In this document: one piece after another, positions 1 through 64,000 of the stretch | Numbering within the stretch: the stretch's first letter is position 1 | Layout: each line of letters opens with the position of its first letter | Source: Escherichia coli | Lineage (GTDB): Bacteria; Pseudomonadota; Gammaproteobacteria; Enterobacterales; Enterobacteriaceae | Length of the DNA: 64,000 nucleotides | Assembly (NCBI RefSeq): GCF_024700885.2 | Contig: NZ_CP117014.1 | Strand: one strand, 5' to 3' | Made by a program: the position numbers and the translations under genes | Notes under the pieces: generated by a model | What the model was told of the DNA's origin: nothing | Seen by the model: only the letters and a program-made list of their open reading frames with translations | The model's database searches: none

Positions 1-861
1 ATGGATAAGTCATTTATCTCTGATATTCTTTATGCTGACATTGAAAGCAAGGCTAAAGAATTAACAGTTAATTCGAACAATACTGTTCAACCTGTCGCAC
101 TTATGCGGCTTGGTGTTTTCGTCCCTAAACCAACTAAAAAACAGGGTGAAAACAACGAGATAGATGCATCATCTGTTTTTTCCAAATTGGAAATAGCTCA
201 AGCAGAAGGCTACGACAACATCAAGATCACTGGCCCTCGCTTGGACATGGATACTGATTTCAAAGTCTGGATTGGGGTAATCTACTCATTTAGCAAGTAT
301 GGCTTATCATCGAATACAATTCGCCTTTCTTTTCAAGAATTTGCAAAGGCGTGCGGATTTCCATCTAAGCGACTTGATGGGAAATTAAGAAACACGATCC
401 ACGATTCTTTAGGTCGGTTACGCAACAAAGGCATCTCATTCAAAAGAGGGAAAAGTGCTCGTGGAAGCTACAATACTGGCCTGCTTAAAACGGGATATTT
501 TGACTTTGAAACAGATGTCGTTGAACTGGAGGCTGATTCCAAGTTATGGGAAATCTTCCAGCTAGACTATCGGGTGCTTCTACAGCAACACGCACTTCGC
601 GCTTTACCTAAAAAAGAAGCAGCCCAGGCCATATATACCTTTATAGAAAGCCTCCCGGCACGTCCAATACCTATTTCATTTGCCAGAATACGTGAAAGAT
701 TAGCCTTGATGTCATCGGTAAGTGAGCAAAACAGAACGATAAAAAAAGCTATAGACCAGTTAAAAACAATAGGTTATCTCGATTGCACCATTGAAAAGCA
801 AGGTCGTGAAAACTTCATTATCGTTCACTCTCGGAATCCGAAACTTAAACCAACAGATTAA
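1..861 (+). CDS. repA: Plasmid replication initiator RepA (P1-type, iteron-binding)
   Basis: 286-aa ORF starting at window position 1; protein recognisably P1 RepA-like; immediately followed by an array of ~19-bp iterons. Confidence 0.85.
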   Translation: MDKSFISDILYADIESKAKELTVNSNNTVQPVALMRLGVFVPKPTKKQGENNEIDASSVFSKLEIAQAEGYDNIKITGPRLDMDTDFKVWIGVIYSFSKYGLSSNTIRLSFQEFAKACGFPSKRLDGKLRNTIHDSLGRLRNKGISFKRGKSARGSYNTGLLKTGYFDFETDVVELEADSKLWEIFQLDYRVLLQQHALRALPKKEAAQAIYTFIESLPARPIPISFARIRERLALMSSVSEQNRTIKKAIDQLKTIGYLDCTIEKQGRENFIIVHSRNPKLKPTD

Positions 862-1084
862 ATGTGTGCTGAAGGGATAGTTTCATGTCTGGATGTGTGG
901 TGGAGGGAATTTCAGAGGATTGCTTATTTCAGATGTGTGCTGGAGGGATAAATGACGCTCTTTACATGCGAAATTCCCCTCCAGCACACATGTTGCCATT
1001 ACCATTCCCTCTACAACACATCTTGAGCAATGGGGTTTCCCGGCAGCACACATTTAACGTAAACCTTTCCCTACAGCACACATA
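862..1084. repeat. Iteron array (incA-like copy-control locus), 3 direct then 4 inverted copies of ~GATGTGTGCTGGAGGGAA
   Basis: Copies read at 862-879, 892-909, 932-950 (forward) and 974-992, 1005-1022, 1038-1054, 1067-1084 (reverse); matches the P1 iteron consensus from memory. Confidence 0.8.
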
Positions 1085-1095
1085 ATTAAAGCATT

Positions 1096-1803
1096 TCAGA
1101 ATTTGATCACTCCACTGATAGCCCCCTTTAACGCACTTGTAGCCATGCCAGCGGCACCGTTGACCAAGGCAGAAACACCTGAGCCTGCAGATGTGTATTT
1201 CTGGAAAGTGATTGGGTATGACAAGAACTCTGACACCTGATCACGTGAGCGAGTGATTTCCCCAAGTTGTGTAGGAAATACGCGCATTTCTTCTTCCAGT
1301 TCTTTTCCGCCGTCCTGAGTTACCCGGTAGACACGGATTTTCATCAGATATTCCGGAGGAAGGTTTATTGTTCCATCAGGATTTGTTACACGAGAACGAC
1401 GCTCTTTGAACCAGTCCATGATCTTGCCATCTTCGGTATCCCTCACGGTCATAGTGACCGGTCCAGCGCTAACATAGGTTGGCTTGCTGAATTCTACGCT
1501 GCCGATCACCTTGCTTTCTGTCTCAATGTTTCCACTGCTGTAGGTGATATCCTTCACGAACATATCGAAGCCGTTCAGGCCATCCACTTCAACGGTCCAC
1601 TGCCACCCCTGGGCGTAACGGATACGCATAGCGGCAGCAACAATATTTTTCCCGTAGGCAATATCGCTACTGTAATTCCCGCTTACCCCGCCGCCTGATA
1701 TGGCTTTATCAAGAATGTCGCTAATGAGGTTGCTGGTGAATGATTTCGTGTTAAATGACAATGCGGTGGTCAACGTTCTACCAACGCTGCTGAAAATACT
1801 CAC
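1096..1803 (-). CDS. Virion morphogenesis operon protein, hypothetical (235 aa)
   Basis: GTG start preceded by GGAGG; last gene of a tightly packed minus-strand operon 8190->1096; no recognisable motif. Confidence 0.4.
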   Translation of the reverse strand: MSIFSSVGRTLTTALSFNTKSFTSNLISDILDKAISGGGVSGNYSSDIAYGKNIVAAAMRIRYAQGWQWTVEVDGLNGFDMFVKDITYSSGNIETESKVIGSVEFSKPTYVSAGPVTMTVRDTEDGKIMDWFKERRSRVTNPDGTINLPPEYLMKIRVYRVTQDGGKELEEEMRVFPTQLGEITRSRDQVSEFLSYPITFQKYTSAGSGVSALVNGAAGMATSALKGAISGVIKF

Positions 1804-1818
1804 TCTGCGCCTCCAGCG

Positions 1819-2370
1819 TTAAAAAATGGTAGCCCCCGGAATAATGGCCCGGTTTGAGGACATTTTTTCCTCAATCTCCTGCACGCGGGCATATAGCGTG
1901 GCTTCATCGGGCAGATCGGAGTAGTCAAATTTCCCGTCGATGGACGCTCTACGCTGCCGGGCGACATTTCTTACATTGATAAGCGCCTCCAGATATTCCT
2001 CCAGCATTCCAATGATTGCAGGAGGCACTTGCCATTCATCCAGCTTTCTGTCGCGTAGATTAACCAGATACAGCATTCGAAAAGGCCAGCGTTCTGAACC
2101 TGTTAGCTCTAATTCAATAAATCCGGATAATTCATCCGAATAGACCAACAGGCCATTGTTGTCGGTAACATGAACCAGAGAGAGATAATCTTCTGGTAAT
2201 GGGATTGCAGTACCACCAGCTTTTTCAAGTTTTAACGTTTTCACTACCCCTGCCCTGTCCTGATACGTGGTCAGAGCTTTGATCAGGAAGGCTTTCAGCG
2301 TTTCTTCTTCACGCACAAGCAGTGGATTAAATCGTACTTTAACGCTTTCTAATAATTCGGTTGGTGTCAT
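1819..2370 (-). CDS. Virion morphogenesis operon protein, hypothetical (183 aa)
   Basis: ORF in structural operon; short intergenic spacing. Confidence 0.4.
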   Translation of the reverse strand: MTPTELLESVKVRFNPLLVREEETLKAFLIKALTTYQDRAGVVKTLKLEKAGGTAIPLPEDYLSLVHVTDNNGLLVYSDELSGFIELELTGSERWPFRMLYLVNLRDRKLDEWQVPPAIIGMLEEYLEALINVRNVARQRRASIDGKFDYSDLPDEATLYARVQEIEEKMSSNRAIIPGATIF

Positions 2371-2422
2371 CGTACCTACAACTCAAATACAAGGAGTTCC
2401 CGCCACAAGGGCGGGAAAGAGA

Positions 2423-2914
2423 TCACTCTACCCAGTTGTAAACAATACGCAGGGAAGGCTTAACGACTGCTGTTACGTCTTCGGTGGAGAAGTCCACTGC
2501 GTCGGAATACACTTTGCAGTGATAATATGTGCGGATCAGACCTTTATGGTTACCGCTATTGGATTCAGCCGCTGCCTGTAAGGTAATTTCCAGATATTCT
2601 TTGCCATATACCATTTGTTTTACGGCGGCCAGAACATCCCCTTCGATGGTTTCAGAGCAGGTAACCTGGAATTCACCTGAGTTACGCAATGGCCCGTGCT
2701 GGTTGATCTTCATGCCGCCAGGACCATAGTCTTCCACGTCTTCGCGAGTCATTTCCGGCAACTGAGTGGTACGAACAAGTACAGATAGTTTTTCGTAACC
2801 TTTAATAGTCATCCAGAATTCTGAACCAATAAGTTTTTCGCCCGCTGCCAGGTTTTTGTTCAACCGGGATTTCAGAAAAGCGATATCGGCTTTTGTATTT
2901 GCAAAACCGGACAT
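2423..2914 (-). CDS. Virion structural protein, possibly tail tube-like (163 aa)
   Basis: Size and position downstream of a large structural protein resemble myovirus tube genes; assignment is by context only. Confidence 0.3.
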   Translation of the reverse strand: MSGFANTKADIAFLKSRLNKNLAAGEKLIGSEFWMTIKGYEKLSVLVRTTQLPEMTREDVEDYGPGGMKINQHGPLRNSGEFQVTCSETIEGDVLAAVKQMVYGKEYLEITLQAAAESNSGNHKGLIRTYYHCKVYSDAVDFSTEDVTAVVKPSLRIVYNWVE

Positions 2915-2922
2915 AAATACTC

Positions 2923-3513
2923 CTACACAAAAACAGATGATATGTTGCTACGGTTAATCGAGGTGTTTCCGCTGCATTGCAGGGTTACCGTGTTATGAGT
3001 GAAATAGCCTTCCGGTGTGCGTGGGGCGTCCAGTTGGTAACTCACGCTTTTGATAACAACGTCGGTAAGGGCTATGTTCCTACCTATGTTTAACGTTACT
3101 GTCTCCGGGCGACGACCGAATGGCGCTACATTGTTCAGTTCCGGCGATTCCATCTTCAGCAATGCTGTAATGGCTGCGTTTACTTCAAGTTGCGCGTTCG
3201 TTGTCGCCATGAAATCAATTACCAGATTAAATTCAGGCGGTTGCTGACCTTCCCAAACAAGCATTGAGTTGAAGAGGGTTTTTGTTGTTACGCCGGTTGC
3301 GGTCTGAAGCGTATCTGCAAGAGAGCCAGCCGCAGCGCTAATACCACCAAGCAAACCTCCTACTGACTGGTTTTCAAATGGTGATTGCCACATTGATGAC
3401 AGTTCTGCGGTAGATCCTTCACCGATATAACCGACGACCATATCCTCTGAAGAGAGGATATAAACCTTCATTAACGGACTTATTCCGTCAGGCATTATCG
3501 CGCCGCAAATCAA
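2923..3513 (-). CDS. Virion morphogenesis operon protein, hypothetical (196 aa)
   Basis: ORF in structural operon. Confidence 0.4.
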   Translation of the reverse strand: MICGAIMPDGISPLMKVYILSSEDMVVGYIGEGSTAELSSMWQSPFENQSVGGLLGGISAAAGSLADTLQTATGVTTKTLFNSMLVWEGQQPPEFNLVIDFMATTNAQLEVNAAITALLKMESPELNNVAPFGRRPETVTLNIGRNIALTDVVIKSVSYQLDAPRTPEGYFTHNTVTLQCSGNTSINRSNISSVFV

Positions 3514-3562
3514 ACGCTATTTCTCCCAGGTAGAGGCCACCTTTGCAGACGGCCTATGTCAC

Positions 3563-4303
3563 TTACAAACCGCGTTTTTTGCGAATGCGCATTGATTTTT
3601 TGCGGTTGATATTCGCTACGGATGTATGTGCTTTGCGGCGTGCTTTTTTCAGCGCCTGTTTTTGCAATGACGTCATGCGGCGAGGACGCGGGCGTTTACG
3701 GATGATGGTTACCTTGCCATCACGAACCACTTTTTTACGTACCGCTTCCAGCATTGCGCTATCACCACCAGCAACGGTGTAAATGGCAATAGCTGTTTCC
3801 ATCATGTCGGTGTCGCTTTCGGAAAGAGCGTCATAAACACGTTCGGCAGCTGAGTCATCTTCATCGTCGATCATTTCGGTTACATCATCCTGATCAGCGC
3901 CAAGCGCAACAGCTGCATCAGCAAGAGCTGCGAGTGCATCGTTATAAGCATCGATTTGCTCATCGGTGAAATCGGTGTCTTCATCGATATCAGCCAGGCC
4001 AGCCATAGTGATTGCTAATGCATCAAATGAGTCAGCCTCCGGATCACCATCTTCAACCCAACCAGCAAGCATGGAAGCTGCCAGGCTGCGCATATCACCT
4101 TGTGCACGGGATTCAACCGCTTCCATCATCGCGGTTTCAATGTCGTCTTTGGGCTTTGGTTGAGTGTCCTTTCCTTTCTGTCCTGCGCTTTCCAGCATGG
4201 CGTTATCATTATTGTCCTGCGTGGATTTATCACCGCTTTCAAAGCAGCCAGAACCGAAAATCGCACGCATAAAAGGATCAGCAGTATAATTTTTCATATT
4301 CAA
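3563..4303 (-). CDS. Acidic virion protein with strongly basic C-terminal tail (246 aa)
   Basis: D/E-rich central region followed by K/R-rich C-terminus (KRPRPRR...RKKRGL); composition typical of internal or DNA-associated virion proteins. Confidence 0.35.
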   Translation of the reverse strand: MNMKNYTADPFMRAIFGSGCFESGDKSTQDNNDNAMLESAGQKGKDTQPKPKDDIETAMMEAVESRAQGDMRSLAASMLAGWVEDGDPEADSFDALAITMAGLADIDEDTDFTDEQIDAYNDALAALADAAVALGADQDDVTEMIDDEDDSAAERVYDALSESDTDMMETAIAIYTVAGGDSAMLEAVRKKVVRDGKVTIIRKRPRPRRMTSLQKQALKKARRKAHTSVANINRKKSMRIRKKRGL

Positions 4304-4340
4304 ACCTCTCTCCCCCGCATCATTTAGCGGGGGTTATAAA

Positions 4341-5999
4341 TCAGCGCATCAGAATTGGCTTACCGACGATTCGGCGAGCTGTACCGGTCGGACAAACAGA
4401 CCAGGACACTTCCCACAGATCGATGTCCTTTTGGACAACCTGAACAACGTATGGATCTTCACCCTGGGACTTGTCACGTGGAGTAACCAGCGCACCGGCT
4501 GCAACGTAACGGTCAAGCAATTCAGTCATTGCTTTCATTAGCGTTTCTTTGGTAATGCCATCCGGTTCGTGCTTAATCGCCTGAGCTACTTCATAGAAAT
4601 CTCTGGCGATGGCGTTCATCAAGGAAGACACATGCTGGAATCGCAGATAGTTGTTTTTGCTGTAAGTTGTTAAAGAGTCGTCAATGTAAACGGACCCGTC
4701 AGCAGCAACTGAAACTGGATTAATGCGCGCAAGAACGAACGCTTCACGATCAACTGCACCGATATTTGGAATTCGGGCAATGTTCTGTCGATCAATAATC
4801 GCGCGTGATATACCTGCCGGTGCGTAATGCCAACCACCAACATCCGGTACCAGCGCCACTCCTTTTGCCTTCGCTACGAATGCGTCGCAGCTAATGCCAT
4901 AGACGACATTCATTCCAGTGAAAGTATCTCGGCAGGAGAGTGGGAAGTAGTAACGGCTTGGTTGATGTGAGCCGCCAAAACTATGGCTTTTCGCTTCTGA
5001 AATAGCGTTTTCAGGTGTCTGGTTGCCCTTCAGGTCATAGAACATGTCTACGCGAACATCTTCAGCCAGCTTTTTGATTGCGGCTAAGGCGGATGCGTCA
5101 TAACAACCCAATGACAGCAATGCGGTGTAATTAACCTCTGAAGCTTCGAGAACCTTTAATGCTTCCAGATAGTCTGCAGCGTTAATTTCGGACAGATTTC
5201 CATCAGTACCACCTTCAAAAGCTACATCCTCAAAAATGAGTTGAGCAGCGGATGCTTCTGCATTATCTGCCAGTACGGCACCAATGCGAGAGGACTGGCT
5301 TTCAAGCAGTGTCGGAATCCATGCTGGTTGGCCCATGTCGTTGGTGCCTTCTGGATTGAAAGACACTTGGTGGCTTTCCAGCACCTCAATGGACCCATCG
5401 GTTTGTTTTTCTTTCAGCGTCAGCGTAAAGAGTTCGCTTTCTTCATCATCGCGAGTTAGTGATAACGTACGATTTTGAGATGCATCACCATCTTTGATGA
5501 AGAATAATGCCTTCTCTCCACCTTTAATCTGGGGCGTCTCTTTGGGTGTGAAGGTCACTGATTGAGTCGTTGCAGTTGAAGCAACACCAACGCTTAATGT
5601 GTCACCTGGATTTACTGTGGTTTCAGTAGGTTCAACGGAAAGTTCTTTGCTCGCCTTTGCCGCTTTTGCTTTGCCCACAACGGAAACAGAAATACCCGGC
5701 ACCTTCATGTCTTTAGCGCAAACTCGAACGACATATCCAGAGCCGCCTTTTACTGCACGCTCCACGTGGCGATATGGTTCAAATGCCGCGCCCTGGCGAG
5801 GGTGAATCGGTGAACCTAATACGCTTTGATAAGTCGTATCGTCAACTTTCAGTACCTTACCCGGTGCGCCACGACGCGATATTACAAGCCCAGCAAAGAC
5901 GGATGCGCCACCGCTGGTATTGGTGAGGGTAGCGTCAGCATTTACTGACATTACAGCAACGCCAGCTGCCTGCCCTACCGAAAAACTAATCTTATTCAT
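4341..5999 (-). CDS. Large virion structural protein (552 aa), possibly contractile tail sheath
   Basis: Large ORF in structural operon followed by a 163-aa tube-sized gene further downstream; identity unverified. Confidence 0.35.
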   Translation of the reverse strand: MNKISFSVGQAAGVAVMSVNADATLTNTSGGASVFAGLVISRRGAPGKVLKVDDTTYQSVLGSPIHPRQGAAFEPYRHVERAVKGGSGYVVRVCAKDMKVPGISVSVVGKAKAAKASKELSVEPTETTVNPGDTLSVGVASTATTQSVTFTPKETPQIKGGEKALFFIKDGDASQNRTLSLTRDDEESELFTLTLKEKQTDGSIEVLESHQVSFNPEGTNDMGQPAWIPTLLESQSSRIGAVLADNAEASAAQLIFEDVAFEGGTDGNLSEINAADYLEALKVLEASEVNYTALLSLGCYDASALAAIKKLAEDVRVDMFYDLKGNQTPENAISEAKSHSFGGSHQPSRYYFPLSCRDTFTGMNVVYGISCDAFVAKAKGVALVPDVGGWHYAPAGISRAIIDRQNIARIPNIGAVDREAFVLARINPVSVAADGSVYIDDSLTTYSKNNYLRFQHVSSLMNAIARDFYEVAQAIKHEPDGITKETLMKAMTELLDRYVAAGALVTPRDKSQGEDPYVVQVVQKDIDLWEVSWSVCPTGTARRIVGKPILMR

Positions 6000-6066
6000 G
6001 CTGGTTCTTATCCTCTAAAGCGAGAGAACGAGGCAAGGCTACCCACGGTTAATGGGCAGCCTCTGA

Positions 6067-6345
6067 TCAGGATTGGCTTACCGTGAAGTTATCGCCTACG
6101 GTTACTTCTTTCGTAGTTGGTTCAACACTGACGGTGCTTACGCTTTTATGTGCCTCCCTAACAGTGACTGTGCACTGTGCGGTTTTATTGCCGTCATTTG
6201 TTTTGATTGTCAGCACTGCCTGCCCGACCTTAAGAGCGGTACATGTAGTGCCATCAACCCGGACAATATCAGGGTGATCTGACTCAACAGTGAAAGATTT
6301 GTCTGTTGCGTCAGATGGCGTGATAGTTACTTGAATGTTTGCCAT
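6067..6345 (-). CDS. Small Ig-like (BIG2-type) domain protein, probable virion decoration or accessory protein
   Basis: 92-aa T/V/S-rich beta-strand pattern typical of bacterial Ig-like domains; AGGAG RBS; preceded by a stem-loop at ~6358-6385. Confidence 0.4.
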   Translation of the reverse strand: MANIQVTITPSDATDKSFTVESDHPDIVRVDGTTCTALKVGQAVLTIKTNDGNKTAQCTVTVREAHKSVSTVSVEPTTKEVTVGDNFTVSQS

Positions 6346-6492
6346 TTTTTTCTCCTGAACGCCCCTTAATCAGGGGCGTGTTTTTGCCTTACTTCTGCTT
6401 TGTTTTTTTCTGTGCCTTTGAAGTGTTCGCGGCGATAGTTTCACCTTCATCTACGTCAAGTGACGTTGGTGATACCGACACGTTCGCCACCA

Positions 6493-8190
6493 TCACTTTT
6501 TTTCGTTAACCTTGCCTGTCAGCATGTCGATAGCACCTTCTTTGGCGCGAGTCAGACGCAGGCGGGTGAAGTAGTTTTCACCGTTGCGAGGATGTACTTC
6601 GTTGATGGCACTGCCCCAGAGAGTGGTACGGTTAACGAGAGACGGATTGGTTTCGTGCACGTAAGGGATTGCTGGGACTGCATCACCAGCAATCAGACCG
6701 GCTTTACCGATGCCTTCGCCACGCCCATAGAAGAAGATGTCATCCAGCCCGAAGTCATATCCCTGTGCCTGGAATTGCTCACAGACAGGTTGCGGCACTT
6801 CGTAAATACGAATCGTGCCAAACAGGGTGCCGATGTACTGTACATACGGCGACTGAACGTAACCTGGTGCGATCTGGAAGTGCTGTGGAGGCAGAGAGCG
6901 CAGGAAGTTCGCGGCGTCACCACCAGCAAAGCCGCCACGAATACCCGTTGTCAGGGTACGATTTGCCATTTCTTGAGACAGAGCGTTTACTACGTGACGC
7001 AGGAGGCCGACCCAGGACTCATAGTTTTGAGCTTCCGGCAGAGCCACATCAAATTCACGACCATAAACGGTATGGAATACCAGGGTGCGCAGACGCATGA
7101 TGTCGGTTTCATGGGAGATCCAGTTACGCATCGCGGAGAACTGAAGTGCCGCTAATTCAAGGCCGTGCTCACGGCTTAAATCGGATGCGGACATTACCGT
7201 GTGTTCGGAAGCAATTACGTACTGGGATGGACGAACTTCGTACTTACGCATAGCCTGGTTGATCACAGGAATCAGGCTTGGATTGCGCTCGATGTTAATT
7301 TCGACCTGAACAGCAATTTCAGTACCTTCTGGCGGAGCCTGGGTAAATGTAATGTCAATGACACCAGTGTCATAGGCAACTTTGGCAGTCGCTGAGAAAG
7401 CTTTACCTTTGCTGTCTTTAGCATTGAAATAAAGGTTGCCATCGCCGTCGTCAACTTTGGACGGTTTGCGGTTGATCAGCAGTTTGTTATAACCAGCGCG
7501 AAGCGGGCAGGATTGTCCCTCAAAATTTTGGATGTCGAACTGGAAGGTTTTGGTGCTGCCATCCCCTTTAGTGGAAAGGGTATACAGGCGCTTCATTTGA
7601 GAATAAACACCAGCTGACTGCATATTCAGTTCGTCACCTTGTTTGAAGGTGCCGAATTTTGTGCCTGCTACGTTGACCAGTTCATAAATATTTGACTCGT
7701 CACGATCACAAGGAACAAAAGTACAGGCATCACTGGTAGCAGCGCCCAGAGAGGCAGGCAGAATTAGAGCAGCATATTGAGCAACTTTCATTACGCCGTC
7801 AGAGCTACGCATTGATTGCGCGACAGACTCAAACATTGCCTTACCCGTGCCTTCGTGGGTATCACTGGCACATTCAGTCATCAGGCGCTCAAGAGCCATG
7901 TGTGCGTTCGCCAGGATGTCACTTGCCGGGTAATGACCATGTTGACGTTTATACTCATGCAGAGACATAGCCCACCCACCAGTGATCTGACGAGCGACCT
8001 CTGGATTTACGCCTTCAAACATAGGCACTTTCTGGATTGCTTTATCCAGGTTTTCCATCATTACTGCCTGGTCAGCAATCATGTTGCCTGCTGCATCGGT
8101 GGTCGGATCGACGGTCATAGCCATGACGCTTGCCGCCCGATTCATAATCTCGCGCTCGCGATCACGAGCTGGCTGAATGTTTTTATTCAC
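6493..8190 (-). CDS. Large virion structural protein (565 aa), possibly major head protein
   Basis: First and largest gene of the morphogenesis operon; dispersed motif copy upstream (8317-8335); P1 gp23-like by position only. Confidence 0.35.
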   Translation of the reverse strand: MNKNIQPARDREREIMNRAASVMAMTVDPTTDAAGNMIADQAVMMENLDKAIQKVPMFEGVNPEVARQITGGWAMSLHEYKRQHGHYPASDILANAHMALERLMTECASDTHEGTGKAMFESVAQSMRSSDGVMKVAQYAALILPASLGAATSDACTFVPCDRDESNIYELVNVAGTKFGTFKQGDELNMQSAGVYSQMKRLYTLSTKGDGSTKTFQFDIQNFEGQSCPLRAGYNKLLINRKPSKVDDGDGNLYFNAKDSKGKAFSATAKVAYDTGVIDITFTQAPPEGTEIAVQVEINIERNPSLIPVINQAMRKYEVRPSQYVIASEHTVMSASDLSREHGLELAALQFSAMRNWISHETDIMRLRTLVFHTVYGREFDVALPEAQNYESWVGLLRHVVNALSQEMANRTLTTGIRGGFAGGDAANFLRSLPPQHFQIAPGYVQSPYVQYIGTLFGTIRIYEVPQPVCEQFQAQGYDFGLDDIFFYGRGEGIGKAGLIAGDAVPAIPYVHETNPSLVNRTTLWGSAINEVHPRNGENYFTRLRLTRAKEGAIDMLTGKVNEKK

Positions 8191-8348
8191 GGTTAAGCCC
8201 TAAATTCGGGCGCGGCGTGAAGGTTCTTTTGACGGGATAACAATACCTACTTTGTGATTTAGTCAATAGGTTTAGTAAAATAAAATCTATTAACACTCAT
8301 GTTGTTATGTGATTTAATTTTAGTTTTCTAACACAAATCATTAGAGTT

Positions 8349-8741
8349 ATGGCGTATCGAATCTTTGTTTCGTATAAAAATGGCGCTAAGAGCCACTCTC
8401 TGAACACAACAAGTCGCTTTCTTGTTGAGGCGCAGTTGGCATCAATTCTTGCCGAAAGTGAGATACTCTCGCTCGCTGAACGGATCGTTATCCAGTTTTC
8501 TGGTAGAGATATACTCAATGTCCCCGCTCTCACCCCGGCCTCCGAAGTTATGGAATCAATTAAATGGCCTGTATGCGGATGTCCTGCCAGGGTTGAAGAA
8601 CCGGTAACTGCAACGCTCTACATGCCGAAAGCTGTAAGAGATTGGCTTGCTATGGTTGGCAATGGGAAAGTCAGTGCTGGACTTCGCAAGTTAATTGAAA
8701 TGGCAGATATTCCTGAGTTAAAAAATGCATGGCGACAATGA
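8349..8741 (+). CDS. Hypothetical protein (130 aa)
   Basis: ORF divergent from structural operon; motif copy immediately upstream. Confidence 0.4.
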   Translation: MAYRIFVSYKNGAKSHSLNTTSRFLVEAQLASILAESEILSLAERIVIQFSGRDILNVPALTPASEVMESIKWPVCGCPARVEEPVTATLYMPKAVRDWLAMVGNGKVSAGLRKLIEMADIPELKNAWRQ

Positions 8742-8757
8742 GTAAACAAGGGACAAA

Positions 8758-9216
8758 ATGAGTCACGTTAACCCATCAAAAACACAATATCGCTTAATGC
8801 TGGCGATCGCGTCAGCTATACCAACCAGCCTGAATCCCCCGGCAGGCTATCCCACTGTTGTTGATGATTGTTTTCAGTATTACGGAGAAGACATCCTGAG
8901 CCAGTCAAAAGCGCTCAAGCAGTTATGTAAGGCAGGTATTCTTCACTGTATCGGAGATCCGGACGATTTTGTTGTTATGCTGGCGGATCGTGACTCTTTT
9001 CTACTGTCCTGGAAAGCTGGTGCGCGCGAAGCACGTTTGGGGAATGGTATTGGTTACATAGACTATAGCGATTGTCCGCTGGCATTTGCTGGTGGATATA
9101 TGCATTGGCATGAGCGAAATAGGGGCCGTCAGCGTCAGTATCGTTTGAGTGACTTTAACGTCTGTCACGGTTTCGAAGAAGCTGACAGCCAGGACATCTG
9201 GCTTCAGGAGCCTTGA
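8758..9216 (+). CDS. Hypothetical protein (152 aa)
   Basis: ORF 16 nt downstream of previous gene, same strand. Confidence 0.4.
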   Translation: MSHVNPSKTQYRLMLAIASAIPTSLNPPAGYPTVVDDCFQYYGEDILSQSKALKQLCKAGILHCIGDPDDFVVMLADRDSFLLSWKAGAREARLGNGIGYIDYSDCPLAFAGGYMHWHERNRGRQRQYRLSDFNVCHGFEEADSQDIWLQEP

Positions 9217-9536
9217 TCCCCCTTCCCTTCCCAAATCTCCCTGTTTCTTTGGTTATTCAGTGCGTTTCGTTGGTTGCATTCGTCGATCGTGCTGAATAAC
9301 TGTTCAGCGTATGTCGGATACTTGTTTAACAGCACTGGCGTGTCTTCTGGCACTAAACAAGGGGAGTAATCAATCAGATTTGCCTGCGGCTTGCTGGTGG
9401 CTTCTACGGTAATTTTCACTGGCACGCTGGTTGATGGCTTTTGCCCGTTCCCGCTGCATCCTGATAACGTCATCAGGCACACGCACATCGTTAATCCCAG
9501 CACGGCGTAACGCATTTTCAAGGCGAGTGATTTCAT
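9204..9536 (-). CDS. Rz1-like o-spanin lipoprotein, partly embedded in the Rz reading frame
   Basis: Lipobox LSGC after a hydrophobic signal segment; out-of-frame overlap with the Rz-like ORF; likely true start near 9515. Confidence 0.45.
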   Translation of the reverse strand: MKSLALKMRYAVLGLTMCVCLMTLSGCSGNGQKPSTSVPVKITVEATSKPQANLIDYSPCLVPEDTPVLLNKYPTYAEQLFSTIDECNQRNALNNQRNREIWEGKGDQGS

Positions 9537-9843
9537 TATGGCTTTCCTCCCGTTGTTTGATTAGGTTGGCATTCAGTTCTGCTGTTTTGCGCTGGTACTC
9601 CTTTTCCAGTGCTTTAATTCTTTCGTTTTCGGTCAGCATGGCTGAGCGAGCGTTCTCACTTAACTGTAATGCGGTAGAAAGCGTGTTGTTCGTGCTTTCC
9701 AGTTGTGATTTTGAGTCTTCAAGCGATCGGACATACCTGATGTGTTCGATAACTGCCGTCGTTGTTCGGTAAATTCCAGAAATGGCTAAAACCGCAATTA
9801 CAATCAAAATTATCTTTTTCAAAACCATCCTCTTCAGGTTCAT
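9370..9843 (-). CDS. Rz-like i-spanin (N-terminal transmembrane helix plus coiled coil)
   Basis: N-terminal hydrophobic helix (IILIVIAVLAISGIY) followed by heptad-rich E/K/R/Q region; lipoprotein gene overlapping in another frame. Confidence 0.5.
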   Translation of the reverse strand: MNLKRMVLKKIILIVIAVLAISGIYRTTTAVIEHIRYVRSLEDSKSQLESTNNTLSTALQLSENARSAMLTENERIKALEKEYQRKTAELNANLIKQREESHNEITRLENALRRAGINDVRVPDDVIRMQRERAKAINQRASENYRRSHQQAAGKSD

Positions 9844-9898
9844 TTTTGGTGTTAAACATGTACCAATTCACATCCTTTTGTGTTCCTAAGTGGTGTTG

Positions 9899-10705
9899 CT
9901 ATTGTTCCTTTTTGGTGTTCTTTTGGAGCGCATCGATAACGCCTTGTGGCATGATTAAACTGATTGCCGGACTCATTACTGCATCATCCAGTAGAGAACC
10001 AGTTAACGTGATGGCGACAGCGTTTTCTAAACCTTTGGTTGCCTGAGTGGTTGACGTTTTAATGCGACCTGTAAGGGCTACGACACTCTCACTTGCTGAG
10101 TTAATTTCGGAGAGTAAAACTTCGGCGGCTGTCACTGCTTCCCGTAAAGCATCAATTTCATCCTGAGTAATGACTGGAGCCTGAGCGCCCCCAGTACCAC
10201 CCTGTCCACCATTGCTATCACCACCACCAGCACTTCCGGCAGCTTCTATTTTTGCGTTAATGGCGTTCATGGCGGTTTTCAGAGCATCAAGTTTTAGCGC
10301 CGTCAATGCGTCCGTTAGAGATTGCGGAATGGAAACATTCCCCATCCCCTCAACAAGGGCGAAAGCAGGTATGGGGGTCAGCTCGTTACCTTTTACGTAG
10401 CATTCCCAGCCAATCTTCATCTGTAACAGCTCTGATGGCTTGGTGTATGGGGAAAGAGAATCAGCCAGTAATGAAGACGCTTTGCTGGCCTCATTTAGCT
10501 GTTCAGAAAAGCCAAGCAATTGAGTAGTCCAGGCCGAAACAGAATCAGGATAGGTTTTATCGGCGTGAACTATTCCCTGTATGGCGCTGGCGAGTGATGA
10601 GGCTTTTACAGACGCTGCCCGGCTTATGGTTATAGATTCTGGTGTAGAGATACCGGCATCTGACAGAATTTTGAAGGCTTTAACTTCACCTATTGAATCA
10701 AGCAT
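9899..10705 (-). CDS. Hypothetical tail-associated protein (268 aa; start MLDSIGEV overlapping PAAR stop as TAATG)
   Basis: Translational coupling to upstream PAAR-like gene; Ala/Ser/Gly-rich. Confidence 0.35.
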   Translation of the reverse strand: MLDSIGEVKAFKILSDAGISTPESITISRAASVKASSLASAIQGIVHADKTYPDSVSAWTTQLLGFSEQLNEASKASSLLADSLSPYTKPSELLQMKIGWECYVKGNELTPIPAFALVEGMGNVSIPQSLTDALTALKLDALKTAMNAINAKIEAAGSAGGGDSNGGQGGTGGAQAPVITQDEIDALREAVTAAEVLLSEINSASESVVALTGRIKTSTTQATKGLENAVAITLTGSLLDDAVMSPAISLIMPQGVIDALQKNTKKEQ

Positions 10706-10989
10706 TATGCAACCTGAAAAATATCCTCGCCGTTGGCGATAACAGAACCACAAGAAAGCGGATCGCCTACACAGACAACTCCCTTTCCACCTATCGAAAA
10801 CCATACTCGCGTCGATACAGCTGCCCCTGGATGTGCACTGTTACCGTCAGTGTGACTGGGAAACATGGCACCATCTACAACAATTGGCTTACCGTTAACG
10901 GTGAACCAGGGAACAGTTTCAGCTACCAGTCGCGGCGGAAATCCTCCGTGACCAGAACAAAGGGTGTCGCTGGTGGCTATTGCGCTCAT
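10705..10989 (-). CDS. PAAR-like spike tip protein
   Basis: 94 aa with HGG and GDPLSCG-type motifs characteristic of PAAR repeat proteins. Confidence 0.5.
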   Translation of the reverse strand: MSAIATSDTLCSGHGGFPPRLVAETVPWFTVNGKPIVVDGAMFPSHTDGNSAHPGAAVSTRVWFSIGGKGVVCVGDPLSCGSVIANGEDIFQVA

Positions 10990-11069
10990 TCTTCACCTCC
11001 TGGTTATCCTCCTATTGTCATCACTTTGTTATTTCGTCATTCAAACTGAGAGTAAAATTTCGGAATATT

Positions 11070-11231
11070 TTTGTATTCTCAATTCATCCTCAAATAAATC
11101 TCACTGTCAGACCATCATTCATTGGGTGATTAAGATATTCTCAAAATGAACTCAATAATCACTCTTTATTATCTCTTTTGGTGTGGATTTTTGGGTGCTT
11201 CTCTTTTAAAATTGCATTTTGATTCTCAAAT
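11070..11231. repeat. parC-like centromere: ~5 copies of (A/T)TTCTCAA(A/T) upstream of parM
   Basis: Repeats read at ~11075, 11087, 11136, 11150, 11221; located directly upstream of the ParM gene as in type II partition loci. Confidence 0.45.
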
Positions 11232-11255
11232 GTGTCTCAGAAGTGGAGCAAGAAG

Positions 11256-12212
11256 ATGCGCATTTTTATCGATGATGGTTCAACCAATATCAAAATGCTG
11301 TGGGAGCACGACGGGGAAACTCGCACTCACATCAGCCCTAACAGCTTTAAGCGCGGATGGTCAGCAACATTTTGTGCTGGCAAGCCGTTTAACTATGTCA
11401 TTGACGACGAAAAGTATTCGTATGATTTGATCTCGCCAGATGTTCTGCCGACGAATAACGTGGAATGGCAATACAGCCCGCTTAACGTCCTGGCTGTTCA
11501 CCATGCCCTGCTGACAAGTGGCATTGAGCCGCAGGAAGTAGAAATTGTGGTCACGCTGCCTCTGGCGGAGTTTTACGACGACGACGCGCAATACAATCTC
11601 GATAACATCGAGCGCAAGAAAGCCAGCCTTATGCGCCCCGTCACGCTGAATAAAGGCAATGTGTTCACGATTAAGAAAGTTACGGTACGACCGGAGTCTA
11701 TTCCGGCAGGAATTGGCCTGTGCGACAATCTGAACCCTGCCCATTCTATTCTTATCGTCGATTTGGGTGGAACTACCCTTGATGTTTCAATGGTCGCCGG
11801 GCAAATGACGGCAGTTTCCCGTGTTTTTGGCGATTCGAATCTTGGCGTCTCTCTGGTTACCAGGGAAGTAAGGCAAGCGCTTGCCAGAGCCAATACCGAA
11901 ACGTCAAATTACAATGTTGATCAGCTCATTATTAACCGCCACGATGAAGATTATCTGAATGACAATATCAATGACCCATCAGCGATTGGTGATGTGAAAA
12001 AGGCCATTGCCGCAAGCATTGACCGTCTGCGTACCCGCGTTCTTGATGTGATTGGCGACTTTAAAGGATATACGCATGTCATGGTGATCGGTGGTGGCGC
12101 ACCGCTGGTGGCAGATGCAATTCGCGAGCAAGTTAATATTCGTGATGACCGTTTCTTCGTGGCGGATGACCCGCAACTTGCTCTTGTTCATGGCCTGAAA
12201 GCAATCGGTTAA
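11256..12212 (+). CDS. parM: ParM actin-like plasmid segregation ATPase
   Basis: IFIDDGSTNIK phosphate-1 motif and full-length similarity to R1 ParM/StbA; ATG at 11256 with RBS (track ORF starts at upstream GTG 11232). Confidence 0.85.
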   Translation: MRIFIDDGSTNIKMLWEHDGETRTHISPNSFKRGWSATFCAGKPFNYVIDDEKYSYDLISPDVLPTNNVEWQYSPLNVLAVHHALLTSGIEPQEVEIVVTLPLAEFYDDDAQYNLDNIERKKASLMRPVTLNKGNVFTIKKVTVRPESIPAGIGLCDNLNPAHSILIVDLGGTTLDVSMVAGQMTAVSRVFGDSNLGVSLVTREVRQALARANTETSNYNVDQLIINRHDEDYLNDNINDPSAIGDVKKAIAASIDRLRTRVLDVIGDFKGYTHVMVIGGGAPLVADAIREQVNIRDDRFFVADDPQLALVHGLKAIG

Positions 12213-12218
12213 CGAGGT

Positions 12219-12563
12219 ATGTCCATGTCTCAGGAACGTAAGAAAGTGATGATTTATCTTCGCCCAGAGGCTTATGCCAATGAAAAGGCGGCGAGCGAGA
12301 AGATAAAAAAACATAGCGATATGGCAAGAACTGCATTGTTGGCAGGGCTTGCGCTGGGAGAAGTCGATAGCAGGCTTCCAGGATTACTGGCTTCCCTGCT
12401 GACCGAAGACAATAACCCGGAGCTGATCCGAAAAATGCTGGCATCCTTCCTGGAACTACCAGCTGCGGTTGAGGAGCGCCCTGCCTCCATTGAGCCAGTG
12501 AAGGAGCAAGTTGTTGCCAAAAGCGCGTCGGCGCGCAATCTGGCTGACTCTCTACCTGATTGA
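12219..12563 (+). CDS. parR: ParR-like centromere-binding adaptor
   Basis: 114-aa ORF 7 nt downstream of parM; size and position typical of ParR. Confidence 0.6.
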   Translation: MSMSQERKKVMIYLRPEAYANEKAASEKIKKHSDMARTALLAGLALGEVDSRLPGLLASLLTEDNNPELIRKMLASFLELPAAVEERPASIEPVKEQVVAKSASARNLADSLPD

Positions 12564-12583
12564 CAGAAGATGTGCTGGTTTAA

Positions 12584-12606
12584 GGCTGCAAATTGCAGCC
12601 TTTTTT
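12584..12606 (+). terminator. Rho-independent terminator after parR
   Basis: GGCTGCA-aat-TGCAGCC hairpin followed by TTTTTT. Confidence 0.6.
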
Positions 12607-12607
12607 G

Positions 12608-12730
12608 TGCCTTAATGGTGTCTAATTAGTGTTGAACTGGCACCAGTTAGGTGCTGTTATGGTGCAATTTTGTATCTGGTTCCAATTTAGGGCTGATTTC
12701 GTGTTAAATAGGATGCAATATAAGGTGTAT
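12608..12730. repeat. Centromere-like boxes (GGTGCAATT / GGTTCCAATT / GGATGCAAT) upstream of the ParA-like gene
   Basis: Related 9-11 bp boxes at ~12616, 12637, 12660, 12677, 12710; a similar set recurs downstream at 13790-13885. Confidence 0.4.
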
Positions 12731-12850
12731 TTGGTCTGATTGATGTTATACTTTGCCAAACATTCATGACTCCATTATAGAGCCTGTCCCGCATCAAAAA
12801 GGCTCTTATCTGGAACCGTTTTGATACCAAAATCACACCGAGGAACGGAT

Positions 12851-13492
12851 ATGATTATATTGGTAGTCAGCCAAAAAGGTGGCTGTGGAAAATCAACCAC
12901 AAGCGTAAACATCTGTGCGGAGCTTGCCCGCGCAAATAAGGATGTAGTGTTACTAGATGCAGACAAGCAAGGAACAGCTGCCCGCTGGGCAGCTGACCGT
13001 AACACGGCAGAGGTTTCTCCTGTAATTCATTGTGTCCAGAAGTTTGGTAATATTCGAGAAACACTTCTCGATCTGGATAAGCGTTATGAATTTGTTGTTG
13101 TTGATACAGCCGGGCGCGATAGCAAAGAGATGCGTACAGGCATAACCGCTGCAGATATTGTGTTGGTCCCATTCAGACCATCTCAACCAGATTTAGACAC
13201 GCTGGCACACTTTGTTGAAGTGTTTGAAGAGGCTTTGGACCTGATGCCTAATCCTAGCATTAAGGCGTTCGCAGTCTTAACAATGGCCCCATCCAATCCG
13301 GTTGTGAATGAAACCAATGAGGCCAAAGAGTACCTGGCTGAATATCCGCAACTGAAGTTGCTGAAAACCATCATTCGTGATCGTAAGGTTTACCGCGATT
13401 GCATGGCTGAAGGGAAGGGCGTTGTTGAGATGGACAACGGGAAAGCTAAAGGTGAAATCCAGATGTTGGTTAAGGAGTTATTAAGTGATTAA
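12851..13492 (+). CDS. ParA/Soj-family partition ATPase (small type Ib)
   Basis: Deviant Walker A KGGCGKST near N-terminus; ATG at 12851 with GAGGAA RBS. Confidence 0.8.
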   Translation: MIILVVSQKGGCGKSTTSVNICAELARANKDVVLLDADKQGTAARWAADRNTAEVSPVIHCVQKFGNIRETLLDLDKRYEFVVVDTAGRDSKEMRTGITAADIVLVPFRPSQPDLDTLAHFVEVFEEALDLMPNPSIKAFAVLTMAPSNPVVNETNEAKEYLAEYPQLKLLKTIIRDRKVYRDCMAEGKGVVEMDNGKAKGEIQMLVKELLSD

Positions 13493-13772
13493 GCCTCGTA
13501 AATCGGTAAAAGCCCCCGAAGTAAAAGACCCCGATCTTGAACGCCGAATTGAGGATTTTGCAAGTAAGGCTGATTTGGTGCCGGGTGAGCAACCAGAAGA
13601 CAACAAAGTGCTCGATAAGGACGCTCCACGTGATTTTAAATCTATTCGTGTTGGTTTCAATGAATACGAGTACCAGGTACTTGATGCGTTGAGCAAAAAG
13701 CATAATCGCAGCAAATTGAATATGATCCGCCATGCTATCCTCATGTTAGCGGAGTCTGAGGAAGCAAAATAA
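13485..13772 (+). CDS. ParG-like small centromere-binding protein (putative RHH)
   Basis: 95-aa basic protein overlapping the ParA stop; arrangement typical of ParF/ParG-type loci. Confidence 0.5.
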   Translation: MIKPRKSVKAPEVKDPDLERRIEDFASKADLVPGEQPEDNKVLDKDAPRDFKSIRVGFNEYEYQVLDALSKKHNRSKLNMIRHAILMLAESEEAK

Positions 13773-13789
13773 AGTCTTTCAGGTTGGTT

Positions 13790-13885
13790 TTAGAACTTAA
13801 AAAGTCTTGAACCAAAGGTGCACCAATACACCACTAATTTGGTGCACCTTTACATCCTTTTTGGTTCCAATTGTGTACCATTTGT
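13790..13885. repeat. Second set of centromere-like boxes downstream of ParG-like gene
   Basis: GGTGCACCAAT, TTGGTGCACC, GGTTCCAATT, GTGTACCATT at ~13818-13883. Confidence 0.4.
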
Positions 13886-14040
13886 CATTAATTTACTTAT
13901 GCGCAAAAGTGGGCTTCATGAAAAAGCTCATTATTGAAATAACGATAGAAAGTAATTTCTAATCAACTAGTGGTTGTCAGCCTATTCGGCTTATAAGATC
14001 ATACGCTGTTATACGTTGTTTACGCTTTGAGGAATCCACA

Positions 14041-15702
14041 ATGAGTGAGGCAGAAGCCCGCCCGACTAACTTTATTCGTCAGATCATCGATGAAGATCTG
14101 GCCAGTGGTAAGCACACCACAGTACATACCCGTTTCCCGCCGGAACCGAATGGCTATCTGCATATTGGTCATGCGAAATCTATCTGCCTGAACTTCGGGA
14201 TCGCCCAGGACTATAAAGGCCAGTGCAACCTGCGTTTCGACGACACTAACCCGGTAAAAGAAGATATCGAGTACGTCGAGTCGATTAAAAACGACGTTGA
14301 ATGGTTAGGTTTTCACTGGTCTGGCAACATCCGTTACTCCTCCGATTATTTTGACAAACTCCATGCCTATGCTGTTGAACTGATCAACAAAGGCCTGGCG
14401 TATGTTGACGAACTGACGCCGGAACAGATCCGCGAATACCGCGGCACCCTGACGCAGCCGGGTAAAAACAGCCCGTACCGCGACCGCAGCGTTGAAGAGA
14501 ACCTGGCGCTGTTCGAAAAAATGCGTGCCGGTGGTTTTGAAGAAGGTAAAGCCTGCCTGCGTGCGAAAATCGACATGGCTTCGCCGTTTATCGTGATGCG
14601 CGACCCGGTGCTGTACCGCATTAAGTTTGCTGAACATCACCAGACTGGCAACAAGTGGTGCATCTACCCGATGTACGACTTCACCCACTGCATCAGCGAT
14701 GCGCTGGAAGGTATTACGCACTCTCTGTGTACGCTTGAGTTCCAGGACAACCGTCGTCTGTATGACTGGGTACTGGACAACATCACCATTCCTGTTCACC
14801 CGCGCCAGTACGAATTTTCGCGCCTGAATCTGGAATACACTGTGATGTCCAAGCGTAAGCTGAACCTGCTGGTGACCGACAAGCACGTTGAAGGCTGGGA
14901 TGACCCGCGTATGCCGACCATTTCCGGTCTGCGTCGTCGTGGTTACACTGCGGCTTCTATTCGTGAGTTCTGCAAACGCATCGGCGTGACCAAGCAGGAC
15001 AACACCATTGAGATGGCGTCGCTGGAATCCTGCATCCGTGAAGATCTCAACGAAAATGCGCCGCGCGCAATGGCGGTTATCGATCCGGTGAAACTGGTTA
15101 TCGAAAACTACCAGGGCGAAGGCGAAATGGTCACCATGCCGAACCATCCAAACAAACCGGAAATGGGTAGCCGTCAGGTGCCGTTTAGCGGTGAGATTTG
15201 GATCGACCGCGCCGATTTCCGCGAAGAAGCTAACAAGCAGTACAAACGTCTGGTGCTGGGTAAAGAAGTGCGTCTGCGTAATGCTTACGTCATTAAGGCT
15301 GAACGCGTGGAGAAAGATGCCGAAGGCAATATCACCACCATCTTCTGTACTTATGACGCCGACACCTTAAGCAAAGATCCGGCAGATGGTCGTAAAGTGA
15401 AAGGCGTTATTCACTGGGTGAGCGCGGCACATGCGCTGCCGGTTGAAATCCGCCTGTACGATCGTCTGTTCAGCGTGCCGAACCCAGGTGCTGCGGATGA
15501 TTTCCTGTCGGTGATTAACCCGGAATCGCTGGTGATCAAACAGGGTTTTGCTGAACCGTCGCTGAAAGAAGCGGTAGCGGGTAAAGCATTCCAGTTTGAG
15601 CGTGAAGGTTATTTCTGCCTCGACAGCCGCCATTCTACGGCGGAAAAACCGGTATTTAACCGCACCGTTGGGCTGCGTGATACCTGGGCGAAGTTAGGTT
15701 AA
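14041..15702 (+). CDS. glnS: Glutaminyl-tRNA synthetase
   Basis: 553-aa class I aaRS with HIGH (LHIGHAKS) and KMSKS-like (VMSKR) motifs; essentially indistinguishable by eye from enterobacterial GlnRS; own terminator. Confidence 0.95.
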
Positions 15703-15726
15703 TAGGTATTTCGCCACATAAAAAAG

Positions 15727-15753
15727 TAAACGCCGCTACTGCGGCGTTTTTTA
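15727..15753 (+). terminator. Rho-independent terminator after glnS
   Basis: AAACGCCGC-tact-GCGGCGTTT hairpin followed by T-tract. Confidence 0.65.
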
Positions 15754-17979
15754 CTTCATTATTGCAATTATATCGTTAGCAACTACACGTGTTGACGCCT
15801 TGCAGGACACCGACCGTCTGGCTGCCATATGATGTACTTTAAACCCGTTTCGTTCATATAGTTCACGGATGTTTGGCGCACCACTATTTGTTATCACTAC
15901 CTTAGCGCCGCGCTGGTGGGCTTCCACCAATAGAGATACCAGCCGTTTCTGTTCGTCGAAACGGAAGCTATTTCCTGAATAACTGGTAAACCCTTCTGTA
16001 TCCGGCAGCGGTTCATACGGCGGATCGCAAAAAATCACATCGCCTTCACCAGCCGCCTCGATGACGCCAGCAAAGTCACCTGATACAAAGGACGTGTTTT
16101 TGAGTACGTCATCAGCCAAAAATGCCTCCATCTCTGCATGTGGGAAGTAGGGCGCTTTGTATTTGCCATACCCCACGTTGAACTCGCCATTTTGGTTGTA
16201 CCGCGTTACGCCATTAAAACAGTGCCGATTAAGGTACAAAAAGGCGGCAGCATGATGTAGCTGGTCATACTTTCCTCTGTTAAATGCCTCGCGCACTTCG
16301 AGGTAAGCGTCAGCGTTGTTGTAATTTTTGAAAAAACTATATGCCAGCGTGACGAGCGAATGTCCCTCTCGCTGCAATGTCTGATAGAAGTTAATCAGGT
16401 CACCGTTAATATCATTAAGCAGGTTGTGGCGAAATCCTGCATTCGTAAATACGGAACCGCCACCAACGAATGGTTCTATTAACCGCTTGCCGTGTGGTAG
16501 ATGCTCAAGCACTGTAGGCAACTCTGAGAATTTACCGCCTACCCATTTGAATATTGGGCGTTCATATTCATCCGGAGTCCGGAGTTTTCTTGTGTAGGTA
16601 ATGGTATTTATTGTTTTTTGCTGTTTATCCGCTACGGTCGCAAGAATGCGACACCCTATCCATTGCATAACAGGAACTGCCATGCTGTTGCCGATCGCTT
16701 TGTAACGCGGTCCGTCAGCTGCAAGCATCGCGGCCTCTTCTTCGCTTAAATCTGGATAGTGATTGCGAAGGTATGCCAGTTCATCTGAAGAAACTTTTTT
16801 ACGCTTTTCCGTAGGGATCAACGTGTGCCCGTCAGGAAAGCCCTGCAGGCGTTCGCACTCGACAGGCGTTAAGCGACGTACTGCCACTCCGACGTTCGCA
16901 CTGTCAAAAACAGCCAGGTCGGTTGCATCCTTAAAATCTCTGGCCTTGACCGTGGAAGCCGCCTCATCATCCGCATACTCACCAAATGCTACCATCCGGT
17001 AAGCACCGACAAGCCCACTTCCGCGCTGTGAAAAAATCTCCTGGTTGCTTGCACCCGTCCCGCCGGTATTGTGCGATCGGGCAAGTGTCGGGTGAGGATT
17101 TACAGGGTTATCCCAATGGCTCCCGCTTTTAATGCCATTTCCAACATTTCCGGCAACTTCCTTCCCCTCGCCTCTGCTCGGCGCAATATCCCGGCGCACG
17201 CCTTCGAACTCAAAAAGTACCGTTGCGGGATCGAGGTCTGTTCGAGCACTTGCGACAACAAACACGCGTCGGCGTCGTTGTGCCACTCCGAAGTATTGGG
17301 CATCAAGTATTCTCCAGGCCACCTTTCGCTGCGGTCCATAAATACAACCACACTGCGGCCACTTTGGAGCATGGCAACCGGTTTTGCCATCCCACCGCCA
17401 GAACGCGTTACTTTTTCCTGATTCAGGTCGATCACCTGGTTCAAATGGTGCATCTTCTCCAGCCAATCCGGCAAGGAAACATCCGAAGGCGTTATCTGCC
17501 GATGACAGGACTCCTGGGACATTTTCCCAGACGATAACTGTCGGTTTGAGGAAGGACTCAGACCGTTTGTCGTCAATTGCATTTGCAAGCTCCACATACT
17601 TCAAAGTTAGCGCGCCGCGCTCATCATCAAGCCCACCACGTAATCCCGCGATACTGAATGCCTGACAAGGTGTTCCCCCGACGAGCACATCAGGGGATTC
17701 GATTTCCCCAGCCAGGACTTTTTTGGCAAGTTTTGTCATATCGCCAAGGTTGGCGATATGAGGCCAGCGGTGCGCAAGAACGGCAGATGGAAAAGGCTCA
17801 ATTTCAGCAAACCACGCCGGACGCATACCCAACGGTTCCCAGGCAATGCTCGCGGCTTCAATTCCACTGCAAACTGAACCATATCGAAGGTTAACGTTCT
17901 GCTTCACCGCCAATGGCCTCCACCAGCGCGTTAAACAGTGCAGATAATTCGCCCGTAAAGAGCACGAAATCAGCATCAA
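15751..17979 (-). CDS. dmt: Bifunctional DNA methyltransferase: N-terminal C5-cytosine (Dcm-type) plus C-terminal N6-adenine (Dam-type), P1 Dmt-like
   Basis: Motifs [22 protein letters not shown] in N-terminal half; DPPY and Dam-like region in C-terminal half; start uncertain, ORF overlaps rdgC 3' end by ~88 nt. Confidence 0.8.
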
Positions 17980-18796
17980 ATCGTTGTGCTACATCCTCCC
18001 GGTCGATATCGTCATTCTGGTCATAGAGATCATCACAGAATGTCAGGGCTTTGATACTCATATCATCGTTGACTCTGAACGACGCGCGTTCCATCCAGTT
18101 AATTGCAACGGTCGTAGCTACTTTCCCCGCCTCAATGTGAGACATAATCTCGTCGGACTGTAGATCAACTTTGTTGCAGCGAACGGCACCACCATTATCG
18201 AGCAGACCCTTTAATGTGGCGTCTTCACCTGCTGTAAATCCGGCAGGGAAGCCGCTTTTAAACCACTCGGTCATTGTAATTTCCAGCGGTTCGCGTGGTG
18301 TGAATGGAATGACAGGCAGGCTGCCGAGCGATTTTCGCAATAAAGCCAGCTGGTCCTCTGCCTTTTTGGCGCTGCTTGCCTCAACGAATACCAGATGGTT
18401 GCTGCGGTCGATCAGGATTTTGGCAAGTGATTTTCTCGTGAACGCGCGAGGCAAAAGTGAATGCAGGACTTCATCTTTAAGACTGTCTCTTTCCGTTTTC
18501 TTCAGCTTGCGGGCTTGCTCTTCTTCGAGTTTCAGGACTTTTTTCTGCAACTCTTCCTTGAGCACCTGCGAGGGGAGAATTTTTTCTTCTCGCTTATGCT
18601 GTATTAGCAGAAAACCCTGGTATTCATGTGTGAGGTTGTCACCAAGAACGGAGGTCCAACCAGCTTTAGCCATATCCTGAGAACCGCATGGGGTAAACAC
18701 AAACTTGCTAAGGGCTGCATTTACTTCTGCAGTATCCCAGCTAACTTCGCGTGAAAGACGATAGATGAAGATATTTTTGAAAGCGACTGATCTCAT
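17891..18796 (-). CDS. rdgC: Recombination-associated protein RdgC homolog
   Basis: 301 aa collinear with E. coli RdgC ([40 protein letters not shown]); ATG start, motif copy ~35 bp upstream. Confidence 0.8.
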
Positions 18797-18807
18797 TTCT
18801 CACCATT

Positions 18808-18841
18808 TGTGTTAGAAAATACGCGTTAATTATCTAACACA
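18808..18841. promoter_or_regulatory. Palindromic operator-like site TGTGTTAGAAAA-N-TTATCTAACACA in the rdgC promoter region
   Basis: GTTAGA-N16-TCTAAC read directly; same architecture at 32812-32829 and 35654-35681. Confidence 0.45.
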
Positions 18842-18855
18842 AATGGGTGCATTTT

Positions 18856-19509
18856 CTATCCTTTCTTGAAATCGAAGTTGCCAGCAGTGGCCTGAAAGGT
18901 TCCCCCTGCCTTGAAAGCTATGTCCCCGTTAGCGGTGACAGCAATATTTTCCCCATTAACATTGATGTTGTTGGCTGATTTGACGTTAACACTCCCTCCT
19001 GCATTCACGATTACATCAGCCGGACCAATGATATATATCTGCCCGGACTCATTCATGCCAATCCTTGAGCCTGCTGCCGTATTGGCAATTTCATAGCCGC
19101 CACCAGCAGTTCGTACTTCAAGAATATTGTTGCGGTGAATAACGAAGTCTTTCGTTGCTGAGATTTGGGGGCGGGGAGGTGCTCCATCTACTTCCGGCGG
19201 CGTCCAGCCGTTGCCTTTGCCAGATGCTTCTGGTGCAACGTTTGGAATTCCTCCCGGTGCATCCTGAGCGGCACCAACTATCATTGGGCGTCTGGTGTCT
19301 ATTCGACCGTTAACATCTAAATAAGGAAACTCTACCCAGACCAGGTCACCTTTGACTGTGGGTACAAAAGCGTTTCCGATGGGTAACAGGTATTCCGCCC
19401 AGGGTAGATCGTCATCAGGAACGCCATTCCAGTCAGGTAAAACACGGACTTGAGCACGCATAAGCCCTGCCGGGTGCACAGTTCCAACAATTTGCGCTCT
19501 ACGCTTCAT
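18856..19509 (-). CDS. Baseplate spike/hub protein (gpV-like OB-fold N-terminus, beta-helical C-terminus)
   Basis: N-terminal pattern resembling phage baseplate assembly protein V; C-terminal NINVNGENIAVTANG repeats. Confidence 0.45.
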   Translation of the reverse strand: MKRRAQIVGTVHPAGLMRAQVRVLPDWNGVPDDDLPWAEYLLPIGNAFVPTVKGDLVWVEFPYLDVNGRIDTRRPMIVGAAQDAPGGIPNVAPEASGKGNGWTPPEVDGAPPRPQISATKDFVIHRNNILEVRTAGGGYEIANTAAGSRIGMNESGQIYIIGPADVIVNAGGSVNVKSANNINVNGENIAVTANGDIAFKAGGTFQATAGNFDFKKG

Positions 19510-20486
19510 TTGTTCGGCACTCCTAATATCATTCGTGTTGTGTAGCCTACGCGGTCCTCAAAGTGCGCAACATTTTTTACTATCAGCTTACGGGGCATTG
19601 ATTCATCAATGCGGTTTTCCTGGTCATAGCGGTATACGATAATCTCTATTACCATCCCCGGTTTTATATCAGGATTGCCTGCGACTTCTATATCCATTTT
19701 GGGGACGAGAGACAGCTGCATATTGCGAAGAGTTTCCATATCAGAGTCGGATATATAACGCACTGGGAGTGAGCTATCGCCATATTCGACGTAGCCATCG
19801 GTCATGGAATACCCAACAAAACGATATTGATTCTTTGCTGTTGTCGCATGTTCCTGTTGGAGTAGGCGCATTTTGGACAAAGTGTATTCTGCTTTAGGGT
19901 TATTCCCCTCGTAGGTAAATGATGGCGTTTGCTTCATCAGATCAGCCAGGGTGTAAAAGTTCAATTCCCCCCGGCATACCCAACATAATGCACCTTTGTC
20001 TCGCGCTATCTCCGAAAGCATTTTTGACGGTTTGTCACCGGCATTCAGATGATATGTAACTGCGCGTTTTAGCACGCTGCTGGTAATTTTAAGCTTGCCG
20101 GAATATGCCTTGAATATAGCGTCTGGTGTTTTGTTGGTATGTAAATTTGTGCGCGGGGAGGGGATCTTAAACCTGCGCACGTCTTCACTGACAGCAATAA
20201 CGGTAACAACATCACCAGCCAGCATTGCAGACGTAACAAAGAAATCTGTTTTAAAAGTGCCTGCATTACCGTTTGGATCGCCCATTTCAGCCACCAGCGA
20301 TGCACCGTATTTGGCTTTCCAGTCATCAATTACGGTGCCGGTAGCGTCATGAATTTCCAGTTTTAGCAAAGGGGCTTTGAGGCTGGTTTTTTCTACATAT
20401 ACTGCGGTAAAAATCCAGTCTCGAGGCACTTTGTTATCGTTAATGAGCACTGACTGTAGAAAATATTGTTGTAACTCCTGGGCCAC
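19506..20486 (-). CDS. Putative baseplate protein (326 aa)
   Basis: Translationally coupled to spike gene; no motif recognised. Confidence 0.3.
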   Translation of the reverse strand: MAQELQQYFLQSVLINDNKVPRDWIFTAVYVEKTSLKAPLLKLEIHDATGTVIDDWKAKYGASLVAEMGDPNGNAGTFKTDFFVTSAMLAGDVVTVIAVSEDVRRFKIPSPRTNLHTNKTPDAIFKAYSGKLKITSSVLKRAVTYHLNAGDKPSKMLSEIARDKGALCWVCRGELNFYTLADLMKQTPSFTYEGNNPKAEYTLSKMRLLQQEHATTAKNQYRFVGYSMTDGYVEYGDSSLPVRYISDSDMETLRNMQLSLVPKMDIEVAGNPDIKPGMVIEIIVYRYDQENRIDESMPRKLIVKNVAHFEDRVGYTTRMILGVPNK

Positions 20487-20489
20487 TTA

Positions 20490-21257
20490 TCACCCCATAG
20501 ATATCGAGGTTTCGGTAATAATACGTTTTGCGTCCAACTCCCATGCTGTGATCACGTCTGTAATCACACTTATCGGCGCTTGTGTGGCATAAATACGCTC
20601 TTCTCCAATTGGTGCTGAAACATCCGTAAAGCCGACTTCTTTGGCATCCTGTATCGAGCAAATCAGCGGGACCGGGACACGAACAAGGTGAGTGGTTGCT
20701 TCAAATTGTGTACCTGTCATCAGGCGAAGCCGTGCGCCCAGCGAATTACACATCAGACTCATGGTCGCTTTATCAGTTGCCATTAACGTAACGTCATACG
20801 TCAGAATGGCCTGGGTGTATTCCAGTTCTGCTAAAGGCATTCCGGTATCCGGTTCGCAAAAACTGGCTACTTTTTTGCGGTCAATCTGCTGATCATCGTT
20901 GATATAATTGATATCCATAGTGCGTGAGATATTGACCAGGGGGAGAGCATCCCGGTTAATGTTCTGGTTTTCAGGTTTTCTCCCTTGCCCGGCATTTGCG
21001 CGACGAACTGCTTTAAGAAACTCGATCGCATTGTCGAAACGGGCCACATAGACACGCTCTGCTGGTGGACGATTCAGGAATGACGCAAAGCGTTTTTCTT
21101 CCGGCGCGGGGGCCACCAGTAAGATATCAGAAAAGATATTGCTGATTAGCGTAGCAAACGCGTTATCCACGTTTTCAAAGCCCGTGGTCTGGAATTTCCC
21201 TGTGCGTGAGGTTTGCCATTCACCTGTTCGCGCCAGGAGGGTTTTATTTGAAGTCAT
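20490..21257 (-). CDS. Putative baseplate/tail protein (255 aa)
   Basis: ORF in same operon. Confidence 0.3.
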   Translation of the reverse strand: MTSNKTLLARTGEWQTSRTGKFQTTGFENVDNAFATLISNIFSDILLVAPAPEEKRFASFLNRPPAERVYVARFDNAIEFLKAVRRANAGQGRKPENQNINRDALPLVNISRTMDINYINDDQQIDRKKVASFCEPDTGMPLAELEYTQAILTYDVTLMATDKATMSLMCNSLGARLRLMTGTQFEATTHLVRVPVPLICSIQDAKEVGFTDVSAPIGEERIYATQAPISVITDVITAWELDAKRIITETSISMG

Positions 21258-22087
21258 TCGATCACTCCGTTTTGAGTCGTATCAAAATTTCTGGCAGGTA
21301 TGCAGTAGTAAAGCGAACCAACATGTTGTGTGCCGTAGCTAAAAATACGGTGCACGTACCACCAGCGGCGGGCTACGCCGTTTACCATCTCTTCATTCCA
21401 TTCAAGAATTGATCCGACGGGGACGTTATTTGCTGCAATACGCAGAATCAGAACATCATCGGTTAAGCCATCCTGCTCACCGTCTGCGTCAATCGCATGG
21501 AAAGAGTCACGCCCGTCAGGGTTATCCAGCACATAAACGATTTCAGGTTCCTGGTAAGTCAGTTCGCGTTGGTTGTTATCCAGTTCAGTGAATGACTCTT
21601 CTCCTGTTTCGTCGCTGACTACCCCATATGTGCCAACATCTGGTCGATATAAGAGAGCCTGAAACGCGTCTGGGCTGGATTCAATAATCAGCATCCAGTC
21701 TGCGCGGATTTGGTCGTTAAAGGCTTTATGCCCGTTATAGCGTGCTTTTAGCTGTGGCGTCGGTTCTCTGCCAGCCAAGGAAGGTGGAAGTATGGCTATA
21801 TCTGATTCGCCAGCGTCCGGAGTAAGGCCACCGTTGCTATCAGCAAAATTATCATGGCTATCAGCTTCGGCGGTGGATTGCTCTTCCAGAATGCTGAATG
21901 AATCCGGTCCGGCATTGCCATGTTCCGGCGCGCTTCCTGCATCCGCTTCAACCGTCGCTGGCGTTTCTCTCTGCGTGCTGTCATGTTCTGACTCCTTACT
22001 TGCCAGGTTTGCATCGTCAGCAAACCATTCGTCAAAACGGCCCATAAGCATCCTCAAAGGTCGATTTATCAGGTATCGAGGGTGCAT
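21254..22087 (-). CDS. Putative baseplate/tail protein (277 aa)
   Basis: First ORF of operon, overlaps next gene by 4 nt. Confidence 0.3.
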   Translation of the reverse strand: MHPRYLINRPLRMLMGRFDEWFADDANLASKESEHDSTQRETPATVEADAGSAPEHGNAGPDSFSILEEQSTAEADSHDNFADSNGGLTPDAGESDIAILPPSLAGREPTPQLKARYNGHKAFNDQIRADWMLIIESSPDAFQALLYRPDVGTYGVVSDETGEESFTELDNNQRELTYQEPEIVYVLDNPDGRDSFHAIDADGEQDGLTDDVLILRIAANNVPVGSILEWNEEMVNGVARRWWYVHRIFSYGTQHVGSLYYCIPARNFDTTQNGVIE

Positions 22088-22190
22088 TGTCTGGAGATTG
22101 TGATTTCAATTCATATCCCAGCATGGGACTAAAGTGCTTTACATTGTCCCATATTGGAACTACTATACTTTCAGTGAGAAGGAATCTGTG

Positions 22191-22493
22191 ATGAAAATAA
22201 TTTCGGTAAAAACACTAAGGGATTTTTGGGCGAAGAATCCCGATGCAGAACAGCCTTTAAAGGCATGGGTTGATGAAGCAACAAAGGCTGACTGGAAAAA
22301 TCCGGCTGAGATCAAAGAACAGTACCGGACAGCCAGCATCCTTAAAAACAGGCGCGTGGTGTTCAATATTAAGGGAAATGATTACAGGTTAATTGTCGCA
22401 ATTGCTTATCAGCGAGGATGGATGTTCGTTAAGTTTATTGGAACACACAAGGAATACGATGCCATTGACGCGGATACAATAGAACTGGAGTAA
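22191..22493 (+). CDS. higB: HigB-family type II toxin (RelE/ParE fold)
   Basis: 100 aa with conserved ...FNIKGNDYRLI...FIGTHKEYD pattern; toxin-first gene order. Confidence 0.75.
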   Translation: MKIISVKTLRDFWAKNPDAEQPLKAWVDEATKADWKNPAEIKEQYRTASILKNRRVVFNIKGNDYRLIVAIAYQRGWMFVKFIGTHKEYDAIDADTIELE

Positions 22494-22496
22494 ATC

Positions 22497-22856
22497 ATGA
22501 ACATTAAACCTATCCGTACAGAACAAGATTATGAGGCCGCACTGCGTGCGGTCGAACCGATGTTCGATAACGAACCGGAAATGAACACCCCGGAAGGTGA
22601 TTTCTTTGAGGTCATGTGTCTTCTCATTGAGGAGTACGAGAAAAAACATTACCCAATTGAGCCACCATCACCTATTGAAGCCATTAAATTCCGCATGGAA
22701 CAGCAAGGGCTGACCGTGAAGGATCTGGAACCGGCAATTGGTAAGTCAAACCGTGTTTACGAAGTGCTTAATGGGACACGAAATTTGACGTTACCTATGA
22801 TTCGTCGTTTACATGCCCAGTTTGGTATTCCACTGGAAAGTCTGGTTGGTGTTTAA
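22497..22856 (+). CDS. higA: HigA-family antitoxin (XRE-type HTH)
   Basis: 119 aa, starts 4 nt after higB stop; C-terminal HTH-like segment (GLTVKDLEPAIGKSNRVYEVLNG). Confidence 0.75.
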   Translation: MNIKPIRTEQDYEAALRAVEPMFDNEPEMNTPEGDFFEVMCLLIEEYEKKHYPIEPPSPIEAIKFRMEQQGLTVKDLEPAIGKSNRVYEVLNGTRNLTLPMIRRLHAQFGIPLESLVGV

Positions 22857-22916
22857 GTTTTGCGGTCTGGATGACCGCTTTTACATAAAATCAATGTTTA
22901 AATATTTGGTAATTAT

Positions 22917-23648
22917 ATGAGCGCTGATTCATCAATAGAAAAGGAAAACCCCTCTACCAAAAATCTGTTAGAAGACGCTGTAAAAGATAAGTTGTTTAAT
23001 AAGGTTTTTGCCTATATTTTTATTTCATTTTTAATTTCTAACTGGCAAGAAATATTGATTTTGTTTAAATCAAAATATGATATATACACAACACTATCTA
23101 TAGTATGGATTGGTGACAAATATCAAGTCCCTTATTTGGGAACCTTCATTGTACCTCCGTTTTTAGCTCACTTTGTTATGCCGTTTATATATGGCACTGT
23201 TGCGTCCATAGTAATGCCTTATATTACTATGCGTATATCAAAACTAACTGGTAGAAATTATGCGCAAATAAGACATATTGACCGTGAATTTGACTCAAAA
23301 GAGCAAGCAAGATTAGATGAGTTACAGAAAGAAATAGAACAAAAAAAAGATGAGCGTTTAAGTCTAGAAAAGAAAATAGAAGATCAACGTAAATCATTGG
23401 CTAAAATTGAAGGTGAAAAGAAAGAAGTTGAGGACGCTAGAATATCCCTGTTTTATGGGATAAAGGCAATAGTTGATATATATGAAACCAAAGGCGAAAG
23501 CATTTCCACCCAAGAGGATTTTGCTGATTTACTAAAGGCAGTCGAACAAACTGATTTTTATAAAGATACAGGTTTATACGGTATTAATAAATTGGTAGAT
23601 GATGTAAAAAGAATATACGAACATCAATCTATCTTAAATGATAAGTAA
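22917..23648 (+). CDS. Membrane protein with 2-3 N-terminal transmembrane helices and a long charged coiled coil (243 aa)
   Basis: Strongly AT-rich gene; hydrophobic segments (FAYIFISFLISNWQEILILF; FIVPPFLAHFVMPFIYGTVASIVMPYITM) then E/K-rich heptads. Confidence 0.5.
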   Translation: MSADSSIEKENPSTKNLLEDAVKDKLFNKVFAYIFISFLISNWQEILILFKSKYDIYTTLSIVWIGDKYQVPYLGTFIVPPFLAHFVMPFIYGTVASIVMPYITMRISKLTGRNYAQIRHIDREFDSKEQARLDELQKEIEQKKDERLSLEKKIEDQRKSLAKIEGEKKEVEDARISLFYGIKAIVDIYETKGESISTQEDFADLLKAVEQTDFYKDTGLYGINKLVDDVKRIYEHQSILNDK

Positions 23649-23677
23649 TAACATAGGCGGGATAACCGCCTATGTTA
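23648..23677. terminator. Bidirectional hairpin between convergent genes
   Basis: TAACATAGGCGG-gataa-CCGCCTATGTTA inverted repeat. Confidence 0.45.
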
Positions 23678-23681
23678 TCAA

Positions 23682-24878
23682 TCAAGAACCTTTCTTCACA
23701 TACTCCATGAACATTTTTTCAGCCTGCTCAGGTGACGTTCCTGCCATGACAAGCGCATCAATGAACGCCTGCTTCTTCAGTGCGAACTGATCGGCAAGGC
23801 GTTGCTGAAGCTCCTTGTTTTTCTGTTTCTCACGTTGCAAGGCCGCTTCTTTTGCTGCCGCCCGTTTTTTCTGTGCGTCTGACAACTTTCTGGCTTTGGT
23901 CAATTGGTCACGTAGCTTGTCAATTTTGCCGTTGTCCTTTGCCAGTTTTGTGCTTAAAGCGGCCTGGCGCTTCTGATAGAGCCTCCATTCGCGCTTGGCA
24001 GCGTCAACGTTTGTTTTACTGTTGCGATTGCGATTAAACTCCCTCTCGTCTTCTTTTGAGAAGTGTTTGGTTGTACGGCGGCGATCGTCACCAAATGCAA
24101 TTTGCGTTGCGGCCTTTTGTAACGCACGAGCAATACTCATTTGCCAACTGGCGGACTGTAACCGCGTCATTGAGTGGATCACGTGTTTACAGGCGACGCC
24201 TTGTAGCTTAGGGTTACGAACTTTTGGATAGGCGTATTCTTTTGGCGGGGCCAGGGCAAAGTTACCTGCAGTAGCGATGTAACGATACCAGTATTGATGA
24301 CGACCACAGTCACAATCGAAAGACACCCGCCCAGCGCACAGTGATTTAGTGATTTTCAGAGCTGATTTATCGTCTTCTGCGATGTCATCGACCATCTGAT
24401 CCCATTCTTCAAAGCGTATCCGGACGATATGGTGCTGGTGGACGGATATATCCGATGCTTCTACGCGGATATTAATCACGTTGTGGCGAAGAGATACGGG
24501 TGTAGCTCTTTTGATACCAGATCCGTCATCCACGGCGTTATTTGCACGCTTAATATCGATTGCCTGGCTGGATGCCACCAGCTGGGCGTATGTGATGCCA
24601 GCCGTCTTGCTGTCATATTTTTCGCGTGTTTTACTCCGTAGCTTTTCGAAACCTTTCAGGTCGTCTCGCGTGAAGAACGTGCCGCCTTTTTTCTTCCCTA
24701 ACTTGAGAATATCTTCGGCGGATTTGTTCCTCAGTCTACCTGGCGTCAGCGTCCGGTGAGCTTGTCGGCGCTTACGGGTTTGTTCTTTCCTGATAAGGTC
24801 GAATAAACGCGTGAAGTCCTTAGAGGACAGGCCGTCAGTGATATAGCGCCCGTCCTGGTTTTTCAGGAAATCAGGCAT
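23682..24878 (-). CDS. SWIM-type zinc-finger protein with basic N-terminus and K/R/Q-rich coiled-coil C-terminus (398 aa)
   Basis: CDCGRHQYW...(25)...CKHVIH matches a CxC-Xn-CxH SWIM finger. Confidence 0.45.
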   Translation of the reverse strand: MPDFLKNQDGRYITDGLSSKDFTRLFDLIRKEQTRKRRQAHRTLTPGRLRNKSAEDILKLGKKKGGTFFTRDDLKGFEKLRSKTREKYDSKTAGITYAQLVASSQAIDIKRANNAVDDGSGIKRATPVSLRHNVINIRVEASDISVHQHHIVRIRFEEWDQMVDDIAEDDKSALKITKSLCAGRVSFDCDCGRHQYWYRYIATAGNFALAPPKEYAYPKVRNPKLQGVACKHVIHSMTRLQSASWQMSIARALQKAATQIAFGDDRRRTTKHFSKEDEREFNRNRNSKTNVDAAKREWRLYQKRQAALSTKLAKDNGKIDKLRDQLTKARKLSDAQKKRAAAKEAALQREKQKNKELQQRLADQFALKKQAFIDALVMAGTSPEQAEKMFMEYVKKGS

Positions 24879-25200
24879 TTTCTATCTCCGGTTCCGCGCT
24901 CGCGTAATCACGGATCTTGTTCCTCAGCCATGCCACATCAGGAAGAGTTAACGTGGTCCCGGCGGGCATTTCTTCCATTTCTGACTCATGGCCCACCAGC
25001 ACCCGGAATACCCAGCGCAAATCTGCATTGCCATACGCCCGGTAGGCTGCAAGGTCTGAACGATATACTTCATCAATCTTTATCGTGTACTGGAAATTAT
25101 CAGAGTGATACTCCGATACCCGCTTAATCATTTCCTGGTGAAACAGCGCACGAAAAATATCGTCTTCAATGTACCTATCGTCGAGTCTGCTATAGCCCAT
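24871..25200 (-). CDS. Hypothetical protein (109 aa), translationally coupled to SWIM protein
   Basis: 8-nt overlap with downstream gene. Confidence 0.4.
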   Translation of the reverse strand: MGYSRLDDRYIEDDIFRALFHQEMIKRVSEYHSDNFQYTIKIDEVYRSDLAAYRAYGNADLRWVFRVLVGHESEMEEMPAGTTLTLPDVAWLRNKIRDYASAEPEIENA

Positions 25201-25372
25201 AACAAAGCCTCTCAGTCATAACCTGGGGGAAACTGTATGCAGGGTGTGAAATGCGAGAAACAGACAGGTCACCATAAATCCCCTCACTGGTGACAAGTGA
25301 CTTTCATTAATCTTTATGCGGGGGCCAGCTTCATTTGCTGGCATTAGATTAAAAATTAAACGGAGTGAATGA

Positions 25373-25507
25373 CATGGATGTTATATTCGAATTATTAATG
25401 CTAATTGATCTGTTTATGAACGCTTCATTGACCACTCAAATACTCGCGTCAATATTTTTGTTACTCTTCTACCTGGTATTGAGGGAGTTAACAAAGCTAC
25501 TAATGTG
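25373..25507 (+). CDS. Small hydrophobic peptide (44 aa), candidate membrane-active toxin-like peptide
   Basis: MDVIFELLMLIDLFMNASLTTQILASIFLLLFYLVLRELTKLLM; GGAG 12 nt upstream; below the track's 60-aa cutoff. Confidence 0.3.
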
Positions 25508-25508
25508 A

Positions 25509-26162
25509 TCAAAGTATCACGGTATCTTCATCAACTTCTTTCCCAGCCAGTGACTTTGGCTGGGAGGTGCCTGCTTTAACTTTTTCATGCCCAATAATGG
25601 ACAGGAACGAAGCGAGTATGCCTGTTTTTTGCTCTTTCTCGACTGTACCGGTCATCTGCTCTACATAATCTGCACTGGCAACGTTGTGGTATACGGTCGC
25701 GTAGCAACACAGGATCATCAAAATATGCTCCGGCCTGATATCCTGCCAGTTCACCCTGTAGACTTCTTCTCCGTTACCGTTGTATTCGGTATCAACGATA
25801 GAGTCGGGGATTTCGAAAGCACCTTTGTTATTTTGCGGCAGGGATAATAGTTTCTGGAGTTTTAACTCTCTGTATCTTTCCATCCCAACGATGATTGCTG
25901 CTCTACCATCGGCATGACGGGTCTTGAGAGTCACCTGGCTTGCTCCGGTGCCAGCGGAGATCGTTGGCGTAATTTCGTCTACTAGAACCTTAAATTTGCT
26001 TTTCCGCAGGGCTGCTATAGCTGGAGGAATTTTTTGCTTTTGCTCCAATGCTGACGCGGGAAGGGGTTTTACTTCGTTAATAATGAGAGCACCGTCTTTC
26101 AGTATTGCAGTGAGCATTTGAGGCTTGCTGGTGGTCAGGCTGAATATTGCGATCTTTTCCAT
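25509..26162 (-). CDS. Hypothetical protein (217 aa from ATG 26162, GGAGGAAGG RBS)
   Basis: Track ORF extends to 26204 but a strong RBS precedes the internal ATG and a terminator hairpin occupies 26197-26213. Confidence 0.4.
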   Translation of the reverse strand: MEKIAIFSLTTSKPQMLTAILKDGALIINEVKPLPASALEQKQKIPPAIAALRKSKFKVLVDEITPTISAGTGASQVTLKTRHADGRAAIIVGMERYRELKLQKLLSLPQNNKGAFEIPDSIVDTEYNGNGEEVYRVNWQDIRPEHILMILCCYATVYHNVASADYVEQMTGTVEKEQKTGILASFLSIIGHEKVKAGTSQPKSLAGKEVDEDTVIL

Positions 26163-26189
26163 TTTCCTTCCTCCACGGATGACGGATAC

Positions 26190-26213
26190 AAAAAAAGGCC
26201 GCACATGGCGGCC
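26190..26213 (-). terminator. Rho-independent terminator (minus strand)
   Basis: GGCCGC-acat-GCGGCC with A7 on plus strand = U7 tail on minus. Confidence 0.5.
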
Positions 26214-26430
26214 TGCTTTGGCGTTATGACTCCCTACCGCGCTTCGGCTGAAAGTTAATCGTCAAAAGAACCTTCAACGGGAGCCGTTAGCGCGATGGAT
26301 TATGTGCAGTTTGTGATTTCCAAAATAGTGTCAACCACTTTTTGTGGATTTTATTTTTTGACCGAAATTTGGCCTAAATCATGTTGATGTAGTTAATTGT
26401 TTTTATAACATAAAACTTCATTTTGTTTAC

Positions 26431-27054
26431 ATGAAGGATGGTGTAGTGAAGTTAAGGGTTTTAGGGGCCGCGCTCGCGGCTATGTTGGGATGCGTATCTG
26501 CTAATACTGCCAATGCAACTGCGTTACCTGCACAATTCAGGGCAGGGCAGCAGGTTATGAATAATGCTGGTGGGGATCATTCACAAGCGGCCATTATGGA
26601 CTTTTGCAAGAGGGAGGGCATTCCATTACGGCCTGTTGGAACTCAGTTTATTGGTAAAACTGACTTTTGCGTTTTTGCATATACAGCATATCTGACGGAC
26701 AAAGCTATAACAAAAACAGGTTATTCAACCAAAGATACTCTTTCCAGATTAAGTCAGGGATGGCAGCAATTCGAAGTGTATCGCCAGCAAGGATTAGGTG
26801 AGTTATTGCAACCACTTTTTATGCTTGCGTTGGTGCCCGAGGGGCAGCAATTTTTGGTTAAAAAGGGAATGCTTCGCCAAAGTGATATTGCCGGGTTCGA
26901 TAGCATGATGGCTTATGAGCGCAAACTAACCGAGCAGCGAAATAAAAAACCATCTGCTTCATGTGTGCAAAGTAAAACAGCAGAATACAGTGCAGTAGCC
27001 GGGCCTTTAGCCAAACAAATGGCAGAGCAATGGTGTAAAAAATACGGGCAATAA
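26431..27054 (+). CDS. Exported protein with signal peptide (207 aa)
   Basis: N-terminal LGAALAAMLGCVSANTANA signal-like segment. Confidence 0.5.
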   Translation: MKDGVVKLRVLGAALAAMLGCVSANTANATALPAQFRAGQQVMNNAGGDHSQAAIMDFCKREGIPLRPVGTQFIGKTDFCVFAYTAYLTDKAITKTGYSTKDTLSRLSQGWQQFEVYRQQGLGELLQPLFMLALVPEGQQFLVKKGMLRQSDIAGFDSMMAYERKLTEQRNKKPSASCVQSKTAEYSAVAGPLAKQMAEQWCKKYGQ

Positions 27055-27074
27055 GTTACGCAGCGGAGGCAGAA

Positions 27075-27467
27075 TTGAAAAGATTGACAATTGCTTTACT
27101 GGCGTCTTTCCCTTTGATCGCGAGCGCCGGAAATTTACAAGTTAAGTGCGGTCGGTTTGATATAAAAATCTATCCAGATGCCATATTTCTGAATGGGAAT
27201 AAGGTTGATAACGTACACCGAAAAACTGAATCTGACGTAATGAGCTATGTGTTCCAGGAGTATGCGGAGATGGGGGGAACTTACACGCTGTACTCGCTGG
27301 ATGTTCCTTCTCGCGGTGATATGACATTATCCCATCAATGGCAGAACGCCGATGGCGAAGCTCTGCGCGAAGTTAAAACAGAAAAATGTGGCACTTTCCA
27401 TTCTTTTAAAGGGAAAGTGCCAAATGTTAAATCTGTGCTTGAAAAACAGCGCGCAGGTGATTTTTAA
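27075..27467 (+). CDS. Exported protein with signal peptide (130 aa)
   Basis: MKRLTIALLASFPLIASA signal peptide. Confidence 0.5.
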   Translation: MKRLTIALLASFPLIASAGNLQVKCGRFDIKIYPDAIFLNGNKVDNVHRKTESDVMSYVFQEYAEMGGTYTLYSLDVPSRGDMTLSHQWQNADGEALREVKTEKCGTFHSFKGKVPNVKSVLEKQRAGDF

Positions 27468-27489
27468 ACTGTGTTAGCACTTTGAACAT

Positions 27490-27535
27490 GGCGACAACAC
27501 ATCTTGGTGGCTGCGTTGTCGCTGTATGTTTTTAT
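27490..27535 (+). terminator. Rho-independent terminator
   Basis: GCGACAAC...GTTGTCGC stem followed by TGTATGTTTTTAT. Confidence 0.5.
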
Positions 27536-27555
27536 AATATAAAGCATTAAAGTTT

Positions 27556-28185
27556 TCATTTTTGTCGGATCTTTTCCAGCATATTTAATTCATTATCACT
27601 TTCTGCTGCTGAGACGGTTGGCCTCACATTTCCGAAATATTTCCTGTGAGACTCATGACTTATGTATTCACCGACAGTTTCATTCTTGAATATACGAATT
27701 TGACATATGCGAGATCCAACAATAAGTTCTACAGGGCTATTCCCATGATTAAATAACTCTAAAGATATACAGCCTCTGTACCCTGGTTGTATCATGGTAT
27801 TTAATGAAAGACCAAGCCTTGTATAGCTGCTTCTGGACAATACATCAGCGTAGCAATCTGGTGGCAAACAAACATATTCTAATGTTGTTGCCAGTACCAC
27901 TTGATTCGGGTAAACAATGAACCTATCCCCAAGATCTCTCCTTGTTTCCTGGAAAAATGTTCTGATTGGTTGATGAGTATCATTGTTTTTTGAGGGAATT
28001 AACTCTATTGACGGCTTCCTTGTCATAATAGACACTAAAAAATCGTAACCAAGTCTAAGGTCTATGGTGAAGTTTCCAATTTGGTTTTTATTTAGAAGAG
28101 GTTCAATGAACAACGACTCAGGTTCTTCTGATTCATAATATTGCAGCAATTCAGCTTTGCTTAGGAGATTCATTGTGCACTCCAT
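27556..28185 (-). CDS. dCTP deaminase (Dcd/dUTPase-fold) homolog
   Basis: 209 aa collinear with E. coli Dcd: IDLRLG, LATTLEYVCLP, RSSYTRLGL, GYRGCISLELFNHG; putative catalytic Ser/Arg/Glu conserved. Confidence 0.7.
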   Translation of the reverse strand: MECTMNLLSKAELLQYYESEEPESLFIEPLLNKNQIGNFTIDLRLGYDFLVSIMTRKPSIELIPSKNNDTHQPIRTFFQETRRDLGDRFIVYPNQVVLATTLEYVCLPPDCYADVLSRSSYTRLGLSLNTMIQPGYRGCISLELFNHGNSPVELIVGSRICQIRIFKNETVGEYISHESHRKYFGNVRPTVSAAESDNELNMLEKIRQK

Positions 28186-29243
28186 TTTTCAAGAATCATT
28201 ACGTTTCGAATCGATTTTTCAACCAAATCATTTATAGTTTTTTCTATGGCTTCTTTTGACAACCCAGACCATATACCCGTAGGTTTTTCCCATTCAGAGC
28301 ATAAGTACTGCCAGCTGCTGTTAATAAAAGCATGCATTTCATTGTGGTCGCGAATAACAAAAGGACGCACATTATCAAAAGCTGATTTCACATCAAGCAA
28401 AGGTGTCGGCAATGTCAAACAAGGAGAAATAATCTGCCCACCCTTATGTAAGGCTGATATCACAGCATTGAACATGCCAACAACTGGATTTTCCACTTTG
28501 TTCAAAAAGTCGCTTACAATTTTAACTCTATCTTCTGTGGATGGGTGAGTATAGCTTGCAGGATGAGAGCCAGCTAATTTGTATAAGAAATCTACCCCAC
28601 TTTTTCCAATAAATTGGGCACTAAATAGATCTGCAAAATATTCTCTGCAATGATTTATCCAAATAACATCAGGTAGATTACTCCATTCTGGTCCTGGAAG
28701 TGTGCCTTTGTCCTTGGAACGATAGTTAAGACAGGCAAGCTCAGAAATACCTTTGCTAATATCAACGAAATGTCCCAATTCGTGATATAAAGGTATAGAG
28801 CATAATGGTCGTCTTCTGTACATTTCAGGTAATGAAATCTGAATTAATTCGACCTCGAATTTGACATTTAAAACTTCATCAAATAAAGAATACAAATTCT
28901 TGTTTACAGACTTAAAATAAAACCCATGCATATCTGGAGATAGGGCTGTGGTTATAAGTGTTTTTTCACTTATCCATTTTTTACAGGCATCATTTAAGCA
29001 ATAAACAATCTCGTAGGGAATTTTCTTTGTAGTACTGCCAGTGAAAAAATTAACTGCATCGGTGATAAAAAAAGTACAATCCGCAATTATTTTATCAGCA
29101 ACATTCACATGGTTTTCATAGAGCTTATCTACCGCTTCTTGTAGAACAGCAAGATATTCATGCATGTCTTTAGAAAAATAGGGAGATTCTGATATCTCCC
29201 TTAGCTTATTTCGAACTAATGTAAGTTGTGTAAATGCAAGCAT
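28170..29243 (-). CDS. HExxH zinc metallopeptidase-like protein (ImmA/IrrE-like motif)
   Basis: 357 aa; HELGH at residues 154-158 with downstream EYFADLFSAQFI; 16-nt overlap with Dcd-like gene. Confidence 0.5.
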   Translation of the reverse strand: MLAFTQLTLVRNKLREISESPYFSKDMHEYLAVLQEAVDKLYENHVNVADKIIADCTFFITDAVNFFTGSTTKKIPYEIVYCLNDACKKWISEKTLITTALSPDMHGFYFKSVNKNLYSLFDEVLNVKFEVELIQISLPEMYRRRPLCSIPLYHELGHFVDISKGISELACLNYRSKDKGTLPGPEWSNLPDVIWINHCREYFADLFSAQFIGKSGVDFLYKLAGSHPASYTHPSTEDRVKIVSDFLNKVENPVVGMFNAVISALHKGGQIISPCLTLPTPLLDVKSAFDNVRPFVIRDHNEMHAFINSSWQYLCSEWEKPTGIWSGLSKEAIEKTINDLVEKSIRNVMILEKWSAQ

Positions 29244-29548
29244 TAAATGTACTCTAATACATTCCGGGCCATTACGGGTTCTAACATATCTTCGCTAGTT
29301 ACTTTGGTTAGCACCTGGGCGAGCGCCTTAGTGTGGCGTATCTCTACCGCGAGCGAGATGGACTCTCTGTGAGAAGGAATCTGTAATTGATCACCTTTAT
29401 CTACACTTAAGTTTGAGGCTTCTCTGATCACCTCATAAACCCGTAACTTTAACTGCTGTGACACTTCTTGTTGAGATGCTATAAGCTGAAGTACAGTCTT
29501 GATTAACTTCAAAGAATCAGAAGCTTGCTGAGGAACCGCATAGAGCAT
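29243..29548 (-). CDS. Small hypothetical protein (101 aa), first gene of the three-gene operon
   Basis: Stop overlaps start of the metallopeptidase gene; predicted all-alpha. Confidence 0.4.
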   Translation of the reverse strand: MLYAVPQQASDSLKLIKTVLQLIASQQEVSQQLKLRVYEVIREASNLSVDKGDQLQIPSHRESISLAVEIRHTKALAQVLTKVTSEDMLEPVMARNVLEYI

Positions 29549-29684
29549 AACCCCTCCTTTTCCCTTATCTATAACCGCTTTCTTTTTTCTGTGGATGTTA
29601 AAAGTAGAAGCGGTTTTTACCTTTTATAATATATATAGTGTCTAAAACTAATTTTGGCACTATATATGGCATGATATCTATGTT

Positions 29685-29730
29685 TTAAAGACACAAAAGC
29701 TCTGTTAAAACAGAGCTTTTGTGTCTTTAA
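29685..29730. promoter_or_regulatory. Perfect 20-bp inverted repeat with 6-nt spacer upstream of the three-gene operon
   Basis: TTAAAGACACAAAAGCTCTG-ttaaaa-CAGAGCTTTTGTGTCTTTAA; second IR ATATATAGTG-N17-CACTATATAT at 29631-29667. Confidence 0.5.
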
Positions 29731-29874
29731 CTTGATCATTTTCTCGCTGAAGTGTATGTCAGGCTTAGCTCATAATCAAGTTGCTTCCAAGCTAAAAATG
29801 AGCTATTTCACTGAAACACCAAGAGCGGGATGTTTCATTTATTTGCGTTGGGCCTGACGGTGTGCAGGTGAGTT

Positions 29875-30162
29875 TTAGCTCATCACACTATAACGACGGG
29901 GAACGGAATTCTCCATCAGGTCACGAATTACTCCCGCCTCATGTAGTTCCTCTGTTTCCCAGTATCTGTTTGTCACCAGATCGAGGCTGGCTATGACCTT
30001 GTGCCGGTCATTAGGCATAGCCAATTTTTCTGCTATAACCATCAGTGAAAACTCTTCATCCAGTAGGATTTGATACCAGACTTTTGACAGCTCCAACTCT
30101 CTAATGAGGGTGAAGCGCCGCTCAAGTGTGGCGGCAGAATAAGTGAAATCTATTTTTTTCAT
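29875..30162 (-). CDS. Hypothetical protein (95 aa)
   Basis: ORF downstream of antirepressor-like gene. Confidence 0.4.
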   Translation of the reverse strand: MKKIDFTYSAATLERRFTLIRELELSKVWYQILLDEEFSLMVIAEKLAMPNDRHKVIASLDLVTNRYWETEELHEAGVIRDLMENSVPRRYSVMS

Positions 30163-30221
30163 CGTGCGGATAATCCGATTATTTGGCAGTTAAATCCCCG
30201 GCGTCGCCGGGGATGCAGCAT

Positions 30222-31148
30222 TTAACTAACAATCCAGTCCATAGCAATAACATCCTCTGGAGCTAAATCAATAGCATGGATTTTCCCGTCACGGATGGTG
30301 CGCCAGTGCTTTCGTGATCCACCTTCGGGCCACACCCATATACCTTCAGGCCAGGAAGAACGACGACACACTGTTGCGTATCCAGTCCTGATCTTCTCTC
30401 TGACGGTATGTAGTGACAGATTATCCTTTGGGCTTTCAGGCACAGGATGGTGGATTGCCTGAAACATCCCCATCTTTGGATGATACCAGCGTTTATTGCG
30501 TGGTTCTGCCTCCGACATCACCTGCTTAAAGGCTTTCCGGAAGGGGGCCAGGGCCACAATGGAGCGTCGCGCAAGCAAACCCTCTGGAGTTAAAAACTCA
30601 TGCGTATCGGTGGGAATCCGGAAAGCGTTAACCAGGTTGCGACATTTGGCTTCAGTCAGGCCACATTTCGCCGCCAGCTGGCGGTAGCCAATGTAACCTT
30701 CCGGCATATTGCCTTTCTTGATTTGCTCGAGTGTTTCAGCGACCATCGATACTTGTGCTGATACCTCGGCTACCTGGGCATTTACGGCGTTGATCCGGCG
30801 TTCATGCTCAAGATGCATTTGCGCCATTTCAGCCAGAATTTCGGCTTTTGATTTTAACTGTACCCGGGCATTCTCCAGTTCGCGCCAGCGGTCCACCAGC
30901 CGGGCGGTGAATTCGGGAGAGAGCTGCGCGACGACGACAATACTATCGCGCTTGCCTTGCTCGCCTTCGAAGACGTAATAGCTCGCCGGGCGGCCTGCGG
31001 TGGGCTTTTCCTCAATTTGAGGAAAAGATATTACGCCCCGTTCCGCCAGGTGTTCAATGGTGCGTTTAACGTTATCAGGGCGCTTACCTACCAGTTCCGC
31101 GATCTCAATGCTGGTCATTGTCGCTTTTTGAGAGATGGACAGATTCAT
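30222..31148 (-). CDS. Rha-family phage regulatory protein / antirepressor-like
   Basis: N-terminal ...TSIEIAELVGKRPDNVKRTIEHL... resembles the Rha domain; 308 aa. Confidence 0.55.
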   Translation of the reverse strand: MNLSISQKATMTSIEIAELVGKRPDNVKRTIEHLAERGVISFPQIEEKPTAGRPASYYVFEGEQGKRDSIVVVAQLSPEFTARLVDRWRELENARVQLKSKAEILAEMAQMHLEHERRINAVNAQVAEVSAQVSMVAETLEQIKKGNMPEGYIGYRQLAAKCGLTEAKCRNLVNAFRIPTDTHEFLTPEGLLARRSIVALAPFRKAFKQVMSEAEPRNKRWYHPKMGMFQAIHHPVPESPKDNLSLHTVREKIRTGYATVCRRSSWPEGIWVWPEGGSRKHWRTIRDGKIHAIDLAPEDVIAMDWIVS

Positions 31149-31363
31149 CAGTGCGCCTCCACGCAGTTCATCGGCAGATTCCAGTAATTGAGGATCTCCA
31201 TCGCATCAAGAGTGAAGCGAGCAGCAAAAATGCAGGGTTCTTCGGGAAGGTATGAGCGCGCCTCTGCTTCGGTAGCAGCCATGACGCAGATATACAGGTG
31301 TTTTTGGCAGGAATAGAAACGCCAGATAAATTCAGAATGAGTTGGGGTAGGGATAGTAGCCAT
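31148..31363 (-). CDS. Small protein (71 aa) overlapping antirepressor start; Icd-position gene
   Basis: ATG with AAGGAGG RBS; stop overlaps antirepressor start. Confidence 0.4.
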   Translation of the reverse strand: MATIPTPTHSEFIWRFYSCQKHLYICVMAATEAEARSYLPEEPCIFAARFTLDAMEILNYWNLPMNCVEAH

Positions 31364-31548
31364 ATTGGCAGCCTCCTTTGACTAAGTTAAGGAGCTACCG
31401 CGTGAGGTTCCAATCTCAATGGCGGTAGCACTGACTGGGTTGGAACTACCGGCGTCAAAGGGAACCGGCCTGCCTTTCGGCAGCCCAGCCAGCACTACCA
31501 TTGATCTCTGAGCTAAACGCTACGTATGGCTGTGCGATGGCATGACAC

Positions 31549-31569
31549 AAAAAAGACGCTTTCGGCGTC
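31549..31569 (-). terminator. Rho-independent terminator (minus strand)
   Basis: GACGC-tttcg-GCGTC with A6 on plus = U6 on minus. Confidence 0.5.
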
Positions 31570-31674
31570 TGTGTCGCCTTTGACATTATCCGGGGTTCCA
31601 ATCCCGGCACCCGTTTTTCTAAGGTGCCGTAGAAATATACCCCACGATAATGCTAGGGCGCAACAGTCAGTATT

Positions 31675-31842
31675 TTATGCTTTGGCGGATTTCTTCCGGG
31701 CTTGCTTGCAGGCGTAGGCCATTGCTTTAACTTTCACTTCATCCAGCTTCCCGGTGATCACTTCTTTTCCGAGAGTGACAAACCAGTCATAGCAACCGCC
31801 AGTGATGTTCTGGATTTGAAAGTTGAGGTAGCGAACAGTCAT
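31675..31842 (-). CDS. Small basic protein (55 aa), below track cutoff
   Basis: ATG preceded by GGGGG; MTVRYLNFQIQNITGGCYDWF...KQARKKSAKA; followed by terminator. Confidence 0.3.
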   Translation of the reverse strand: MTVRYLNFQIQNITGGCYDWFVTLGKEVITGKLDEVKVKAMAYACKQARKKSAKA

Positions 31843-32173
31843 TTTGACACCCCCGACGCGAGTAAAGAATGCAGATTATCGCGTGAGTGGTGGACGACGA
31901 GTGATGGGAAAAGACTGTAGTTGTTCATAGTGTAGTGACTCCTTGCTTTCGGAGCCGCCATCGACTGTTCCACGGTCTGGTGGCGGCGCAATAAAGGCTG
32001 GAACACCGTGAGTCAACGGGGGCTTTTCAGCCACCTATATTGCACCGCCATAGGTATGACGGCGGCAATAATACGAAAAACTAAACAGTTTGTCTCAAAA
32101 AGTTGACCGGTGTGCCAATCGGTAGTGAATGTACATCGGAGAAATTTACAATTCAACTTAAAATGTTAGAAAA

Positions 32174-32752
32174 CTAATTTATCGATTCAATCGCCATCTG
32201 ATACAACGTCATTTCATCGGCATTGTGCCGTATGAAATCTGCTTTTCCGCCTATTTTTCCATCAGCATGAACAGGGACCAGCCAGGGATATTGTTCTCGG
32301 ACCTCGGCTGGCGCTGCGTACTGGTGGTGCCATTTACACAAAGGGAGGACATATTTATGCGCGTTCTCTGCCGTTCTCCCGAAGATATGGTGCAGGGATA
32401 CCACTGGGCTATGTTGCCCGTGAATATGGCAGGCAATGCAGGGGAGAGTACCTATAGCGGTCTGTATCCGGCGTTCATCGGCTGTGAGTGATCTGCCTTT
32501 CAGGCCGCGTGACGTGCGTGTTTTTTTGGGCGGAGCGGATACAGCTTTATCTTTTCTCCGCTGTTCATATTGCTTTGCTTTTTCATTTTTCTTTTGCCGA
32601 TATTCAGGCGATGCGGCCTTTTCTCTCGCTCGCTGCTGCTGGCGTTGAGCTTGTTGAAGGCGCTTTGCCCTTTGTTCCTCTCGCCAGGCCGGGTCAGCCA
32701 ATTTTTGCATGGCTTTTTGTCTCTGTTTCTCCCAATAACTCTGTTTCTGCAT
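32174..32752 (-). CDS. HNH-family endonuclease with long basic disordered N-terminus (P1 Ref-like)
   Basis: ~90 aa K/R/Q-rich N-terminus then CIACHIHG...LHHIF...PLCKWHHQ zinc/HNH motif; motif copies on both flanks. Confidence 0.5.
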   Translation of the reverse strand: MQKQSYWEKQRQKAMQKLADPAWREEQRAKRLQQAQRQQQRAREKAASPEYRQKKNEKAKQYEQRRKDKAVSAPPKKTRTSRGLKGRSLTADERRIQTAIGTLPCIACHIHGQHSPVVSLHHIFGRTAENAHKYVLPLCKWHHQYAAPAEVREQYPWLVPVHADGKIGGKADFIRHNADEMTLYQMAIESIN

Positions 32753-32811
32753 GATGGCAGTCTCTTACTTTTCAACGATTTTTCTATGATTGATCAAAAC
32801 GGTTAGATATT

Positions 32812-32829
32812 CAAAATTGATTTTCTAAC
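32812..32829. promoter_or_regulatory. Palindromic operator-like site GTTAGA-N16-TCTAAC upstream of the Ref-like gene
   Basis: GGTTAGATATTCAAAATTGATTTTCTAACACA read directly. Confidence 0.45.
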
Positions 32830-32869
32830 ACAAAACATTAATATCATCACTGATAAATGTTTGGAGGAC

Positions 32870-33025
32870 ATGATGCTTATAGCTTTAAGTGCGATCCACC
32901 AGCCATCTGTGAATGAGATTGGCCTGTTCTATGTGTTGTTTTTCGGGGCGTTGGCGCTACTTGAGCTTGGTATTGAGCTTTTCGCAGTGCTTATGTTTTG
33001 CGTCACGATTTTGGGGAAATTTTGA
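32870..33025 (+). CDS. Small hydrophobic protein (51 aa)
   Basis: GGAGG RBS; stop overlaps next gene start as TGATG; below track cutoff. Confidence 0.3.
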   Translation: MMLIALSAIHQPSVNEIGLFYVLFFGALALLELGIELFAVLMFCVTILGKF

Positions 33026-33636
33026 TGGTGAAACGTGTTTTGAAAATTTACATCGCGGGGCCGATGACTGGTTATCCAGATTACAACCGTGCTGCGTTTA
33101 ATGCGAAAGCGAGCGAGCTGATGGCTGAAGGGCATATCGTTCTGAATCCAGCTGTGTTACCTGGTGGCCTTTGTCAGAGTGAATACATGGATATTTGCCT
33201 GGCAATGGTGCGTTCTGCTGATGCGATCTACTTGCTCAATCGATGGGAGGAATCGATTGGTGCTCGTGCAGAGCACGCGCTGGCTGAAAAGCTGGGGCTG
33301 ACTGTAATTTATGAGTCACCAACCAACATTGAATGCCAGGTTGCTCCGCATATTTACCGGGAACTGGTCAATGCACTGCGTGATATCGCTGCTGTATATC
33401 ACGGCACAGAACAGCTTCGTGAGCGTTTAGCCCATACCATTTCCTATTACCTGTCTTTATCTCATGAGCACAAGCTCCGCCAGAAGGTAATGATCAAATT
33501 TATCATGAGGTTATCGAAATCCCTGGCAAACGCCGATCCAAAGAATCCATTACCGAAAGAGGCAATGAATTACCTGAAGTCCTGCAACGTTGTTTCTGAA
33601 GATGGCGTTCTTTTGGTTAGAAGGAGTTCTGCGTGA
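33025..33636 (+). CDS. DUF4406-like (nucleoside 2-deoxyribosyltransferase-like) protein with C-terminal extension
   Basis: N-terminal KIYIAGPMTGYPDYN...HIVLNP pattern. Confidence 0.45.
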   Translation: MVKRVLKIYIAGPMTGYPDYNRAAFNAKASELMAEGHIVLNPAVLPGGLCQSEYMDICLAMVRSADAIYLLNRWEESIGARAEHALAEKLGLTVIYESPTNIECQVAPHIYRELVNALRDIAAVYHGTEQLRERLAHTISYYLSLSHEHKLRQKVMIKFIMRLSKSLANADPKNPLPKEAMNYLKSCNVVSEDGVLLVRRSSA

Positions 33637-33950
33637 GCTGGCGGGGATGGGGAAGGGCAGAAATCATGATACTCCGCCAGTGCGCCGGAACTATGACGGT
33701 CGAGAGTATTGGGAAGCTGATCGGTCGTACCGGTGATGCCGTCAGGACTAAAGCGCGGGAGTTGGGGATCAGCATGATTCTGAAAGGAGACTTTCATCCG
33801 TCAGCCAAATTCCGGCAGAGCGATATAGAACTGGCGCGGCAGCTTCATCAGTGTGGTGTTCCCCGCCGTGAGATCGCGGAAAAACTCGAAATGCCCCTGG
33901 GCATGATTAATCAGTACGTTTATTTCGAAAGGAGAGTACATGAAGTCTGA
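33633..33950 (+). CDS. Small putative DNA-binding protein (105 aa)
   Basis: HTH-like segment SIGKLIGRTGDAVRTKARELG. Confidence 0.35.
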   Translation: MSWRGWGRAEIMILRQCAGTMTVESIGKLIGRTGDAVRTKARELGISMILKGDFHPSAKFRQSDIELARQLHQCGVPRREIAEKLEMPLGMINQYVYFERRVHEV

Positions 33951-34443
33951 AGGTTTAACGCCAGCACAACTGGCAGAGCGTAACGCTGAGTATGTAACGG
34001 AAATTTCCCGACTTGAGAAAGCGTGTGCTGCGCTGGCGGCGGAGAATGCGAGACTGAATGCGATATGTGAGGATCGCCGCACGTTCATTATGAATGGCGT
34101 GCAGCTTGGCTTTATCAAGGTGCCAACAGTGGAAATAGATCCAGCTCTCGAAACAATTCGTCTCGCCCTATCACCACAAAAAACCACTCCTGCGACCGAC
34201 ACTTTCCTGGATGAAGTGAAGACTGAAGCACGCAAGGAGGGCGCTTACTTTGTGGCGAACAGGATGCTGGCTGCTTGGGAAGCTGGTTTTATTGATGATA
34301 CTGCGAAGAACGCCGCGGATATTGCCCGGATGATTCTTACCTCTACTGAGTTTATGGCTAATGCGCGGGAAGGCGATTTTGACCGCTCATTCTCTGATGG
34401 CGTTCTCGAAGATATCGCCGAACAGCTTAGAAAAGGAAGGTAA
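33940..34443 (+). CDS. Ea22/Ead-like early-region protein
   Basis: Coiled-coil CAALAAENARLNAICEDRR and C-terminal ...TDTFLDEVKTEARKEG... shared with paralog at 37652. Confidence 0.45.
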   Translation: MKSEGLTPAQLAERNAEYVTEISRLEKACAALAAENARLNAICEDRRTFIMNGVQLGFIKVPTVEIDPALETIRLALSPQKTTPATDTFLDEVKTEARKEGAYFVANRMLAAWEAGFIDDTAKNAADIARMILTSTEFMANAREGDFDRSFSDGVLEDIAEQLRKGR

Positions 34444-34446
34444 ACA

Positions 34447-34695
34447 GTGAGTAATACCGCACGACTACAGCTTGGTTTTTCACCGCTATCAAAAACCATC
34501 GTGTTGGCAAAAATGCGTGACTTAGGGGATGGAACAAAACGTCGTGTTGGCAATGATCGCGGTCGTGATGTAACCAACGAGGCCGCTCAACTCCTCTGGC
34601 ATCTGGTCATGGCAGAAGGCGGTGAAATTAATTGGGAGCTGGATGATGGTTCTCGCATGGTATTGAAGGCAGAAAAGCAGGAACCACCACAGTGA
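34447..34695 (+). CDS. Small early-region protein (82 aa)
   Basis: Tightly packed ORF. Confidence 0.35.
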   Translation: MSNTARLQLGFSPLSKTIVLAKMRDLGDGTKRRVGNDRGRDVTNEAAQLLWHLVMAEGGEINWELDDGSRMVLKAEKQEPPQ

Positions 34696-34967
34696 ATATC
34701 GACACCACGATAACGCTCGATACGGCCCTAAATACCGGTCTGGCACTTCTTGGTTGGCTTTACATCATGTCCCGTACCTGGCGATGGCTGGGTTCCATTT
34801 TCCTAAAAGAGTGGAAAAAACGGCGCAAACAGGAACTACGCCAGAAGGCATTAGAAGCGTTCTATGACGCATTTGAACTTAGCCGCATTGAACCAGGCAC
34901 AACAGCCAGAATAGCGACAAAAGGCGACCTGATGATAGTGATGTTCAGACAGGAGAAAACCAAATGA
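34692..34967 (+). CDS. Small early-region protein (91 aa)
   Basis: 4-nt overlap with neighbours; N-terminal hydrophobic segment. Confidence 0.35.
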   Translation: MNIDTTITLDTALNTGLALLGWLYIMSRTWRWLGSIFLKEWKKRRKQELRQKALEAFYDAFELSRIEPGTTARIATKGDLMIVMFRQEKTK

Positions 34968-35188
34968 CAGAACAGACGATGACAAATCGCGAACTTGTTG
35001 ATGCCGCGATTGAACTTGCTGGCGATTTTTATTCCATGATGGGGTACACGCATCGCCCAGGCTTCAAATATTGGGAGTCTCCGCACCCGCAAGAGCAACG
35101 GGTATTTCAAATGGCCTGCCGCGCTTTTGAAGTTATTCGCGGTTCTGATGTGATGGACGCGGTTGCTGATTTGGAGGATGAAGAGTGA
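34964..35188 (+). CDS. Small early-region protein (74 aa)
   Basis: Translationally coupled ORF. Confidence 0.35.
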   Translation: MTEQTMTNRELVDAAIELAGDFYSMMGYTHRPGFKYWESPHPQEQRVFQMACRAFEVIRGSDVMDAVADLEDEE

Positions 35189-35496
35189 ACACAATTAAAG
35201 AAATGCCGGTAGAACGTGATGAATATGGCTGCTGGACACATCCGGAGTATGAGAAGTTTTGCGCAGGTCGTGAATATATTTCCACTGAGGAATTTGACGC
35301 CTGGATGAAGGAAAATAATCTTCAGTGGACTATTCGCAGTATGGATGAAGATGATTTTGATCTGGACGCAGCTGGTCCCGATATTGCCGCCTGGGAACCG
35401 GAGCGACCAGAGGGTGAAGGCTGGTTTGTTGGCTCTATTCATGACACTGAAGATGGTCCGGTTTGTATCTGGCTGCGTGAGAAGGTTGCCGCATGA
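35185..35496 (+). CDS. Small early-region protein (103 aa)
   Basis: Translationally coupled ORF. Confidence 0.35.
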   Translation: MNTIKEMPVERDEYGCWTHPEYEKFCAGREYISTEEFDAWMKENNLQWTIRSMDEDDFDLDAAGPDIAAWEPERPEGEGWFVGSIHDTEDGPVCIWLREKVAA

Positions 35497-35653
35497 CCCA
35501 GGCTCTGCATGAAGTGAATTTATATAGCCGTATTGATGGTTCTGGCTATAGAAACTAGACACGGGCGCGGTTTTTAGCGGAAATCTGACGCTAATGCAGG
35601 TGAAGGGAGGGCAGCTTAAAGTCTGATCAAATCATTTACGCACTCAAAATCAC

Positions 35654-35681
35654 GTTAGAACATTGATTTTAGTTTTCTAAC
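35654..35681. promoter_or_regulatory. Palindromic operator-like site GTTAGA-N16-TCTAAC
   Basis: CGTTAGAACATTGATTTTAGTTTTCTAACATA read directly, ~45 bp upstream of gene at 35725. Confidence 0.45.
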
Positions 35682-35724
35682 ATATTATTTTACCGATCGG
35701 AACAAAACAGAGTCGGTATGCATT

Positions 35725-36720
35725 ATGAGTGCAATAATCACCCCATATGTCGTAAATGAAACTGGTGTGGCTGTCTTTCCTGTAGATAAGCCCACCAGCA
35801 ATTACATCGGCGCAGGACGCCGTTTTCTTATATCCCCATTGCCGCGTGAACAGGCTGAAAACACCCCTGATGGTGTCGTTGACCTGAATTATTCACTGGT
35901 TGCCAACCAGTCACTGGCACCCTTTTTTCAAAGTGAGCGCGTATTTAACGCGTTAGGTGGTGAGGATTCTCTCGTTCACTGGGTTAGCACCAACATTCAC
36001 GATTGCCAGGTGCATGATAAGCGCGATTGCAGCCACCAGCTAACCACCCATTTCTATAACGGTTCTGCCGTTCGCCTGTGCTGGAAGCATGATGCGGAAT
36101 ACATGATGAAGGGATACGGCAAGCTGGAAGACCAACTGTCACTGAATCGCGCCAACTGGATTATGAACTGGGCTGCCAGCGAGTTAAAACTTCCGCCAGA
36201 TCGCGATCTGAGCATGGTTGAACTCACCTTTTGGGCCATTCGCCGGAATCTTAAAGACGAACTGCCTGATGAAGCTGGTCGCATTGCATTTTGTCAGCCA
36301 AAAACTGAAATCCCTACCGGCACTCTGAAAGAGTCGGATATTACTTGGGAGCATAGTACCCGCGAGCTGGTGGATATTTCCGCAGAGCAGATCGTCAATC
36401 TGTCCGTCGATGAAGATTCTGGCCTCCTATATATGCGCCGTCCAAAAACCTTACTCGGAAAAAGCCCGGCTTATCTCCGGTTTGTGGTGTCTCGCCCGTG
36501 TGTAGGCTGCGGCGGCAAGGTTAATCACCCATTCATGTACCGCGCCCGCTCGTTAAACGAACACGACCGCTGGACTGTTCCTCTTTGCGATGACTGCGCC
36601 AGAAGCGCAGAAAACGATGTCCGGGCATGGGAAAAAGCACATGGCATACGCCTTTACGTAGCCGCTAACCAGCTTTTCGACTTCGCCATTGAGCGCGGAG
36701 TGATCACGTTCAATAACTGA
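35725..36720 (+). CDS. Hypothetical protein with C-terminal Cys-cluster (331 aa)
   Basis: CVGCGG...CDDC near C-terminus. Confidence 0.4.
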   Translation: MSAIITPYVVNETGVAVFPVDKPTSNYIGAGRRFLISPLPREQAENTPDGVVDLNYSLVANQSLAPFFQSERVFNALGGEDSLVHWVSTNIHDCQVHDKRDCSHQLTTHFYNGSAVRLCWKHDAEYMMKGYGKLEDQLSLNRANWIMNWAASELKLPPDRDLSMVELTFWAIRRNLKDELPDEAGRIAFCQPKTEIPTGTLKESDITWEHSTRELVDISAEQIVNLSVDEDSGLLYMRRPKTLLGKSPAYLRFVVSRPCVGCGGKVNHPFMYRARSLNEHDRWTVPLCDDCARSAENDVRAWEKAHGIRLYVAANQLFDFAIERGVITFNN

Positions 36721-36733
36721 TGGGAGCAATGCA

Positions 36734-37027
36734 ATGAGTCAAGGTAATGGTGACGGAGCTGCAAAGTGCAGAATCTCCACTTGTTTGATTAATGACAAAA
36801 AAATAGAACCGTGCGCGGCGTTGGCACAATCTCTGGAGAAGGATGCTGAATACACGACGCGGAAAGGTCTGCTGAAATACAAAATCTATAACCATGAATT
36901 AATTCATTCACAAGACCTGATCATGCTGCGGTCTGGTGAATTTTCTAAATCGCCTATTCGAGTTTCATTTTGCCCATTCTGTGGTGAAAGTCTGAAAACG
37001 TGGGAAGCGGAGGCAACCAGTGAATAA
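36734..37027 (+). CDS. Small protein with C-terminal zinc-ribbon-like CPFCG (97 aa)
   Basis: ORF with Cys pairs. Confidence 0.35.
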   Translation: MSQGNGDGAAKCRISTCLINDKKIEPCAALAQSLEKDAEYTTRKGLLKYKIYNHELIHSQDLIMLRSGEFSKSPIRVSFCPFCGESLKTWEAEATSE

Positions 37028-37664
37028 CCGCTTTTACATGATGTGCTTGCGTGAAACTGTGGGTAATAACGCCTCATTCCATTGCCATAACGGCAATGGT
37101 TACAGTTCTGATATCGATCGCGCTCATATTTACACGCTGGAAGAAGCCCAAAAAGCCTGGAATTGTGGGCGAGATATCGATCAGCCTGTTTGTGCCGATA
37201 GTGTGGATGCAATGGCTGTGTGGCACGTTGATTGCCAGTACATCCCTACAGAAAGCCTGATTGAGTCAGATTGCACTGAGTATGTGGCCTACAAAAAAGG
37301 TAGCTGGAACGGCAACGATGTTTACTGGCTTCAACACGGTGGATTGCCAACAGATGACTTCAGTAAAGCGACCATCTTTAGCTTCGCCAACAAAAACGAA
37401 CCAGGAATAGTTTGGTTGCCATTTTCCATTGCTGATGCAGCAAAGCGCCGGACGTTCAATATCAATAACTTTAACCGCAGAACAATGGTTCAGGGCGCAG
37501 GTTTGGTCATGCCTGACTGGTTGAAAGAGCAGAACAGAAGAAAGAAGTCGCGAAGCGGGAAGGTGCGTTGGAATTGTCCGCATTGCGGAAAAATAACCTG
37601 GCAGTACAGCCCATATGATTTTGAAGGCTGTCGTGATTACAACTGTGAAGGATGGCGAGAATGA
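37020..37664 (+). CDS. Cys-rich hypothetical protein (214 aa)
   Basis: Multiple Cys/His pairs including CPHCG. Confidence 0.35.
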   Translation: MNNRFYMMCLRETVGNNASFHCHNGNGYSSDIDRAHIYTLEEAQKAWNCGRDIDQPVCADSVDAMAVWHVDCQYIPTESLIESDCTEYVAYKKGSWNGNDVYWLQHGGLPTDDFSKATIFSFANKNEPGIVWLPFSIADAAKRRTFNINNFNRRTMVQGAGLVMPDWLKEQNRRKKSRSGKVRWNCPHCGKITWQYSPYDFEGCRDYNCEGWRE

Positions 37665-38374
37665 CAATTGACTATCAGGTACTGCGTGAGGCGGCAGAAA
37701 AGGCAACACCAGACGAATGGGTCGCATTTATTTCGACGGATACTGGTACTTATGCGGTGCACACGCCCGGTGATGAACGATGTGAAGACGTTATCAAATG
37801 GACCGGCTTTGATGGACAGAAAAATGCAGAGAACAACGCTCGTTATGTTGCCGCGTTCAACCCAAAGGTTGCACTGGAGCTTCTTGGTGAAATTAAGCGC
37901 CTGGAGGACACAAATATTGATGCTATGTGTCGAATTGCAGAGCTTGAGACTAATCTCGCGGCGCTGGCGGCGGAGAATGAACTGGCTCGTAAGGCAGTTC
38001 AGGCATTCTGCGATGTTGTTGGCGACAACACCGAGGTTATCGCTGAGGAGGTTGGGCGAGATGGCGTTCTGGTTATTTTGGAGGCCATGAAGGCAACAGG
38101 AAATATGCCAGCCACCGATGCTTTTCTGGCTGAAATTCGTGCGGAAGCACGCAACGAGGGAGTTAACTATACCGCCAGCCGTCTTGCTGCTGCGTTCAAT
38201 CACGGATTTATCAATAAGTCTTTGCGTGAAGTTTTCGACGTTACACGCATGATTTTGTCAGCGAAAGAAGAGTTGGCTAATGAAGCGCATCCGATTGATG
38301 GCCTGTCTGGTGAATATGCGGAGAAATCCCTTGAAGAATGGGCGGAACAGATTCGCAAAGGAGCTGACAAGTGA
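37652..38374 (+). CDS. Ea22/Ead-like early-region protein
   Basis: N-terminal YQVLREAAEKAT and AAFNPKVALELL cassettes shared with 39309 paralog; coiled coil. Confidence 0.45.
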   Translation: MARMTIDYQVLREAAEKATPDEWVAFISTDTGTYAVHTPGDERCEDVIKWTGFDGQKNAENNARYVAAFNPKVALELLGEIKRLEDTNIDAMCRIAELETNLAALAAENELARKAVQAFCDVVGDNTEVIAEEVGRDGVLVILEAMKATGNMPATDAFLAEIRAEARNEGVNYTASRLAAAFNHGFINKSLREVFDVTRMILSAKEELANEAHPIDGLSGEYAEKSLEEWAEQIRKGADK

Positions 38375-38781
38375 AGAAGATGATTTTTATCGCGGCATTG
38401 TTGGTGAATATCCAACAAGTGCATGCTTCAGCAGCTATTGTAGCCTCTACCGCCGCGACTACGGCTGCTGTAGCTGCTGCGAACTCTGCGAATATCGCAA
38501 ACCAACAGGCACAGCGTGCTGCTAATGCATCAGCCAGCGTTCACTCAATCACCATTAAGAGCAGTAAGCAAAATCTGGGATTCATAACGTGCGGCACGCG
38601 TTCTAATGAAGCTGTAGGTTCACTTGGATGTACGGTATATGGGGGTAGTGAGAATAGAGAAATTCCATGGAAAACGTGGCCCGGATACGTTCTTGGCTCG
38701 AAGCTCCCGGCCAGTTATGAAGTAAACGCCGTATCGTTTGATCACTATAACGGCGTGGCAACGGTCTATTTTGCATATTGA
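38371..38781 (+). CDS. Secreted Ala-rich small protein (136 aa)
   Basis: Signal-like N-terminus then low-complexity Ala/Thr run. Confidence 0.35.
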   Translation: MKKMIFIAALLVNIQQVHASAAIVASTAATTAAVAAANSANIANQQAQRAANASASVHSITIKSSKQNLGFITCGTRSNEAVGSLGCTVYGGSENREIPWKTWPGYVLGSKLPASYEVNAVSFDHYNGVATVYFAY

Positions 38782-38788
38782 GGCCCGC

Positions 38789-39322
38789 ATGAAATTCTCC
38801 AAATTTTCTGAGTTGGTGAATCGTATTTTGTTGAATCGTATTTTGTCCAACAACCACAGCCATCGTCGCGATATGGATGTAACGATCGTTGTTCATTCGC
38901 CTGGCAGCATTGGTTCAACACCCTCAGTTGAGGTTCAGTCAATTCACGCTGGTTTTGATTGGGATTCCGGGAAAGTGCTGATTTTCCCAGCACAGCCACT
39001 GACCACTCTAACACCAGAACAGATTACTGATATTACTGATAGTGTGCGCAAAGGTCAGTCCTGGCACGCATATCAGGAATACAAGAAGCATAAAGAGCAG
39101 TTGGAAAAATTATCGATTGAACTTGATACCGCAAAACAGCGCATTGCAGAGCTGGAGAGCAATCGCGCGGCGCTGGCGGCGGAGCATGGTATTCAGATTG
39201 CAATAAATGAACTGCTTGCTCTGGCCCCGCGTCTGGATAAACGAGCGGTGGATGCACTCTCTGTGGCTGTGGAGCACCTGTGTAAACTGATTAAGAAGGA
39301 GGCAGTCAGTGAGCAAAATTAA
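38789..39322 (+). CDS. Ea22-like coiled-coil protein (start refined to ATG 38789)
   Basis: IAELESNRAALAAEHG coiled-coil cassette shared with paralogs. Confidence 0.4.
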   Translation: MKFSKFSELVNRILLNRILSNNHSHRRDMDVTIVVHSPGSIGSTPSVEVQSIHAGFDWDSGKVLIFPAQPLTTLTPEQITDITDSVRKGQSWHAYQEYKKHKEQLEKLSIELDTAKQRIAELESNRAALAAEHGIQIAINELLALAPRLDKRAVDALSVAVEHLCKLIKKEAVSEQN

Positions 39323-40064
39323 TTACCAGGCACTGCGTGAGGCGGCAGAGAAAGCAACGTGGGGAGACTGGGACTCATATAAACCACACCGTGGCGCACG
39401 TGGTTATAAGGTCCGACTAAGTGGTCAGGCCATTGCGCAACACGTTCTGAAAAACAACGCTGAATTTATTGCTGCCTTTAATCCAAAGGTTGCTTTGGCA
39501 TTACTGGATGAACTGGAAAGAAACCAGCAATACATCAAACGCCGCGACCAGAAGAACGAGGATATTGCTCTTACGGTTGGGAAGCTGAGAGTTGAGCTTG
39601 AGGAAGTAAAACAACACGCTGAAGAATTATCCGAAACCAAGGCTGTTCGTAACCAATGGCGGCCAGATATTTGCCCAATAACCGGACGTGCATTTTTCAT
39701 GTGGATTGAGCATCCAACATTGGGAAATGTGCCGACATATGGTGGCCCATTAGATAGTTACACCATTCCAACAAAGGACGGTGACGGTGAGTTTTCATGT
39801 GAGCGTTACGATCATGATTTTGGCGGTTGGGTAGAAAGCGAATGTCTTGGGTTATATCTGATTGATGATAGAGAACAATGCAGGGTCTACGAACTGGAGG
39901 AGCGCGTTAAGGAACTGGATGCTCGGGAAATATCGCTCCCGGAACGTAGCAGCATGCTTCATCGAACAGATTTTCACGATGATTACCAAACGGTAATGGC
40001 ATACAAAGTTTCTGAAGTCATCGATGCAATCCGCGCTACTGGCATTCGCATCAAAGGAGAGTGA
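39309..40064 (+). CDS. Ea22/Ead-like early-region protein
   Basis: N-terminal YQALREAAEKAT / AAFNPKVALALL cassettes. Confidence 0.45.
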   Translation: MSKINYQALREAAEKATWGDWDSYKPHRGARGYKVRLSGQAIAQHVLKNNAEFIAAFNPKVALALLDELERNQQYIKRRDQKNEDIALTVGKLRVELEEVKQHAEELSETKAVRNQWRPDICPITGRAFFMWIEHPTLGNVPTYGGPLDSYTIPTKDGDGEFSCERYDHDFGGWVESECLGLYLIDDREQCRVYELEERVKELDAREISLPERSSMLHRTDFHDDYQTVMAYKVSEVIDAIRATGIRIKGE

Positions 40065-40065
40065 G

Positions 40066-40476
40066 ATGAACGCTATAACCAAAGAACGTATCAAATTATT
40101 CATTAAAAATCCGCTTGATAACGGACTTACTCGTGGCGAACAAATGGAACTGGCACGAATTGCTCTGGCATCGCTGGAAGCAGAGGCAGTTATGTTCTGT
40201 ATATCAGGACAAAATGTAGATTCAGAAGAACATGTATCAACCAGCAAAGCGGTTGTTGATGCCTGGGTTGAAGAATGGAATCAGGTTGACGGAAGTCCTG
40301 GCGAACCACTGTACAAAACTATGCCACTCTACTATCACGCTGCCTTGCCAGCGCCGGTAGTGCCGGATGAAATGTATTGGCAGGATGCGCCAGTTGAAGG
40401 CAGCAGCAAAGCGGCTGCATACGCTACAGGCTGGAACGCCTGCCGCGCCGCTATGCTTCATGGGAAAGGAGAGTGA
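40066..40476 (+). CDS. Small early-region protein sharing N-terminal cassette with 40752 gene
   Basis: ITKERIKLFIKNPLDNGLTRGEQMELARIALASLEA near-duplicated at start of next large gene. Confidence 0.4.
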   Translation: MNAITKERIKLFIKNPLDNGLTRGEQMELARIALASLEAEAVMFCISGQNVDSEEHVSTSKAVVDAWVEEWNQVDGSPGEPLYKTMPLYYHAALPAPVVPDEMYWQDAPVEGSSKAAAYATGWNACRAAMLHGKGE

Positions 40477-40478
40477 TA

Positions 40479-40741
40479 TGGCAACTTTAACAAAAAAAGA
40501 ACGGGCATGGTTGAACGAATTACAGGACGTTCTTGATCGCTGTCCATCACCGAAAAAAATTGGTTTTTACACCATTGGCGATAAAAGCATTTACCTGTAT
40601 GACCTGCGCCGCATGGATGAAATCATGGAGACTCTTGATAATCGTTCGTCGATGGATTGGTGTGTTGCTGTTCATGATATGAATGCAGGGTTTGATGAAA
40701 AGATTTTGTTCCCCTCATCAGTTGAAAGCACTGCGGGTTAA
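40479..40741 (+). CDS. Small early-region protein (87 aa; start refined to ATG 40479)
   Basis: AGGAGAG RBS; track ORF extends upstream in overlap. Confidence 0.35.
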
Positions 40742-40751
40742 GGAGTAACAC

Positions 40752-42272
40752 ATGACCACTATTACCAAAGAACGTATTGAATTGTTCATTAAAAATCCGC
40801 TTGAAAACGGGCTTACCCGTGGTGAACAAATGGAACTGGCACGGATTGCGCTGGCATCGCTGGAAGCAGATCCAGTTAAACGAGTTAACTCAGATCAGAT
40901 GCGCCGAGTCTGCTTAGAAGCTAATCGCCATTTAGATAAATATGACGCGATGGCGAAAGAGGTAAATAAGTTGCTTGGACGCATCGCCCCGCCAGCGCCG
41001 GTAGTGCCGGAAGAAGCAACTCCGGAAAACGTAGAAATGCTCTCTGGCTATGTTTCCACGTACAAATTAACCGATAGCGAGCGCGATATTGCTGCCGAAA
41101 TATGGAACGCCTGCCGCACCGCCATGCTTCAGTCCGGAAACTTTCGGGAAAGCAAGAATTCGTCAACCAATAATTTTCGGGAAATCGCGGAAACGTCAAC
41201 CAACTATCCGGTAATTCCTAGTGAGGTGTTGTCAGCAATCCTGAAGTTTGCCAGAGTTCGTGCCGATTTCGATGATTTTGACGGTGACAGGCGAGGTATC
41301 GGTGATTGTCTGGATGAGGCCGAGCAAGAGCTTATCGTTACCATTAACAAATATGCCAGTCAGTTGGCAGCAGAACCGATAGCGACTAATGACGTTCGAG
41401 AGCAAACAGCCGTTCCGCCAATACAGGCTGATGTCGCGCAAGCAATTGAAAATCTCAAGCAGAAGTTAGTGGAATGCAATCGCTATAACTACTGCGCAGA
41501 TGCAGTTAAAGGCGTAGAGGATGCCAGCCGCGTCTTGGCACTCCAAAATCAAAATATGTCAGCACCGGTAACGCCGGAGGCCATTGAAAACGCAATTGAA
41601 TATATCCGCAGTATCGCTTTTCACATCGATGAAGACGATTACCACGGCAAGCATATTGCGTATTTCATGCGACAAGCATTGGCCTGGCTGGAAGGGCATT
41701 CATGCAGCGACGACAGGCTGGGTAAGGCCGACAATCAACCCGCATCTGGTAACCAGTCTGCCGAATCCAATCGCGGTAATGAGTGGACCGGCAATCCTGA
41801 TATTGATAACGCCATCATCATGCTCGACCGCATAGATACGGCGGAAAGTTGCGATGATGACCGTATTGAGGCCGTTAAGGCTGTGTTGCGTAGACTGGCA
41901 GGCAACTATCCGGATATTCCGGATAGTTCGGTGCCAGCGCCAGGAAAGGGCGTCACCGGTGAACGTATCCGCATTAAGCCGCATGTTTATCGCGAACTGG
42001 TTAACCGTCTCCACGATACAGCGATCAAGTGTGCTGGCACCCAGCAATTACGAGAAAGAATTAGCCGTGTTTTGGGCGACGTTATTACACCAGATCATCA
42101 TAAACAAGCCGAGAAAAGTGGCCTGGAAAGGTGTCGCCTTGAGGCGGCATTAAACATTAAGCCGGGGCATACGCTTGGCATTATTGATGCACTATTGGTT
42201 CATAAGATGGCCAGGGCTTTATTGCCGCTGGTGGCTGAAAAGCATGAGGTGGACCATGCCAACGAAAGCTGA
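40752..42272 (+). CDS. Large early-region protein (506 aa) with Ea22-type N-terminal cassette
   Basis: N-terminus duplicates 40066 gene; internal APPAPVVPEE linker also shared. Confidence 0.4.
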   Translation: MTTITKERIELFIKNPLENGLTRGEQMELARIALASLEADPVKRVNSDQMRRVCLEANRHLDKYDAMAKEVNKLLGRIAPPAPVVPEEATPENVEMLSGYVSTYKLTDSERDIAAEIWNACRTAMLQSGNFRESKNSSTNNFREIAETSTNYPVIPSEVLSAILKFARVRADFDDFDGDRRGIGDCLDEAEQELIVTINKYASQLAAEPIATNDVREQTAVPPIQADVAQAIENLKQKLVECNRYNYCADAVKGVEDASRVLALQNQNMSAPVTPEAIENAIEYIRSIAFHIDEDDYHGKHIAYFMRQALAWLEGHSCSDDRLGKADNQPASGNQSAESNRGNEWTGNPDIDNAIIMLDRIDTAESCDDDRIEAVKAVLRRLAGNYPDIPDSSVPAPGKGVTGERIRIKPHVYRELVNRLHDTAIKCAGTQQLRERISRVLGDVITPDHHKQAEKSGLERCRLEAALNIKPGHTLGIIDALLVHKMARALLPLVAEKHEVDHANES

Positions 42273-42540
42273 ATTACAGGTGCGCGTAGATGAGCTTGAA
42301 AAAGAGAACGCGAGCCTCAAAAAAATGCTGTCGCGGGCGGAAAGGGAATTATCAGGCAAATTATTGCCAGAAGAACTGCCACCAGCAGATATACCTGATC
42401 GAGTGTCCTGGTGGATGAAGTATTTCCGTGCACCGTGGGAGGCGTTTTGGTGCTACGACCATCGCAGATGGTGTGATGAGCTTGATAGCAGTTTCCCCTA
42501 TTTTGCAGAAGGGAACTCTTGCCCTGAATGTAGGCGTTAA
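42256..42540 (+). CDS. Coiled-coil / zinc-ribbon small protein, paralog A
   Basis: C-terminal W..PWE.F.C.DH..W.DELD.SFPYF...CP.C shared with next gene. Confidence 0.4.
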   Translation: MPTKAELQVRVDELEKENASLKKMLSRAERELSGKLLPEELPPADIPDRVSWWMKYFRAPWEAFWCYDHRRWCDELDSSFPYFAEGNSCPECRR

Positions 42541-42845
42541 TGATGACCGGCGAGCTTTATTTTAAAATGGCACGGGAGCGGCGTGTGCATCTGGATCGGA
42601 TATTTCATCTCCAGAAGAGAGTAGAAGAACTGGAACGTCGTCTGAACTGTTATCCTGTTGATATGGTGTCTGCAATACCGCCGATTCCAATAGAAATGCA
42701 GATCCGCCTATGGATGGAAGAATATGGAATGCCGTGGGAGATATTTTTCTGCTTCGACCATAAACAGTGGGTAGATGAGCTGGATAATAGTTTCCCATAT
42801 TTCACAGAGAACACATGCCCAGTATGCAGGAAGAACGGAATATGA
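42540..42845 (+). CDS. Coiled-coil / zinc-ribbon small protein, paralog B
   Basis: Tandem paralog of previous gene. Confidence 0.4.
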   Translation: MMTGELYFKMARERRVHLDRIFHLQKRVEELERRLNCYPVDMVSAIPPIPIEMQIRLWMEEYGMPWEIFFCFDHKQWVDELDNSFPYFTENTCPVCRKNGI

Positions 42846-43366
42846 CAAAATTTGGAAAGCTGGAAGCTCATTTGCTAACTCGCAACTACCGCCATGATAT
42901 ACACCCATATAGACAGTGGATCGATGAAAGCGAAGGAGTAGTTACATTCCCTCTCTACAGGTTTGATGGGATGTTGGCTGGGTATCAGACATATAGACCA
43001 GGTGCACCTAAGCAGCATAGCAATCCGAAGATGGCCCGGTATTTCACGCGATCACACGGCAGACAGTTACTTTGGGGAACCTATCTTCCTTTAAAAGATG
43101 GCCCAATATGGATAACTGAGTCTATTTTTAAGAGCGCAGCTGTACACAACGCGGGCGGCAATTCGTGGGCGCTGTTAGGTTCAACTTTCTCCGCAGGATT
43201 ACGCCGTCAACTTGCGATGCTGCCGTATGACTTTCGCGTAATAGGTGACAATGATGCGGCTGGTGAATCACTTGTGAAGTCTTTCGGAAAAGGTTTTGTG
43301 GCCCCGGATCTTGACGAGCTACAACCACATGAAGTGTCTCATTTGATTTTTAGCCATAGCCAATAA
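42815..43366 (+). CDS. Hypothetical protein with Toprim-like acidic motif (start uncertain)
   Basis: ...ITESIFKSAAV...VIGDNDAAGE... resembles a Toprim E / DxD arrangement. Confidence 0.3.
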   Translation: MPSMQEERNMTKFGKLEAHLLTRNYRHDIHPYRQWIDESEGVVTFPLYRFDGMLAGYQTYRPGAPKQHSNPKMARYFTRSHGRQLLWGTYLPLKDGPIWITESIFKSAAVHNAGGNSWALLGSTFSAGLRRQLAMLPYDFRVIGDNDAAGESLVKSFGKGFVAPDLDELQPHEVSHLIFSHSQ

Positions 43367-43574
43367 GCATCTCTCCCCTTTGAGGTCACAATTAGTGGCC
43401 TTAAACAATGTGTTTTCTACCTCGATTTAGCCTTTATTATCGTTTTGCATTTCTCTAATCCGGGCAACGAGGTTACGCTGATTCGTTGGTGATGAATAGT
43501 AGCAAAGCGCACAAAATCATCTGCGGTGGTTGATGTACGTAACGCGTTTGCACCAAATGTGTCTCTTTAATGTA

Positions 43575-43594
43575 TACTGTATAAATGAACAGTA
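43575..43594. promoter_or_regulatory. LexA (SOS) box upstream of humD
   Basis: TACTGTATAAATGAACAGTA = CTGT-N8-ACAG consensus, 20 bp upstream of ATG. Confidence 0.7.
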
Positions 43595-43613
43595 TTATTG
43601 AGGTGAAAACGCT

Positions 43614-44003
43614 ATGGGCTTCCCTTCTCCTGCGGCGGACTATGTTGAAAGCCGAATTTCTCTTGATCAGCAACTAATCAGGCATCCATCAGCGACATAC
43701 TTCATGCGGGCGGCAGACAGCCATCACCGTGAGGGAATATTGCAGGGTGCTTTGCTGGTGGTTGATTCTTCGCTTACTCCAGTTGATGGTTCGCTGCTTG
43801 TGTGCGCTATGGAGGGAGAATATCGCGTAAAAAGATACCGGAAGTATCCGCGCCAGCACCTGGAGGATTTAAGCACCGGGAAGAAAGAGGCGTTACCAGT
43901 AGATGACGATGGTTACACGGGTAGTAATGCTGTTTTTGGTGTGATCACCCACATTATCAATGACGCCAGGGGCGGTGAATTTGATGATAGTCCTGCTATA
44001 TGA
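43614..44003 (+). CDS. humD: UmuD-prime-like S24 peptidase-fold protein (P1 HumD-like)
   Basis: 129 aa aligning with UmuD C-terminal domain (...LLVVDSS...GEYRVKRY...FGVITHII); SOS box upstream. Confidence 0.65.
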   Translation: MGFPSPAADYVESRISLDQQLIRHPSATYFMRAADSHHREGILQGALLVVDSSLTPVDGSLLVCAMEGEYRVKRYRKYPRQHLEDLSTGKKEALPVDDDGYTGSNAVFGVITHIINDARGGEFDDSPAI

Positions 44004-44137
44004 TTTGTTTTCAGAGAAACCATAGAGAGGCATGACTGGATCTATATCGCCCTGGCCATTTAAATGATTCCTCCCATTAGACGCGGTTACTCACTTGAAG
44101 ATAAGATGAGGTTATAATTCTCTTTTTAGGTACGCGA

Positions 44138-44560
44138 ATGAGTTCGTCTGCTTTTGTCACTGTTGTCACTGGAGTAAGCGTTTTTGTCCTAGGTCGACTC
44201 ATCATCAAGGGGGTTGAGTCTTACATTTCATTCAAGGAACAGTTGGGGGAAATATCGCATCTGTTATTGTCTAACCAAGCAAAGCTATCGAATCCCCGCT
44301 CTGACTTAAAACAAGAAATCATCCATGATTTGAAAGATGCGGCAGCACAGTTACGGGTGAAGTACGAACTATTACCTTTCTATATCAAAATGTTACACAT
44401 CGGTTTTCGCCTTGTTCCATCAGAAACTGAAATTCGTAAAGCGGCGCAAGAATTGAATCTGATAGCCTCGATACATGATGGTAAAACCGGAGAGCTGCCA
44501 TATGAGCACATAGCCAAGATTGGATTACTGCTCAGAATTCCAACCACTTATTCTGCTTAA
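44138..44560 (+). CDS. Membrane-anchored hypothetical protein (140 aa)
   Basis: N-terminal TM helix (SAFVTVVTGVSVFVLGRLII); AT-rich gene between humD and phd. Confidence 0.4.
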   Translation: MSSSAFVTVVTGVSVFVLGRLIIKGVESYISFKEQLGEISHLLLSNQAKLSNPRSDLKQEIIHDLKDAAAQLRVKYELLPFYIKMLHIGFRLVPSETEIRKAAQELNLIASIHDGKTGELPYEHIAKIGLLLRIPTTYSA

Positions 44561-44668
44561 TCCCAGCAATTGCAAGACTGCATCTCGAGGATTTAAGGCA
44601 CCAAGAAGTGGTATTCAGCATCATTAAAACCTATAATTGCGTACACATAACGAGCACACGAGGTGTTT

Positions 44669-44890
44669 ATGCAATCCATTAACTTCCGTACCGCGCGCGG
44701 CAACCTTTCTGAAGTGCTCAACAATGTTGAAGCCGGGGAAGAGGTTGAAATCACCCGCAGAGGCCGTGAGCCAGCAGTAATTGTCAGCAAGGCTACTTTT
44801 GAAGCCTACAAAAAAGCGGCGCTGGATGCCGAATTTGCATCCCTGTTTGACACCCTGGACTCCACCAACAAGGAACTGGTTAACCGATAA
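44669..44890 (+). CDS. phd: Phd antitoxin
   Basis: 73 aa from [13 protein letters not shown]...; recognised as P1 Phd; stop overlaps doc start. Confidence 0.85.
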
Positions 44891-45270
44891 TGAGGCATAT
44901 ATCACCGGAAGAACTTATTGCGCTTCATGATGCGAATATAAGCCGCTACGGCGGCCTGCCGGGAATGTCAGATCCGGGTAGGGCAGAGGCCATTATCGGG
45001 AGAGTTCAGGCCAGAGTTGCCTACGAAGAGATCACCGACCTTTTCGAAGTCTCCGCCACCTACCTGGTGGCTACGGCGAGAGGGCATATATTCAATGATG
45101 CCAATAAGCGTACCGCGCTAAACAGTGCGCTGCTATTTCTACGCCGTAACGGTATACAGGTATATGATGATCCCGTGCTGGTGGAGCTTGCAGTGGGGGC
45201 TGCAACTGGTGAAATCCCCGTATCTTCAGTAGCGAAAAAACTACGTGAACTATATGGTTCCAATATTTGA
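44890..45270 (+). CDS. doc: Doc toxin (Fic-fold kinase)
   Basis: 126 aa with HIFNDANKR Fic motif; P1 Doc-like. Confidence 0.85.
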
Positions 45271-45305
45271 AAAGAAGCCCGCTCAACCAGGCGGGCTTCT
45301 TACTA

Positions 45306-46400
45306 TCACTCAATGATTTTTTCTGCTGTCAGCCAGCTAATTTCTTGCCTGTCTTTCGGCGGTTTTAGCATGTGGGCGTATTCAGCGACATTCTCCCACG
45401 GAATTGTTTTTGCCCACTCAACGATAGCATTGTGATCTGCAGTGAAGAGTGGAATGGTGTGCGATTTCAACCATTCTAATGTCGTGACGCCATGTTTTTT
45501 GGCGTGGTGCTGCGCATGATGCCGGGCTATCACTCGTAATGGTATTGTCCATTCACTACCATCAGGCATCGAAAAGCGCATTGTCTTCGGCATATCTGAT
45601 TCAAGAACAGCCTCCCTAATACCAGGGAACTCACCAAGAATCATACGACGATAGTCATCACTATTTCGCCCGCCATACCTTTCGGCAAAATGATCAAGAT
45701 ATTCTTGGGTAATAAATGGTGAATCCTCCGCACTCAGCTTAATGGCTTTATATACACCACTCGGATTATCTTCAGCTAAAGCACGTCCATGATGTGAATC
45801 ATAAAAAAAGCCTATTTCCTCTGGTGACGGAATTGAAGTGAGCAATATGCGTGAATCACCACTAGTCATGCTTGCCCACACAATGCTGTATGCCCGATCG
45901 CTGATATGTGCGGAATCCACAATAATGAATAAAAGATGGTCGGCGTAGTGACCTGCAATGCTATCTTCATAGTTAAGGCGGAAGTTACAAAAGCACATTC
46001 CCCAAAATTCATTGAACATCAGACCGCTATCACCGACCTTAAAATACTCAATGATAAAAGGTTGTTTTTTCAGCAATGCCTCCCAACATTGCCACACATA
46101 TGCAACAATTCCTCTTTTGCAAACATTTGATTTTGGATAAACAATTACTGTCCGGGAATCAGGATACATAATCGTATAAAGGGTACTAATAACAGCAAGC
46201 ACTTGCGGTCGTCCGATCCCATACGGAGTGGTGACAGTAGCTTTTGCATTATTGGGCTGTATAGCTTCAACAATTTGTTGTTGCTGGTGGCTTAAATCAA
46301 TATCAAACAATTCTTTTGCTGCCAGTACCCAATTGTCTTTATATTTCTCCACCAGCGACAGCCAGCGCGGATCTTTATAAATATTGCTCTTAGTCGCCAT
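45306..46400 (-). CDS. PacB-like terminase large-subunit paralog with degenerate Walker motifs (365 aa)
   Basis: Collinear with PacB N-terminal half (SHQQQQI, DSHHGRA, ESPF, YGGR) but Walker A GHGTGKSS replaced by PYGIGRPQ and Walker B LDEAS by VDSAH; start ATG 46400. Confidence 0.5.
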   Translation of the reverse strand: MATKSNIYKDPRWLSLVEKYKDNWVLAAKELFDIDLSHQQQQIVEAIQPNNAKATVTTPYGIGRPQVLAVISTLYTIMYPDSRTVIVYPKSNVCKRGIVAYVWQCWEALLKKQPFIIEYFKVGDSGLMFNEFWGMCFCNFRLNYEDSIAGHYADHLLFIIVDSAHISDRAYSIVWASMTSGDSRILLTSIPSPEEIGFFYDSHHGRALAEDNPSGVYKAIKLSAEDSPFITQEYLDHFAERYGGRNSDDYRRMILGEFPGIREAVLESDMPKTMRFSMPDGSEWTIPLRVIARHHAQHHAKKHGVTTLEWLKSHTIPLFTADHNAIVEWAKTIPWENVAEYAHMLKPPKDRQEISWLTAEKIIE

Positions 46401-47157
46401 CTGCCACTTCCTTAACTTCTTCTTTGGCCTGTTCTGCAATCGCCGCACGGCATTTCGCCCTGGCTGTAGCGATTGCTTCAGCTCGCACATCGTCTGGAAT
46501 CGTTGACGTGATATACATATCCAGTTCTTCGGCACGGAATACTGTTTGGTCCAGATATTCGCGTAGCATCCAGGTAAATTCGAAATCACACGCGATAATC
46601 TCTGCGCTACCTTCTGCACCATTTGGGAAATGAATAAATGCCTGTTTAGCCAAACCGATAACACGACATGCGGTTGCCAAAACAGCGACAACTAGGTTTA
46701 CATTTTCACACGCTACGGGCTGGTTAACGCCGGAGATTACTCCATTTAACTGTCGGTTATATGGAAGGTAGTTTGAGATGCGTTCTACGCGCCATGTGCC
46801 AGTCAGGCTGCCATTTTTAAATATAATTGGTGTAACGGATAGCCCAAGCTCGCGTATAAGTCGTTGCGCTATAGCAGGATCATTAAACAGGTCTAATGCT
46901 ACACATTCGAAAGACTGCGCAAGGGCAAACAGTTCTTCCAGAGAGTAGTCTTTGCCCCTGGCGGTGATGTAACGACGAACGCCGCTGTCTGCATCACTCC
47001 ATATAGCTACGCCATGCTCTTCATTCAGCTCTTCATTAAAGCCGAGATACGTCATGATAGTGCGTTCAATCGTGTCAAACGGCAGTGACATGTCGGCGTT
47101 AACAGCCACCAGCAGGCCATTACGCAAGCGGTATTGAATTGTTTTAGTGCTTTCCAT
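46390..47157 (-). CDS. Hypothetical protein (255 aa)
   Basis: ORF overlapping paralog start. Confidence 0.4.
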   Translation of the reverse strand: MESTKTIQYRLRNGLLVAVNADMSLPFDTIERTIMTYLGFNEELNEEHGVAIWSDADSGVRRYITARGKDYSLEELFALAQSFECVALDLFNDPAIAQRLIRELGLSVTPIIFKNGSLTGTWRVERISNYLPYNRQLNGVISGVNQPVACENVNLVVAVLATACRVIGLAKQAFIHFPNGAEGSAEIIACDFEFTWMLREYLDQTVFRAEELDMYITSTIPDDVRAEAIATARAKCRAAIAEQAKEEVKEVADGD

Positions 47158-47163
47158 GTCAAA

Positions 47164-47604
47164 TCACTCCACAACAAACCAGTCACAGGCCAGCAGGTCG
47201 CCAACTGAAGGCACCCACGGAACAACTACACCTTGTGCATTTTTTAAGGCGAAATAAGCACCATACGGAACGAGGTCGCCGGGGAAATATCCCTTAATGG
47301 CTTCCATTCGTGCCGGGTACTGTCCTTCAGGAACCAGCCAGCAGAATTGGTTTTCGCCGTTCCACCCGCGTCGAGCAACTTTCTTGCCTTCCTTCAGCCA
47401 CATCAGCGCGTCTGAAAAGTCGGCTGCTTCAAGGTCGATTTCTTCTTGCTGGGTGGTGATGCCACCAGCAGAAATAGTTACGCTCCCGGTAAGATTAATC
47501 ATCACGCCGTTGTCATCCGTAATGATGACCGTGGTTCCATTTTTTTTGTGAGCTTTGTATTTGGGACGGAACTTAAAAAGCTCTTTCGTTGCCATGTTAT
47601 TCAT
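47164..47604 (-). CDS. DUF2829-like (Tad2-like) domain protein with N-terminal extension
   Basis: C-terminal half ...DALMWLKEGKKVARRGWNG...VGDLLACDWFVVE matches the DUF2829 pattern from memory. Confidence 0.5.
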   Translation of the reverse strand: MNNMATKELFKFRPKYKAHKKNGTTVIITDDNGVMINLTGSVTISAGGITTQQEEIDLEAADFSDALMWLKEGKKVARRGWNGENQFCWLVPEGQYPARMEAIKGYFPGDLVPYGAYFALKNAQGVVVPWVPSVGDLLACDWFVVE

Positions 47605-47618
47605 AGTCTTTTCTCTGC

Positions 47619-48113
47619 TTATAACTTTTCGTACTGAAGCGGTGAACGCTTAATTTCAAAGTGGCCTTCCGATGTGCTACCAAAGCCACCAGCACCACGC
47701 TCCGTTTCGTTGAGTTCCTCAACCTCGACTAGTGAGACTTGTTCAACACGCTCAAAAATTCCTTGCATGACAGCCATTCCAGGCTTGAGACAAACGCCTT
47801 CCCCGCCGGGATCAGTAATCAGTTTTGCCATGATTTCGCCGCGATAATCGGAGTCGATAATTCCTACGCAGTTAGCCAGGCGAGTATGTTTTTTGCAGCC
47901 CAATCCTGATCGCGGATAGAGTTTCAGACACCAGCCGGGCGGGATCTCCATAGCCAGTCCGGTATACACCCACCAGCTTGAGGAAATTGCACCATTGCTA
48001 TCGACGCATGGTTTTATTTCAACAGCCTCAAAATCCATCGCCGCCGATCCGGAGGTGGCATAAGCTGGAAGTTTTGCTGCCGGATGTAGGCGTTTCACTT
48101 TTACGTAAATCAT
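47619..48113 (-). CDS. dut: dUTP diphosphatase
   Basis: Motifs AYATSGSA, PRSGLG, GIIDSDYRGE, GAGGFGSTS. Confidence 0.8.
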   Translation of the reverse strand: MIYVKVKRLHPAAKLPAYATSGSAAMDFEAVEIKPCVDSNGAISSSWWVYTGLAMEIPPGWCLKLYPRSGLGCKKHTRLANCVGIIDSDYRGEIMAKLITDPGGEGVCLKPGMAVMQGIFERVEQVSLVEVEELNETERGAGGFGSTSEGHFEIKRSPLQYEKL

Positions 48114-48592
48114 TGTTTTTTAGCTCTCTGCGTGAAGGTGTAAACCCGACGTTTGATATGTGGAACGGTAGGAACAGGAAGACAGGAACTTTCAATAACT
48201 CCTTGCTCATCCAGCGATCGCACCGCCCGCAAGAACTGCGACGTGTCGCCGCCAAACTGGCGGGCATAGGTGCTGCCGTTATGAAGTATTTGAGCTATTA
48301 CCCGAGTTTTTGTCTGGCTGTCACGATATGCGAATAGCCGCACGGCCTCTTCTGGCGCAATCGCTAACTGATAGCCTTTCCCGGCACGGTGTCGAATGAA
48401 TCCATGCGCCAGTAGGTTTTTGAGTTCGTTACGAGTGCGAACAGATCCGTAACCCAGGAAGTGTGGATTGATAACGACTGGCTTAAACCATTCCGTAGGT
48501 GCTTTAGCTAATAGAGCTAACAGCTTCCCGGATAATTCTGGATAGGAAGACGGGTAACAATTCAGAGATGGGTAATAAGTTTTCACCGACAC
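48110..48592 (-). CDS. Hypothetical protein (160 aa)
   Basis: 4-nt overlap with dut. Confidence 0.4.
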   Translation of the reverse strand: MSVKTYYPSLNCYPSSYPELSGKLLALLAKAPTEWFKPVVINPHFLGYGSVRTRNELKNLLAHGFIRHRAGKGYQLAIAPEEAVRLFAYRDSQTKTRVIAQILHNGSTYARQFGGDTSQFLRAVRSLDEQGVIESSCLPVPTVPHIKRRVYTFTQRAKKQ

Positions 48593-48927
48593 CCCCTTGC
48601 AGGATATCGACCGGCATTAGTATCCGGTGCAATAAAGCCGGTAGTGGGGCGAGTGAAAGCGAGATTAATCTTCTCGACCATAGTGCGATAATTTTCCTGA
48701 TAGTGGGCCAGGAGTTTTTCGGCGGCAATGATGGTTACTTTCCGGACGTAGCTTTCTGCTTCCTCCAGATTTCGCCAGTTTTTTTCGAGGGTAAACACAG
48801 GGACGGCCTCAAGCCCGGTCATGATGCCGAACACAACGACAGCATGACTGTTCTTAACACCAGCGGCGAAGGTTACGGTGTAACCATCCACCTTGAAGCG
48901 TCTTGATTCCGTGATTTGACTCTGCAA
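48583..48927 (-). CDS. Hypothetical protein (114 aa)
   Basis: First gene downstream of recombinase. Confidence 0.4.
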   Translation of the reverse strand: MQSQITESRRFKVDGYTVTFAAGVKNSHAVVVFGIMTGLEAVPVFTLEKNWRNLEEAESYVRKVTIIAAEKLLAHYQENYRTMVEKINLAFTRPTTGFIAPDTNAGRYPARGCR

Positions 48928-49000
48928 AGCACCCTCCTAAATAGGCGAGGGTACTTTACAGCAAAGGCGTTAATCTAAAAAGATGTGTTAGAAATTTAAT

Positions 49001-50029
49001 TTACGAATCCATCAGGCGGCTATTAGCCCCCACAGACACGCCGCCACGGCGAAGATACCGCATAAGTGTTTCCGGTTTCTTCCAGGTTCCTTCCTGCATG
49101 ATCTCCACCATAGACACCTGCTTTTCAGCCATATCAATAGCGGCCCCGACGCGTGCACTATGCCCGGTCCACGTCCGGTATCTTCCTTTGTTTGGCGTAG
49201 CATCTCTTTTATTCAGCAACACCCAGGCGTCGCTGAATATTTTCTCCATTGCAGGTGCAGTAAGGGGCGTTGTCGTGATCCTGGCCTTATTGCTACGGTG
49301 TATCGGCGGGAACAGCACTGCGTCAGGATGTTCGCGAAGCCCGGAAACATCCAGCCAGTCATTCAGCACAGCGGTAGTGCGACGGGAAAGCACCTTATCA
49401 AGCCCGGCGGCGGTCGTTATTGTCTTCGTGTGTGAAATATGTAGCGTGACAGTGTCACCTGTTTGATCCAGATCTCCTACACGAATACGCGAGATTTCCG
49501 ACATACGCATCAGCGTATTGTATGCAACAAAGAGAAAAGCCCGGTTGCGCAGGTCCACCAGCCGTTCTGACCTGGACAACAGGACGTCGAGCAGTTTCAG
49601 ATCGTCCCACCGAAGCGGTATAGCCTGGCCTGTTCGTTCGCCTTTTTCAGTTGCCGCTTCGCGCCGGATGCGCCGCATAGCCAGAGAAACACTTTTATCA
49701 TCCGAAAGTGGCGGAAGGCCACAATGCGAAAGCAGCATATTCAGCATGGCGTAGTGCTTATCAATGGTGGTCGAAGCCAGATCGGCATCATGCAGCTGAA
49801 GAAAATACTCGCGGGCCATTTCTGGTGAGATCGGAAACCAGGCAAGCTGGCGAGCGTGACACCAGCGCGCCCATGAATGAAACACCAACCGGAGGTCGCG
49901 CAGAGTATTCGGCGCATAAGCCCCCTGGTCATTCATGAACCGCATAAAGTTTTCTGCAGCCTCCTGGTACTCTTTGCCAATGTTGCGCAGAAAACCACCG
50001 GAGCTGCCAGAGATAATTAATTCACTCAT
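49001..50029 (-). CDS. Cre-like tyrosine site-specific recombinase
   Basis: 342 aa collinear with P1 Cre (…WTGHSARVGAA.DMA……IMQ.G.W……Y.R), conserved R/H-x-x-R/W/Y; lox-like site ~150 bp upstream. Confidence 0.8.
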   Translation of the reverse strand: MSELIISGSSGGFLRNIGKEYQEAAENFMRFMNDQGAYAPNTLRDLRLVFHSWARWCHARQLAWFPISPEMAREYFLQLHDADLASTTIDKHYAMLNMLLSHCGLPPLSDDKSVSLAMRRIRREAATEKGERTGQAIPLRWDDLKLLDVLLSRSERLVDLRNRAFLFVAYNTLMRMSEISRIRVGDLDQTGDTVTLHISHTKTITTAAGLDKVLSRRTTAVLNDWLDVSGLREHPDAVLFPPIHRSNKARITTTPLTAPAMEKIFSDAWVLLNKRDATPNKGRYRTWTGHSARVGAAIDMAEKQVSMVEIMQEGTWKKPETLMRYLRRGGVSVGANSRLMDS

Positions 50030-50180
50030 GAAACTATTTAACCTCTATATACAGATAACGCTACGCGAAAAATATAAAAATGACAGGGTAGCTATAAGTT
50101 AATTTTCAAGATTCAAGCCTTTGATTCGAGGCGCGTATTTTCAGTGATGTCAATACTGATCATCTACCCATAATTATAGC

Positions 50181-50214
50181 CTAACTTTAAATAATGCCAA
50201 TTATTTAAAGTTAT
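50181..50214. other. lox-like recombination site: 13-bp inverted arms with 8-bp asymmetric spacer
   Basis: CTAACTTTAAATA-ATGCCAAT-TATTTAAAGTTAT; outer AACTT/AAGTTAT shared with loxP. Confidence 0.6.
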
Positions 50215-50395
50215 AAAATGCCGATTTTTTTTAATCCATCATAGATTGATGATGACCAGTAACACGTTGCCTTCATGGTCTTTAATTTGCGAAGTGTGGT
50301 TTCTACGGTTGGTTTTCTAAAATTGATGACAAAAAATCACAGTTCGATCCTTTACTCACTCTGTTATTCGACATAAATTTGTCATAGTAATTTTA

Positions 50396-50411
50396 TGTTA
50401 GAAAACTAAAT
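50396..50411 (+). promoter_or_regulatory. Dispersed motif copy TGTTAGAAAACTAAAT in promoter of gene at 50424
   Basis: Read directly, ~13 bp upstream of ATG. Confidence 0.45.
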
Positions 50412-50423
50412 CGAGTAGGAATA

Positions 50424-51461
50424 ATGAGTAAGAAGTCGATCGAGAAAGAGTACAAACGGTTCCTGCAAACCGCTGAACGGTGGAAAGAGCTGGTGGTCGC
50501 AAACTCTGTTTTCCATGATACCAGTTATGCTGGCGAGGAATTCCGCCATGTTGCATTAACGCATGACCAAAACATATTAGAAGAAGCTGAAAAATGTCTT
50601 GCTGAATGGAAAGCCTTCGTTGACATGTGCCGCGATGCCGACGGCAAAGCGTCGAACATTGTTGAGTCTGTATATTCTCCGATCCCATTCATCATTGAGG
50701 ACACCAATCAAAGCACGCATGTCGTTGTGCAAAGCGCTACAACAACACGTACATTTACACGTGAACAATTGCTAAAAAAATACGACAAAATCATAAAGAA
50801 AAGCCTTAAAAATAGGGTTTTTTCTCAAATCGTAGGTGATCTTGAAGAAGAACAGCGCTTCTTTGAAGCTGAGCCTGAAGGCGAGATCTACCGGGCGCGT
50901 AAAGAGGCATATACAGATGTTGTGCTGACAACAAACATCGAAGGCAGCAATGCCCTTTCTCGCTTTAGAGTTGGCGCACATGGTGCATTGGTTTTCGCAA
51001 GACTACCGAAGACAACGATCCCCGTTGTCAATAATGTTGGTGAACGCCGGAGCATTACAATTTATTCTGGCGTCGAATCGGTACCTTGCAGCCTTCTCGG
51101 CGATTTTAACTTATATCGTGTTCGTGACCTGGAAAAACACCAGCCAAGCTATGTTGCGAAGTCGTACATCTTAAGGAACATCGATATTCGCAATGAAAGC
51201 CTTAAGCAGAAATCCGCTAAGATGCTGGAGGATGCCGATCCGGCTATTCGCCATATCATTGAGCGTAAGATACGTACATCACGTGAAGCAATGGCAAGGC
51301 TGGATAAAATGGATCTGGAATTGTTAGACGTAATGATGGCCTCTGGAGACGACCTGACCGGCATTAAACTGAATGAAGCTCGTAAAAAATACGGCAAAGC
51401 AATCGAAGAACGTTACGGATACACATTCCCCCAAACGCAGTACGCCGCGAAGCTCTGGTAA
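50424..51461 (+). CDS. Hypothetical protein in the c1-equivalent position (345 aa); candidate regulator
   Basis: Convergent with pacB and adjacent to lox-like site, as for c1 in P1; motif copy in own promoter; no recognisable P1 C1 similarity. Confidence 0.4.
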   Translation: MSKKSIEKEYKRFLQTAERWKELVVANSVFHDTSYAGEEFRHVALTHDQNILEEAEKCLAEWKAFVDMCRDADGKASNIVESVYSPIPFIIEDTNQSTHVVVQSATTTRTFTREQLLKKYDKIIKKSLKNRVFSQIVGDLEEEQRFFEAEPEGEIYRARKEAYTDVVLTTNIEGSNALSRFRVGAHGALVFARLPKTTIPVVNNVGERRSITIYSGVESVPCSLLGDFNLYRVRDLEKHQPSYVAKSYILRNIDIRNESLKQKSAKMLEDADPAIRHIIERKIRTSREAMARLDKMDLELLDVMMASGDDLTGIKLNEARKKYGKAIEERYGYTFPQTQYAAKLW

Positions 51462-51468
51462 TCACAAC

Positions 51469-51490
51469 CGGCCCCGCATCGCGGGGCTTT
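51469..51490. terminator. Bidirectional hairpin terminator between convergent genes
   Basis: GCCCCGC-atc-GCGGGGC followed by TTTATATAT. Confidence 0.55.
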
Positions 51491-52997
51491 ATATATCCAG
51501 ATCCGGCATTTCGATATCCGCCAGAACCTGATCTCGGAAAGTTGCCATTTCGGCACCAATATCTTCATTAGCAGGCACATAGTCCACCAGCATAGTGAAG
51601 CAGTAGGTATCCCATCGGTCAGGCGATTTGATGTTTAGCTTTTGCCGCATGTGCTCTTTGCGCATCATCGCCATTTTCCCTTCTTCATTCAGTAAAAAGG
51701 GGATTTTTGACGCTTGCTCTGCCGTTTTAGGGTCACTGTCTATCCGCATACGCCCTGACTTTATGGCATCACGCGCCATAATGTTTGCGTAGGCACGCTG
51801 ATTAACAAATCGCTCCCTGTCTTTGTTCGCAAACATGGGTTTTCCCCACCGAATACGTACCGGGTTCGCACCACGACGCACCAACTGCGCACACGTATCA
51901 GAACCAAAACCATCAGCATCAACCGCGATTGTTATATTCGGGTATTTTTCCGGCGTACATTCGTTATATATGAAGTCAGCAAAGGCCAATGGGTCCATAG
52001 TGCCAGGCATCTCCATTACCTTAAAGTTAACAACGCGCCGCTTATCCCTGTGACCTGATACCTTGCAGATGTTGAGGACCGACTTATCTCGCCCATTACC
52101 AACGTCAGCCGTTGCCACCCATCCCCAGTTTTTCTCCAACAACACCTTGCGGCGAGCAGAGCGATCGCATTCATCACGACCAAGCAAATAGCCGTTAATT
52201 TCTCGTGGGAACTGACCAAGCACCTTGACCATGTACTCAATAGAATCGCGCCCACCATATTCCAGAAGCTTCTCCTTGATGAATTGTGGTGTGACGAACG
52301 GTGATTCTTCCGAGTTAAGAACAATTGCTGTCCAGATCCCTTTCGGGTTGTCTGGGGTTTTTGCTCGAGAATGGTGCGAATCGTAGAAATAACCACTTGG
52401 CCTTGTTGGCTGGGATAGCATCAACATCCGGTTATCTTCTTCAGTAAGAGCACCGGTCATTACGCCGATCGCCTTATCAGATATACCAGATGCTTCATCC
52501 AGAATTAGAAGCAAATGTGCCGCGTGTTCCCCCGCCAGCGCTTCTTCGTTGCCGAGTCGATAACCTTTGCAGAGAACTTCCCAAATCCCCTTACGGGAGC
52601 GCTCATAAAACATGGTGTCAGAGAGGACAAAATAGGTCTGCAACCACCCATGACGCTTAACTGCATTCGCCCAATACTGTTTAACGTATTTGAATACGCC
52701 TGTTTTTACCTGGCCTATCTTGTTAGCAACAATGATGACACGGGCATCGGGGAACAGGATCATAAAAATCAACAGCAACATCGCGGTAAGGGACGACTTC
52801 CCCGTTCCGTGTCCGGACGTGACGGTCGTCCTACTCCCCGTTTCCTGCACTGACTGAATGATCTGCTGCTGCTGGTGGGAGGGGAACATCCCAAAAATAT
52901 CGACTACAGCCTGGGTAAAGTTGTAGCGGTATTTGATTACCATATCGCGCCAGCGTGGATCGCTGGTGACGCATTTAATCTTGCGCCCGCCAGCCAT
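51489..52997 (-). CDS. pacB: Terminase large subunit (PacB-like)
   Basis: Walker A GHGTGKSS, Walker B LLLILDEASG; 502 aa; start overlaps pacA stop. Confidence 0.8.
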   Translation of the reverse strand: MAGGRKIKCVTSDPRWRDMVIKYRYNFTQAVVDIFGMFPSHQQQQIIQSVQETGSRTTVTSGHGTGKSSLTAMLLLIFMILFPDARVIIVANKIGQVKTGVFKYVKQYWANAVKRHGWLQTYFVLSDTMFYERSRKGIWEVLCKGYRLGNEEALAGEHAAHLLLILDEASGISDKAIGVMTGALTEEDNRMLMLSQPTRPSGYFYDSHHSRAKTPDNPKGIWTAIVLNSEESPFVTPQFIKEKLLEYGGRDSIEYMVKVLGQFPREINGYLLGRDECDRSARRKVLLEKNWGWVATADVGNGRDKSVLNICKVSGHRDKRRVVNFKVMEMPGTMDPLAFADFIYNECTPEKYPNITIAVDADGFGSDTCAQLVRRGANPVRIRWGKPMFANKDRERFVNQRAYANIMARDAIKSGRMRIDSDPKTAEQASKIPFLLNEEGKMAMMRKEHMRQKLNIKSPDRWDTYCFTMLVDYVPANEDIGAEMATFRDQVLADIEMPDLDI

Positions 52998-54361
52998 TAA
53001 TCATCCTCCGGCGGTTCTATCGCGATATCATCATCTCCGGCGTCATACCCTGCATCAGATGCATCATAATCACCGTAAATTTCAGCCGTTGCCGAAGGGT
53101 CAATATCCAGCTCTTCGTCGTTGGCCTCGAATTCTCCAGCTTTACGCTCGCCATTGCGGTCGTAATCTCCGCACCCCAATTCTTCAACAATGGTTGCCAC
53201 ATCCGCCCGGCGCTCTGCCAGCCATTGCGGATGGTTAGCCTGAAGCGTTGCAAACTCCCTTGCCTCTTTGTCCAGCTGTTCATCATCAACATCATTGACG
53301 TCAGAAACAGGTGGTTCGAGAAGAGTGATAGCTTTCGCCGCGCGCGCCGCGAGGATAGCCGGGACGCTGACACCCTGGCGCTCGATGTATTCAGCAACAC
53401 CGATATCATCCAGTTCCTCGCGCTCACGCATACGTATAGCGGCGGCGATAACTCTGGCTGCGCGTGCGTCAGCGCCAATGCGATATTCAATCTCTTTGCC
53501 ACGCTGTTCGGCCTGTAGGCGTGCTAATTCGAGTTTTTCTCTGGCCTCAGCCTCTTTGAATGCTTGCTGGCGAGCGCTCTGACGAAGCTTTTCATCCCCC
53601 TGTCGCAGCTTTTGTTCGGACTGATATATAGCTGCCAACCTACTGATAAAATCATTCATGTAGTAGGCCGCGTCACTGATTAGACCGAGAAGGCGCTGCC
53701 CAGGGTGCATTCCTTCTGGCTCTTTATCGCCCAAGGCGTCTATTTCCGCCTGTAGACGTTCGGCCTCCTGATCAACAATGCTTTGATACTGAAGTGCGCG
53801 CTCTTGCGCCATTTGAATTGCTAACCGCAGGTGTTCTTCTGCGCCGTTCTTCATCATATCGCGAGCCACATTCGTAGTTGGCAATGTGGCACGCTGCACA
53901 GCACCGTCAGGGATCATTGCAGAAGATCCCTCAATTTTTGGGGCGTTTTTATCTTCTTCGGGGATCATTTTCGCCATTTTTTCGCGCAATGATCTCCTGA
54001 CAGATTCTTTTATCTCATTGTTATTATTTGAATTATTTTCATGATCCGAAGTTTTCTTTCTCGGCATACTTCGGAAAGAACCTGCGCCCTGCGAATTGTC
54101 AATTTCTGTAAATTTTGTTTTTTCTGCACCCTCTTCCAGCTTTTTTGTTGCTCTTCCCGCCCGTTTTTTTTCAGGTGATTTGGTGCTTTTTTTTGTTGTC
54201 TTTACCTGCGACCGCACCTCATTTTTTTTCATATTGAGATGCTTTCTGGCTGTATTGAAGCTAAGGCCATGCTCCTCACAGTATTCCTTTACAGTGATCC
54301 CTTTTTCTTCACGCAACGCTATAAAGCGGGCGCGGTGCTCCTCCCAATTAACCAGACTCAT
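52997..54361 (-). CDS. pacA: Terminase small subunit (PacA-like) with N-terminal HTH
   Basis: N-terminal ...KEYCEEHGLSFNTARKHL HTH; acidic C-terminus; internal GATC cluster. Confidence 0.7.
   Translation of the reverse strand: MSLVNWEEHRARFIALREEKGITVKEYCEEHGLSFNTARKHLNMKKNEVRSQVKTTKKSTKSPEKKRAGRATKKLEEGAEKTKFTEIDNSQGAGSFRSMPRKKTSDHENNSNNNNEIKESVRRSLREKMAKMIPEEDKNAPKIEGSSAMIPDGAVQRATLPTTNVARDMMKNGAEEHLRLAIQMAQERALQYQSIVDQEAERLQAEIDALGDKEPEGMHPGQRLLGLISDAAYYMNDFISRLAAIYQSEQKLRQGDEKLRQSARQQAFKEAEAREKLELARLQAEQRGKEIEYRIGADARAARVIAAAIRMREREELDDIGVAEYIERQGVSVPAILAARAAKAITLLEPPVSDVNDVDDEQLDKEAREFATLQANHPQWLAERRADVATIVEELGCGDYDRNGERKAGEFEANDEELDIDPSATAEIYGDYDASDAGYDAGDDDIAIEPPEDD
53912..54046. other. 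Candidate pac site: cluster of five GATC (Dam) sites within pacA
   Basis: GATC at 53912, 53925, 53963, 53991, 54043 (~0.5 expected by chance); GGGATCATT duplicated. Confidence 0.4.
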
Positions 54362-54750
54362 AAAGCAACACCACGCTTTTTAACGGCGGCATTCCACAGC
54401 TTATTCGCCATGTCCACCAGCTCTCGTTGCTCTTTTCGCGCCTGTTCGACTGATTTCCTGCTACAGTTTTTAACCAGTAAACTGCCATATTCAGGGGTTC
54501 GCCCACGCACCTTGAACTGATATCCGTTCAGGCCATGCAACCAGTATTTTCGTGGGTAAACACGATCATCAAGCTCACAGATTGCCCTGCTTGAACGAAC
54601 AAAATGACGAATGATGTTAGTTACACTTACTCGTGAAACATGGAGATGAGGGTATTTTTCTTTGGCGAGAGTGGTAATTTCAGTGACTGTCAGATAGCAG
54701 TCAGCCCTGATCATGATATCCGCAATTTCTGCGCTGCTGATTTGTTCCAT
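54358..54750 (-). CDS. Small protein immediately upstream of pacA (Lpa-position gene; putative late activator)
   Basis: 130 aa, 4-nt overlap with pacA start; assignment by synteny with P1 lpa only. Confidence 0.4.
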   Translation of the reverse strand: MEQISSAEIADIMIRADCYLTVTEITTLAKEKYPHLHVSRVSVTNIIRHFVRSSRAICELDDRVYPRKYWLHGLNGYQFKVRGRTPEYGSLLVKNCSRKSVEQARKEQRELVDMANKLWNAAVKKRGVAL

Positions 54751-54858
54751 TAATCCCCCGGGCAGGAAATGACCGAGGGGATGATAATGAGAATGTTAAA
54801 ACTGTATAGACTGGTAAAAAGATGAATGTATTAGAAAATTAATACTAAATATCTAATG

Positions 54859-55251
54859 CTACCAGCTAGACAAACGAACAACATGTTTCACTTTTGCGAT
54901 CCACTGTCCGCGATAACTATTGATTACGGCCTGTGCCAGCTTCAAATTGGCTTCAAAATCAGCCTTACTACCATCAGACTCCACCAGCATTCCTCCATCT
55001 ATTTCTGGTAAACATAGATAATCCTGCTCAACCTGCAGCGGCATTGATGGCTCTCTGAATGGGGTTACTTGCTCTGCTTTCCAGCGAAATCTAACCCTTA
55101 TCCCCCTGGTGGTCATTACTAGATAGCCTGTTATAGTGCTTTTATGGCCCACATCAGTACGCGTGGCATTGCATGACTCGATCTTACAGTTAGCGATAGA
55201 CCACTCCATATTGGTGGCCTGTTGAGTGCTTAATTTGGTAGTCCCGTACAT
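54859..55251 (-). CDS. Hypothetical protein (130 aa)
   Basis: ORF, stop/start coupled to upstream gene. Confidence 0.4.
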   Translation of the reverse strand: MYGTTKLSTQQATNMEWSIANCKIESCNATRTDVGHKSTITGYLVMTTRGIRVRFRWKAEQVTPFREPSMPLQVEQDYLCLPEIDGGMLVESDGSKADFEANLKLAQAVINSYRGQWIAKVKHVVRLSSW

Positions 55252-55826
55252 CAGAAAGCCTCCCAGTCAGTCGCGATAATATCCACACCAGTTGCAAACC
55301 AGTCTGTCTGCGCCTGTAAATCCCCATTCATCATTACCAGGCGAGGCATCACCATCACATCGCACCCTTCCACAATATCGAATGCCTCTTCCGGCAAGAA
55401 TTCGAAGAGCTTTTCTTTGCTGCCAATACTGCCACGGAACATCGATATATAGCTCCCTTTGGGCCATGATGTCCGCCGGGCATCAAGCCCTTTCATCATC
55501 CAGTAAAAAGCCGAGGAAAAAGGGATATTCTTTTTGCCAATGATTACATTATTCGCTTCTGTGTATTTCAGGAACTTAACTAACCTTACCATTGACTCGG
55601 ATAACGCAACGTATGGCTCATGATTGATTGCTGACACGCTTACACCGTGCAATCCAACGCTTACCACTGTCATATCGCCGCTCTGTGCGGTTTCGATATT
55701 GACGCCTTTGCGAACTAATGAGGCGTAAATTTCCTCTCGCTTTTGGGTCCAGCGTTCACGCTTCCCTATGAAGTCACTCAAAATGAGATCTTCTTCTGTA
55801 TATGCGTTATCGTTCGCCATTAACAT
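55251..55826 (-). CDS. Hypothetical protein with DUF2829-like C-terminal region (191 aa)
   Basis: ...FYWMMKGLDARRTSWPKGSYI...VDIIATDWEAF resembles the G-K-x-x-R-x-x-W and D-l-l-A-x-D-W pattern of 47164 protein. Confidence 0.35.
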   Translation of the reverse strand: MLMANDNAYTEEDLILSDFIGKRERWTQKREEIYASLVRKGVNIETAQSGDMTVVSVGLHGVSVSAINHEPYVALSESMVRLVKFLKYTEANNVIIGKKNIPFSSAFYWMMKGLDARRTSWPKGSYISMFRGSIGSKEKLFEFLPEEAFDIVEGCDVMVMPRLVMMNGDLQAQTDWFATGVDIIATDWEAF

Positions 55827-56278
55827 AACGTTTCCTTTTTTACACGCGCGACTATCCCCCGGAAGTACCGGTAGTGATGTCGTAACTTCGTATTAATTAA
55901 GGGGTACAGCCTGAGCGGCTATATGATGAATTGAAAGGAGTTGTGGCGGTGGTGCCTCCACCTGCCAGGTTAGCCACTCCTGGCGACGTCACTTATCAGA
56001 ACGTAGTGAATGAAAATGGCTTCGTCACGAGCGCATAGCCGCAATTACCACAACGGAAACGGCGCTCACGCTAATTAAACGCCTTTTCCTGTTGTGCGCC
56101 GTGCTCTTCCGGCTGTCACACCGAATCGCCAGGATGGTGAATCCGCAGTCCGACGCTATGAACGGGGCTTGCACATTCCGGCTACCTGGTGTGCCCATGC
56201 AGTGTTAGTAAAAGGTACCTAACAGCTACACCAGACCGCTAACGACGCATGTGCCATACGCCGTGTTACAACCAAATG

Positions 56279-56354
56279 TGGTGGCCCCTACCGGACTTGA
56301 ACCGGTGACCGTGCGATTATGAGTCGCCCGCTCTAACCACTGAGCTAAAGGGCC
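56279..56354 (-). tRNA. tRNA with CAU anticodon (Ile2/Met-type)
   Basis: Reverse complement gives 76-nt cloverleaf ending CCA, anticodon loop CTCATAA; very similar to E. coli ileX from memory. Confidence 0.8.
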
Positions 56355-56783
56355 AGATTACTGTTAATTACGCTTACGCTTTTTGCCAGAACCGCGTAAG
56401 GCTTTTGCCGCTTGCTCTACCCCGTATGCAACCACCAGCAGAAACAATAATGTCCACTCCGGGTTTTTATCGGCAAACGCCCAAAAATCCATCACTTGCA
56501 GCCACCTTTTAAGACAAAACGCCATTGCTGTTAGGTTGCGGTGCCGGGCGCCTCCCGGTGACGTTAACCAGTTAACAATTAACGCCGGATCACTTATGGA
56601 TTCTCGTTACGCCAGTAAAAAGACCACCTTTACTGTTTTAACTGTTCCGCGTGCGCTTAGCCGCATTCACCGCAATGGTAAGAGCATTTGGCTGACTGGG
56701 CGGCGATGACGCCTGTACGCATTTGGTGATCCGGTTCTGCTTCCGGCATTCGCTTAATTAGCCAAATACCCTTAATGTTGCAC

Positions 56784-56870
56784 TGGCGGAGAGTAATGGA
56801 ATCGAACCATCATCGCTTGCGCAATGGGACGGTTTTCAAGACCGCTTGAGCACCATGCTCCCTACTCTCC
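56784..56870 (-). tRNA. tRNA-Ser (UGA), type II with long variable arm
   Basis: 87 nt, acceptor GGAGAGT/ACTCTCC, anticodon stem GCGGT/ACCGT, loop CTTGAAA, T-loop TTCGATT, 3' GCCA. Confidence 0.7.
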
Positions 56871-57324
56871 CGTTATTGTGGCGACCGGTGCTGATCTCCG
56901 GCTTGCGGTTATTTCAGACTCTCACGGGCGTTTAATTGCCCCGCCGAACAGCTCTTTTCCGCAATAGCTGCAATGTCTTTCGCGCATCAGCCTGCGCATT
57001 CACCACAATGTTGAGAACACTGGTTGTCACGCTGCAACGCAACATTTATTCGTAGATTGGGATATGACCCCGTTACGCCAGTGTTCTCAACGTTGTAGTG
57101 CCGGTTACGGTTCCGGCCAGACCTCTTCCTCAACGGGGTGTTCTCCATACGGACTACCGTTTATTGGTCGTTCCTGCGGTTTATGTTGTGAAGCCAGATG
57201 CTTATCTTCTGGTTGCTTCAAAGAGCTGCACTTCATCACAACGGTAAGAGCATTTATGGCTCGCATCGCGGGAAAAAGCCCACGGTAGAGAGTCGAACTC
57301 TACAAATGCTCTTACCTGTTGTGT

Positions 57325-57400
57325 TGGTGCCGGTTAACGGGATCGAACCGCTGACCATTCGCTTACAAAGCGACTGCTCTACCAACTGAGCTAAACCGGC
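57325..57400 (-). tRNA. tRNA-Thr (UGU)
   Basis: 76 nt, acceptor GCCGGTT/AACCGGC, D-arm GCTCAGTTGGTAGAGC, loop TTTGTAA, T-loop TTCGATC, CCA. Confidence 0.8.
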
Positions 57401-57404
57401 AATT

Positions 57405-57491
57405 TGGTGGGGAGTGATGGAGTCGAACCACCCGAGTCGCAATGACAGTAGATTTACAGTCTACCCCGCTACCCCTACGGACTAACTCCCC
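57405..57491 (-). tRNA. tRNA-Tyr (GUA), type II
   Basis: 87 nt, acceptor GGGGAGT/ACTCCCC, anticodon stem GTAGA/TCTAC, loop CTGTAAA, CCA. Confidence 0.75.
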
Positions 57492-57496
57492 TAAAT

Positions 57497-57573
57497 TGGC
57501 GATGGTGGGTGGATTCGAACCACCTACCGAAAGCTTAGAAGGCTGCTGTTCTATCCTACTGAGCTACACCATC
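57497..57573 (-). tRNA. tRNA-Arg (UCU)-like
   Basis: 77 nt, acceptor GATGGTG/CACCATC, loop CTTCTAA as in E. coli argU, T-arm GGTGG-TTCGAAT-CCACC, CCA; one mismatch in anticodon stem. Confidence 0.6.
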
Positions 57574-58808
57574 ACTTGCCGGGTACGTCTCCGGCGAGGG
57601 CTTCCACCTCCGTATGCTTTTCGGCGCACCGCGCCCTGGCTGCAATTCGGTAACAGGGGATGCACAACCCTGGCTTCCAGCGTGATTAGCGCCTTCAGCA
57701 TGACGGGATATACCCGTTACAAGAAGTTCTCCCAGGATGCCATTAAGCAATGGCTGTTACGCGGGAAGGACGCAACAGGTAAGGGCGCTGACCAGAAAGA
57801 CCTGACCCTTCTCATTCATCTGGTTAATCACACCAGCGCCCTTGCCTGTTATGCCTCCCCGTTCCCTAATACACAGACGGGGACACTCTGCGGTCGATTT
57901 TTTTGACGGGGGACGACTCATACCCCGTGGCGTCTGGCTTCTTAGGCCGCTACCATCATCAGATCATCGTTTGCATTTACTTTAATGGTCAGTTTCTAAA
58001 CCGCCGCAAAGTCGCTAACCATGACGAAAACCCTAAAAAAGCCCACCCGAAGATGGGCAAATACGCTACATCTCACACAAGAAAGAAGCCGACTGCCTGA
58101 GCTGGATTCACTTTCAAATGCCCGCTGAAAGGGATCACAAGTCGGCTTCTTTCTTGATGCGGCACTCTCTCCGCCCGTCACCGCTCTGTCTCGGTTGTCG
58201 CGTTTGCCACGCCAGCCGTAACGAGGTTTAAAGTCTTTACACGTTTCCATCACTCGACTGCCGTCTGTGGCTGTTCGTTGCAGCGGGGGTGCCTCCCCCT
58301 GGGGATATCCCCGGCCTTACCCCATTCTTTCAAGACACAATGCAAGGCCACATCCGCATAGGTGCATTACCGCAACATTAAGGAGACTCAGGGCAAAAGG
58401 TAACCGCCACAAAAATCCCTATGCCTCCTTAATGTTGAAGATGTGCATTGATGATTAGATGCAGCATGTACCGTTACTCTCTGCCGGACCATCATCAATG
58501 AACACCTTAAAAAGACCTTCCGTGGCTCAACATGTATTGTCGTTTACTCCGCAAAGTGCTCTCTCTGAAACCACTTTCCGCACTAAACCTGCTGAACTTT
58601 GGCCTGCACGGTGCCAAAGCGTGCTCTTGCATTACTATACATTTCTAACACTTTAATTTGTTAAATGCTGGTGGGCGAACAATAACCAATAAGTGACTAT
58701 CAAGCCCAGCAAGCGAAACGTGGGTACCGCCCACCAGCAAGGAAAATTCTATGTTAAGTTATCTTCACAATCAATACATTCGAATTGTGATTTTAGATTT
58801 CTAACACA

Positions 58809-60017
58809 TTATTTCCCATAAAGATCTTCTACACCCCCATTCTTCTTATCCCATTCGTTCGCCCATACCCGGCAAGCGTCAATGATTTCCTGACGACGAT
58901 CTCCTTGCATGAACGGGATGCTTTCATGGAAACAGCTTGGAATGCAGGCCACACTGAATACAGTATCAAACTCCGTCTGCTTGATTGCCTCCAGCGTCTC
59001 CGGACGCATTTTTAATTCATCGATTGGCGCATCCTTAGAGTCCATAATCCGGCGATATAAGCGCGGAAAATCCGTCTCCAGATACGCCATAATTTTATCT
59101 GCGAGACATTCGTCTATGTCGGTATTCCAGTCCTTTTCGAAGCCCGGCAGGCGATAGTAAAGCGGCGTTCCCCATACCGATGGGATCACATCCATCGTTA
59201 ACAGGCGATTGGTTCTGATTTGTTGATGGTAATTAGCCGTCAGCAGTGCTTCGCCACGCTGCCCAGTTTCCGCAACCAGGCCGTGCGGATACTCATGGAT
59301 GTAGGCAATGGCATCCCTTCCATCATACATAAGTGGAAATGTCTCTGGTCTTTGTCCCATGCCACAAGCACGGTTCAGATCGTGACCAAGCTGTGAGCAC
59401 TCTCGCTTTAATGTTTCGATAATGCTCTGCGCTGTAGCCAACTTTTTACGCAGTGTGACGCCTTCGCCTTGATAATCAATGCATTGCTGATTGAGCTTGG
59501 TTAAACGCTCTTTTAGTTCCCGGCGCTCTCTTTTCAGCGTGCGGTTATCCTTCTCCGCAACATCCAGCCGCTTTGTCAGGCTTGGCGGATAGTCTTTTTT
59601 GTAACGGTTCAAATCGGCTTCGGCAGATTTACGCAGTGTATTTGCCTGTTCAAGACGCGCTTCCAGATTGCCGATCTCATTACGCATATTCGCGGCAAAT
59701 TGATTAACTGCATCACCCAGGCTTTCAACTGTCGCTGATACGCCTGTGACTTGTGAAAAACGGATCAAGCCATCATTAACTGCTTGTTGGTATTCCTCAA
59801 ACTGATCCACCAGCTTATTGTAATCAACTGCCCCATCATCAAGCAGCTTGTTGATTTCCGCCACCAGGTTATCTGTAGTGGCAATGACACTCTCGTGCAG
59901 TCGCTTTGACAGGTCATCACCCGGATTCCGTTTCTGTATAAGAGCGATTTGTGTGCGCAGCGTTTCAATTGCTGTCGAGATAATTTCCAGATTAGAAGTA
60001 TCAGTGTGTTGACTCAT
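58809..60017 (-). CDS. Hypothetical protein with N-terminal coiled coil (402 aa)
   Basis: Motif copies flank both ends (58786-58807 and 60038-60056). Confidence 0.45.
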   Translation of the reverse strand: MSQHTDTSNLEIISTAIETLRTQIALIQKRNPGDDLSKRLHESVIATTDNLVAEINKLLDDGAVDYNKLVDQFEEYQQAVNDGLIRFSQVTGVSATVESLGDAVNQFAANMRNEIGNLEARLEQANTLRKSAEADLNRYKKDYPPSLTKRLDVAEKDNRTLKRERRELKERLTKLNQQCIDYQGEGVTLRKKLATAQSIIETLKRECSQLGHDLNRACGMGQRPETFPLMYDGRDAIAYIHEYPHGLVAETGQRGEALLTANYHQQIRTNRLLTMDVIPSVWGTPLYYRLPGFEKDWNTDIDECLADKIMAYLETDFPRLYRRIMDSKDAPIDELKMRPETLEAIKQTEFDTVFSVACIPSCFHESIPFMQGDRRQEIIDACRVWANEWDKKNGGVEDLYGK

Positions 60018-60130
60018 TGCTATTCCCGTTACTTTGTTAAATTATTTTTCTAACATATTTTATTAGTTTGATGACAGTATCGAAAGATGCAATAAACAAA
60101 AAACCCGCTAATTGGCGGGTTTTTATGCAA

Positions 60131-60445
60131 TTACTGTGTTGCAGCCTGATAAATAAGATACGCGATAAATACAGGTACGATGGCCCATTGCAGCAATGAA
60201 AGTAGCCTCATTACTGTTATTGGGGTAACTCCATCCACGTATTGTTTCTCTGACATTTTCCCGAACCAACTAACCGACAACAGTGCCGAGTTTTCCCCCA
60301 ATTCCAGCTCTCTGAGAGCTTCACGGATTAACGGCGCTGTCACAGCCTTAACCGGTGTGCTCAACGTGATACTCCGCGTCCTCCCCGCATCGTCAGCGAA
60401 CGCCAGACTCACATAATATTTTTTGCTCAATGTACAAACTCCCAA
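60131..60445 (-). CDS. Small protein with C-terminal transmembrane helix (104 aa)
   Basis: C-terminal LLSLLQWAIVPVFIAYLIY hydrophobic segment. Confidence 0.35.
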   Translation of the reverse strand: MGVCTLSKKYYVSLAFADDAGRTRSITLSTPVKAVTAPLIREALRELELGENSALLSVSWFGKMSEKQYVDGVTPITVMRLLSLLQWAIVPVFIAYLIYQAATQ

Positions 60446-60641
60446 TCATCAGCGCTTGCACTTTCCGGGGTTATGTGAACCTTATCGCCAGTAACAATAT
60501 TGCGAGCTTCAAAACTTCCATTGATACGTTTCGAGATCTCAATACATAGAGCCTGCTGCCATGAGCGACGACGAGCGATAGCATTAGTTCCTGCAGGGAT
60601 AAGTTCTGCCACGTTAAGTAACCGCAAAACGATTTCTCCGT

Positions 60642-61136
60642 TTAATCAAGACAAACATACTCCGTGATAGCTTTTATGGCTTCAGCGGCACTGCGCGCCT
60701 CAAAGCAGTAGTAACCGGCTTCTGTGAGGCGAGTCATCCAGACGAGTTGTTCGGGAGTCAGGCGATTTCTCCCATGTTTCATCTCAATGCGCATTCCGTG
60801 GTATCCCCCACAAGCAAGGTCTATAGAAAGATCGGGATATCCCTTCTTTTGGCCCTCTGCCACCATTTTTATTGCCGTCCTTATGCCTCGCAGGCCACCG
60901 TTTGGAGTGGCGTGAGTATGCTCATACACATAACGCATATTGCGATACATCCAGTCCAGGACGCGAACCTGCTCGTAATGCTCATGGTTCCTTTTGATTA
61001 GATCTGGGTTTTTCTCCAGTTCTCTAAGAGCTGCGGCATGTGGGGATGTTTCAGAATATTCACTGCGACGCCTTCTCTTTCGCGCTATTTTTCTAACACA
61101 CCCATTGATAGTAAATATGCGAAATAATAACAACAA
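60642..61136 (-). CDS. VRR-NUC domain nuclease (start uncertain)
   Basis: ...PNGG...KGYPDL...GGYHG.RIEMK.G.N.LTPEQ..W...L...GY pattern; motif copy at 61083-61100 lies inside the 5' end of the track ORF. Confidence 0.55.
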   Translation of the reverse strand: MLLLFRIFTINGCVRKIARKRRRRSEYSETSPHAAALRELEKNPDLIKRNHEHYEQVRVLDWMYRNMRYVYEHTHATPNGGLRGIRTAIKMVAEGQKKGYPDLSIDLACGGYHGMRIEMKHGRNRLTPEQLVWMTRLTEAGYYCFEARSAAEAIKAITEYVCLD

Positions 61137-61272
61137 CGTTAGATTTGTAAAACAAGAGAGATACTACTCAAGGATGGTCTATATGCAACAGGTCGGATTT
61201 GCTTTTAGAGTAAAGAGTGACCTTAATCAACAAGGAGGGTAAATCGCATGGCATTTACCCAACCTGTTATTT

Positions 61273-61533
61273 TTAAAGGGTTATTTTATCCTGTTCGGAT
61301 AATTCTTTGATTGTCTTGTCGATTGCGATCAACCAACCTTCATAGGTTAAATCATCAACAAGTTCTACCAACTTATCATCGGTGTGAGGAAAGTATATCC
61401 AGCTCCAGTTCGCAGGGTTTTCTGCTTTTCGCAGCGTAAAAACCTTCTTGTATCGGTGGAACTCAAGGATATACCCCTTCGATATGGAATATTCCTTTAG
61501 GTCTTCGACCGTAAACCTACGATTCTTTCGCAT
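61273..61533 (-). CDS. Hypothetical protein (86 aa)
   Basis: ORF with short spacing to neighbours. Confidence 0.35.
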   Translation of the reverse strand: MRKNRRFTVEDLKEYSISKGYILEFHRYKKVFTLRKAENPANWSWIYFPHTDDKLVELVDDLTYEGWLIAIDKTIKELSEQDKITL

Positions 61534-61535
61534 GG

Positions 61536-61970
61536 CTACCCCATAATTCGATATTTCTCTATAGACTCGTCGTAACTTGTGTACACGTATGGCTCTGTAT
61601 CATCGGCATAAGGTGCGACTTCCAGAGCATGAACAGGATTGTATACCGCGTCATTTTCCAGGCGATCGCTCGAATACAGATGCCCAGCCAAAACCGTAAG
61701 CGCCGGGCGACTCATTTTGTAGATCTCTGCCACATCACTATCTACAACTTGTCCAAATGATATGTCGCCGCGCTCCAGCAATAACGTTTTAAGCGCAGGC
61801 CACCACGGCCCATAAAGGTGATAAAGCTGTGGATCTCGTTTCAGCCTTTCCACCATGCCATTCAGATATGCATCCAGAAACGCCTCTTCACTCCTGCCAT
61901 TGAGCGCCTGCGGCAAAATGTCCTCAAGGTAGGATTCCGTCGGTTTTACAGTGTCAATTAATGTCGTCAT
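61536..61970 (-). CDS. Hypothetical protein (144 aa)
   Basis: ORF. Confidence 0.4.
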   Translation of the reverse strand: MTTLIDTVKPTESYLEDILPQALNGRSEEAFLDAYLNGMVERLKRDPQLYHLYGPWWPALKTLLLERGDISFGQVVDSDVAEIYKMSRPALTVLAGHLYSSDRLENDAVYNPVHALEVAPYADDTEPYVYTSYDESIEKYRIMG

Positions 61971-62006
61971 TCAAATTCGGCCCCAGTTGGGGCCGCTCCT
62001 TATCTG

Positions 62007-63962
62007 TTAGGCCGCATCGGCGATTATTTTACGCAGTTCATCTACCGAGTAACGCGTAGATACCATCCATGCAGGACGGTCAAAGTTCACATCAGCAACC
62101 GGGTTTGCTTCAAAATTCCAGAAACGTCCGCCAATCTTCTTAATCGCGTCTTTGGCGTTCCGTATTGTCGAGGAACCTGGTTGGTCGGCAATGAGATAAA
62201 CCGCGCCAACGTCCTCGCTGACGCTCCACCAGCGCCCGCGAACACGCGCCTTAGCGCGAATCGGCTTATCATTAACCACAATGATATAGTCATCATTCGC
62301 CGCTTCATCAGCTCTGGCTTCAGCCACTGCCGCCTGCTCTTCTCTTTTGCTTTCAGCCTGCTCAAGCCTTTCCGCGATCTCTGATTCAGTGGCCCCGCCG
62401 TTTTTCAGCGATACATAGTCCTGCCACGTTGCCGATTTGAGCGTATCCGGCAACTCATTCACATAGTCGCCGTCTTTCAACTCACGGGCGCGGCGGGTAG
62501 CCATTTCTACCAGGCGATTAACAGAAACAGCATCAGCAAAATCGTCCTTACTAATGTGTTTTTCATCAAATGCATTGATGACAGCCCCCACCTTAATCCA
62601 CTGTGCTGCCGGTGATTCCAGGGGGTTATCAGCCTGAACAATGGCGAGTTTCGCTCCATCTACCCCATTATTCGCCAGCTGTTCCAATGCCGCCCATCCA
62701 TCTGCATCACTGAGTGATTTATATTGCTCAAACAATGCATCGCGCCAGGCCACCAGCGCAGAACGTGTTTTTTCGATCTTCGCCTTAATTTTCGCGATCT
62801 TGACCTGATTAAACATCCGTTCAATATCATCGATATTGCTAAAGGCTTTCATCCTGCCCTGGAATAAACGGTATGCCAGCACGGTCCTCCAGAATGATTC
62901 CAGACCTTCTCCGGACGGTTTGCGGAACAAGCTAAGAATATCTTCAGAAGTGACTTTATTAAGCGAACGACCTGACAGACCACGCCCAGCCATCCAGTTT
63001 TCGAACTCATGGGCAACATCATCCATCGTTGCCTGTGCGCCCCATGCCTGCATTCCCTGGGTGTAATCATACCCATACAATGCCTGGAGGAATCCCTCGC
63101 CGTCCACGATATTCAGCGGGTTATCACTGGCTTGTATTTTTGCCACTTCACGCTTCAGCGCCTCGTCGTTGCCATCAGGATATATCCATCGCTCAGGTGC
63201 TATATCCGATGCTCGCCCGATTTTTTGGCCTATCACGCCATCATAGGCCGATGACAGCGCGATCTGACCATCATCTGTGCGATATGCCCAGTATTTAATA
63301 GCTGACCCACCGCCCCATGCATTACCAGGTTTACCAGCAATAACATTCATTACCCCATTGCGAATAGCATCATAGAACTGATCGCGAGTAAGTATTGTTG
63401 ATAGCTGGTGGCACTGAACACCACGCGCAGCCGTTGCGCGCGATTCAGCTACCCCCTCTTCAAAAGTTACCGCTTCAATCACAGAGTCAAACGGCAATGT
63501 AACGATTGACCCCGGTGCTCGAGCGTAACGACTTGCTCTATCCAGCCAGGCGATACGGCAGAGGTATTGTGCTTTTTCACCGTCAATTTTTTCCACCCGG
63601 ACAATCGCTGTTGTTTCGCGATCATCAATGACTGCACGGTAATAACTACCTTTATGCAACAGGATATTCTTGTCAGTGCGCATATATTCCTGTGGGTTCT
63701 GAATAACATCGATACTGATATCCAGCACACCAGACTTAATAGCGCGCTCCACCTCACCACGAGAGCGTTTCATTATGGTATCCGCGTCTTTTGCCCTGGT
63801 GATCGCAAACCGCAGCACCCGCGCACGTTTTCTGTAGCTACTCAACTGCTCAAGCGCGTATTTTTGCCCATTCCTGTTCGTACCCGCTTTTATCAGGTCG
63901 TCAAGATTGCGCTGGTAATACTCTATCTGTTCCATCGCGCTTTTCAGTTCTGTCTCCATCAT
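62007..63962 (-). CDS. Large hypothetical protein (651 aa)
   Basis: Long ORF, no recognisable motif; upstream region runs off the window. Confidence 0.45.
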   Translation of the reverse strand: MMETELKSAMEQIEYYQRNLDDLIKAGTNRNGQKYALEQLSSYRKRARVLRFAITRAKDADTIMKRSRGEVERAIKSGVLDISIDVIQNPQEYMRTDKNILLHKGSYYRAVIDDRETTAIVRVEKIDGEKAQYLCRIAWLDRASRYARAPGSIVTLPFDSVIEAVTFEEGVAESRATAARGVQCHQLSTILTRDQFYDAIRNGVMNVIAGKPGNAWGGGSAIKYWAYRTDDGQIALSSAYDGVIGQKIGRASDIAPERWIYPDGNDEALKREVAKIQASDNPLNIVDGEGFLQALYGYDYTQGMQAWGAQATMDDVAHEFENWMAGRGLSGRSLNKVTSEDILSLFRKPSGEGLESFWRTVLAYRLFQGRMKAFSNIDDIERMFNQVKIAKIKAKIEKTRSALVAWRDALFEQYKSLSDADGWAALEQLANNGVDGAKLAIVQADNPLESPAAQWIKVGAVINAFDEKHISKDDFADAVSVNRLVEMATRRARELKDGDYVNELPDTLKSATWQDYVSLKNGGATESEIAERLEQAESKREEQAAVAEARADEAANDDYIIVVNDKPIRAKARVRGRWWSVSEDVGAVYLIADQPGSSTIRNAKDAIKKIGGRFWNFEANPVADVNFDRPAWMVSTRYSVDELRKIIADAA

Positions 63963-64000
63963 GCCGATATCTTTTCCGGCGGCGTTTGCCGCTTTCAGGT

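What the first reader, a model, noticed from the sequence alone, without database searches (positions are those of the whole stretch)
27556..29548. Three-gene AT-rich operon coupling an HExxH metallopeptidase to a Dcd-fold dCTP deaminase: candidate undescribed defence / abortive-infection module
Three translationally coupled minus-strand genes (29548->27556; stop/start overlap at 29243 and a 16-nt overlap at 28170-28185) sit in a markedly AT-rich block. Gene 2 (357 aa) has HELGH at residues 154-158 plus a downstream EYFADLF segment, the arrangement seen in ImmA/IrrE-type signal-responsive peptidases. Gene 3 (209 aa) is collinear with E. coli Dcd (IDLRLG, RSSYTRLGL, GCISLELFNHG) with the putative catalytic Ser/Arg/Glu retained. 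Nucleotide-depletion defences are known, but a trimeric Dcd/dUTPase-fold deaminase under an ImmA-like peptidase is not an architecture I recognise. Mundane alternative: the Dcd homolog supplies dUTP to the element's own dUTPase (47619-48113) for thymidylate synthesis, and the neighbours are unrelated.
Basis: partly seen in the sequence, partly recalled or inferred. Interest (0 to 1): 0.85.

Follow-up and report, generated by a model that had tools for sequence, protein, structure and literature searches.

The report
Mobile peptidase–dCTP deaminase three-gene cassette
A 2.4-kb foreign insert in an E. coli phage-plasmid carries three genes (a small helical protein, a zinc-peptidase-like protein and a dCTP-deaminase-type enzyme) that stay together across distant bacteria, often next to known anti-phage genes, so it is probably an undescribed nucleotide-depleting defence module, though nobody has tested it.

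Summary
Three overlapping minus-strand genes (g1 101 aa, g2 357 aa, g3 205-209 aa) fill a discrete 2,416-bp insert (27470-29885). It has the lowest GC of the window and is absent from a sister plasmid.

- **Host element:** a D6/P1-like phage-plasmid. The insert lies just downstream of the immI (c4-icd-ant) region.
- **g3:** a Dcd-family protein scoring above NCBI's curated cut-off. It keeps catalytic Ser/Arg/Glu, but its clade replaces the sugar-binding Asp with Gln.
- **g2:** a rare divergent zincin with invariant HELGH, ExFxD and HPxxxxR motifs. It is M48-like, not ImmA/IrrE.
- **g1:** a small helical protein with no recognisable relatives.

The trio is conserved. In 49 of 50 g2-bearing genomes (Proteobacteria and Bacteroidota), a g3 homologue follows immediately, and a ~100-aa gene precedes g2 in 47. 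One metagenomic protein fuses g2 to g3.

Neighbours are often defence genes: Qat, type I R-M with PrrC, type III R-M, SoFic, SIR2 and toxin-antitoxins. In 22 of 50 loci a Bub ubiquitination-like operon is adjacent.

PADLOC and ten literature searches found no description. Best reading: an untested, mobile dCTP-depleting defence module. Some Bacteroidota loci sit in non-defence contexts.

The parts
27470..29885 (.). Discrete 2,416-bp horizontally acquired insert that contains only the three genes and their flanking control regions
   Evidence: The cassette-less sister plasmid NZ_CP021537 matches the window up to 27469 and again from 29886, with only 29 bp between those points in the sister. GC is 0.372 against 0.472, the lowest of 308 sliding windows. 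Phage D6 carries simB and orf80 here instead.
29243..29548 (-). g1: 101-aa all-helical protein of unknown fold family. Proposed inhibitor, adaptor or peptidase substrate (inferred)
28170..29243 (-). g2: 357-aa divergent zincin (gluzincin, M48-like motifs), the predicted metallopeptidase
   Evidence: Invariant H154-E155-x-x-H158, E201/F203/D205, H233-P234...R239 and the C-terminal NDLxEKSIRN motif in 21 homologues. Pfam gives only a weak M48 match (0.034). M48 is weak in 8 of 21 members, ATLF in 4 of 21 and M78 in none. The AF2 model has pLDDT 89.8, with no significant PDB fold match. The family has only 507 50%-identity cluster representatives among 1.84 billion.
27556..28173 (-). g3: 205-aa Dcd/dUTPase-fold dCTP-deaminase-type protein (alternative start 28185 gives 209 aa), the predicted effector
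   Evidence: TIGR02274 at 113.3 bits (cut-off 92.8) and Pfam DCD 1.6e-30. The best PDB relatives are dCTP deaminases. R110, S111, S112, R115, E138, K178 and Y179 (E. coli numbering) are invariant in 50 clade members. D128 is Gln in 49 of 50, with a 3-residue deletion before it.
29659..29688 (-). Sigma-70-like promoter candidate for the cassette (TTAAAA-18-TATAGT)
   Evidence: Consensus scan with 9 of 12 matches, which is not above the shuffle expectation for the region. Its position about 110 nt upstream of g1 is the only support, so this is weak.
29687..29728 (-). Perfect 19-bp hairpin followed by UUUAAAA. It looks like a terminator that insulates the cassette from the upstream immI/ant/pmgF-like transcript, and it lies inside the insert
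   Evidence: Sequence. RNAfold gives -31.1 kcal/mol.
27490..27522 (.). Inverted repeat just past the g3 stop, a terminator-like element shared with the convergent plus-strand gene
   Evidence: Terminator-like site on the plus strand at 27505-27524. The minus-strand fold gives -21.1 kcal/mol.

Best explanation
The region is a self-contained, horizontally mobile three-gene module carried as cargo by a D6/P1-like phage-plasmid.

**Components.** g3 is a Dcd-fold nucleotide deaminase that most likely converts dCTP to dUTP. g2 is a zinc metallopeptidase of a rare, divergent M48-like zincin family. g1 is a small helical partner.

**Proposed working (inferred).** In the resting cell the deaminase is held inactive in a g1-g2-g3 complex. 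A signal from infection or DNA damage activates the peptidase. The peptidase then cleaves g1, or the conserved C-terminal tail of g3, and releases the deaminase. The deaminase drains dCTP and floods the pool with dUTP, which stalls or corrupts replication of an incoming phage. That would be nucleotide-depletion immunity, possibly abortive.

**Role on this element.** On the phage-plasmid it would act as a lysogen-expressed exclusion function.

**Shown:** the module's anatomy, its acquisition as an insert, its conservation as a trio across phyla, retention of catalytic residues, and frequent defence or mobile-element neighbours.

**Inferred:** the enzyme activity, the direction of control, proteolysis as the switch, and the antiviral role.
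For: **Unit and acquisition**
- The insert is discrete, AT-rich and absent from a sister plasmid.
- It is present in only 7 of 5,426 complete E. coli genomes, always on ~90-109-kb plasmids.

**Conservation**
- g2 is followed by g3 in 49 of 50 genomes from Alpha-, Beta-, Gamma- and Deltaproteobacteria and Bacteroidota. Gaps range from small overlaps to about 70 nt.
- A g1-sized ORF lies upstream in 47 of 50.
- Two g3-centred look-ups give the same trio.
- The metagenomic protein P0324 fuses g2 to g3.

**Active sites**
- Catalytic residues are invariant in both enzymes.
- g3 scores above the curated Dcd cut-off.

**Context of relatives**
- Proteus: an integrase island next to QatABCD.
- Emticicia: inside a type I R-M operon.
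- Bradyrhizobium: after hsdR-hsdS-prrC-hsdM.
- Methylolobus: next to type III R-M.
- Agrobacterium: between a Bub operon and SIR2, with ImmA and VapC nearby.
- Methylophilus: Bub, M78, AAA_15/21, NmeDI and RHS.
- A metagenome contig: SoFic, a kinase and AHH.
- A toxin-antitoxin and R-M island.
- A Dickeya integrase island with an HTH-M78 pair.

**Partner swap**
- In one distant Prevotellaceae locus the g1-g2 pair precedes a 1,271-aa NACHT/STAND NTPase instead of Dcd, the kind of partner swap seen in immune systems.
Against: - There is no experiment of any kind.
- No PADLOC family matches, so there is no homology link to a validated system.
- The clade replaces Asp128, conserved in canonical Dcd, with Gln and deletes the preceding loop. 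Substrate or activity may therefore differ.
- Defence neighbourhood is not universal. 18 of 20 large neighbours tested across 10 loci (mostly Bacteroidota) had no PADLOC hit at E<=1e-6. These included T9SS cargo, SprA and a lanthipeptide synthetase.
- Two Hymenobacteraceae loci lie directly after nrdA. Aeromonas has uvrD beside the module. Two loci lie near dnaA-dnaN-gyrB.
- Nothing shows what g2 cleaves. g2 has no significant structural neighbour in the PDB.
- My neighbour sampling was partial and biased towards large ORFs.
Confidence: 0.5

Rival explanations
1. The trio is a stress or DNA-damage nucleotide-pool module rather than antiviral immunity. It would be a regulated second Dcd that reshapes dCTP/dUTP/dTTP pools during replication stress, working beside, or as an output of, Bub ubiquitination-like pathways whose own role is unknown.
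For: - 22 of 50 loci lie within 6 kb of a Bub operon in several different arrangements.
- In Methylotenera and Methylophilus the trio follows a CapP-like M78 gene in the same orientation.
- The Bub papers report regulation by DNA-damage-responsive CapH/CapP, CapW or CapK/CapS, and no phage defence shown so far (10.1101/2024.11.21.623953; PMC13373217).
- nrdA, uvrD and dnaA/gyrB are neighbours in some loci.
Against: - Distribution is patchy and rare (507 cluster representatives).
- Carriage is on plasmids, integrase islands and a phage-plasmid.
- The module is embedded in R-M operons.
- The window's copy works without any Bub genes nearby.
- These points fit a conflict system better than physiology.
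Confidence: 0.2
2. The trio is an addiction (toxin-antitoxin-like) module that stabilises the mobile elements carrying it. Dcd would be the toxin and g1/g2 the neutralising partners, with no dedicated antiviral role.
For: - The operon is compact and translationally coupled, with a small first gene.
- It is located on plasmids and islands.
- It neighbours other toxin-antitoxin pairs.
- A HigB/HigA pair sits elsewhere on the same element.
Against: - A 357-aa conserved metallopeptidase is unusual for an antitoxin.
- Many copies are chromosomal.
- Toxin-antitoxin function and defence are not mutually exclusive.
Confidence: 0.12
3. This is phage-serving nucleotide metabolism. Dcd would make dUTP for the element's own dUTPase and thymidylate synthesis, and the neighbouring genes would be unrelated.
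For: - A real dUTPase gene lies at 47619-48113.
- PHROGs files distant g3 relatives under nucleotide metabolism (phrog_1663).
Against: - dut is in 101 E. coli plasmids while the cassette is in 7.
- The cassette is a separate insert about 18 kb from dut.
- g3 is always paired with g1/g2 and never with dut or thyA in the loci examined.
- No GenBank phage record encodes g2. Only 3 IMG/VR contigs carry g2 relatives and 1 carries clade-type g3.
Confidence: 0.04
4. g3 is not a dCTP deaminase. The Asp-to-Gln change and loop deletion would retarget it to another nucleotide, such as a modified dCTP, CTP or a signalling nucleotide, or make it a nucleotide-binding sensor. g2 would then be the effector protease.
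For: - D128 is Gln in 49 of 50 members, and the R126 loop is deleted.
- There are clade-specific invariant motifs: FQETRR and RKYFGxVRPxxS.
- g3 is more conserved (40-63% identity) than g2 (25-39%) across phyla.
Against: - The full catalytic set and the triphosphate-binding residues are invariant.
- The aromatic sugar-gate position is kept as Tyr, Phe or Trp.
- The score is above the curated equivalog cut-off.
Confidence: 0.12

Closest known systems
Housekeeping dCTP deaminase Dcd (E. coli dcd; TIGR02274, Pfam PF22769; PDB 1xs1)
   Same: Same fold family and length class. Collinear alignment with catalytic Ser111/Arg115/Glu138 and the triphosphate-binding Arg110/Ser112/Lys178/Tyr179 kept.
   Different: - It is an accessory paralogue on mobile DNA.
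- Asp128 is Gln, with a 3-residue deletion before it.
- It has extra invariant motifs (FQETRR; RKYFGxVRP...D-x-[DE]-L tail).
- It is always operonic with g1 and g2.
dCTP-deaminase defence genes (Tal et al. 2022, bioRxiv 10.1101/2021.04.26.441389) and AvcD
   Same: The predicted outcome is the same: removal of deoxycytidine nucleotides to starve phage replication.
   Different: - Those enzymes are zinc-dependent cytidine/dCMP-deaminase-fold proteins with an N-terminal kinase-like domain, encoded as single genes (from my own knowledge of those papers).
- g3 matches no PADLOC model at E<=0.1 and matches only the DCD and dUTPase Pfam families.
- Here there are three genes, including a peptidase.
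Metallopeptidase-controlled immune modules: CapH/CapP, ImmR/ImmA and the RosmerTA antitoxin RmrA (Peptidase_M78)
   Same: An HExxH zinc peptidase encoded with an immune or toxic effector. It is a plausible signal-responsive switch.
   Different: - g2 has no M78 match in any of 21 members.
- Its motif triad is M48-like.
- Its partner g1 shows no HTH.
- The three genes are co-oriented and translationally coupled, not divergent.
Peptidase family M48 (HtpX, Ste24, BepA)
   Same: HExxH, then a Glu in an ExxxD helix, then HPxxxxR. Weak Pfam matches cover exactly that C-terminal part.
   Different: - Matches are below significance.
- g2 has extra N-terminal three-helix and C-terminal helical domains.
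- No significant fold match to any solved structure.
Bub (6E/DUF6527) bacterial ubiquitination-like operons
   Same: Physically adjacent to the trio in 22 of 50 related loci, plus Agrobacterium pAt1, Methylophilus and one IMG/VR contig. In Rhizobiales the order is BubAB-BubCD-BubE-g1-g2-g3 on one strand with gaps of about 70 nt.
   Different: - No Bub genes occur in this window, nor at the Proteus, Dickeya or Aeromonas loci.
- The Bub papers do not mention a deaminase or this peptidase.

Membership tests
Dcd dCTP deaminase (TIGR02274 / PF22769) | Sequence score above the curated family cut-off | tested here: met
   113.3 bits against a cut-off of 92.8. Pfam DCD 1.6e-30.
Dcd dCTP deaminase (TIGR02274 / PF22769) | Catalytic Ser111, Arg115 and Glu138 (E. 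coli numbering, from my knowledge of the Dcd structures) | tested here: met
   Invariant in 50 of 50 clade members. Equivalent to S115, R119 and E139 in the 205-aa protein.
Dcd dCTP deaminase (TIGR02274 / PF22769) | Conserved Asp128 of the (I/V)DPGW motif that contacts the deoxyribose | tested here: not met
   Gln in 49 of 50 and His in 1, with a 3-residue deletion just before it.
Dcd dCTP deaminase (TIGR02274 / PF22769) | Homotrimer; dCTP-to-dUTP activity; dTTP feedback inhibition | not testable with these tools
Enzyme assays are needed.
Known dCTP-deaminase defence (Tal 2022 / AvcD type) | Zinc-dependent cytidine-deaminase-fold domain recognised by PADLOC models | tested here: not met
   0 PADLOC families at E<=0.1. 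Pfam shows only DCD and dUTPase.
ImmA/IrrE (Peptidase_M78) switch with HTH partner | Match to Pfam PF06114 | tested here: not met
   None of 21 family members matches.
ImmA/IrrE (Peptidase_M78) switch with HTH partner | HExxH plus a downstream Glu ligand | tested here: met
   H154, E155, H158 and E201 are invariant. This feature is shared by all gluzincins, so it does not discriminate.
ImmA/IrrE (Peptidase_M78) switch with HTH partner | Adjacent HTH repressor as substrate | tested here: inconclusive
Peptidase M48 | HExxH ... ExxxD ... HPxxxxR motif series | tested here: met
   All three motifs are invariant in alignment A1.
Peptidase M48 | Significant profile or fold match | tested here: inconclusive
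Bub (bacterial ubiquitination-like) locus | BubA (Ubl), E1/E2 and BubE (DUF6527) genes in the locus | tested here: not met
   No tblastn hit better than E=0.03 in the 64-kb window. The feature is met in 22 of 50 related loci.
Validated anti-phage defence system (any) | Protection against phage when expressed | not testable with these tools
   Only neighbourhood evidence is available.

The most novel reading that the evidence does not exclude
The trio is a new kind of immune module in which a zincin peptidase unleashes a housekeeping-type (dUTPase-fold) dCTP deaminase. In many bacteria it would also be the missing output arm of Bub ubiquitination-like pathways, which so far have neither a known effector nor a demonstrated phenotype.
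Probability: 0.2. Interest if true: 0.85.

Novelty: new variant of a known kind. Interest (0 to 1): 0.64.

Why it matters
**A third route to an existing strategy.** Nucleotide-pool depletion is an established antiviral strategy, for example through dGTPases and cytidine-deaminase-fold dCTP deaminases. A Dcd/dUTPase-fold enzyme recruited for it, under a dedicated metallopeptidase, would be an independent third route. It would also show how a housekeeping enzyme is turned into a weapon.

**A tractable test object.** The cassette is small (2.4 kb), self-contained and already in E. coli, so it is easy to test.

**A lead on Bub.** The recurrent adjacency to Bub operons offers a concrete partner for a pathway whose biological role its discoverers call open. 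It suggests testing Bub together with this trio.

**If the trio turns out to be a stress-pool regulator instead,** it would still define a new protein family (g2, about 500 cluster representatives) and a new regulated Dcd clade.

Tried and rejected
- **PDB sequence search with the g2 profile.** It gave only spurious TRIM25 hits.
- **Literature.** None found a description. Two of these searches were badly designed and wasted. The DefensePredictor paper mentions an unvalidated 'dUTPase' domain in a predicted system. I could not tell whether it is this family.
- **Neighbour annotation.** Greedy longest-ORF calling produced spurious antisense ORFs in high-GC loci, so I switched to GC3-filtered ORFs. 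Sampling covered only about 40 neighbour proteins and favoured large ORFs. I report no enrichment statistic.
- **ImmA/IrrE assignment.** Rejected.
- **Dcd feeding the element's dUTPase.** Rejected.
- **Rfam.** It found nothing inside the cassette.
Full report
**1. Observation**

- g1 runs 29548..29243 (101 aa) and g2 runs 29243..28170 (357 aa).
- g3 ends at 27556.
- g1 is preceded by AAGGAGG, and its stop shares one base with the g2 start.

It gives the classic ATGA overlap with GGAG 8 nt upstream. RefSeq uses this start on an identical plasmid, and homologues align from this Met.

The block is strongly AT-rich. GC is 0.372 against 0.472 for the window, the lowest of 308 sliding 2.4-kb windows.

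**2. Host element and insert boundaries**

The window is a D6-like, P1-related phage-plasmid.
- Flanks are about 95% identical to Escherichia phage D6.
- The C4 antisense RNA and isrK of the immI region lie at 31418-31627.
- The cassette lies between the mat/sim-like genes and the pmgF-like/ant/icd genes.

A sister plasmid (E. coli AR_0119, NZ_CP021537) matches the window up to 27469 and again from 29886. Only 29 bp separate those points in the sister. The cassette is therefore a discrete 2,416-bp insert holding exactly three genes and their flanks.
- The flanks include a perfect 19-bp hairpin with a U-run at 29687-29728. This would insulate the cassette from immI read-through.
- D6 itself carries simB and orf80 at this site, so the site is variable.

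The identical or near-identical cassette occurs in only 7 of 5,426 complete E. coli genomes, always on ~90-109-kb plasmids. It also occurs on a few Salmonella plasmids.

**3. The proteins**

*g3* belongs to the Dcd family.
- It scores 113.3 bits on TIGR02274 (curated cut-off 92.8) and 1.6e-30 on Pfam DCD. Its best solved relatives are dCTP deaminases.
- Across 50 module-linked homologues, Arg110, Ser111, Ser112, Arg115, Glu138, Lys178 and Tyr179 (E. coli numbering) are invariant.
- Asp128 of the IDPGW motif is Gln in 49 of 50, and three residues before it are deleted. The clade also has its own invariant motifs: FQETRR and RKYFGxVRPxxS...D-x-[DE]-L.
- It is therefore a distinct Dcd clade. The catalytic machinery is intact, but the sugar contact is altered.

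*g2* has no significant Pfam, NCBIfam or PADLOC match.
- An alignment of 21 diverse homologues shows invariant H154-E-x-x-H158, E201/F203/D205, H233-P234...R239 and a C-terminal NDLxEKSIRN motif.
- That series is the M48-type gluzincin pattern. Weak Pfam hits are to M48 (8 of 21 members) and anthrax lethal factor (4 of 21), and never to ImmA/IrrE M78.
- The family is rare: 507 50%-identity cluster representatives among 1.84 billion.

*g1* is a five-helix protein (pLDDT 85.4) with a disordered but conserved N-terminus MLAAxP. It has no informative sequence or fold match.

**4. Conservation of the trio**

A scan of one genome per species with the g2 profile returned 50 loci in Alpha-, Beta-, Gamma- and Deltaproteobacteria and Bacteroidota.
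- In 49 of them a g3 homologue follows g2 on the same strand. Gaps range from small overlaps to about 70 nt.
- g3 is the more conserved gene (40-63% identity, against 25-39% for g2).
- A ~100-aa ORF (59-188 aa as called) abuts the g2 start in 47 of 50.
- These small proteins form a proteobacterial cluster that includes g1, and a Bacteroidota cluster. The two align end to end only weakly (hhalign E=0.0019, probability 14%).

Starting from g3 instead gave the same trio in both look-ups.

One metagenomic protein of 631 aa fuses g2 to the Dcd domain. As a single case it could be an assembly artefact.

The single exception among the 50 is a distant Prevotellaceae locus. It keeps g1-like and g2-like genes but follows them with a 1,271-aa NACHT/STAND NTPase.

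The module is almost absent from viruses.
- No GenBank phage record encodes g2.
- 3 of 2.9 million IMG/VR contigs carry g2 relatives.
- 1 contig, the D6-like element, carries clade-type g3.

**5. Neighbourhoods**

Defence or mobile-element contexts:

| Locus | Neighbours |
|---|---|
| Proteus mirabilis | Integrase/AlpA island directly after QatABCD |
| Dickeya | Integrase island with an HTH-M78 pair |
| Emticicia plasmid | Between hsdR and hsdS-hsdM |
| Bradyrhizobium sp. | After hsdR-hsdS-prrC-hsdM |
| Methylolobus | Type III R-M |
| Agrobacterium pAt1 | Bub operon, SIR2, ImmA/IrrE, VapC |
| Methylophilus | Bub, M78, AAA_15/21, NmeDI, RHS toxins |
| Metagenome contig | SoFic, a kinase, AHH |
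| Metagenome island | Three toxin-antitoxin pairs, HicB, methylase-HNH, transposase |
| Mesorhizobium | TraG |

Non-defence contexts also occur.
- Of 20 large neighbours tested across 10 loci (mostly Bacteroidota), 18 had no PADLOC hit at E<=1e-6. They include SprA, T9SS cargo and a lanthipeptide synthetase.
- Two Hymenobacteraceae loci lie directly after nrdA.
- Aeromonas has uvrD next door.

My sampling was partial, so I give no enrichment statistic.

**6. The link to Bub operons**

Local tblastn showed that 22 of the 50 loci lie within 6 kb of a multiubiquitin/ThiF-E1/DUF6527 (BubE) operon. So do Agrobacterium pAt1, Methylophilus and one IMG/VR contig. This operon is the Bub 'bacterial ubiquitination-like' system.

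The arrangement differs between lineages.
- In Rhizobiales it is the same strand, with about 70 nt between bubE and g1.
- In Methylotenera and Methylophilus it is divergent, with a CapP-like M78 gene directly upstream of g1.
- In Bacteroidota it is downstream, on either strand.

E1 identities between these groups are only 25-48%. This is therefore not one inherited arrangement.

The Bub papers report no phage protection and no effector. They do not mention a deaminase or this peptidase (10.1101/2024.11.21.623953; 10.1101/2024.11.21.623966; PMC13373217). No paper in the library combines the terms.

The window itself has no Bub genes, so the trio can stand alone.

**7. Interpretation**

Several lines point to a mobile conflict module whose output is deoxycytidine-nucleotide deamination:
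- a discrete foreign insert;
- a trio conserved across phyla;
- invariant catalytic residues in both enzymes;
- a fusion protein;
- a partner swap;
- frequent defence or mobile-element neighbours.

The proteolytic switch and the antiviral role are inference. I put the full statement at about 0.5.

| Reading | Probability |
|---|---|
| A real three-gene unit | >0.95 |
| g3 is an active dCTP deaminase | ~0.7 |
| Antiviral function | ~0.5 |
| Peptidase-as-switch | ~0.35 |

The last is largely refuted. The element's dut is a backbone gene in 101 E. coli plasmids against 7 with the cassette, and it lies about 18 kb away.

**8. Known or new**

The nearest known systems work alike but are not relatives.
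- The published dCTP-deaminase defence genes are cytidine-deaminase-fold single genes. g3 matches none of the PADLOC models.
- Peptidase-controlled modules such as CapH/CapP and RmrA use M78, which g2 is not.

I found no description in PADLOC 2.0 or in ten full-text searches. The DefensePredictor paper lists an unvalidated 'dUTPase' domain among predicted defence domains, and I could not resolve whether it is this family.

I rate it a new variant of a known kind: nucleotide-depletion immunity with a new fold and architecture. It is untested, and the Bub link is the most interesting open lead.

Noticed in passing
Related loci L003, L007, L010, L016, L017, L020-L025, L027, L028, L033, L034, L038, L040-L043, L045, L051, L062, L067, L070: The Dcd trio lies within 6 kb of a Bub (multiubiquitin / ThiF-E1 / DUF6527-BubE) operon in 22 of 50 genomes. 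Arrangements differ between lineages, and E1 identities between groups are only 25-48%. The Bub literature I read does not mention this.
   Followed up: partly
L052:5417-10804 (Prevotellaceae MAG): g1-like and g2-like genes are followed by a 1,271-aa NACHT/STAND NTPase instead of a Dcd. This may be a partner swap. It is a single distant case: g2 is 25% identical over 206 residues.
   Followed up: partly
Protein P0324 (metagenomic, 631 aa): A natural fusion of the g2 zincin (residues ~1-397) with the clade-type Dcd domain (~430-631). It is a single example, so read-through or an assembly error is not excluded.
   Followed up: partly
L037:3124-5517 and L049:3108-5489: In two Hymenobacteraceae genomes the gene directly upstream of the trio is ribonucleotide reductase alpha (NrdA). 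This is a nucleotide-metabolism neighbour rather than a defence one.
   Followed up: no
window 31418-31627 (-): The C4 antisense RNA (77 bits) and isrK sRNA of the P1-type immI immunity region lie about 1.5 kb upstream of the insert on the same strand.
   Followed up: no
window 26431-27467 (+): Two ORFs (207 and 130 aa) with signal-peptide or lipobox-like N-termini occupy the place of D6 simB. The sister plasmid has a different first gene. They may be superinfection-exclusion cargo in the same variable region.
   Followed up: no
window 22134-23648 (+): A second AT-rich accessory patch (GC 0.37-0.42) holds a HigB-like toxin, an HTH antitoxin and a 243-aa protein that looks like a membrane/coiled-coil protein from its sequence.
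   Followed up: no
It is a backbone gene, present in 101 E. coli plasmids against 7 that carry the cassette.
   Followed up: yes
window 56279-57573 (-): A cluster of five tRNA genes (Met, Ser, Thr, Tyr, Arg) sits on the phage-plasmid.
   Followed up: no
window 29243-29548 (g1), residues 38-90: Two independent weak hits to CARF-family models fall on the same 50 residues: PADLOC Csx1 at E=0.015 and NCBIfam Crn1 at E=0.032. The model is all-helical, so this is probably chance.
   Followed up: partly

Follow-up and report, generated by a model that had tools for sequence, protein, structure and literature searches.

A long palindrome in the leader of a mobile three-gene operon and its candidate role as a structured 5′ leader RNA

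We found that a long perfect palindrome in the control region of a mobile three-gene operon travels with the operon, holds its position, and holds its base-pairing as its sequence changes. With modest confidence, we favor the reading that this palindrome (HP1) and a second inverted repeat (HP2) are stem-loops of a conserved ~190-nt 5′ leader RNA that controls the operon's expression.

The operon and its leader lie on the minus strand of our window – the whole 64-kb stretch of DNA that was analyzed. Its three ORFs (101, 357, and 209 amino acids) are tightly packed or overlapping and lie 3′ of the leader. The features of the region are as follows.

27453–27469, unstranded: left edge of the cassette, GCAGGTGATTTTTAAAC, at the 3′ end of a 130-aa backbone gene, with an imperfect repeat at 29864–29879
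27556–28185, minus strand: g3, 209 aa, dCTP-deaminase/dUTPase-fold protein
28170–29243, minus strand: g2, 357 aa, zinc-peptidase-like, with HELGH ... E(Y/F)FAD
29243–29548, minus strand: g1, 101 aa, acidic, all-helical, without a known family
29553–29557, minus strand: Shine-Dalgarno sequence of g1, GGAGG; a purine-rich block before the ATG is conserved in all lineages
29573–29615, minus strand: HP3 (tentative), AACCGCTT (29615–29608) pairing with AAGCGGTT (29580–29573), just 5′ of the ribosome-binding site
29631–29667, minus strand: HP2, ATATATAGTG (29631–29640)-N17-CACTATATAT (29658–29667), stem conserved and loop variable
29685–29730, minus strand: HP1, predicted RNA stem with 5′ arm 29730–29709 and 3′ arm 29706–29685
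29751–29756, minus strand: putative −10 hexamer TACACT, TA(C/A/G)(A/G)CT in 10 lineages
29774–29779, minus strand: putative −35 hexamer TTGATT, TTG(ATT/AAT/CTT/TCA/TCT/TTT) in 10 lineages
29864–29879, unstranded: right-edge copy of the cassette repeat, GCAGGTGAGTTTTAGC; homology to the backbone begins again around 29886–29895

The operon, its cassette, and the palindrome in the window

The g1 protein returned nothing in a Pfam search, has the fold of a generic helical bundle, and belongs to a family with a median pI of 5.1. Invariant residues of g2 are H154, E155, H158, E201, and D205; the protein has a weak Peptidase_M48 match, 216 homologues, and an AF2 model with a pLDDT of 95. The g3 protein matched TIGR02274 (9.8e-33; 113 bits, above the cut-off of 92.8) and the dCTP deaminase PHROG 1663, and is annotated as dcd in RefSeq. 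None of g1, g2, and g3 has an evident DNA-binding domain, whether HTH, RHH, or other. A literature search found no description of the three-gene system, and PADLOC-DB v2 yielded 0 families for g1, g2, or g3 at E-values up to 0.01. The genomic contexts of the operon are defense-like, unlike its proteins.

Those contexts – defense islands, Tn7 cargo, and phage-plasmids – come from ~92 distinct loci with the operon in Proteobacteria and Bacteroidota, and the genes 5′ of the operon vary in kind and orientation between them. An IMG/VR search added one operon locus, a metagenome scan gave distant homologues for the most part, and tblastn of plasmids and phages recovered no further close lineages. 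In the window, the operon is a ~2.4-kb insertion in a D6/P1-like phage-plasmid, with edges set by comparison with the cassette-free plasmid JS316 (L002).

Our search for long inverted repeats in the window defined HP1 as two arms of 22 nt (29685–29706 and 29709–29730) that are 100% complementary and separated by a 2-nt gap. An earlier sequence-only reading of this DNA had described a 20/20 palindrome with a 6-nt loop, which is real though slightly understated, and had placed it ~140 bp upstream of the operon, which agrees with our distance of 137 nt from the g1 ATG (29548, minus strand). Its assignment of both inverted repeats to the operon's control region likewise holds, as both lie in the minus-strand leader. 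The length is indeed unusual: no other perfect hairpin-type repeat in the 64-kb window is as long as HP1, the runners-up having arms of 14 and 13 bp, and the maximum perfect arms in 20 shuffles of the window were 8–13 bp, versus 22 for HP1. Folded as RNA, HP1 reached −31.7 kcal/mol (z = −9.1), and 0/200 shuffles were as good. The stem is AT-rich, with 7 G:C pairs in 22 bp, and its length falls within the continuous double-stranded RNA of ~20–22 bp or more that defines an RNase III substrate. Allowing up to 3 mismatches, we found no second copy of the HP1 half-site in the window. The operator of the P1 C1 repressor, ATTGCTCTAATAAATTT, was considered and rejected, with no site in the window at up to 3 mismatches and 8/17 matches to the arm by eye. 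In Rfam, no family reached its threshold for the HP1 leader; the best score was 26.9 bits, where the threshold is 50, and all matches were of a generic hairpin kind.

The same earlier reading had raised the possibility that the palindrome marks the edge of a mobile cassette. A role as a cassette edge or recombination site – a transposon terminal repeat, a MITE or REP element, or an attC-like site – would suit an operon that is a cassette in a phage-plasmid backbone and is also found in islands and Tn7-like cargo. The position of HP1 does not fit. The conserved module starts 5 nt 5′ of the −35 hexamer, placing HP1 ~55 bp inside the module and 3′ of the promoter, and the insertion junctions of the window lie elsewhere (27453–27469 and 29864–29895). 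Each cassette has one copy of HP1 and no partner repeat at its far end, and the region was seen with the operon only, in 7/5,426 E. coli genomes and 11 of 72,556 plasmids. As a perfect dyad it also lacks the extrahelical bases and the GTTRRRY core of attC, and it stands 5′ of the operon rather than 3′ of a cassette gene. We consider this reading the least probable of all.

The palindrome holds its position and base-pairing as its sequence changes

The sequence-only reading had suggested searching other genomes for the palindrome at homologous operons. We found that leaders of homologous operons from several genera (Dickeya, Proteus, Shewanella, and Aeromonas) and from metagenomes also contain a long palindrome in the corresponding position, roughly −185 to −135 relative to the g1 ATG. 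It falls between −196 and −104 relative to the g1 ATG in the window, L066, L012, Dickeya L007, L118, Proteus L009, Shewanella L112, and L111, and this position is shared by every gamma-proteobacterial lineage whose g2 is at least 51% identical. The gamma-proteobacterial arms measure 22, 22, 22, 22, 24, 24, 25, and 28 bp, all perfect; the exceptions are shorter stems in L119 (14 bp) and Aeromonas (8 bp).

The sequence of the arms changes in mirrored fashion. The Proteus arms differ at ~8/22 positions, all mirrored, and the Shewanella arms carry a mirrored 1-nt deletion and two mirrored substitutions. At the same place, L111 has an unrelated palindrome of 28+28, and two flavobacterial homologues (L050 and L056) have unrelated perfect 22+22 palindromes located 22 nt 3′ of a TAnnTTTG promoter motif. 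Across the 92 loci (616 kb), 8/10 of the perfect palindromes with arms of at least 20 bp fall within the 200-nt leader; counted as independent origins, 4 of 6 do so, in 3% of the DNA (p ~1e-5, a hand calculation from the 92-locus counts).

We next measured covariation. In one alignment (A6), 97.7% of cells were paired and 15/31 pairs changed on both sides; 0/500 shuffles matched this, and slid controls gave 0–4. A ten-lineage alignment (A8) raised the two-sided changes to 18/31 pairs. In nine lineages, ~190 pairs included no G·U and no mismatch, and the central gaps were 0–4 nt. This perfection, with symmetry reaching close to the center, is greater than an RNA stem would require and indicates a constraint or process at the DNA level.

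The strand on which pairing is kept can be read from lineages in which symmetry has decayed. The symmetry of the DNA palindrome has broken down in L119/L120, yet their sense RNA retains a stem of 14 bp, in which 10 pairs are Watson-Crick and 4 are G·U. The folding energy of this sense strand is −16.5 kcal/mol (z −3.3; 0/200 shuffles), versus −3.5 kcal/mol (z +0.4) for the antisense strand. Among one-sided changes in HP1 and HP2 taken together (A8), 8 give sense-strand wobble pairs (G·U or U·G) versus 1 A·C beside the loop, counts that represent few independent events.

Hairpins are limited to part of the family. Lineages with g2 identity of 49% or less (L113, L114, and L116) have unstructured leaders, and a covariance model searched against 686 kb found no members beyond the gamma-proteobacterial branch and nothing outside operon leaders. 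The hairpins are therefore specific to the gamma-proteobacterial branch, plus the two independent flavobacterial palindromes, and their absence from more distant homologues means that they are dispensable for the system. The model scored 78–129 bits on members, with weaker opposite-strand matches at the same palindromes. Among 87 family leaders, fold z-scores were slightly below those of coding controls (p = 0.04), and sense folds were no better than antisense.

The main rival to an RNA leader is a DNA operator, as in the dimeric-regulator site proposed by the sequence-only reading. Here, a symmetric (dimeric or tetrameric) repressor would bind the duplex palindrome 3′ of the promoter and block transcription; it could be host-encoded or an unrecognized activity of g1 or g2, with HP2 as a second operator. 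Palindromic operators are well known in autoregulated toxin–antitoxin and defense operons, such as region I of parD kis-kid and the BrxR/CapW and CapH sites upstream of BREX and CBASS. HP1 resembles them in being a perfect dyad that adjoins the promoter of an operon that is small, mobile, and potentially toxic, and the CapH/CapP pair sets a metallopeptidase partner beside a small protein, as in g1/g2. An operator would also account for a dyad that is perfect almost to its center with no G·T in nine lineages, for the TAAAG and GCTCT blocks conserved within the arms, which may be protein contacts, and for arms shared identically by the window and Dickeya although their flanks are unalignable. 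Its position at +5 to +60 suits a roadblock, and the HP2 cores keep a near-constant N19–20 spacing.

Several observations weigh against an operator. Those of the known operons span 8–24 bp and have an HTH, RHH, or WYL binder encoded in the operon, whereas the palindromes here span 44–58 bp, about three times the usual operator, with no evident binder: g1, g2, and g3 lack a DNA-binding domain, and g1 is an acidic protein whose helical fold is generic. Nor does the sequence of the palindrome co-vary with the proteins. The g1 proteins of Dickeya and Proteus are 88% identical and their palindromes differ, whereas those of the window and Dickeya are 64% identical and share the same palindrome. Unrelated sequences take its place in L111, L050, and L056, and L119 has lost the DNA symmetry and keeps only RNA-type pairing, through G·U on the sense strand. 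We regard an operator as disfavored and fairly unlikely.

The palindrome could instead act as structure in the DNA, either as a cruciform or as a hairpin in the coding strand during transcription or replication, tying output to supercoiling or to replication state. Strict Watson-Crick perfection, AT-rich centers, and gaps of 0–4 nt are in keeping with such a role, and we observed that the center of the palindrome is flipped between near-identical plasmid copies, which shows that the arms interact at the DNA level. Because G·T is the best-tolerated mismatch in DNA hairpins too, L119 is compatible with a coding-strand DNA hairpin. A cruciform requires pairing on both strands, but L119 pairs on one. 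Stems of 22–28 bp extrude poorly at physiological superhelicity, which counts against a cruciform, and we know of no precedent for one in such operons. We judge a DNA structure of either kind improbable.

Of similarly low probability is the reading that the palindrome has no function of its own. It would then have arisen incidentally, by inverted duplication or template switching within an AT-rich leader, with mutation bias keeping it perfect and selection tolerating it. Many homologous operons lack the hairpin, and perfect arms and a flipped center are hallmarks of quasipalindrome homogenization. Template-switch mutagenesis at quasipalindromes, described by the Ripley model and investigated in E. 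coli by Lovett and coworkers, accounts for the mirrored substitutions, the mirrored indel, the perfect arms, and the flipped center; as a mutational process, it leaves unaccounted for the upkeep of a palindrome at this position in many lineages. Constant position down to 51% g2 identity in the gamma-proteobacterial lineages, arms far better conserved than the flanking leader, independent origins of unrelated palindromes in the corresponding position of L111, L050, and L056, and pairing kept through G·U in L119 all speak against a lack of function.

Promoter, second hairpin, and ribosome-binding site

Upstream of HP1, 10 lineages share a promoter-like element, TTGnnn-N17-TAnnCT, in which the spacer varies in sequence and is exactly 17 nt long. 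Its matches to consensus are modest (8/12 positions in the window and 8–9/12 across lineages) and fall under the promoter-scan threshold in the window and in most other lineages; the Shewanella version, TTGTCA-17-TACACT, was called by the scan. From the −10 hexamer to the start of the palindrome there are 20 nt in the window and 5–21 nt in other lineages. We infer from this arrangement that the operon's transcription start site lies at about 29743–29745. With a start upstream of the palindrome, the stem would occupy about +5 to +60 of the mRNA.

In the window, the scan itself proposed a different promoter, CTGACA-16-AATGAT, with its −35 embedded in the palindrome. If an embedded (C/T)TGACA served as −35 with a downstream −10, the 5′ arm of HP1 would lie outside the transcript. 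We rejected a main promoter based on (C/T)TGACA: its −10-like partner is present in the window only, with none in homologues. The sequence GCTTGACA is conserved in 7/10 lineages.

The placement of HP1 after a promoter bears on another function proposed by the sequence-only reading, that of an insulating terminator. As an intrinsic terminator, HP1 would stop read-through from the icd-ant-orf95 phage genes upstream or attenuate the operon. Like an intrinsic (Rho-independent) terminator, HP1 is a very stable intergenic stem-loop past a co-oriented gene, lying 145 nt 3′ of the stop codon of the 95-aa ORF. Unlike one, it has no U-tract, which would be about 5 or more T/U in 8 nt directly 3′ of the stem. 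In the lineages examined, neither strand carries a T-run after the stem, and the tails read TTTAAAACAT in the window, TTTAAAAAAG in Dickeya, TTTAACTCAT in L012, and GGGTCAATAT in L111, some of them G-rich. Its AT-rich stem of 22 bp with 7 G:C pairs differs from the short G+C-rich stem (about 5–14 bp) expected of a terminator. A terminator scan made no call in the window, L007, L112, or L119, and the upstream genes differ between contexts in kind and orientation. We regard a terminator as very unlikely.

HP2, the second inverted repeat of the earlier reading, is real and extends to 16 nt at 88%. All gamma-proteobacterial lineages share its core, ATATRTAGT-N19/20-ACTAYATAT, and L111, with its unrelated HP1, is among them. 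Mirrored changes in HP2 exchange A:T with G:C and T:A with C:G, and G·U occurs on the sense strand only. Closer to g1, HP3 shows a two-sided change (GCTT/AAGC in the window versus GCCT/AGGC in L012), and alifold support for it across subgroups is weak.

Possible roles of the leader hairpins

An RNA leader hairpin was absent from the readings offered earlier for this palindrome and is the best fit here. Under the favored reading of a structured 5′ leader RNA, transcription would begin at a sigma-70-type promoter, TTGATT-N17-TACACT (29779–29751), 5–21 nt 5′ of the stem. HP1 may then act by shape rather than sequence, as a perfect double-stranded RNA helix of 22–28 bp, a length expected of a good RNase III substrate. 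The helix could govern how stable the mRNA is or how it is processed, and through this the basal level of a message that encodes a potentially toxic nucleotide-depleting enzyme. For HP2, the stem sequence itself is conserved, so a sequence-specific recognition site is more likely. The unbroken Watson-Crick perfection of most HP1 copies is best accounted for at the DNA level, through homogenization of the arms by template switching within the quasipalindrome, which would fit the flipped center between near-identical copies; selection for RNA pairing would be superimposed on this process.

Leader hairpins processed by RNase III are known from the E. coli rnc and pnp mRNAs and from the N-leader and sib sites of phage lambda. 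Like these, HP1 would be a long stable stem in untranslated mRNA in which shape matters more than sequence. RNase III sites want two helical turns or more (~22 bp), and the arms here are 22–28 bp. Natural sites usually have internal loops or mismatches, whereas those here are perfect DNA palindromes, or in L119 a 14-bp stem with G·U. A role for RNase III at HP1 is purely conjectural.

A second precedent is AvcI-AvcD, in which a non-coding RNA next to a deoxycytidylate deaminase defense gene restrains that gene. As in AvcI-AvcD and type III toxin–antitoxin systems (ToxIN), a nucleotide-deaminase effector here would follow a structured, promoter-proximal RNA on mobile elements. The enzymes differ, AvcD having a zinc cytidine-deaminase fold and g3 a trimeric Dcd/dUTPase fold. 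The RNA here would be an mRNA leader and the operon encodes two extra proteins, and binding of the RNA to the enzyme would be an analogy only.

A bolder extension, which we consider a long shot, is that the perfect double-stranded RNA stem, with HP2, is the sensing or restraining part of an undescribed three-gene nucleotide-depletion defense system. In one version, an unstable RNA recognized by its helix shape would hold a g1-g2-g3 complex inactive; phage-induced transcription shut-off, modulation of RNase III, or a phage double-stranded RNA-binding factor would remove the RNA. Its loss would free the dCTP-deaminase-like effector, a logic like that of type III toxin–antitoxin systems or AvcI.

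HP1 and HP2 mark the regulatory region of a widespread unit that combines an acidic helical protein, a zinc-peptidase-like protein, and a Dcd-fold enzyme. For annotation, HP2 together with HP1 is a specific signature of the gamma-proteobacterial branch. A helix of 22–28 bp that is kept perfect despite sequence turnover is also a natural test of RNA-level selection against DNA-level homogenization. The leader thus provides an experimental handle on how a candidate nucleotide-depletion system may be silenced and switched on.

Operon, cassette and upstream repeats

The window belongs to a D6/P1-like phage-plasmid: E. coli and Salmonella plasmids of ~90 kb match the segment, and the flanks match phage D6. 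The segment is rare, found in just 7 of the 5,426 complete genomes of E. coli, and in most relatives (e.g., the cassette-less related plasmid JS316) the 130-aa and 95-aa backbone genes abut, which identifies ~27470-29885 as a cassette insertion. An imperfect direct repeat of the 130-aa gene's 3' end marks both edges (27453-27469, GCAGGTGATTTTTAAAC; 29864-29879, GCAGGTGAGTTTTAGC). Two Salmonella sp. Sa1423 plasmids (L004 and L005) have an 85-92% identical copy of this cassette that contains many indels and broken-up genes; since the two sequences probably come from uncorrected long-read assemblies, their palindrome differences should not count as natural variants.

Features of the operon and its control region
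29779-29774, minus strand: inferred -35 element, TTGATT
29756-29751, minus strand: inferred -10 element, TACACT
29685-29706 and 29709-29730: arms of the palindrome, HP1
29631-29640 (ATATATAGTG) and 29658-29667 (CACTATATAT): arms of the second inverted repeat, HP2
29615-29608 and 29580-29573, minus strand: possible third stem, HP3 (AACCGCTT/AAGCGGTT), just upstream of the ribosome-binding site
29548-29243, minus strand: g1, 101 aa, without family
29243-28170, minus strand: g2, 357 aa, invariant HELGH and E(Y/F)FAD motifs, weak M48 match
28185-27556, minus strand: g3, 209 aa, assigned as a dCTP deaminase through NCBIfam TIGR02274 (113 bits; cut-off 92.8)

The sequence-only reading had described a perfect 20-bp inverted repeat at 29685-29730 and a second repeat beside it, and both are present. 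A repeat search found the HP1 arms to be longer than claimed, at 22 nt each, 100% complementary and 2 nt apart; the HP2 arms lie 17 nt apart and are extendable to 16 nt at 88%. HP1 is by far the longest perfect hairpin-type repeat of the 64-kb window, and the longest arms in 20 shuffles of the window were 8-13 bp. Its operon-strand RNA folds at -31.7 kcal/mol (z = -9.1).

Other perfect inverted repeats in the window
50182-50213: 14+14, AT-rich, 4-nt loop
13814-13851: 13+13, 12-nt loop
23648-23678: 13+13, 5-nt loop
45272-45301 and 60099-60124: terminator-like G+C stems between A and T runs

No second copy of the half-site turned up in the window when as many as 3 mismatches were allowed, and HP1 matches no Rfam family. 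The suggestion that HP1 is the edge of a mobile cassette, or a repeat element, is extremely improbable, as it is single-copy, lies inside the cassette away from its edges and occurs with the operon only.

Conservation of the leader among homologous operons

From 216 g2 homologues, loci were fetched for both close and distant relatives, giving 92 distinct loci spanning Gamma-, Beta- and Alphaproteobacteria and Bacteroidota. A ~100-aa ORF starting ML(Y/A)A precedes g2 in these loci, and g2 and g3 are adjacent in almost all.

A search of the homologous operons found the palindrome at the equivalent site in other genera, as the sequence-only reading had proposed to check. Every gamma-proteobacterial lineage with g2 identity of at least 51% carries a hairpin-forming inverted repeat, always at the same place (~-196 to -104 relative to the g1 ATG). 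TAAAG and GCTCT are blocks of conserved sequence within the arms. The L110 locus is truncated upstream of HP2.

HP1 in the window and at homologous loci (arms; remarks)
Window: 22+22, gap 2
L066/L067: 22+22, gap 2; flipped centre compared with that of the window
L012: 24+24
Dickeya (L007): 22+22, gap 0
L118: 22+22, loop TTTT
Proteus (L009): 24+24; ~8 of 22 positions differ, every one mirrored
Shewanella (L112): 25+25; one mirrored deletion and two mirrored substitutions
L111: 28+28; sequence entirely unrelated
Aeromonas (L015): 8-bp perfect core; distal arm decayed
L119/L120: imperfect version

Unrelated 22+22 perfect palindromes also occur 25-72 nt upstream of the g1 ATG in two flavobacterial homologues, Flavobacterium salmonis (L050, 3394-3438) and Nonlabens xiamenensis (L056, 3437-3480). 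The sister flavobacterial loci L051, L057 and L060 have no such palindrome. Across the 92 loci (616 kb) there are 10 perfect palindromes with arms of at least 20 bp, and 8 of them fall in the 200-nt leaders, which make up 3% of this DNA. More distant homologues have no palindrome and leaders without significant structure, and a covariance model of HP1 plus HP2 recovered gamma-proteobacterial members only.

Ahead of the palindrome, all ten lineages share a promoter-like element, TTG(ATT/AAT/CTT/TCA/TCT/TTT)-N17-TA(C/A/G)(A/G)CT, with constant 17-nt spacing and variable spacer sequence; homology between genomic contexts starts ~5 nt upstream of its first hexamer. A promoter scan calls the Shewanella version, while the others match at 8 of 12 positions, below threshold. 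The palindrome begins 20 nt past the -10 in the window and 5-21 nt past it elsewhere, which would place its start at about +5 to +15 of the transcript from the predicted start site. In L050 and L056, the Bacteroidetes promoter motif TAnnTTTG is matched perfectly 22 nt ahead of the palindrome. A perfect -35 hexamer, GCTTGACA, is conserved within the promoter spacer in 7 of the 10 lineages (window 29757-29764, minus strand: CCTGACA); no conserved -10 partner lies 16-18 nt downstream of it.

The idea of an insulating terminator did not hold up: HP1 lies downstream of the inferred promoter, a T-tract is absent from every lineage examined and a terminator scan makes no call in the window or three homologues. 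We regard this reading as very improbable.

RNA pairing and DNA symmetry

In an alignment of nine leaders, pairing holds in 97.7% of cells, and both-sided changes occur at 15 of 31 pairs. None of 500 shuffles was as good, and sliding the partners by 1-3 columns gives 0-4 both-sided pairs. With ten lineages the count rises to 18 of 31. The HP2 stem sequence is kept in all lineages, L111 included (core ATATRTAGT-N19/20-ACTAYATAT); one pair toggles repeatedly between A:T and G:C, and another changes from T:A to C:G in L118.

In the L119/L120 lineage (g2 67% identical, all three genes intact), the DNA dyad is asymmetric at six positions. The sense RNA still pairs over a 14-bp stem, with 10 Watson-Crick pairs and 4 G·U pairs (-16.5 kcal/mol, z -3.3; unequalled in 200 shuffles), and the antisense strand shows no fold (-3.5 kcal/mol, z +0.4). 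Across HP1 and HP2, each of the eight one-sided changes gives G·U or U·G in the sense RNA; set against these is one A·C beside the loop. We somewhat favor the reading that HP1 acts as RNA.

A DNA operator, bound by a dimeric regulator, is an unlikely alternative. In its favor are the dyad symmetry, conservation of the TAAAG and GCTCT blocks and a location that fits a roadblock. Against it, and for an RNA stem, HP1 sequence is free, being unrelated in L111, L050 and L056, and does not follow the proteins: Dickeya and Proteus g1 share 88% identity yet their palindromes differ, whereas the window and Dickeya have identical arms with g1 proteins only 64% identical. HP1 does not match the P1 C1 operator.

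Other signs are at the DNA level. Neither wobble nor mismatch occurs in ~190 pairs of nine lineages, and symmetry reaches nearly to the centre (gaps 0-4 nt). The central dinucleotide (centre at 29705-29710) is flipped between near-identical plasmids: the sense strand of the window, ETEC1732 and 1EC213 reads TTTTAA and that of L066, L067 and L012 TTAAAA, set between CTG and CAG in the window, L066 and L012. This looks like inversion or a template switch between arms. Such signs could suggest a cruciform or coding-strand DNA hairpin, which is improbable. Template switching within quasipalindromes is a known mutational process, and we read the wobble-free perfection, near-central symmetry and flipped centre as arm homogenization by this route. 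Homogenization would act on an element retained by selection for RNA pairing; in L119, a larger unpaired centre may have allowed escape from it and accumulation of G·U pairs. That HP1 is a non-functional by-product of palindrome-generating mutation is improbable; it is very probably a functional, conserved cis-element of the operon.

Possible role in a candidate defence system

Under the RNA reading, HP1 would form a 22-28-bp double-stranded helix near the mRNA 5' end, specified by shape, followed 15-20 nt on by HP2, a stem-loop specified by sequence. HP3 differs from its L012 counterpart by one change on both sides (GCCT/AGGC), with weak alifold support; in the Dickeya group, a pyrimidine tract in this region pairs with a GAGAAGG purine tract via U·G pairs. 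The HP1 helix fits the substrate length requirement of RNase III, which is present in all these hosts, suggesting that RNase III could cleave it. Cleavage would then govern how stable the message for a potentially toxic dCTP-deaminase-like enzyme is. We propose RNase III as the reader of HP1 only tentatively.

The unit conserved in ~92 loci comprises an acidic ~100-aa helical protein, a Zn-peptidase-like protein with HELGH/E(Y/F)FAD motifs and a protein of the Dcd/dUTPase fold. Its neighbours include QatABCD and an integrase in Proteus, TniQ/Csy2 in Shewanella and, elsewhere, a type I restriction subunit with HNH or TniQ with ThiF/Multi_ubiq – contexts that look like defence islands or mobile cargo, including Tn7/CAST TniQ. 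An HTH plus Peptidase_M78 (ImmA/IrrE-like) gene or gene pair adjoins the operon in Dickeya (L007, 6779-7906) and at a Tn7-cargo metagenome locus (L116, 1145-2061); this may represent either a regulator in its own right or a further defence module. As PADLOC-DB v2 gave no match for g1, g2 or g3 and a literature search found nothing on the three-gene system, we consider the unit a candidate new defence system, putatively acting by nucleotide depletion.

Structured leaders and palindromic control sites are already known kinds of element. HP1 is noteworthy for its strict perfection together with sequence turnover, for the independent reappearance of a palindrome in another phylum, and for its tie to a candidate three-gene defence system that is widespread and apparently undescribed.

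Follow-up and report, generated by a model that had tools for sequence, protein, structure and literature searches.

A C4-class antisense RNA module of the immI type upstream of the icd–antirepressor operon of a D6-like plasmid prophage

Introduction

Antisense RNAs of the C4 class are released from the leaders of the operons that they control by RNase P, which acts at the 5′ end and frees a stable RNA of ∼77–80 nt, and they repress the downstream genes in trans and confer immunity. Leaders of the isrK/seqA type accumulate as short, Hfq-associated small RNAs. In phage P1, the c4 RNA reportedly pairs with the target sequences a2 and b2 and blocks the translation of icd, which is needed for ant expression, and in satellite phage P4 the CI RNA is said to enhance termination in vitro at t1, a site located after seqA, and to regulate its own production.

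As far as it is set out in the annotation of the P1 genome (GenBank AF234172) and in a published summary, P1 control involves pairing of c4 with both a2 and b2, which blocks the icd translation required for ant expression. The P4 mechanism is summarized in PMC4825925 as the processing of CI RNA from the leader, followed by its pairing with seqA and seqC, which results in premature termination. In the Salmonella prophage Gifsy-1, an ∼80-nt RNA is processed from read-through isrK transcripts, pairing in cis between the leader and the C4-like RNA has been proven with the compensatory mutants G28A/C162U and G31A/C159U, and the short IsrK RNA supplied in trans activates translation 139-fold (PMC4825925). 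The arrangement has been named the IsrK-C4 immunity system, exemplified by seqA and CI RNA of P4 and with relatives in P1, P7, and N15 (PMC3632133, PMC4825925). For the plasmid pYU39_89, an ImmI-related region with homologues of the antisense RNA c4, icd, and the antirepressor has been published, and a second c4-icd copy has been reported for D6-like plasmids (PMC6799933).

The locus described here is an ordinary member of this described and curated RNA family, already known for D6-like plasmid prophages. It is best read as an immI-type module in which a C4-class antisense RNA would keep an icd–antirepressor operon off, a reading that is assigned a probability of roughly 0.88. The original prediction of c4-like antisense control of this operon was borne out by two Rfam matches above their gathering scores, by an order of elements like that of P1 and by co-variation over 47 alleles, each of which is considered below.

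Organization of the Locus

The window, by which is meant the whole 64-kb stretch of DNA analyzed, is at this locus 95.5% identical to Escherichia phage D6 (MF356679), 99% identical to ∼92-kb Escherichia coli plasmids and ∼96% identical to Salmonella plasmids that include CP011430 (published as pYU39_89; PMC6799933), and its a and b blocks differ from those of D6 at six sites. No second c4-icd copy was detected in the window by local tblastn and blastn. All of the leader features and both genes belong to a minus-strand RNA, of which the interval studied constitutes the operon 5′ leader, and are as follows.

31634–31663, minus: putative sigma-70 promoter (−35 TTGCGC at 31663–31658, 18-nt spacer, −10 TATATT at 31639–31634)
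31549–31627, minus: leader RNA of the isrK / P4 seqA / c4-a1b1 type, comprising hairpin 1, hairpin 2, b1 and the intrinsic terminator (RF01394)
31627–31606, minus: leader hairpin 1
31595–31601, minus: a1 target, UUGGAAC, exact complement of a′, in the loop of leader hairpin 2
31577–31584, minus: b1 target, GUCAAAGG, exact complement of b′
31570–31548, minus: intrinsic terminator, AGACGC-CGAAA-GCGUCU followed by six U residues (terminator scan and part of the isrK match)
31418–31505, minus: C4 antisense RNA gene (RF01695; minimum free energy fold; stem covariation)
31454–31461, minus: b′ antisense block, CCUUUGAC, a loop sequence of the second C4 hairpin
31440–31446, minus: a′ antisense block, GUUCCAA, in a single-stranded C4 junction
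31407–31413, minus: a2 target, UUGGAAC, exact complement of a′, next to C4 on its 3′ side; a small GAG/CUC hairpin carries it in its loop
31394–31401, minus: GCGGUAGC, partner of the C4 stem 3′ strand (31429–31422) in an alternative helix enclosing a2; exact complement, conserved
31375–31382, minus: b2 target, GUCAAAGG, exact complement of b′, with a 4-nt overlap with the icd Shine-Dalgarno sequence AAGGAGG
31363–31148, minus: icd-like gene, 71 aa (NF033153)
31148–30222, minus: antirepressor gene, 308 aa, with an N-terminal Rha domain (phrog_63, Pfam PF09669)

The order of elements is therefore a1-b1-(terminator)-C4-a2-b2-icd-ant. In the original prediction the region had been taken as equivalent in layout to that of P1, and this was correct for the a blocks, while the b set, the terminator, the overlap of b2 with the Shine-Dalgarno sequence and the minus-strand orientation had gone unnoticed.

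The 71-aa gene and the overlapping Rha-type antirepressor that had been recognized downstream of the leader were both confirmed. The former matches the phage_ICD_like model (NF033153) with 49.5 bits (cut-off 25), and its product is 63% identical to P1 Icd (E = 5e-28); the latter matches phrog_63, “anti-repressor Ant” (E = 3.2e-64), and its N-terminus matches the Pfam domain Phage_pRha (PF09669; E = 3.2e-6). The icd AUG is at 31363, preceded by the Shine-Dalgarno sequence AAGGAGG at 31378–31372 (minus), and in the sequence TGATG the icd stop codon and the antirepressor start codon share one base. As in immI of the P1 type, an icd homologue thus follows directly after b2 and its reading frame overlaps that of the antirepressor. 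The antirepressor itself is a Rha-domain Ant rather than a homologue of P1 Ant1/Ant2, BLASTP against P1 Ant1 returning no similarity (E = 0.27), which counts against the preferred reading; the module works like immI and its cargo is a different antirepressor. A search for the P1 C1 operator ATTGCTCTAATAAATTT with up to three mismatches gave no matches in the 64-kb window, promoter included, and this also counts against that reading, although the pattern searched for was of the P1 type and an operator specific to D6 may be used instead.

Leader RNA and Terminator

When the entire window was searched against Rfam with the curated thresholds, isrK (RF01394) matched 31627–31549 (minus) with 62.7 bits against a gathering score of 50 (E = 4.8e-11). 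With the threshold relaxed, c4-a1b1 (RF03163, “a1, b1 targets of C4 antisense RNA”; 22.4 bits against a gathering score of 46.7, E = 0.0019) gave a sub-threshold match to hairpins 1 and 2 of this isrK-matched leader as well. Since isrK scores above and c4-a1b1 below its gathering score, the leader belongs to the isrK subtype and not to the P1 subtype. Among eleven reference loci, isrK precedes C4 in D6, RCS47, P4, phiP27, and the Stx phages, and c4-a1b1 precedes it in P1, P7, and 813R1; one Klebsiella phage matches both leader models and the P1-like 673R5 matches neither above threshold. Because C4 is preceded by either isrK or c4-a1b1, the two models describe one element.

The leader carries a1 in the 8-nt loop of its second hairpin. 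Its 3′ end, upstream of C4, is a Rho-independent terminator, the counterpart of P4 t1 and of the IsrK terminator. Transcription would probably start near G31627, to judge from a putative sigma-70 promoter that was read off the sequence, stops 7 nt short of where the isrK model begins and has a promoter-like counterpart at equal distance in relatives. A consensus promoter scan missed this promoter, the −35 element being too weak, which is a point against the preferred reading. By eye, the terminator hairpin and T-run are found in every row of an alignment of 48 allele representatives except one (L014), with an atypical form in another (L066); an automated terminator detector, which under-counts, found it in 38 of the 48 rows, and the terminator helix is 90% paired in the alignment. 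The predicted fold of the leader forms the terminator hairpin even without C4, which likewise weighs against the preferred reading. A C4-dependent antiterminator was also considered: with the end of b1, a weak 4-bp hairpin (GGCG/CGCC) can form in the nascent leader. The full leader still folds into the terminator, so that this speaks neither for nor against such an element.

The C4 Antisense RNA and Its Target Sites

The C4 antisense RNA model (RF01695), whose family includes P1 c4, P4 CI and N15 CA, matches 31505–31418 (minus) with 77.1 bits against a gathering score of 45 (E = 2.4e-13), and the match covers model positions 1–87 in full. Structure prediction and covariance had been suggested as a check on the original prediction, and both agree with it: folded alone, C4 has a minimum free energy of −46.5 kcal/mol (z = −5.0) and adopts the structure of the family model, and a′ and b′ co-vary with both target sets. 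The fold is tRNA-like: a long closing stem encloses two hairpins, and the RNA ends in an RCC tail (3′ end …CUACCGCC). Across the 48 aligned allele representatives, pairing in the three C4 stems is 100%, with 14 covarying pairs among them. RCC tails are used by RNase P substrates. By homology to the annotated 77-nt c4 of P1, the mature RNA is predicted to extend from ∼31499 to ∼31421 (79 nt); that a small RNA with such ends would be produced by processing is suggested by the P1 annotation and by STnc1160 of Gifsy-1.

Two blocks are exposed in this fold. The a′ block has an unpaired probability of at least 0.99 at all seven of its positions, and b′ one of 0.86–1.0 at six of eight, with 0.21 and 0.38 at the remaining two. 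Both are complementary to a pair of targets situated upstream and downstream of C4 in the same transcript, and the complementarity is exact at each of the four sites. The allele of the window is UUGGAAC/GUUCCAA for a and GUCAAAGG/CCUUUGAC for b; on the plus strand, a repeat search detected the latter as two copies of CCTTTGAC (31375–31382 and 31577–31584) and the complementary GTCAAAGG at 31454–31461.

The repeats on which the original prediction had been based correspond to the a set. GGTTCCAATC occurs exactly twice in the 64 kb, at 31406–31415 and 31594–31603 as had been claimed (0.12 copies expected; 0 of 100 shuffles reach two), and the copies represent the a1 and a2 targets. The complementary TTGGAAC reflects a′ of C4, being its complement on the plus strand, and it was present as predicted but one nucleotide away from the position given (TTGGAAC at 31440–31446 and TTGGAACT at 31440–31447, not 31441–31448). 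The further pair GCTACCGC (31394–31401) and GCGGTAGC (31422–31429) is, as had been noticed, an exact 8-nt inverted pair, and it is considered below.

A shorter motif of the repeat, GGTTCCAAT, is found five times in the window (0.5 expected), with extra copies at 12678, 13863, and 45256. The two copies in the par region had been reported one position too low and tentatively linked to centromere-like boxes. Such a link does not hold up, and the par boxes were rejected as C4 targets: none of the three extra copies has a b-block nearby, and in a comparison with D6 that covered the two par-region copies only, both were identical despite the different a-block of D6.

Covariation Across Relatives

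The conserved C4 core, with the a′ and b′ positions left free, retrieved 120 loci from IMG/VR; together with the reference loci there were 125 usable loci, representing 47 distinct (a′,b′) alleles built from nine a-types and 24 b-types. Exact complementarity to the cognate block is seen in 43 of the 47 alleles for the target a1, in 37 for b1, in all 47 for a2 and in 41 for b2, and non-cognate combinations of block and target match in no more than 2.5% of cases.

The pairing and covariation figures were obtained from the alignment of 48 allele representatives. The a1:a′ helix is paired in 97.3% of cells, with five of its seven pairs changed on both sides, and a′:a2 in 99.2% and 95.8% of cells; for b1:b′ and b′:b2 the values are 92.6% and 92.4%, with seven of eight pairs covarying in each. 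Overall, the intermolecular helices are 92–99% paired with 5–7 covarying pairs each, compared with only 35–48% pairing in slid controls, and no shuffle reached the observed covariation score. In most of the 48 representatives, the 3′ end of b2 runs into a GGAG-type Shine-Dalgarno sequence. The complementary elements, whose lack of conservation had been named as the finding that would speak against antisense control, are thus clearly conserved, and they covary in 47 alleles.

Inspection by eye of the window and the eleven reference loci gave the same picture of coherent three-site block changes. Phage D6 (a, UUGAGAC/GUCUCAA; b, GCAAAAGG/CCUUUUGC) differs from the window in all six blocks, compensatorily, and RCS47 combines the a-type of D6 with the b-type of the window; the leaders of the three are at least 93.8% identical, with different a and b blocks that are coherently changed at three sites. 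On the D6-like scaffold alone (leader identity of at least 88%), two a-types and two b-types occur in every one of their four combinations, each with matched targets. Matched block sets of their own are carried by P1, P7, 813R1, P4, phiP27, the Stx phages and one Klebsiella phage. Specificity resides in the a and b blocks, and since the window differs from D6 at both, heteroimmunity, i.e. no cross-repression between the two, would be expected at immI.

Comparison with P1, P4, and Gifsy-1

The immI region of P1 and P7 (c4 RNA-icd-ant1/2; GenBank AF234172) has the same order as the window, a1, b1, c4, a2, b2, icd, ant, and resembles it in a C4 of the same Rfam family, an Icd that in P1 is 63% identical, a b2 sited at the icd ribosome site and overlapping icd and ant reading frames. 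The heteroimmune a and b blocks of P1, P7, and 813R1 show three-site covariation, as in the relatives of the window. The window differs from P1 in its isrK/seqA-type leader, whose terminator is strong and canonical (the c4-a1b1 model scores 22 bits), in a Rha-domain antirepressor unrelated to Ant1/2, in the lack of a P1 C1 operator and in its a and b sequences.

P4 (seqA-t1-CI RNA (seqB)-seqC) has both Rfam families, ordered as in the window, with 72.6% identity to it by blastn over the C4-to-a2/b2 part, an intrinsic terminator right after the first target, and a conserved “AGGAGGCUGCCAUCAUGGCUAC” start region of the downstream ORF. Unlike the window, it controls replication and helper-exploitation genes instead of an antirepressor, has a longer spacer between leader and CI RNA, and has transcription termination as its established output. 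The isrK-orf45/STnc1160-anrP region of Gifsy-1 shares with the window an IsrK-type leader and terminator, a processed C4-like RNA (here predicted) and an antirepressor gene, but has no icd. A translated ORF, coupled to anrP, overlaps the C4-like RNA there, IsrK in its short form works as an activator, and the output is an AntQ antiterminator cascade (PMC4825925).

Proposed Mechanism of Repression

Transcription from the promoter at ∼31663–31634 (minus) would produce a leader with a1 and b1 and then reach the intrinsic terminator. Transcripts that read through would contain the tRNA-like C4, which would be cut out of the leader, by homology through RNase P cleavage at the 5′ end and trimming at the 3′ end, to give an RNA of ∼79 nt. 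Its a′ and b′ blocks would then pair with a2 and b2 downstream, and because b2 overlaps the icd Shine-Dalgarno sequence, this pairing would keep ribosomes off icd; the antirepressor, whose start overlaps the icd stop, would be neither translated nor, through polarity, fully transcribed. Pairing of a′ and b′ with a1 and b1 on nascent leaders would favor termination at 31548, so that C4 and read-through would be auto-limited as in P4, and the terminated leader may act as a C4 decoy. Processing, translational block, polarity and assisted termination are modeled here on P1, P4, and Gifsy-1, and C4-assisted termination is the least secure of the steps, because the folding of the leader gives no sign that the terminator needs C4.

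Other Explanations of the Locus

The most substantial of the alternatives, though one judged to have distinctly less than an even chance, is that the module operates purely in the mode of P4 and N15, i.e. by premature termination, at the leader terminator via a1/b1 and at downstream sites via a2/b2, with occlusion of icd secondary or irrelevant. CI RNA is reported to enhance termination at t1 in vitro, which would fit such a mode. Its P4 precedent is the termination mechanism as summarized in PMC4825925, and the leader has a canonical intrinsic terminator and falls, like that of P4, into the isrK/seqA type rather than the c4-a1b1 type of P1; aligned with the cI region of P4, the C4 region is 72.6% identical. 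Against it, the window has a b2 that overlaps the Shine-Dalgarno sequence, and in most of the 48 representatives the b2 3′ end runs into a GGAG-type one; the locus shares with P1 an icd gene to which the ant start is coupled; and the terminator scan found none between C4 and icd. The two modes are, moreover, compatible with each other.

A further layer of control like that of IsrK in Gifsy-1 is rather doubtful. The leader RNA (31627–31549) would in this case be stable and act in trans, titrating C4 or opening a silent, self-paired read-through transcript, and would therefore be an activator of icd-ant, with the ratio of leader to C4 setting the switch. In its favor, the isrK model matches above its gathering score, a1:a′ and b1:b′ covary, and the minimum free energy fold of the 276-nt leader pairs a1/b1 with a′/b′ in cis over 23 bp, resembling the verified “structure A” of Gifsy-1. 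Against it, the antirepressor of Gifsy-1 is directly coupled to a translated ORF lying over the C4-like RNA, whereas in the window, as in P1, a separate icd with its own b2-covered Shine-Dalgarno sequence lies in between.

That the region codes for a small protein, the 39-aa “Ash family protein” (31501..31382, minus), with the repeats being incidental, is very improbable. The P4 cI/ash ORF has been shown to act as RNA. The reading frame is annotated by PGAP as a CDS in a 99.8%-identical plasmid, its translation matches Pfam Phage_ASH (E = 1.6e-7), and orf45, its counterpart in Gifsy-1, is translated (PMC4825925). However, covariation at the locus preserves base pairs and not codons, no Shine-Dalgarno sequence precedes the ATG, no NCBIfam model matches the 39-aa ORF, and in Gifsy-1 orf45 it is the nucleotides that are conserved and the amino acids that vary (PMC4825925). 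Finally, chance matches in a leader devoid of any regulatory role, with which only the lack of enrichment of the 7-mer GTTCCAA in the window (12 copies against 9.9 expected) would agree, are refuted by the 10-mer present twice against 0.12 expected, the two Rfam families above threshold and the three-way covariation in 47 alleles, and the likelihood of this explanation is negligible.

An Alternative Helix in the Read-Through Leader

The locus also contains a conserved alternative structure. The segment GCGGUAGC, which sits between a2 and b2, is the exact complement of the 3′ strand of the C4 stem, and the helix that the two can form encloses a2, with an inner GAG/CUC stem that presents a2 in a loop. 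This helix is paired in 99.7% of cells with five of eight pairs covarying, RNAalifold returns it as the consensus for the segment, and it is visible in P1 and P7 too. It is mutually exclusive with the tRNA-like fold, displacing the terminal part of the C4 closing stem and taking up part of the RCC tail as well as the stem 3′ strand. The C4 stem with which it competes is rich in G:U pairs, as would be expected of a strand with two partners.

In the 276-nt read-through leader, the minimum free energy structure is not the C4 fold but a self-paired alternative that combines this helix with the 23-bp cis pairing of a1/b1 with a′/b′, and this was counted against the preferred reading. No description of the helix was found in the literature covered, which consisted of sources other than the primary P1 and P4 papers. 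A tentative proposal, for which the odds are rather long, is that the read-through precursor constitutes a conformational switch not described for P1-type immI, and that the a/b code defines a predictable network of cross-immunity. The alternative helix and the cis pairing of a1/b1 with a′/b′ would then set the fate of each transcript, either as C4 repressor or as icd-ant mRNA. The code, a combinatorial one of nine a-types by 24 b-types, is common to D6-like plasmids, P4-like satellites, and lambdoid prophages including those of the Stx type.

Implications

For a locus of an already described family, the value that remains lies in the correction of annotation, in immunity typing from the a and b blocks and in the conserved alternative helix. 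Public records lack or mis-annotate the C4 RNA: the D6 GenBank record has no RNA feature here and instead places “orf84” on the opposite strand, and RefSeq/PGAP places a 39-aa “ash family protein” CDS over C4 (31501..31382, minus, in the 99.8%-identical plasmid). Both annotations can be corrected. The D6-like scaffold with all four a/b combinations is a clean natural example of three-site compensatory RNA–RNA evolution, and an immunity type, which in the window differs from that of D6, can be taken straight from the a and b blocks. If the tentative proposal above is true, the shared a/b code could define a cross-immunity network between unrelated elements that reside in one cell.

Alternative Helix and Annotation of the C4 Gene

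The stem of the antisense RNA C4 can give up its 3′ strand to a second structure, in which that strand pairs with a segment between target blocks a2 and b2.

31394-31429, minus strand: alternative helix, conserved (columns 307-349 of alignment A1, which holds 48 allele representatives)

This helix is 99.7% paired with five covarying pairs, and it and the tRNA-like fold of C4 are mutually exclusive. The C4 RNA gene is itself overlain by a protein-coding annotation from RefSeq/PGAP.

31382-31501, minus strand: 'ash family protein' CDS, 39 aa

The translation of this CDS matches Pfam family Phage_ASH (PF10554; E = 1.6e-7), a protein family that seems to have been founded on a translated RNA gene, originating from the old P4 cI/ash ORF. 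In the record of Escherichia phage D6, orf84 was called at the C4 site on the opposite strand instead.

A viral contig carries two C4 modules approximately 650 bp apart (locus L045; IMGVR_UViG_2703718850_000006, 10222-11160), which have the b-type CCGUAUGC in common and differ in a-type (GUUCCAA vs. CUGCGAA), each being accompanied by its own matched targets.

Repeat Copies Elsewhere in the Window

A repeat of the C4 module also has copies at a distance from it.

12678-12687 and 13863-13872: GGTTCCAATT, one copy on each side of the parA-like/orf61 partition genes
45256-45264: GGTTCCAAT, third copy

The original prediction had noted the par-region occurrences as a possible coincidence, and a link of the copies at 12678, 13863, and 45256 to C4 was rejected; they are unrelated to it. 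Both GGTTCCAATT copies at the partition genes lie in AT-rich intergenic DNA, are retained in D6, and may represent partition-site or other DNA-level boxes.

Neighboring Genes and the C1 Operator

31675-31842, minus strand: conserved 55-aa ORF, function not assigned (phrog_7786, E = 1e-42)
32174-32752, minus strand: Ref-like RecA-dependent nuclease (phrog_2321, E = 7e-82)
56282-56354, 57328-57400, 57408-57491, and 57500-57573, minus strand: cluster of four tRNA genes (span 56282-57573)

The 55-aa ORF is located directly upstream of the operon promoter, with the nuclease gene further out. D6-like plasmid prophages have been described as carrying a tRNA region, with which the four-tRNA cluster is consistent (PMC6799933). 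These elements have also been reported to encode a C1 homologue (PMC6799933). The P1 C1 operator consensus ATTGCTCTAATAAATTT has no match with three or fewer mismatches anywhere in the 64-kb window, and the operator specificity of the D6-like C1 presumably differs from the P1 consensus.

The immI Module in P1-Like Phages

Escherichia phage RCS47 (locus L002; FO818745, 103405-103868), a P1-like phage classified in Punavirus, possesses a leader and C4 of the D6 type that share 95.5% identity with the window. The icd to which they are joined is more divergent (66.7% identity), and the module lies between pacB on one side and an ant gene, which adjoins c1, on the other. The leader and C4 of JL22, also a P1-like phage, are likewise of the D6 type (93.2% identity to the window). 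The RNA module of the immI immunity operon has here been swapped in mosaic fashion between D6-like and P1-like phage-plasmids.

Follow-up and report, generated by a model that had tools for sequence, protein, structure and literature searches.

The asymmetric motif (T)GTTAGAAAAyTAAAT (TGTTAGAAAA-type), which recurs in the 64-kb Escherichia coli window (the whole stretch of DNA analyzed here, to which all coordinates refer unless stated otherwise), is very probably the operator of a D6-type C1 repressor encoded at 50424-51461. It is present in 16 copies at 12 loci of the window and in ~20 copies in the whole genome of Escherichia phage D6. The window represents a D6-like plasmid prophage. The region around the candidate operator at 32812-32829 is 95% identical to D6 in BLAST comparisons and reaches up to 98.7% identity with ~90-kb non-mobilizable E. 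coli plasmids, while BLAST of D6 against the whole window reveals synteny, with a few segments replaced. D6 is a P1-related plasmid prophage, and the names given in its record include lpa, pacAB, a cre-like dre gene with rox, ref, hrdC, dmt and icd/ant. Operators are annotated in neither D6 GenBank record. Phage-plasmids of the D6-like type are frequently found in E. coli, Salmonella and Shigella, and 148 PLSDB plasmids carry at least one member of the D6-type C1 family.

The recurrence of the motif is far above expectation. The consensus TGTTAGAAAAYTAAAT has eight matches in the window at two or fewer mismatches, versus 0.15 expected, and none of 100 shuffles reaches eight. The inverted arrangement GTTAGA-N(10-22)-TCTAAC is found three times (0.02 expected), in all three cases with N16, giving a total length of 28 bp. 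The informative positions range from ~2 bp ahead of GTTAGA to ~11 bp past it, and the motif is not palindromic. When the window is scanned with a position weight matrix (PWM), the scores are bimodal, with seventeen 17-mers above 19 and the remainder at or below 11, a separation that is partly circular since the PWM was trained on these very copies. The same scan revealed a fourth inverted pair, ATTAGA-N16-TCTAAT, so that 28-bp pairs are located at four loci. Ten of 13 independent loci are non-coding (binomial P ~1e-7 with a generous mask in which 88% of the window is coding). That the motif is merely an A/T-rich word recurring by chance is scarcely credible: although the shorter core GTTAGAAA, with 12 occurrences against ~2.4 in a rough hand-made composition estimate, is only ~5-fold overrepresented and one copy is situated in an ORF, the observed counts are not attained in any shuffle and the positions are conserved across relatives.

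An earlier note, made from the sequence alone, had listed 13 occurrences of this motif and interpreted them as the operator regulon of a master repressor. The comparison with shuffled controls that it proposed places the motif well above chance; the recurrence it described is real. Eleven of the 13 sites stand as listed, and 54828-54843 proved to be one arm of the pair at 54830-54857, whereas 56203-56224 is no member, having N10 instead of N16 spacing and a PWM score below 6. All three GTTAGA-N16-TCTAAC palindromes reported in the note were recovered with the N16 spacing, but the actual number of inverted pairs is four. The sequence at 56203-56224 is a 22-bp palindrome, TGTTAGTAAAAGGTACCTAACA, situated directly downstream of tRNA-Met; it resembles the operator arms and may be a decayed site or a hairpin. 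A further candidate, 23026-23042 (minus strand; PWM 21.6), was also set aside. It lacks the TG prefix and is doubtful since it is inside an ORF and missing from D6; it is probably a chance match.

The proposed binder of the motif is the 345-aa product of the c1-like repressor gene at 50424-51461 (plus strand). It is 99.7% identical to the D6 protein annotated as 'prophage repressor, similar to P1 C1', and BLASTP aligns it with P1 C1 at 21% identity over 268 aa (E=1e-8). The NCBIfam model phage_rep_C1 (NF041318) matches with E=6e-6 and in a collinear manner (7-240 versus 8-245), at 25.9 bits against a cutoff of 500, which makes the protein no equivalog. The Pfam family PF27008, Phage_P7_repressor_C1, is precomputed on the 345-aa product and its homologues. 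A Pfam-A profile search of C1 and a PDB sequence search yielded no match, and PHROGs returned an unannotated family only. Judging from these comparisons, the product is a distant, collinear homologue of P1 C1.

The closest known counterpart is the C1 system of P1 and P7. In P1, 22 dispersed asymmetric operators with the consensus ATTGCTCTAATAAATTT are reported to control repL and lpa, among other genes (PMC8546580). In the P1 record, C1 operators are annotated either as monovalent (17 bp) or as bivalent (28 bp), and they are found at ref, mat, ssb, c4, repL, rlf, dmt, ban, 26, ppp, pmgR, pmgT, lpa and c1. Apart from a homologous repressor (21%, collinear, PF27008), the D6-type set shares with the P1/P7 system many dispersed asymmetric sites of ~17 bp in either orientation and a TTAGA/TCTAA core, as well as several sites flanking the c1 promoter. 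Its 28-bp overlapping inverted pairs have the 11-6-11 layout of P1 Obanab and Oc1ab, in which two 17-mers overlap by 6 bp. The target sets are also alike, both comprising c1, lpa, ref, hrdC-dmt, c4-icd-ant, repL, the tRNA/ban operon and pmgR/S.

The counterpart of P1 Oc1 is a single candidate operator at 50397-50413 (plus strand; PWM 25.7), 11 bp upstream of the c1 start codon. In the alignment it is nearly invariant across five relatives, with divergent DNA upstream, and it occupies the same place in metagenomic relatives whose C1 is 51% and 44% identical. By analogy with P1, it is most likely the site of c1 autoregulation. The alignment also reveals a conserved promoter-like pair upstream of c1, TTTACT (50351-50356)-17-TAAATT (50374-50379). 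Upstream of this putative c1 promoter is a weak, degenerate inverted candidate (TTTAGAAAAC) at 50305-50321 (minus strand; PWM below 6), of which TTTTCTAA (50313-50320) is invariant in the c1 upstream alignment. The 51% and 44% relatives (L011 and L012) carry a full TGTTAGAAAA copy where the window has the degenerate one. Given the conservation of the degenerate copy and the full copies in these relatives, two inverted sites flanking the c1 promoter appear to be a family feature. A 32-bp rox site of the Dre recombinase, TAACTTTAAATAATGCCAATTATTTAAAGTTA, is located at 50182-50213, between the dre/cre-like gene (49001-50029, minus strand) and c1. Unlike P1, the D6-type element has no coi/imcAB region in the interval from c1 to the recombination site; no gene for the antirepressor Coi was found beside c1, only ~210 bp without an ORF separating rox and c1. 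Past the 3' end of the dre/cre-like gene, before the start of the minus-strand orf117-dut operon, lies another single candidate operator, 48987-49003 (plus strand; PWM 27.3), which is found in the same place in four relatives, namely, the E. marmotae and Shigella dysenteriae plasmids and both metagenomic contigs. P1 Olpa corresponds to the bivalent candidate at 54830-54857, the ATTAGA-N16-TCTAAT pair (PWM 31.7 and 21.9), upstream of lpa (54358-54750, minus strand).

The site at 32812-32829 is the right arm of a bivalent 28-bp candidate operator, 32802-32829, located between the Ref-like gene (32174-32752, minus strand) and a divergent plus-strand operon running from orf88 to a ppp-type gene. 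It corresponds to P1 Oref and, for the divergent ppp-containing operon, to Oppp. In the alignment of relatives it forms a conserved island, and two divergent promoter-like sites have their -35-like hexamers within it. A single candidate operator, 32165-32181 (plus strand; PWM 25.2), is situated at the 3' end of ref and upstream of a minus-strand unit consisting of an isrK-like RNA, the C4 antisense RNA, icd and ant, in the arrangement of P1 Oc4/Op51 (c4-icd-ant). Both RNAs are recognized by Rfam models, C4 at 31418-31505 (minus strand; 77 bits) and the isrK-like RNA at 31549-31627 (minus strand; 63 bits). With the two RNAs upstream of icd (31148-31363, minus strand) and an ant/Rha-like gene (30222-31148, minus strand), this unit has the appearance of an immI-type antirepressor module, another copy of which is present in D6 at 19986-21275, with the same layout and c4-a1b1 targets. 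A second D6 counterpart of P1 Oc4 is found there at 21259-21275, followed by c4-a1b1, C4, icd and ant, and P1 OrepL is matched by a weak D6 site at 22468.

Two further bivalent candidates precede other operons. The one at 18811-18838, the counterpart of P1 Odmt (uhr-hrdC-dmt), lies upstream of the minus-strand hrdC (RdgC-family) and dmt genes; compared with D6, its arms are conserved and its centre differs. The pair at 35654-35681, with a weak left arm, is upstream of a pdcB-like (DUF968/HNH) operon at 35725 (plus strand) and is overlapped by a promoter-like TTGATT-17-TATTTT sequence; it is kept in the E. marmotae and S. dysenteriae plasmids (L007 and L008).

The tRNA/tci/ban operon that in P1 is preceded by Obanab has its parallel in a leader with two single minus-strand candidates. 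The first, 58789-58805 (PWM 31.4), just past the pmgS stop codon, lies upstream of a strong promoter-like site at 58774-58746 (minus strand; score 12.8) and of the minus-strand tRNA cluster. The second, 58633-58649, is weaker (PWM 19.1) and is present in D6, in the E. marmotae and S. dysenteriae plasmids and in the metagenomic contig L011. The cluster comprises five minus-strand tRNA genes identified with ARAGORN and Rfam at 56279-57573 (Met-CAT, Ser-TGA, Thr-TGT, Tyr-GTA and Arg-TCT). At this place the D6 RefSeq record lists three tRNAs only (Ser, Thr and Asn) and puts them on the plus strand. The segment of D6 with tciA and tciB (tellurite/colicin resistance-like; D6 6164-6909) is absent from the window, which has ~170 bp instead (56360-56531).

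Two single candidates fall in the neighbourhood that corresponds to P1 OpmgRa/b and Oppp/O26. The first, 60038-60054 (minus strand; PWM 29.4), is 21 bp upstream of the pmgS-like gene (58809-60017, minus strand) and conserved in all relatives. The second, 61081-61097 (minus strand; PWM 24.4), at the 5' edge of a pmgM-like (VRR-NUC) gene, is downstream of a promoter-like TTTACA-16-TATTAT sequence and is present in D6 and in the E. marmotae and S. dysenteriae plasmids. The ORF next to ulx (61273-61533) has no similarity to the P1 corepressor Lxc (Bof) in a BLASTP search. The remaining single candidate, 8316-8332 (minus strand; PWM 32.6), lies in the gap between a capsid gene and orf52, 17 bp upstream of orf52 (8349, plus strand); it is present in D6 and is overlapped by a promoter-like TTAACA-17-TTTAAT sequence.

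The resemblance to P1 does not extend to the sequence read. The P1 consensus ATTGCTCTAATAAATTT has no match in the window at three or fewer mismatches, and the D6 motif occurs in P1 at chance level, indicating that the two systems are parallel but orthogonal. The D6-type RTTAGAAAAyTAAAT and the P1 consensus are not cross-recognizable by sequence. When the motifs are aligned on TTAGA, an alignment that is itself ambiguous from sequence, the arms of the D6 pairs point outward, whereas those of P1 point inward. D6-type elements also have a higher share of bivalent operators (4/12 loci), and their C1, unlike that of P1, carries a helical C-terminal extension of ~100 aa. On the comparison of consensus sequences, the D6-type set is a heterospecific relative of the P1 C1 regulon, outside P1/P7 immunity, and with this orthogonal specificity D6-type elements and P1 should be heteroimmune. 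The earlier note had remarked that the scatter was reminiscent of P1 C1 operators with a different sequence, and had named the 50424-51461 protein as a candidate binder. The first observation holds, with site locations paralleling those annotated in P1 and no P1 consensus in the window. The computational evidence agrees with the second, the protein being a P1 C1 homologue with which the motif appears to stay. By analogy with P1, the operator-regulon reading itself is supported by this homology, the P1-like site locations and the co-retention of motif and repressor. The D6-type set is also like lambda CI/Cro in having, by analogy, a prophage master repressor with autoregulation and operators overlapping promoters. 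The lambda operators, however, are dyad-symmetric, bound by helix-turn-helix (HTH) dimers and clustered at two promoters, whereas the D6-type candidates are asymmetric and scattered over the genome, and their proposed reader is a non-HTH protein.

The candidate operators are frequently associated with promoter-like sequences. At 7 of the 12 loci they overlap promoter-like hexamers, versus 1.5 expected for random intergenic positions (P ~5e-4), as found with a lenient promoter PWM that has a high background (roughly three matches per intergenic kb at 9 bits or above) and to whose matches the A/T-rich motif itself adds hexamer-like words. A strict consensus scan gives no match of 9/12 or better at the ref or c1 loci, so the promoter assignments are those of the lenient PWM. 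Relative to the promoter-like elements, the sites may overlap the -35 hexamer or the -10 hexamer, or lie downstream in the early transcribed region. Single copies are found on either strand and may point along or against the genes: with respect to the downstream gene, they are in the sense orientation at c1, pmgS and pmgM and in the antisense orientation at orf52, C4-ant and orf117. This argues against a directional promoter element and agrees with the note's view that orientation independence favours an operator.

A promoter or UP-like element of early promoters, maintained for RNA polymerase and bound by no repressor, might also produce such a pattern, given the excess of overlaps with promoter-like hexamers over random intergenic positions and the TTAGAA and TAAAAT words contained in the A/T-rich motif. 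This explanation is very unlikely in view of the single copies in both orientations relative to the downstream gene, their variable position relative to the -35, the -10 and the downstream side of the promoter, and the four inverted pairs with perfect geometry. In addition, the motif changes between lineages that all reside in enterobacteria with the same RNA polymerase. Still less probable is that the motif marks Lpa-dependent late promoters, a role that might be suggested by the copies adjoining 'morphogenetic' genes (pmgS, pmgM and the capsid-gene gap). P1 late promoters, from which we extracted the boxes, consist of a directional AAGTnACTT -22 box and a -10 element. This pattern is not enriched in the window (3 matches versus 2.8 expected); the motif is orientation-independent and unrelated in sequence to the -22 box, and it precedes the early and immunity genes lpa, c1, ref and ant while being absent from most structural operons. 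The sole exact P1 late-promoter match is at 25295-25313 (plus strand), AAGTGACTT-N4-TAATCT, in the gap beside a gene-26-like gene, the place occupied in P1 by LP26/LPpmgL; for their other late promoters, D6-type elements seem to rely on a different Lpa box.

The operator interpretation is further supported by the relatives, which were analyzed by pattern search and DNA alignment, the PWM being applied to the window. The motif is kept at orthologous places in relatives with C1 proteins 44-89% identical to that of the window. The E. marmotae plasmid (C1 80% identical) has 16 matches versus 1.5 expected and the S. dysenteriae plasmid (70%) has 13 versus 1.7; the two metagenomic contigs have 7 versus 0.6 (C1 51%) and 5 versus 0.4 (44%). 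These matches lie upstream of c1, lpa, pmgS and the pdcB-like gene, at the divergent promoter of ref, and also on the downstream side of cre and pmgS. When the intergenic regions of c1, ref and lpa are aligned, the sites stand out as near-invariant islands between diverged flanks. Beyond this range the motif changes. In a relative with a C1 35% identical, the region upstream of c1 carries RTTAGATA variants. The D6 motif was not found in the Leclercia adecarboxylata plasmid pE1_003 (C1 30% identical), which has a dispersed ATAGATTCTAAGGnTTT sequence instead, in five copies versus 0.18 expected (at 4062, 9473, 19207, 24320 and 27777 of that plasmid), one of them 37 bp upstream of its c1 homologue. 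ATAGATTCTAAGGnTTT is a candidate for a third operator specificity in the family. In P1 (C1 21% identical) the motif is ATTGCTCTAAT, and all family motifs share TTAGA/TCTAA. Such co-variation fits a diversifying repressor/operator family, but it does not single out C1, because all proteins of these elements diverge together.

For this reason, a different reader of the motif has to be considered, either encoded by the element (a small DNA-binding or HTH protein of the early operons, or an Ant/Rha-type protein) or a nucleoid protein of the host. The element does encode other DNA-binding proteins, which co-diverge with the motif as all its proteins do, and the link between C1 and the motif drawn here is computational rather than physical. 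We nevertheless regard another regulator as improbable, although less so than the promoter and late-promoter explanations. The sites match, location by location, the experimentally founded C1 operators of P1, including the c1 autoregulatory site, lpa, ref and c4-icd-ant, and the organization into single sites (17 bp) and double sites (28 bp) is also that of P1. Moreover, accessory early genes vary among the relatives, whereas the motif and c1 are always retained; even in a remnant plasmid (L009), c1 has retained the site upstream of it.

With C1 as the reader and by analogy with P1, one C1 molecule would occupy each asymmetric ~17-bp site, composed of the core RTTAGAAAA and an A/T-rich tail, and two molecules would occupy each of the four 28-bp inverted pairs. 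Bound C1 would then occlude or block sigma-70 promoters, occlusion being a conditional element of this scheme since the promoters are weak matches and the motif contributes hexamer-like words. The targets would include c1 itself, lpa (the late-gene activator), ref, hrdC-dmt and the C4 RNA-icd-ant antirepressor unit, and also the tRNA operon, the pdcB-like and orf88 early operons, pmgS and pmgM. Through these sites, a single protein, C1, would hold the plasmid prophage in lysogeny with its lytic genes off.

A possible structural basis for the asymmetry of the sites comes from modelling of the repressor. We aligned 57 C1 family members, collected in a search of representative sequences and a homologue search, together with P1 C1. 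The AlphaFold2 model of the 50424-51461 product is confident, with a pLDDT of 94.5 and a pTM of 0.80. In a Foldseek search against the PDB, only Tus-Ter complexes were significant (E 1e-7 to 3e-6), the next match being at 0.25; against AFDB50, the matches were the C1 family, including the P1 'Repressor protein C1', followed by dozens of Tus orthologues. TM-scores are modest (0.35-0.47). Tus acts as a monomer, gripping a long asymmetric site like a clamp, and is in addition a repressor of its own promoter. The Tus-like fold predicted for C1 is consistent with monomer binding to long asymmetric sites and would explain asymmetric operators that are usable in either orientation. Apart from the likeness in predicted fold, the two systems differ. 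There is no detectable sequence homology: a profile of the 57 homologues finds no PDB sequence at E<=10 with hmmsearch, and hhalign versus Tus gives a probability of 9%. The role proposed for the D6-type protein, by analogy, is transcriptional repression of a phage regulon. The operator itself is not Ter-like. Its resemblance to Ter (TGTT..CTAAA) is striking by eye, but the similarity of the D6 operator to TerB has P=0.27 versus composition-matched shuffles, and the P1 and Leclercia operators give P=0.83 and 0.95, respectively, in the same comparison. A Ter-like arrangement of single operators in two blocks of opposite orientation around the point opposite repA was likewise rejected, with exceptions in D6 and no such pattern in P1. 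Tentatively, and with somewhat less than even confidence, we propose that the PF27008 C1 repressors are Tus-fold monomeric readers of long asymmetric sites with a common TTAGA core and that they have diversified into orthogonal repressor/operator pairs (P1, D6-type, Leclercia-type and others).

If so, Tus-fold reading would connect the asymmetric operators of P1, long unexplained, with a fold, that of Tus, which otherwise stands isolated. Two questions would follow, namely, whether a mobile-element repressor of this kind was the domesticated ancestor of Tus and whether a C1-operator complex acts as a polar block to replication or transcription. An incomplete literature search found no paper linking C1 and Tus; if the predicted fold holds and is unreported, it accounts for both the asymmetry of the operators and monomer binding. 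A full-text search for the motif strings and for D6 operators, likewise of incomplete coverage, returned nothing relevant, and the D6-type operator sites may already have been described earlier, possibly in the D6 genome paper. Neither the phage nor the repressor gene nor the P1 paradigm is new and the operator list is as expected, the Tus-fold link being the most surprising by-product. The operator set would define the immunity group of D6-like phage-plasmids and allow one to predict the genes that are kept silent during carriage. As a second C1/operator pair, orthogonal to that of P1, it would serve comparative work on P1-type lysis-lysogeny decisions and could complement Dre/rox, which comes from the same phage, as a genetic tool. 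The series of co-varying repressors and operators, in which identity falls from 100% to 21% while the TTAGA core stays constant, lends itself naturally to the study of DNA reading by this family.

Some segments of the window depart from D6 or are unusual in content. Stretches without a D6 match, for example, 26482-29939 and 37023-41424, look like variable cargo. At 14041-15702 (plus strand), the D6 counterpart is annotated as a full-length glutamine-tRNA ligase (GlnS-like), an unusual cargo for a phage-plasmid.
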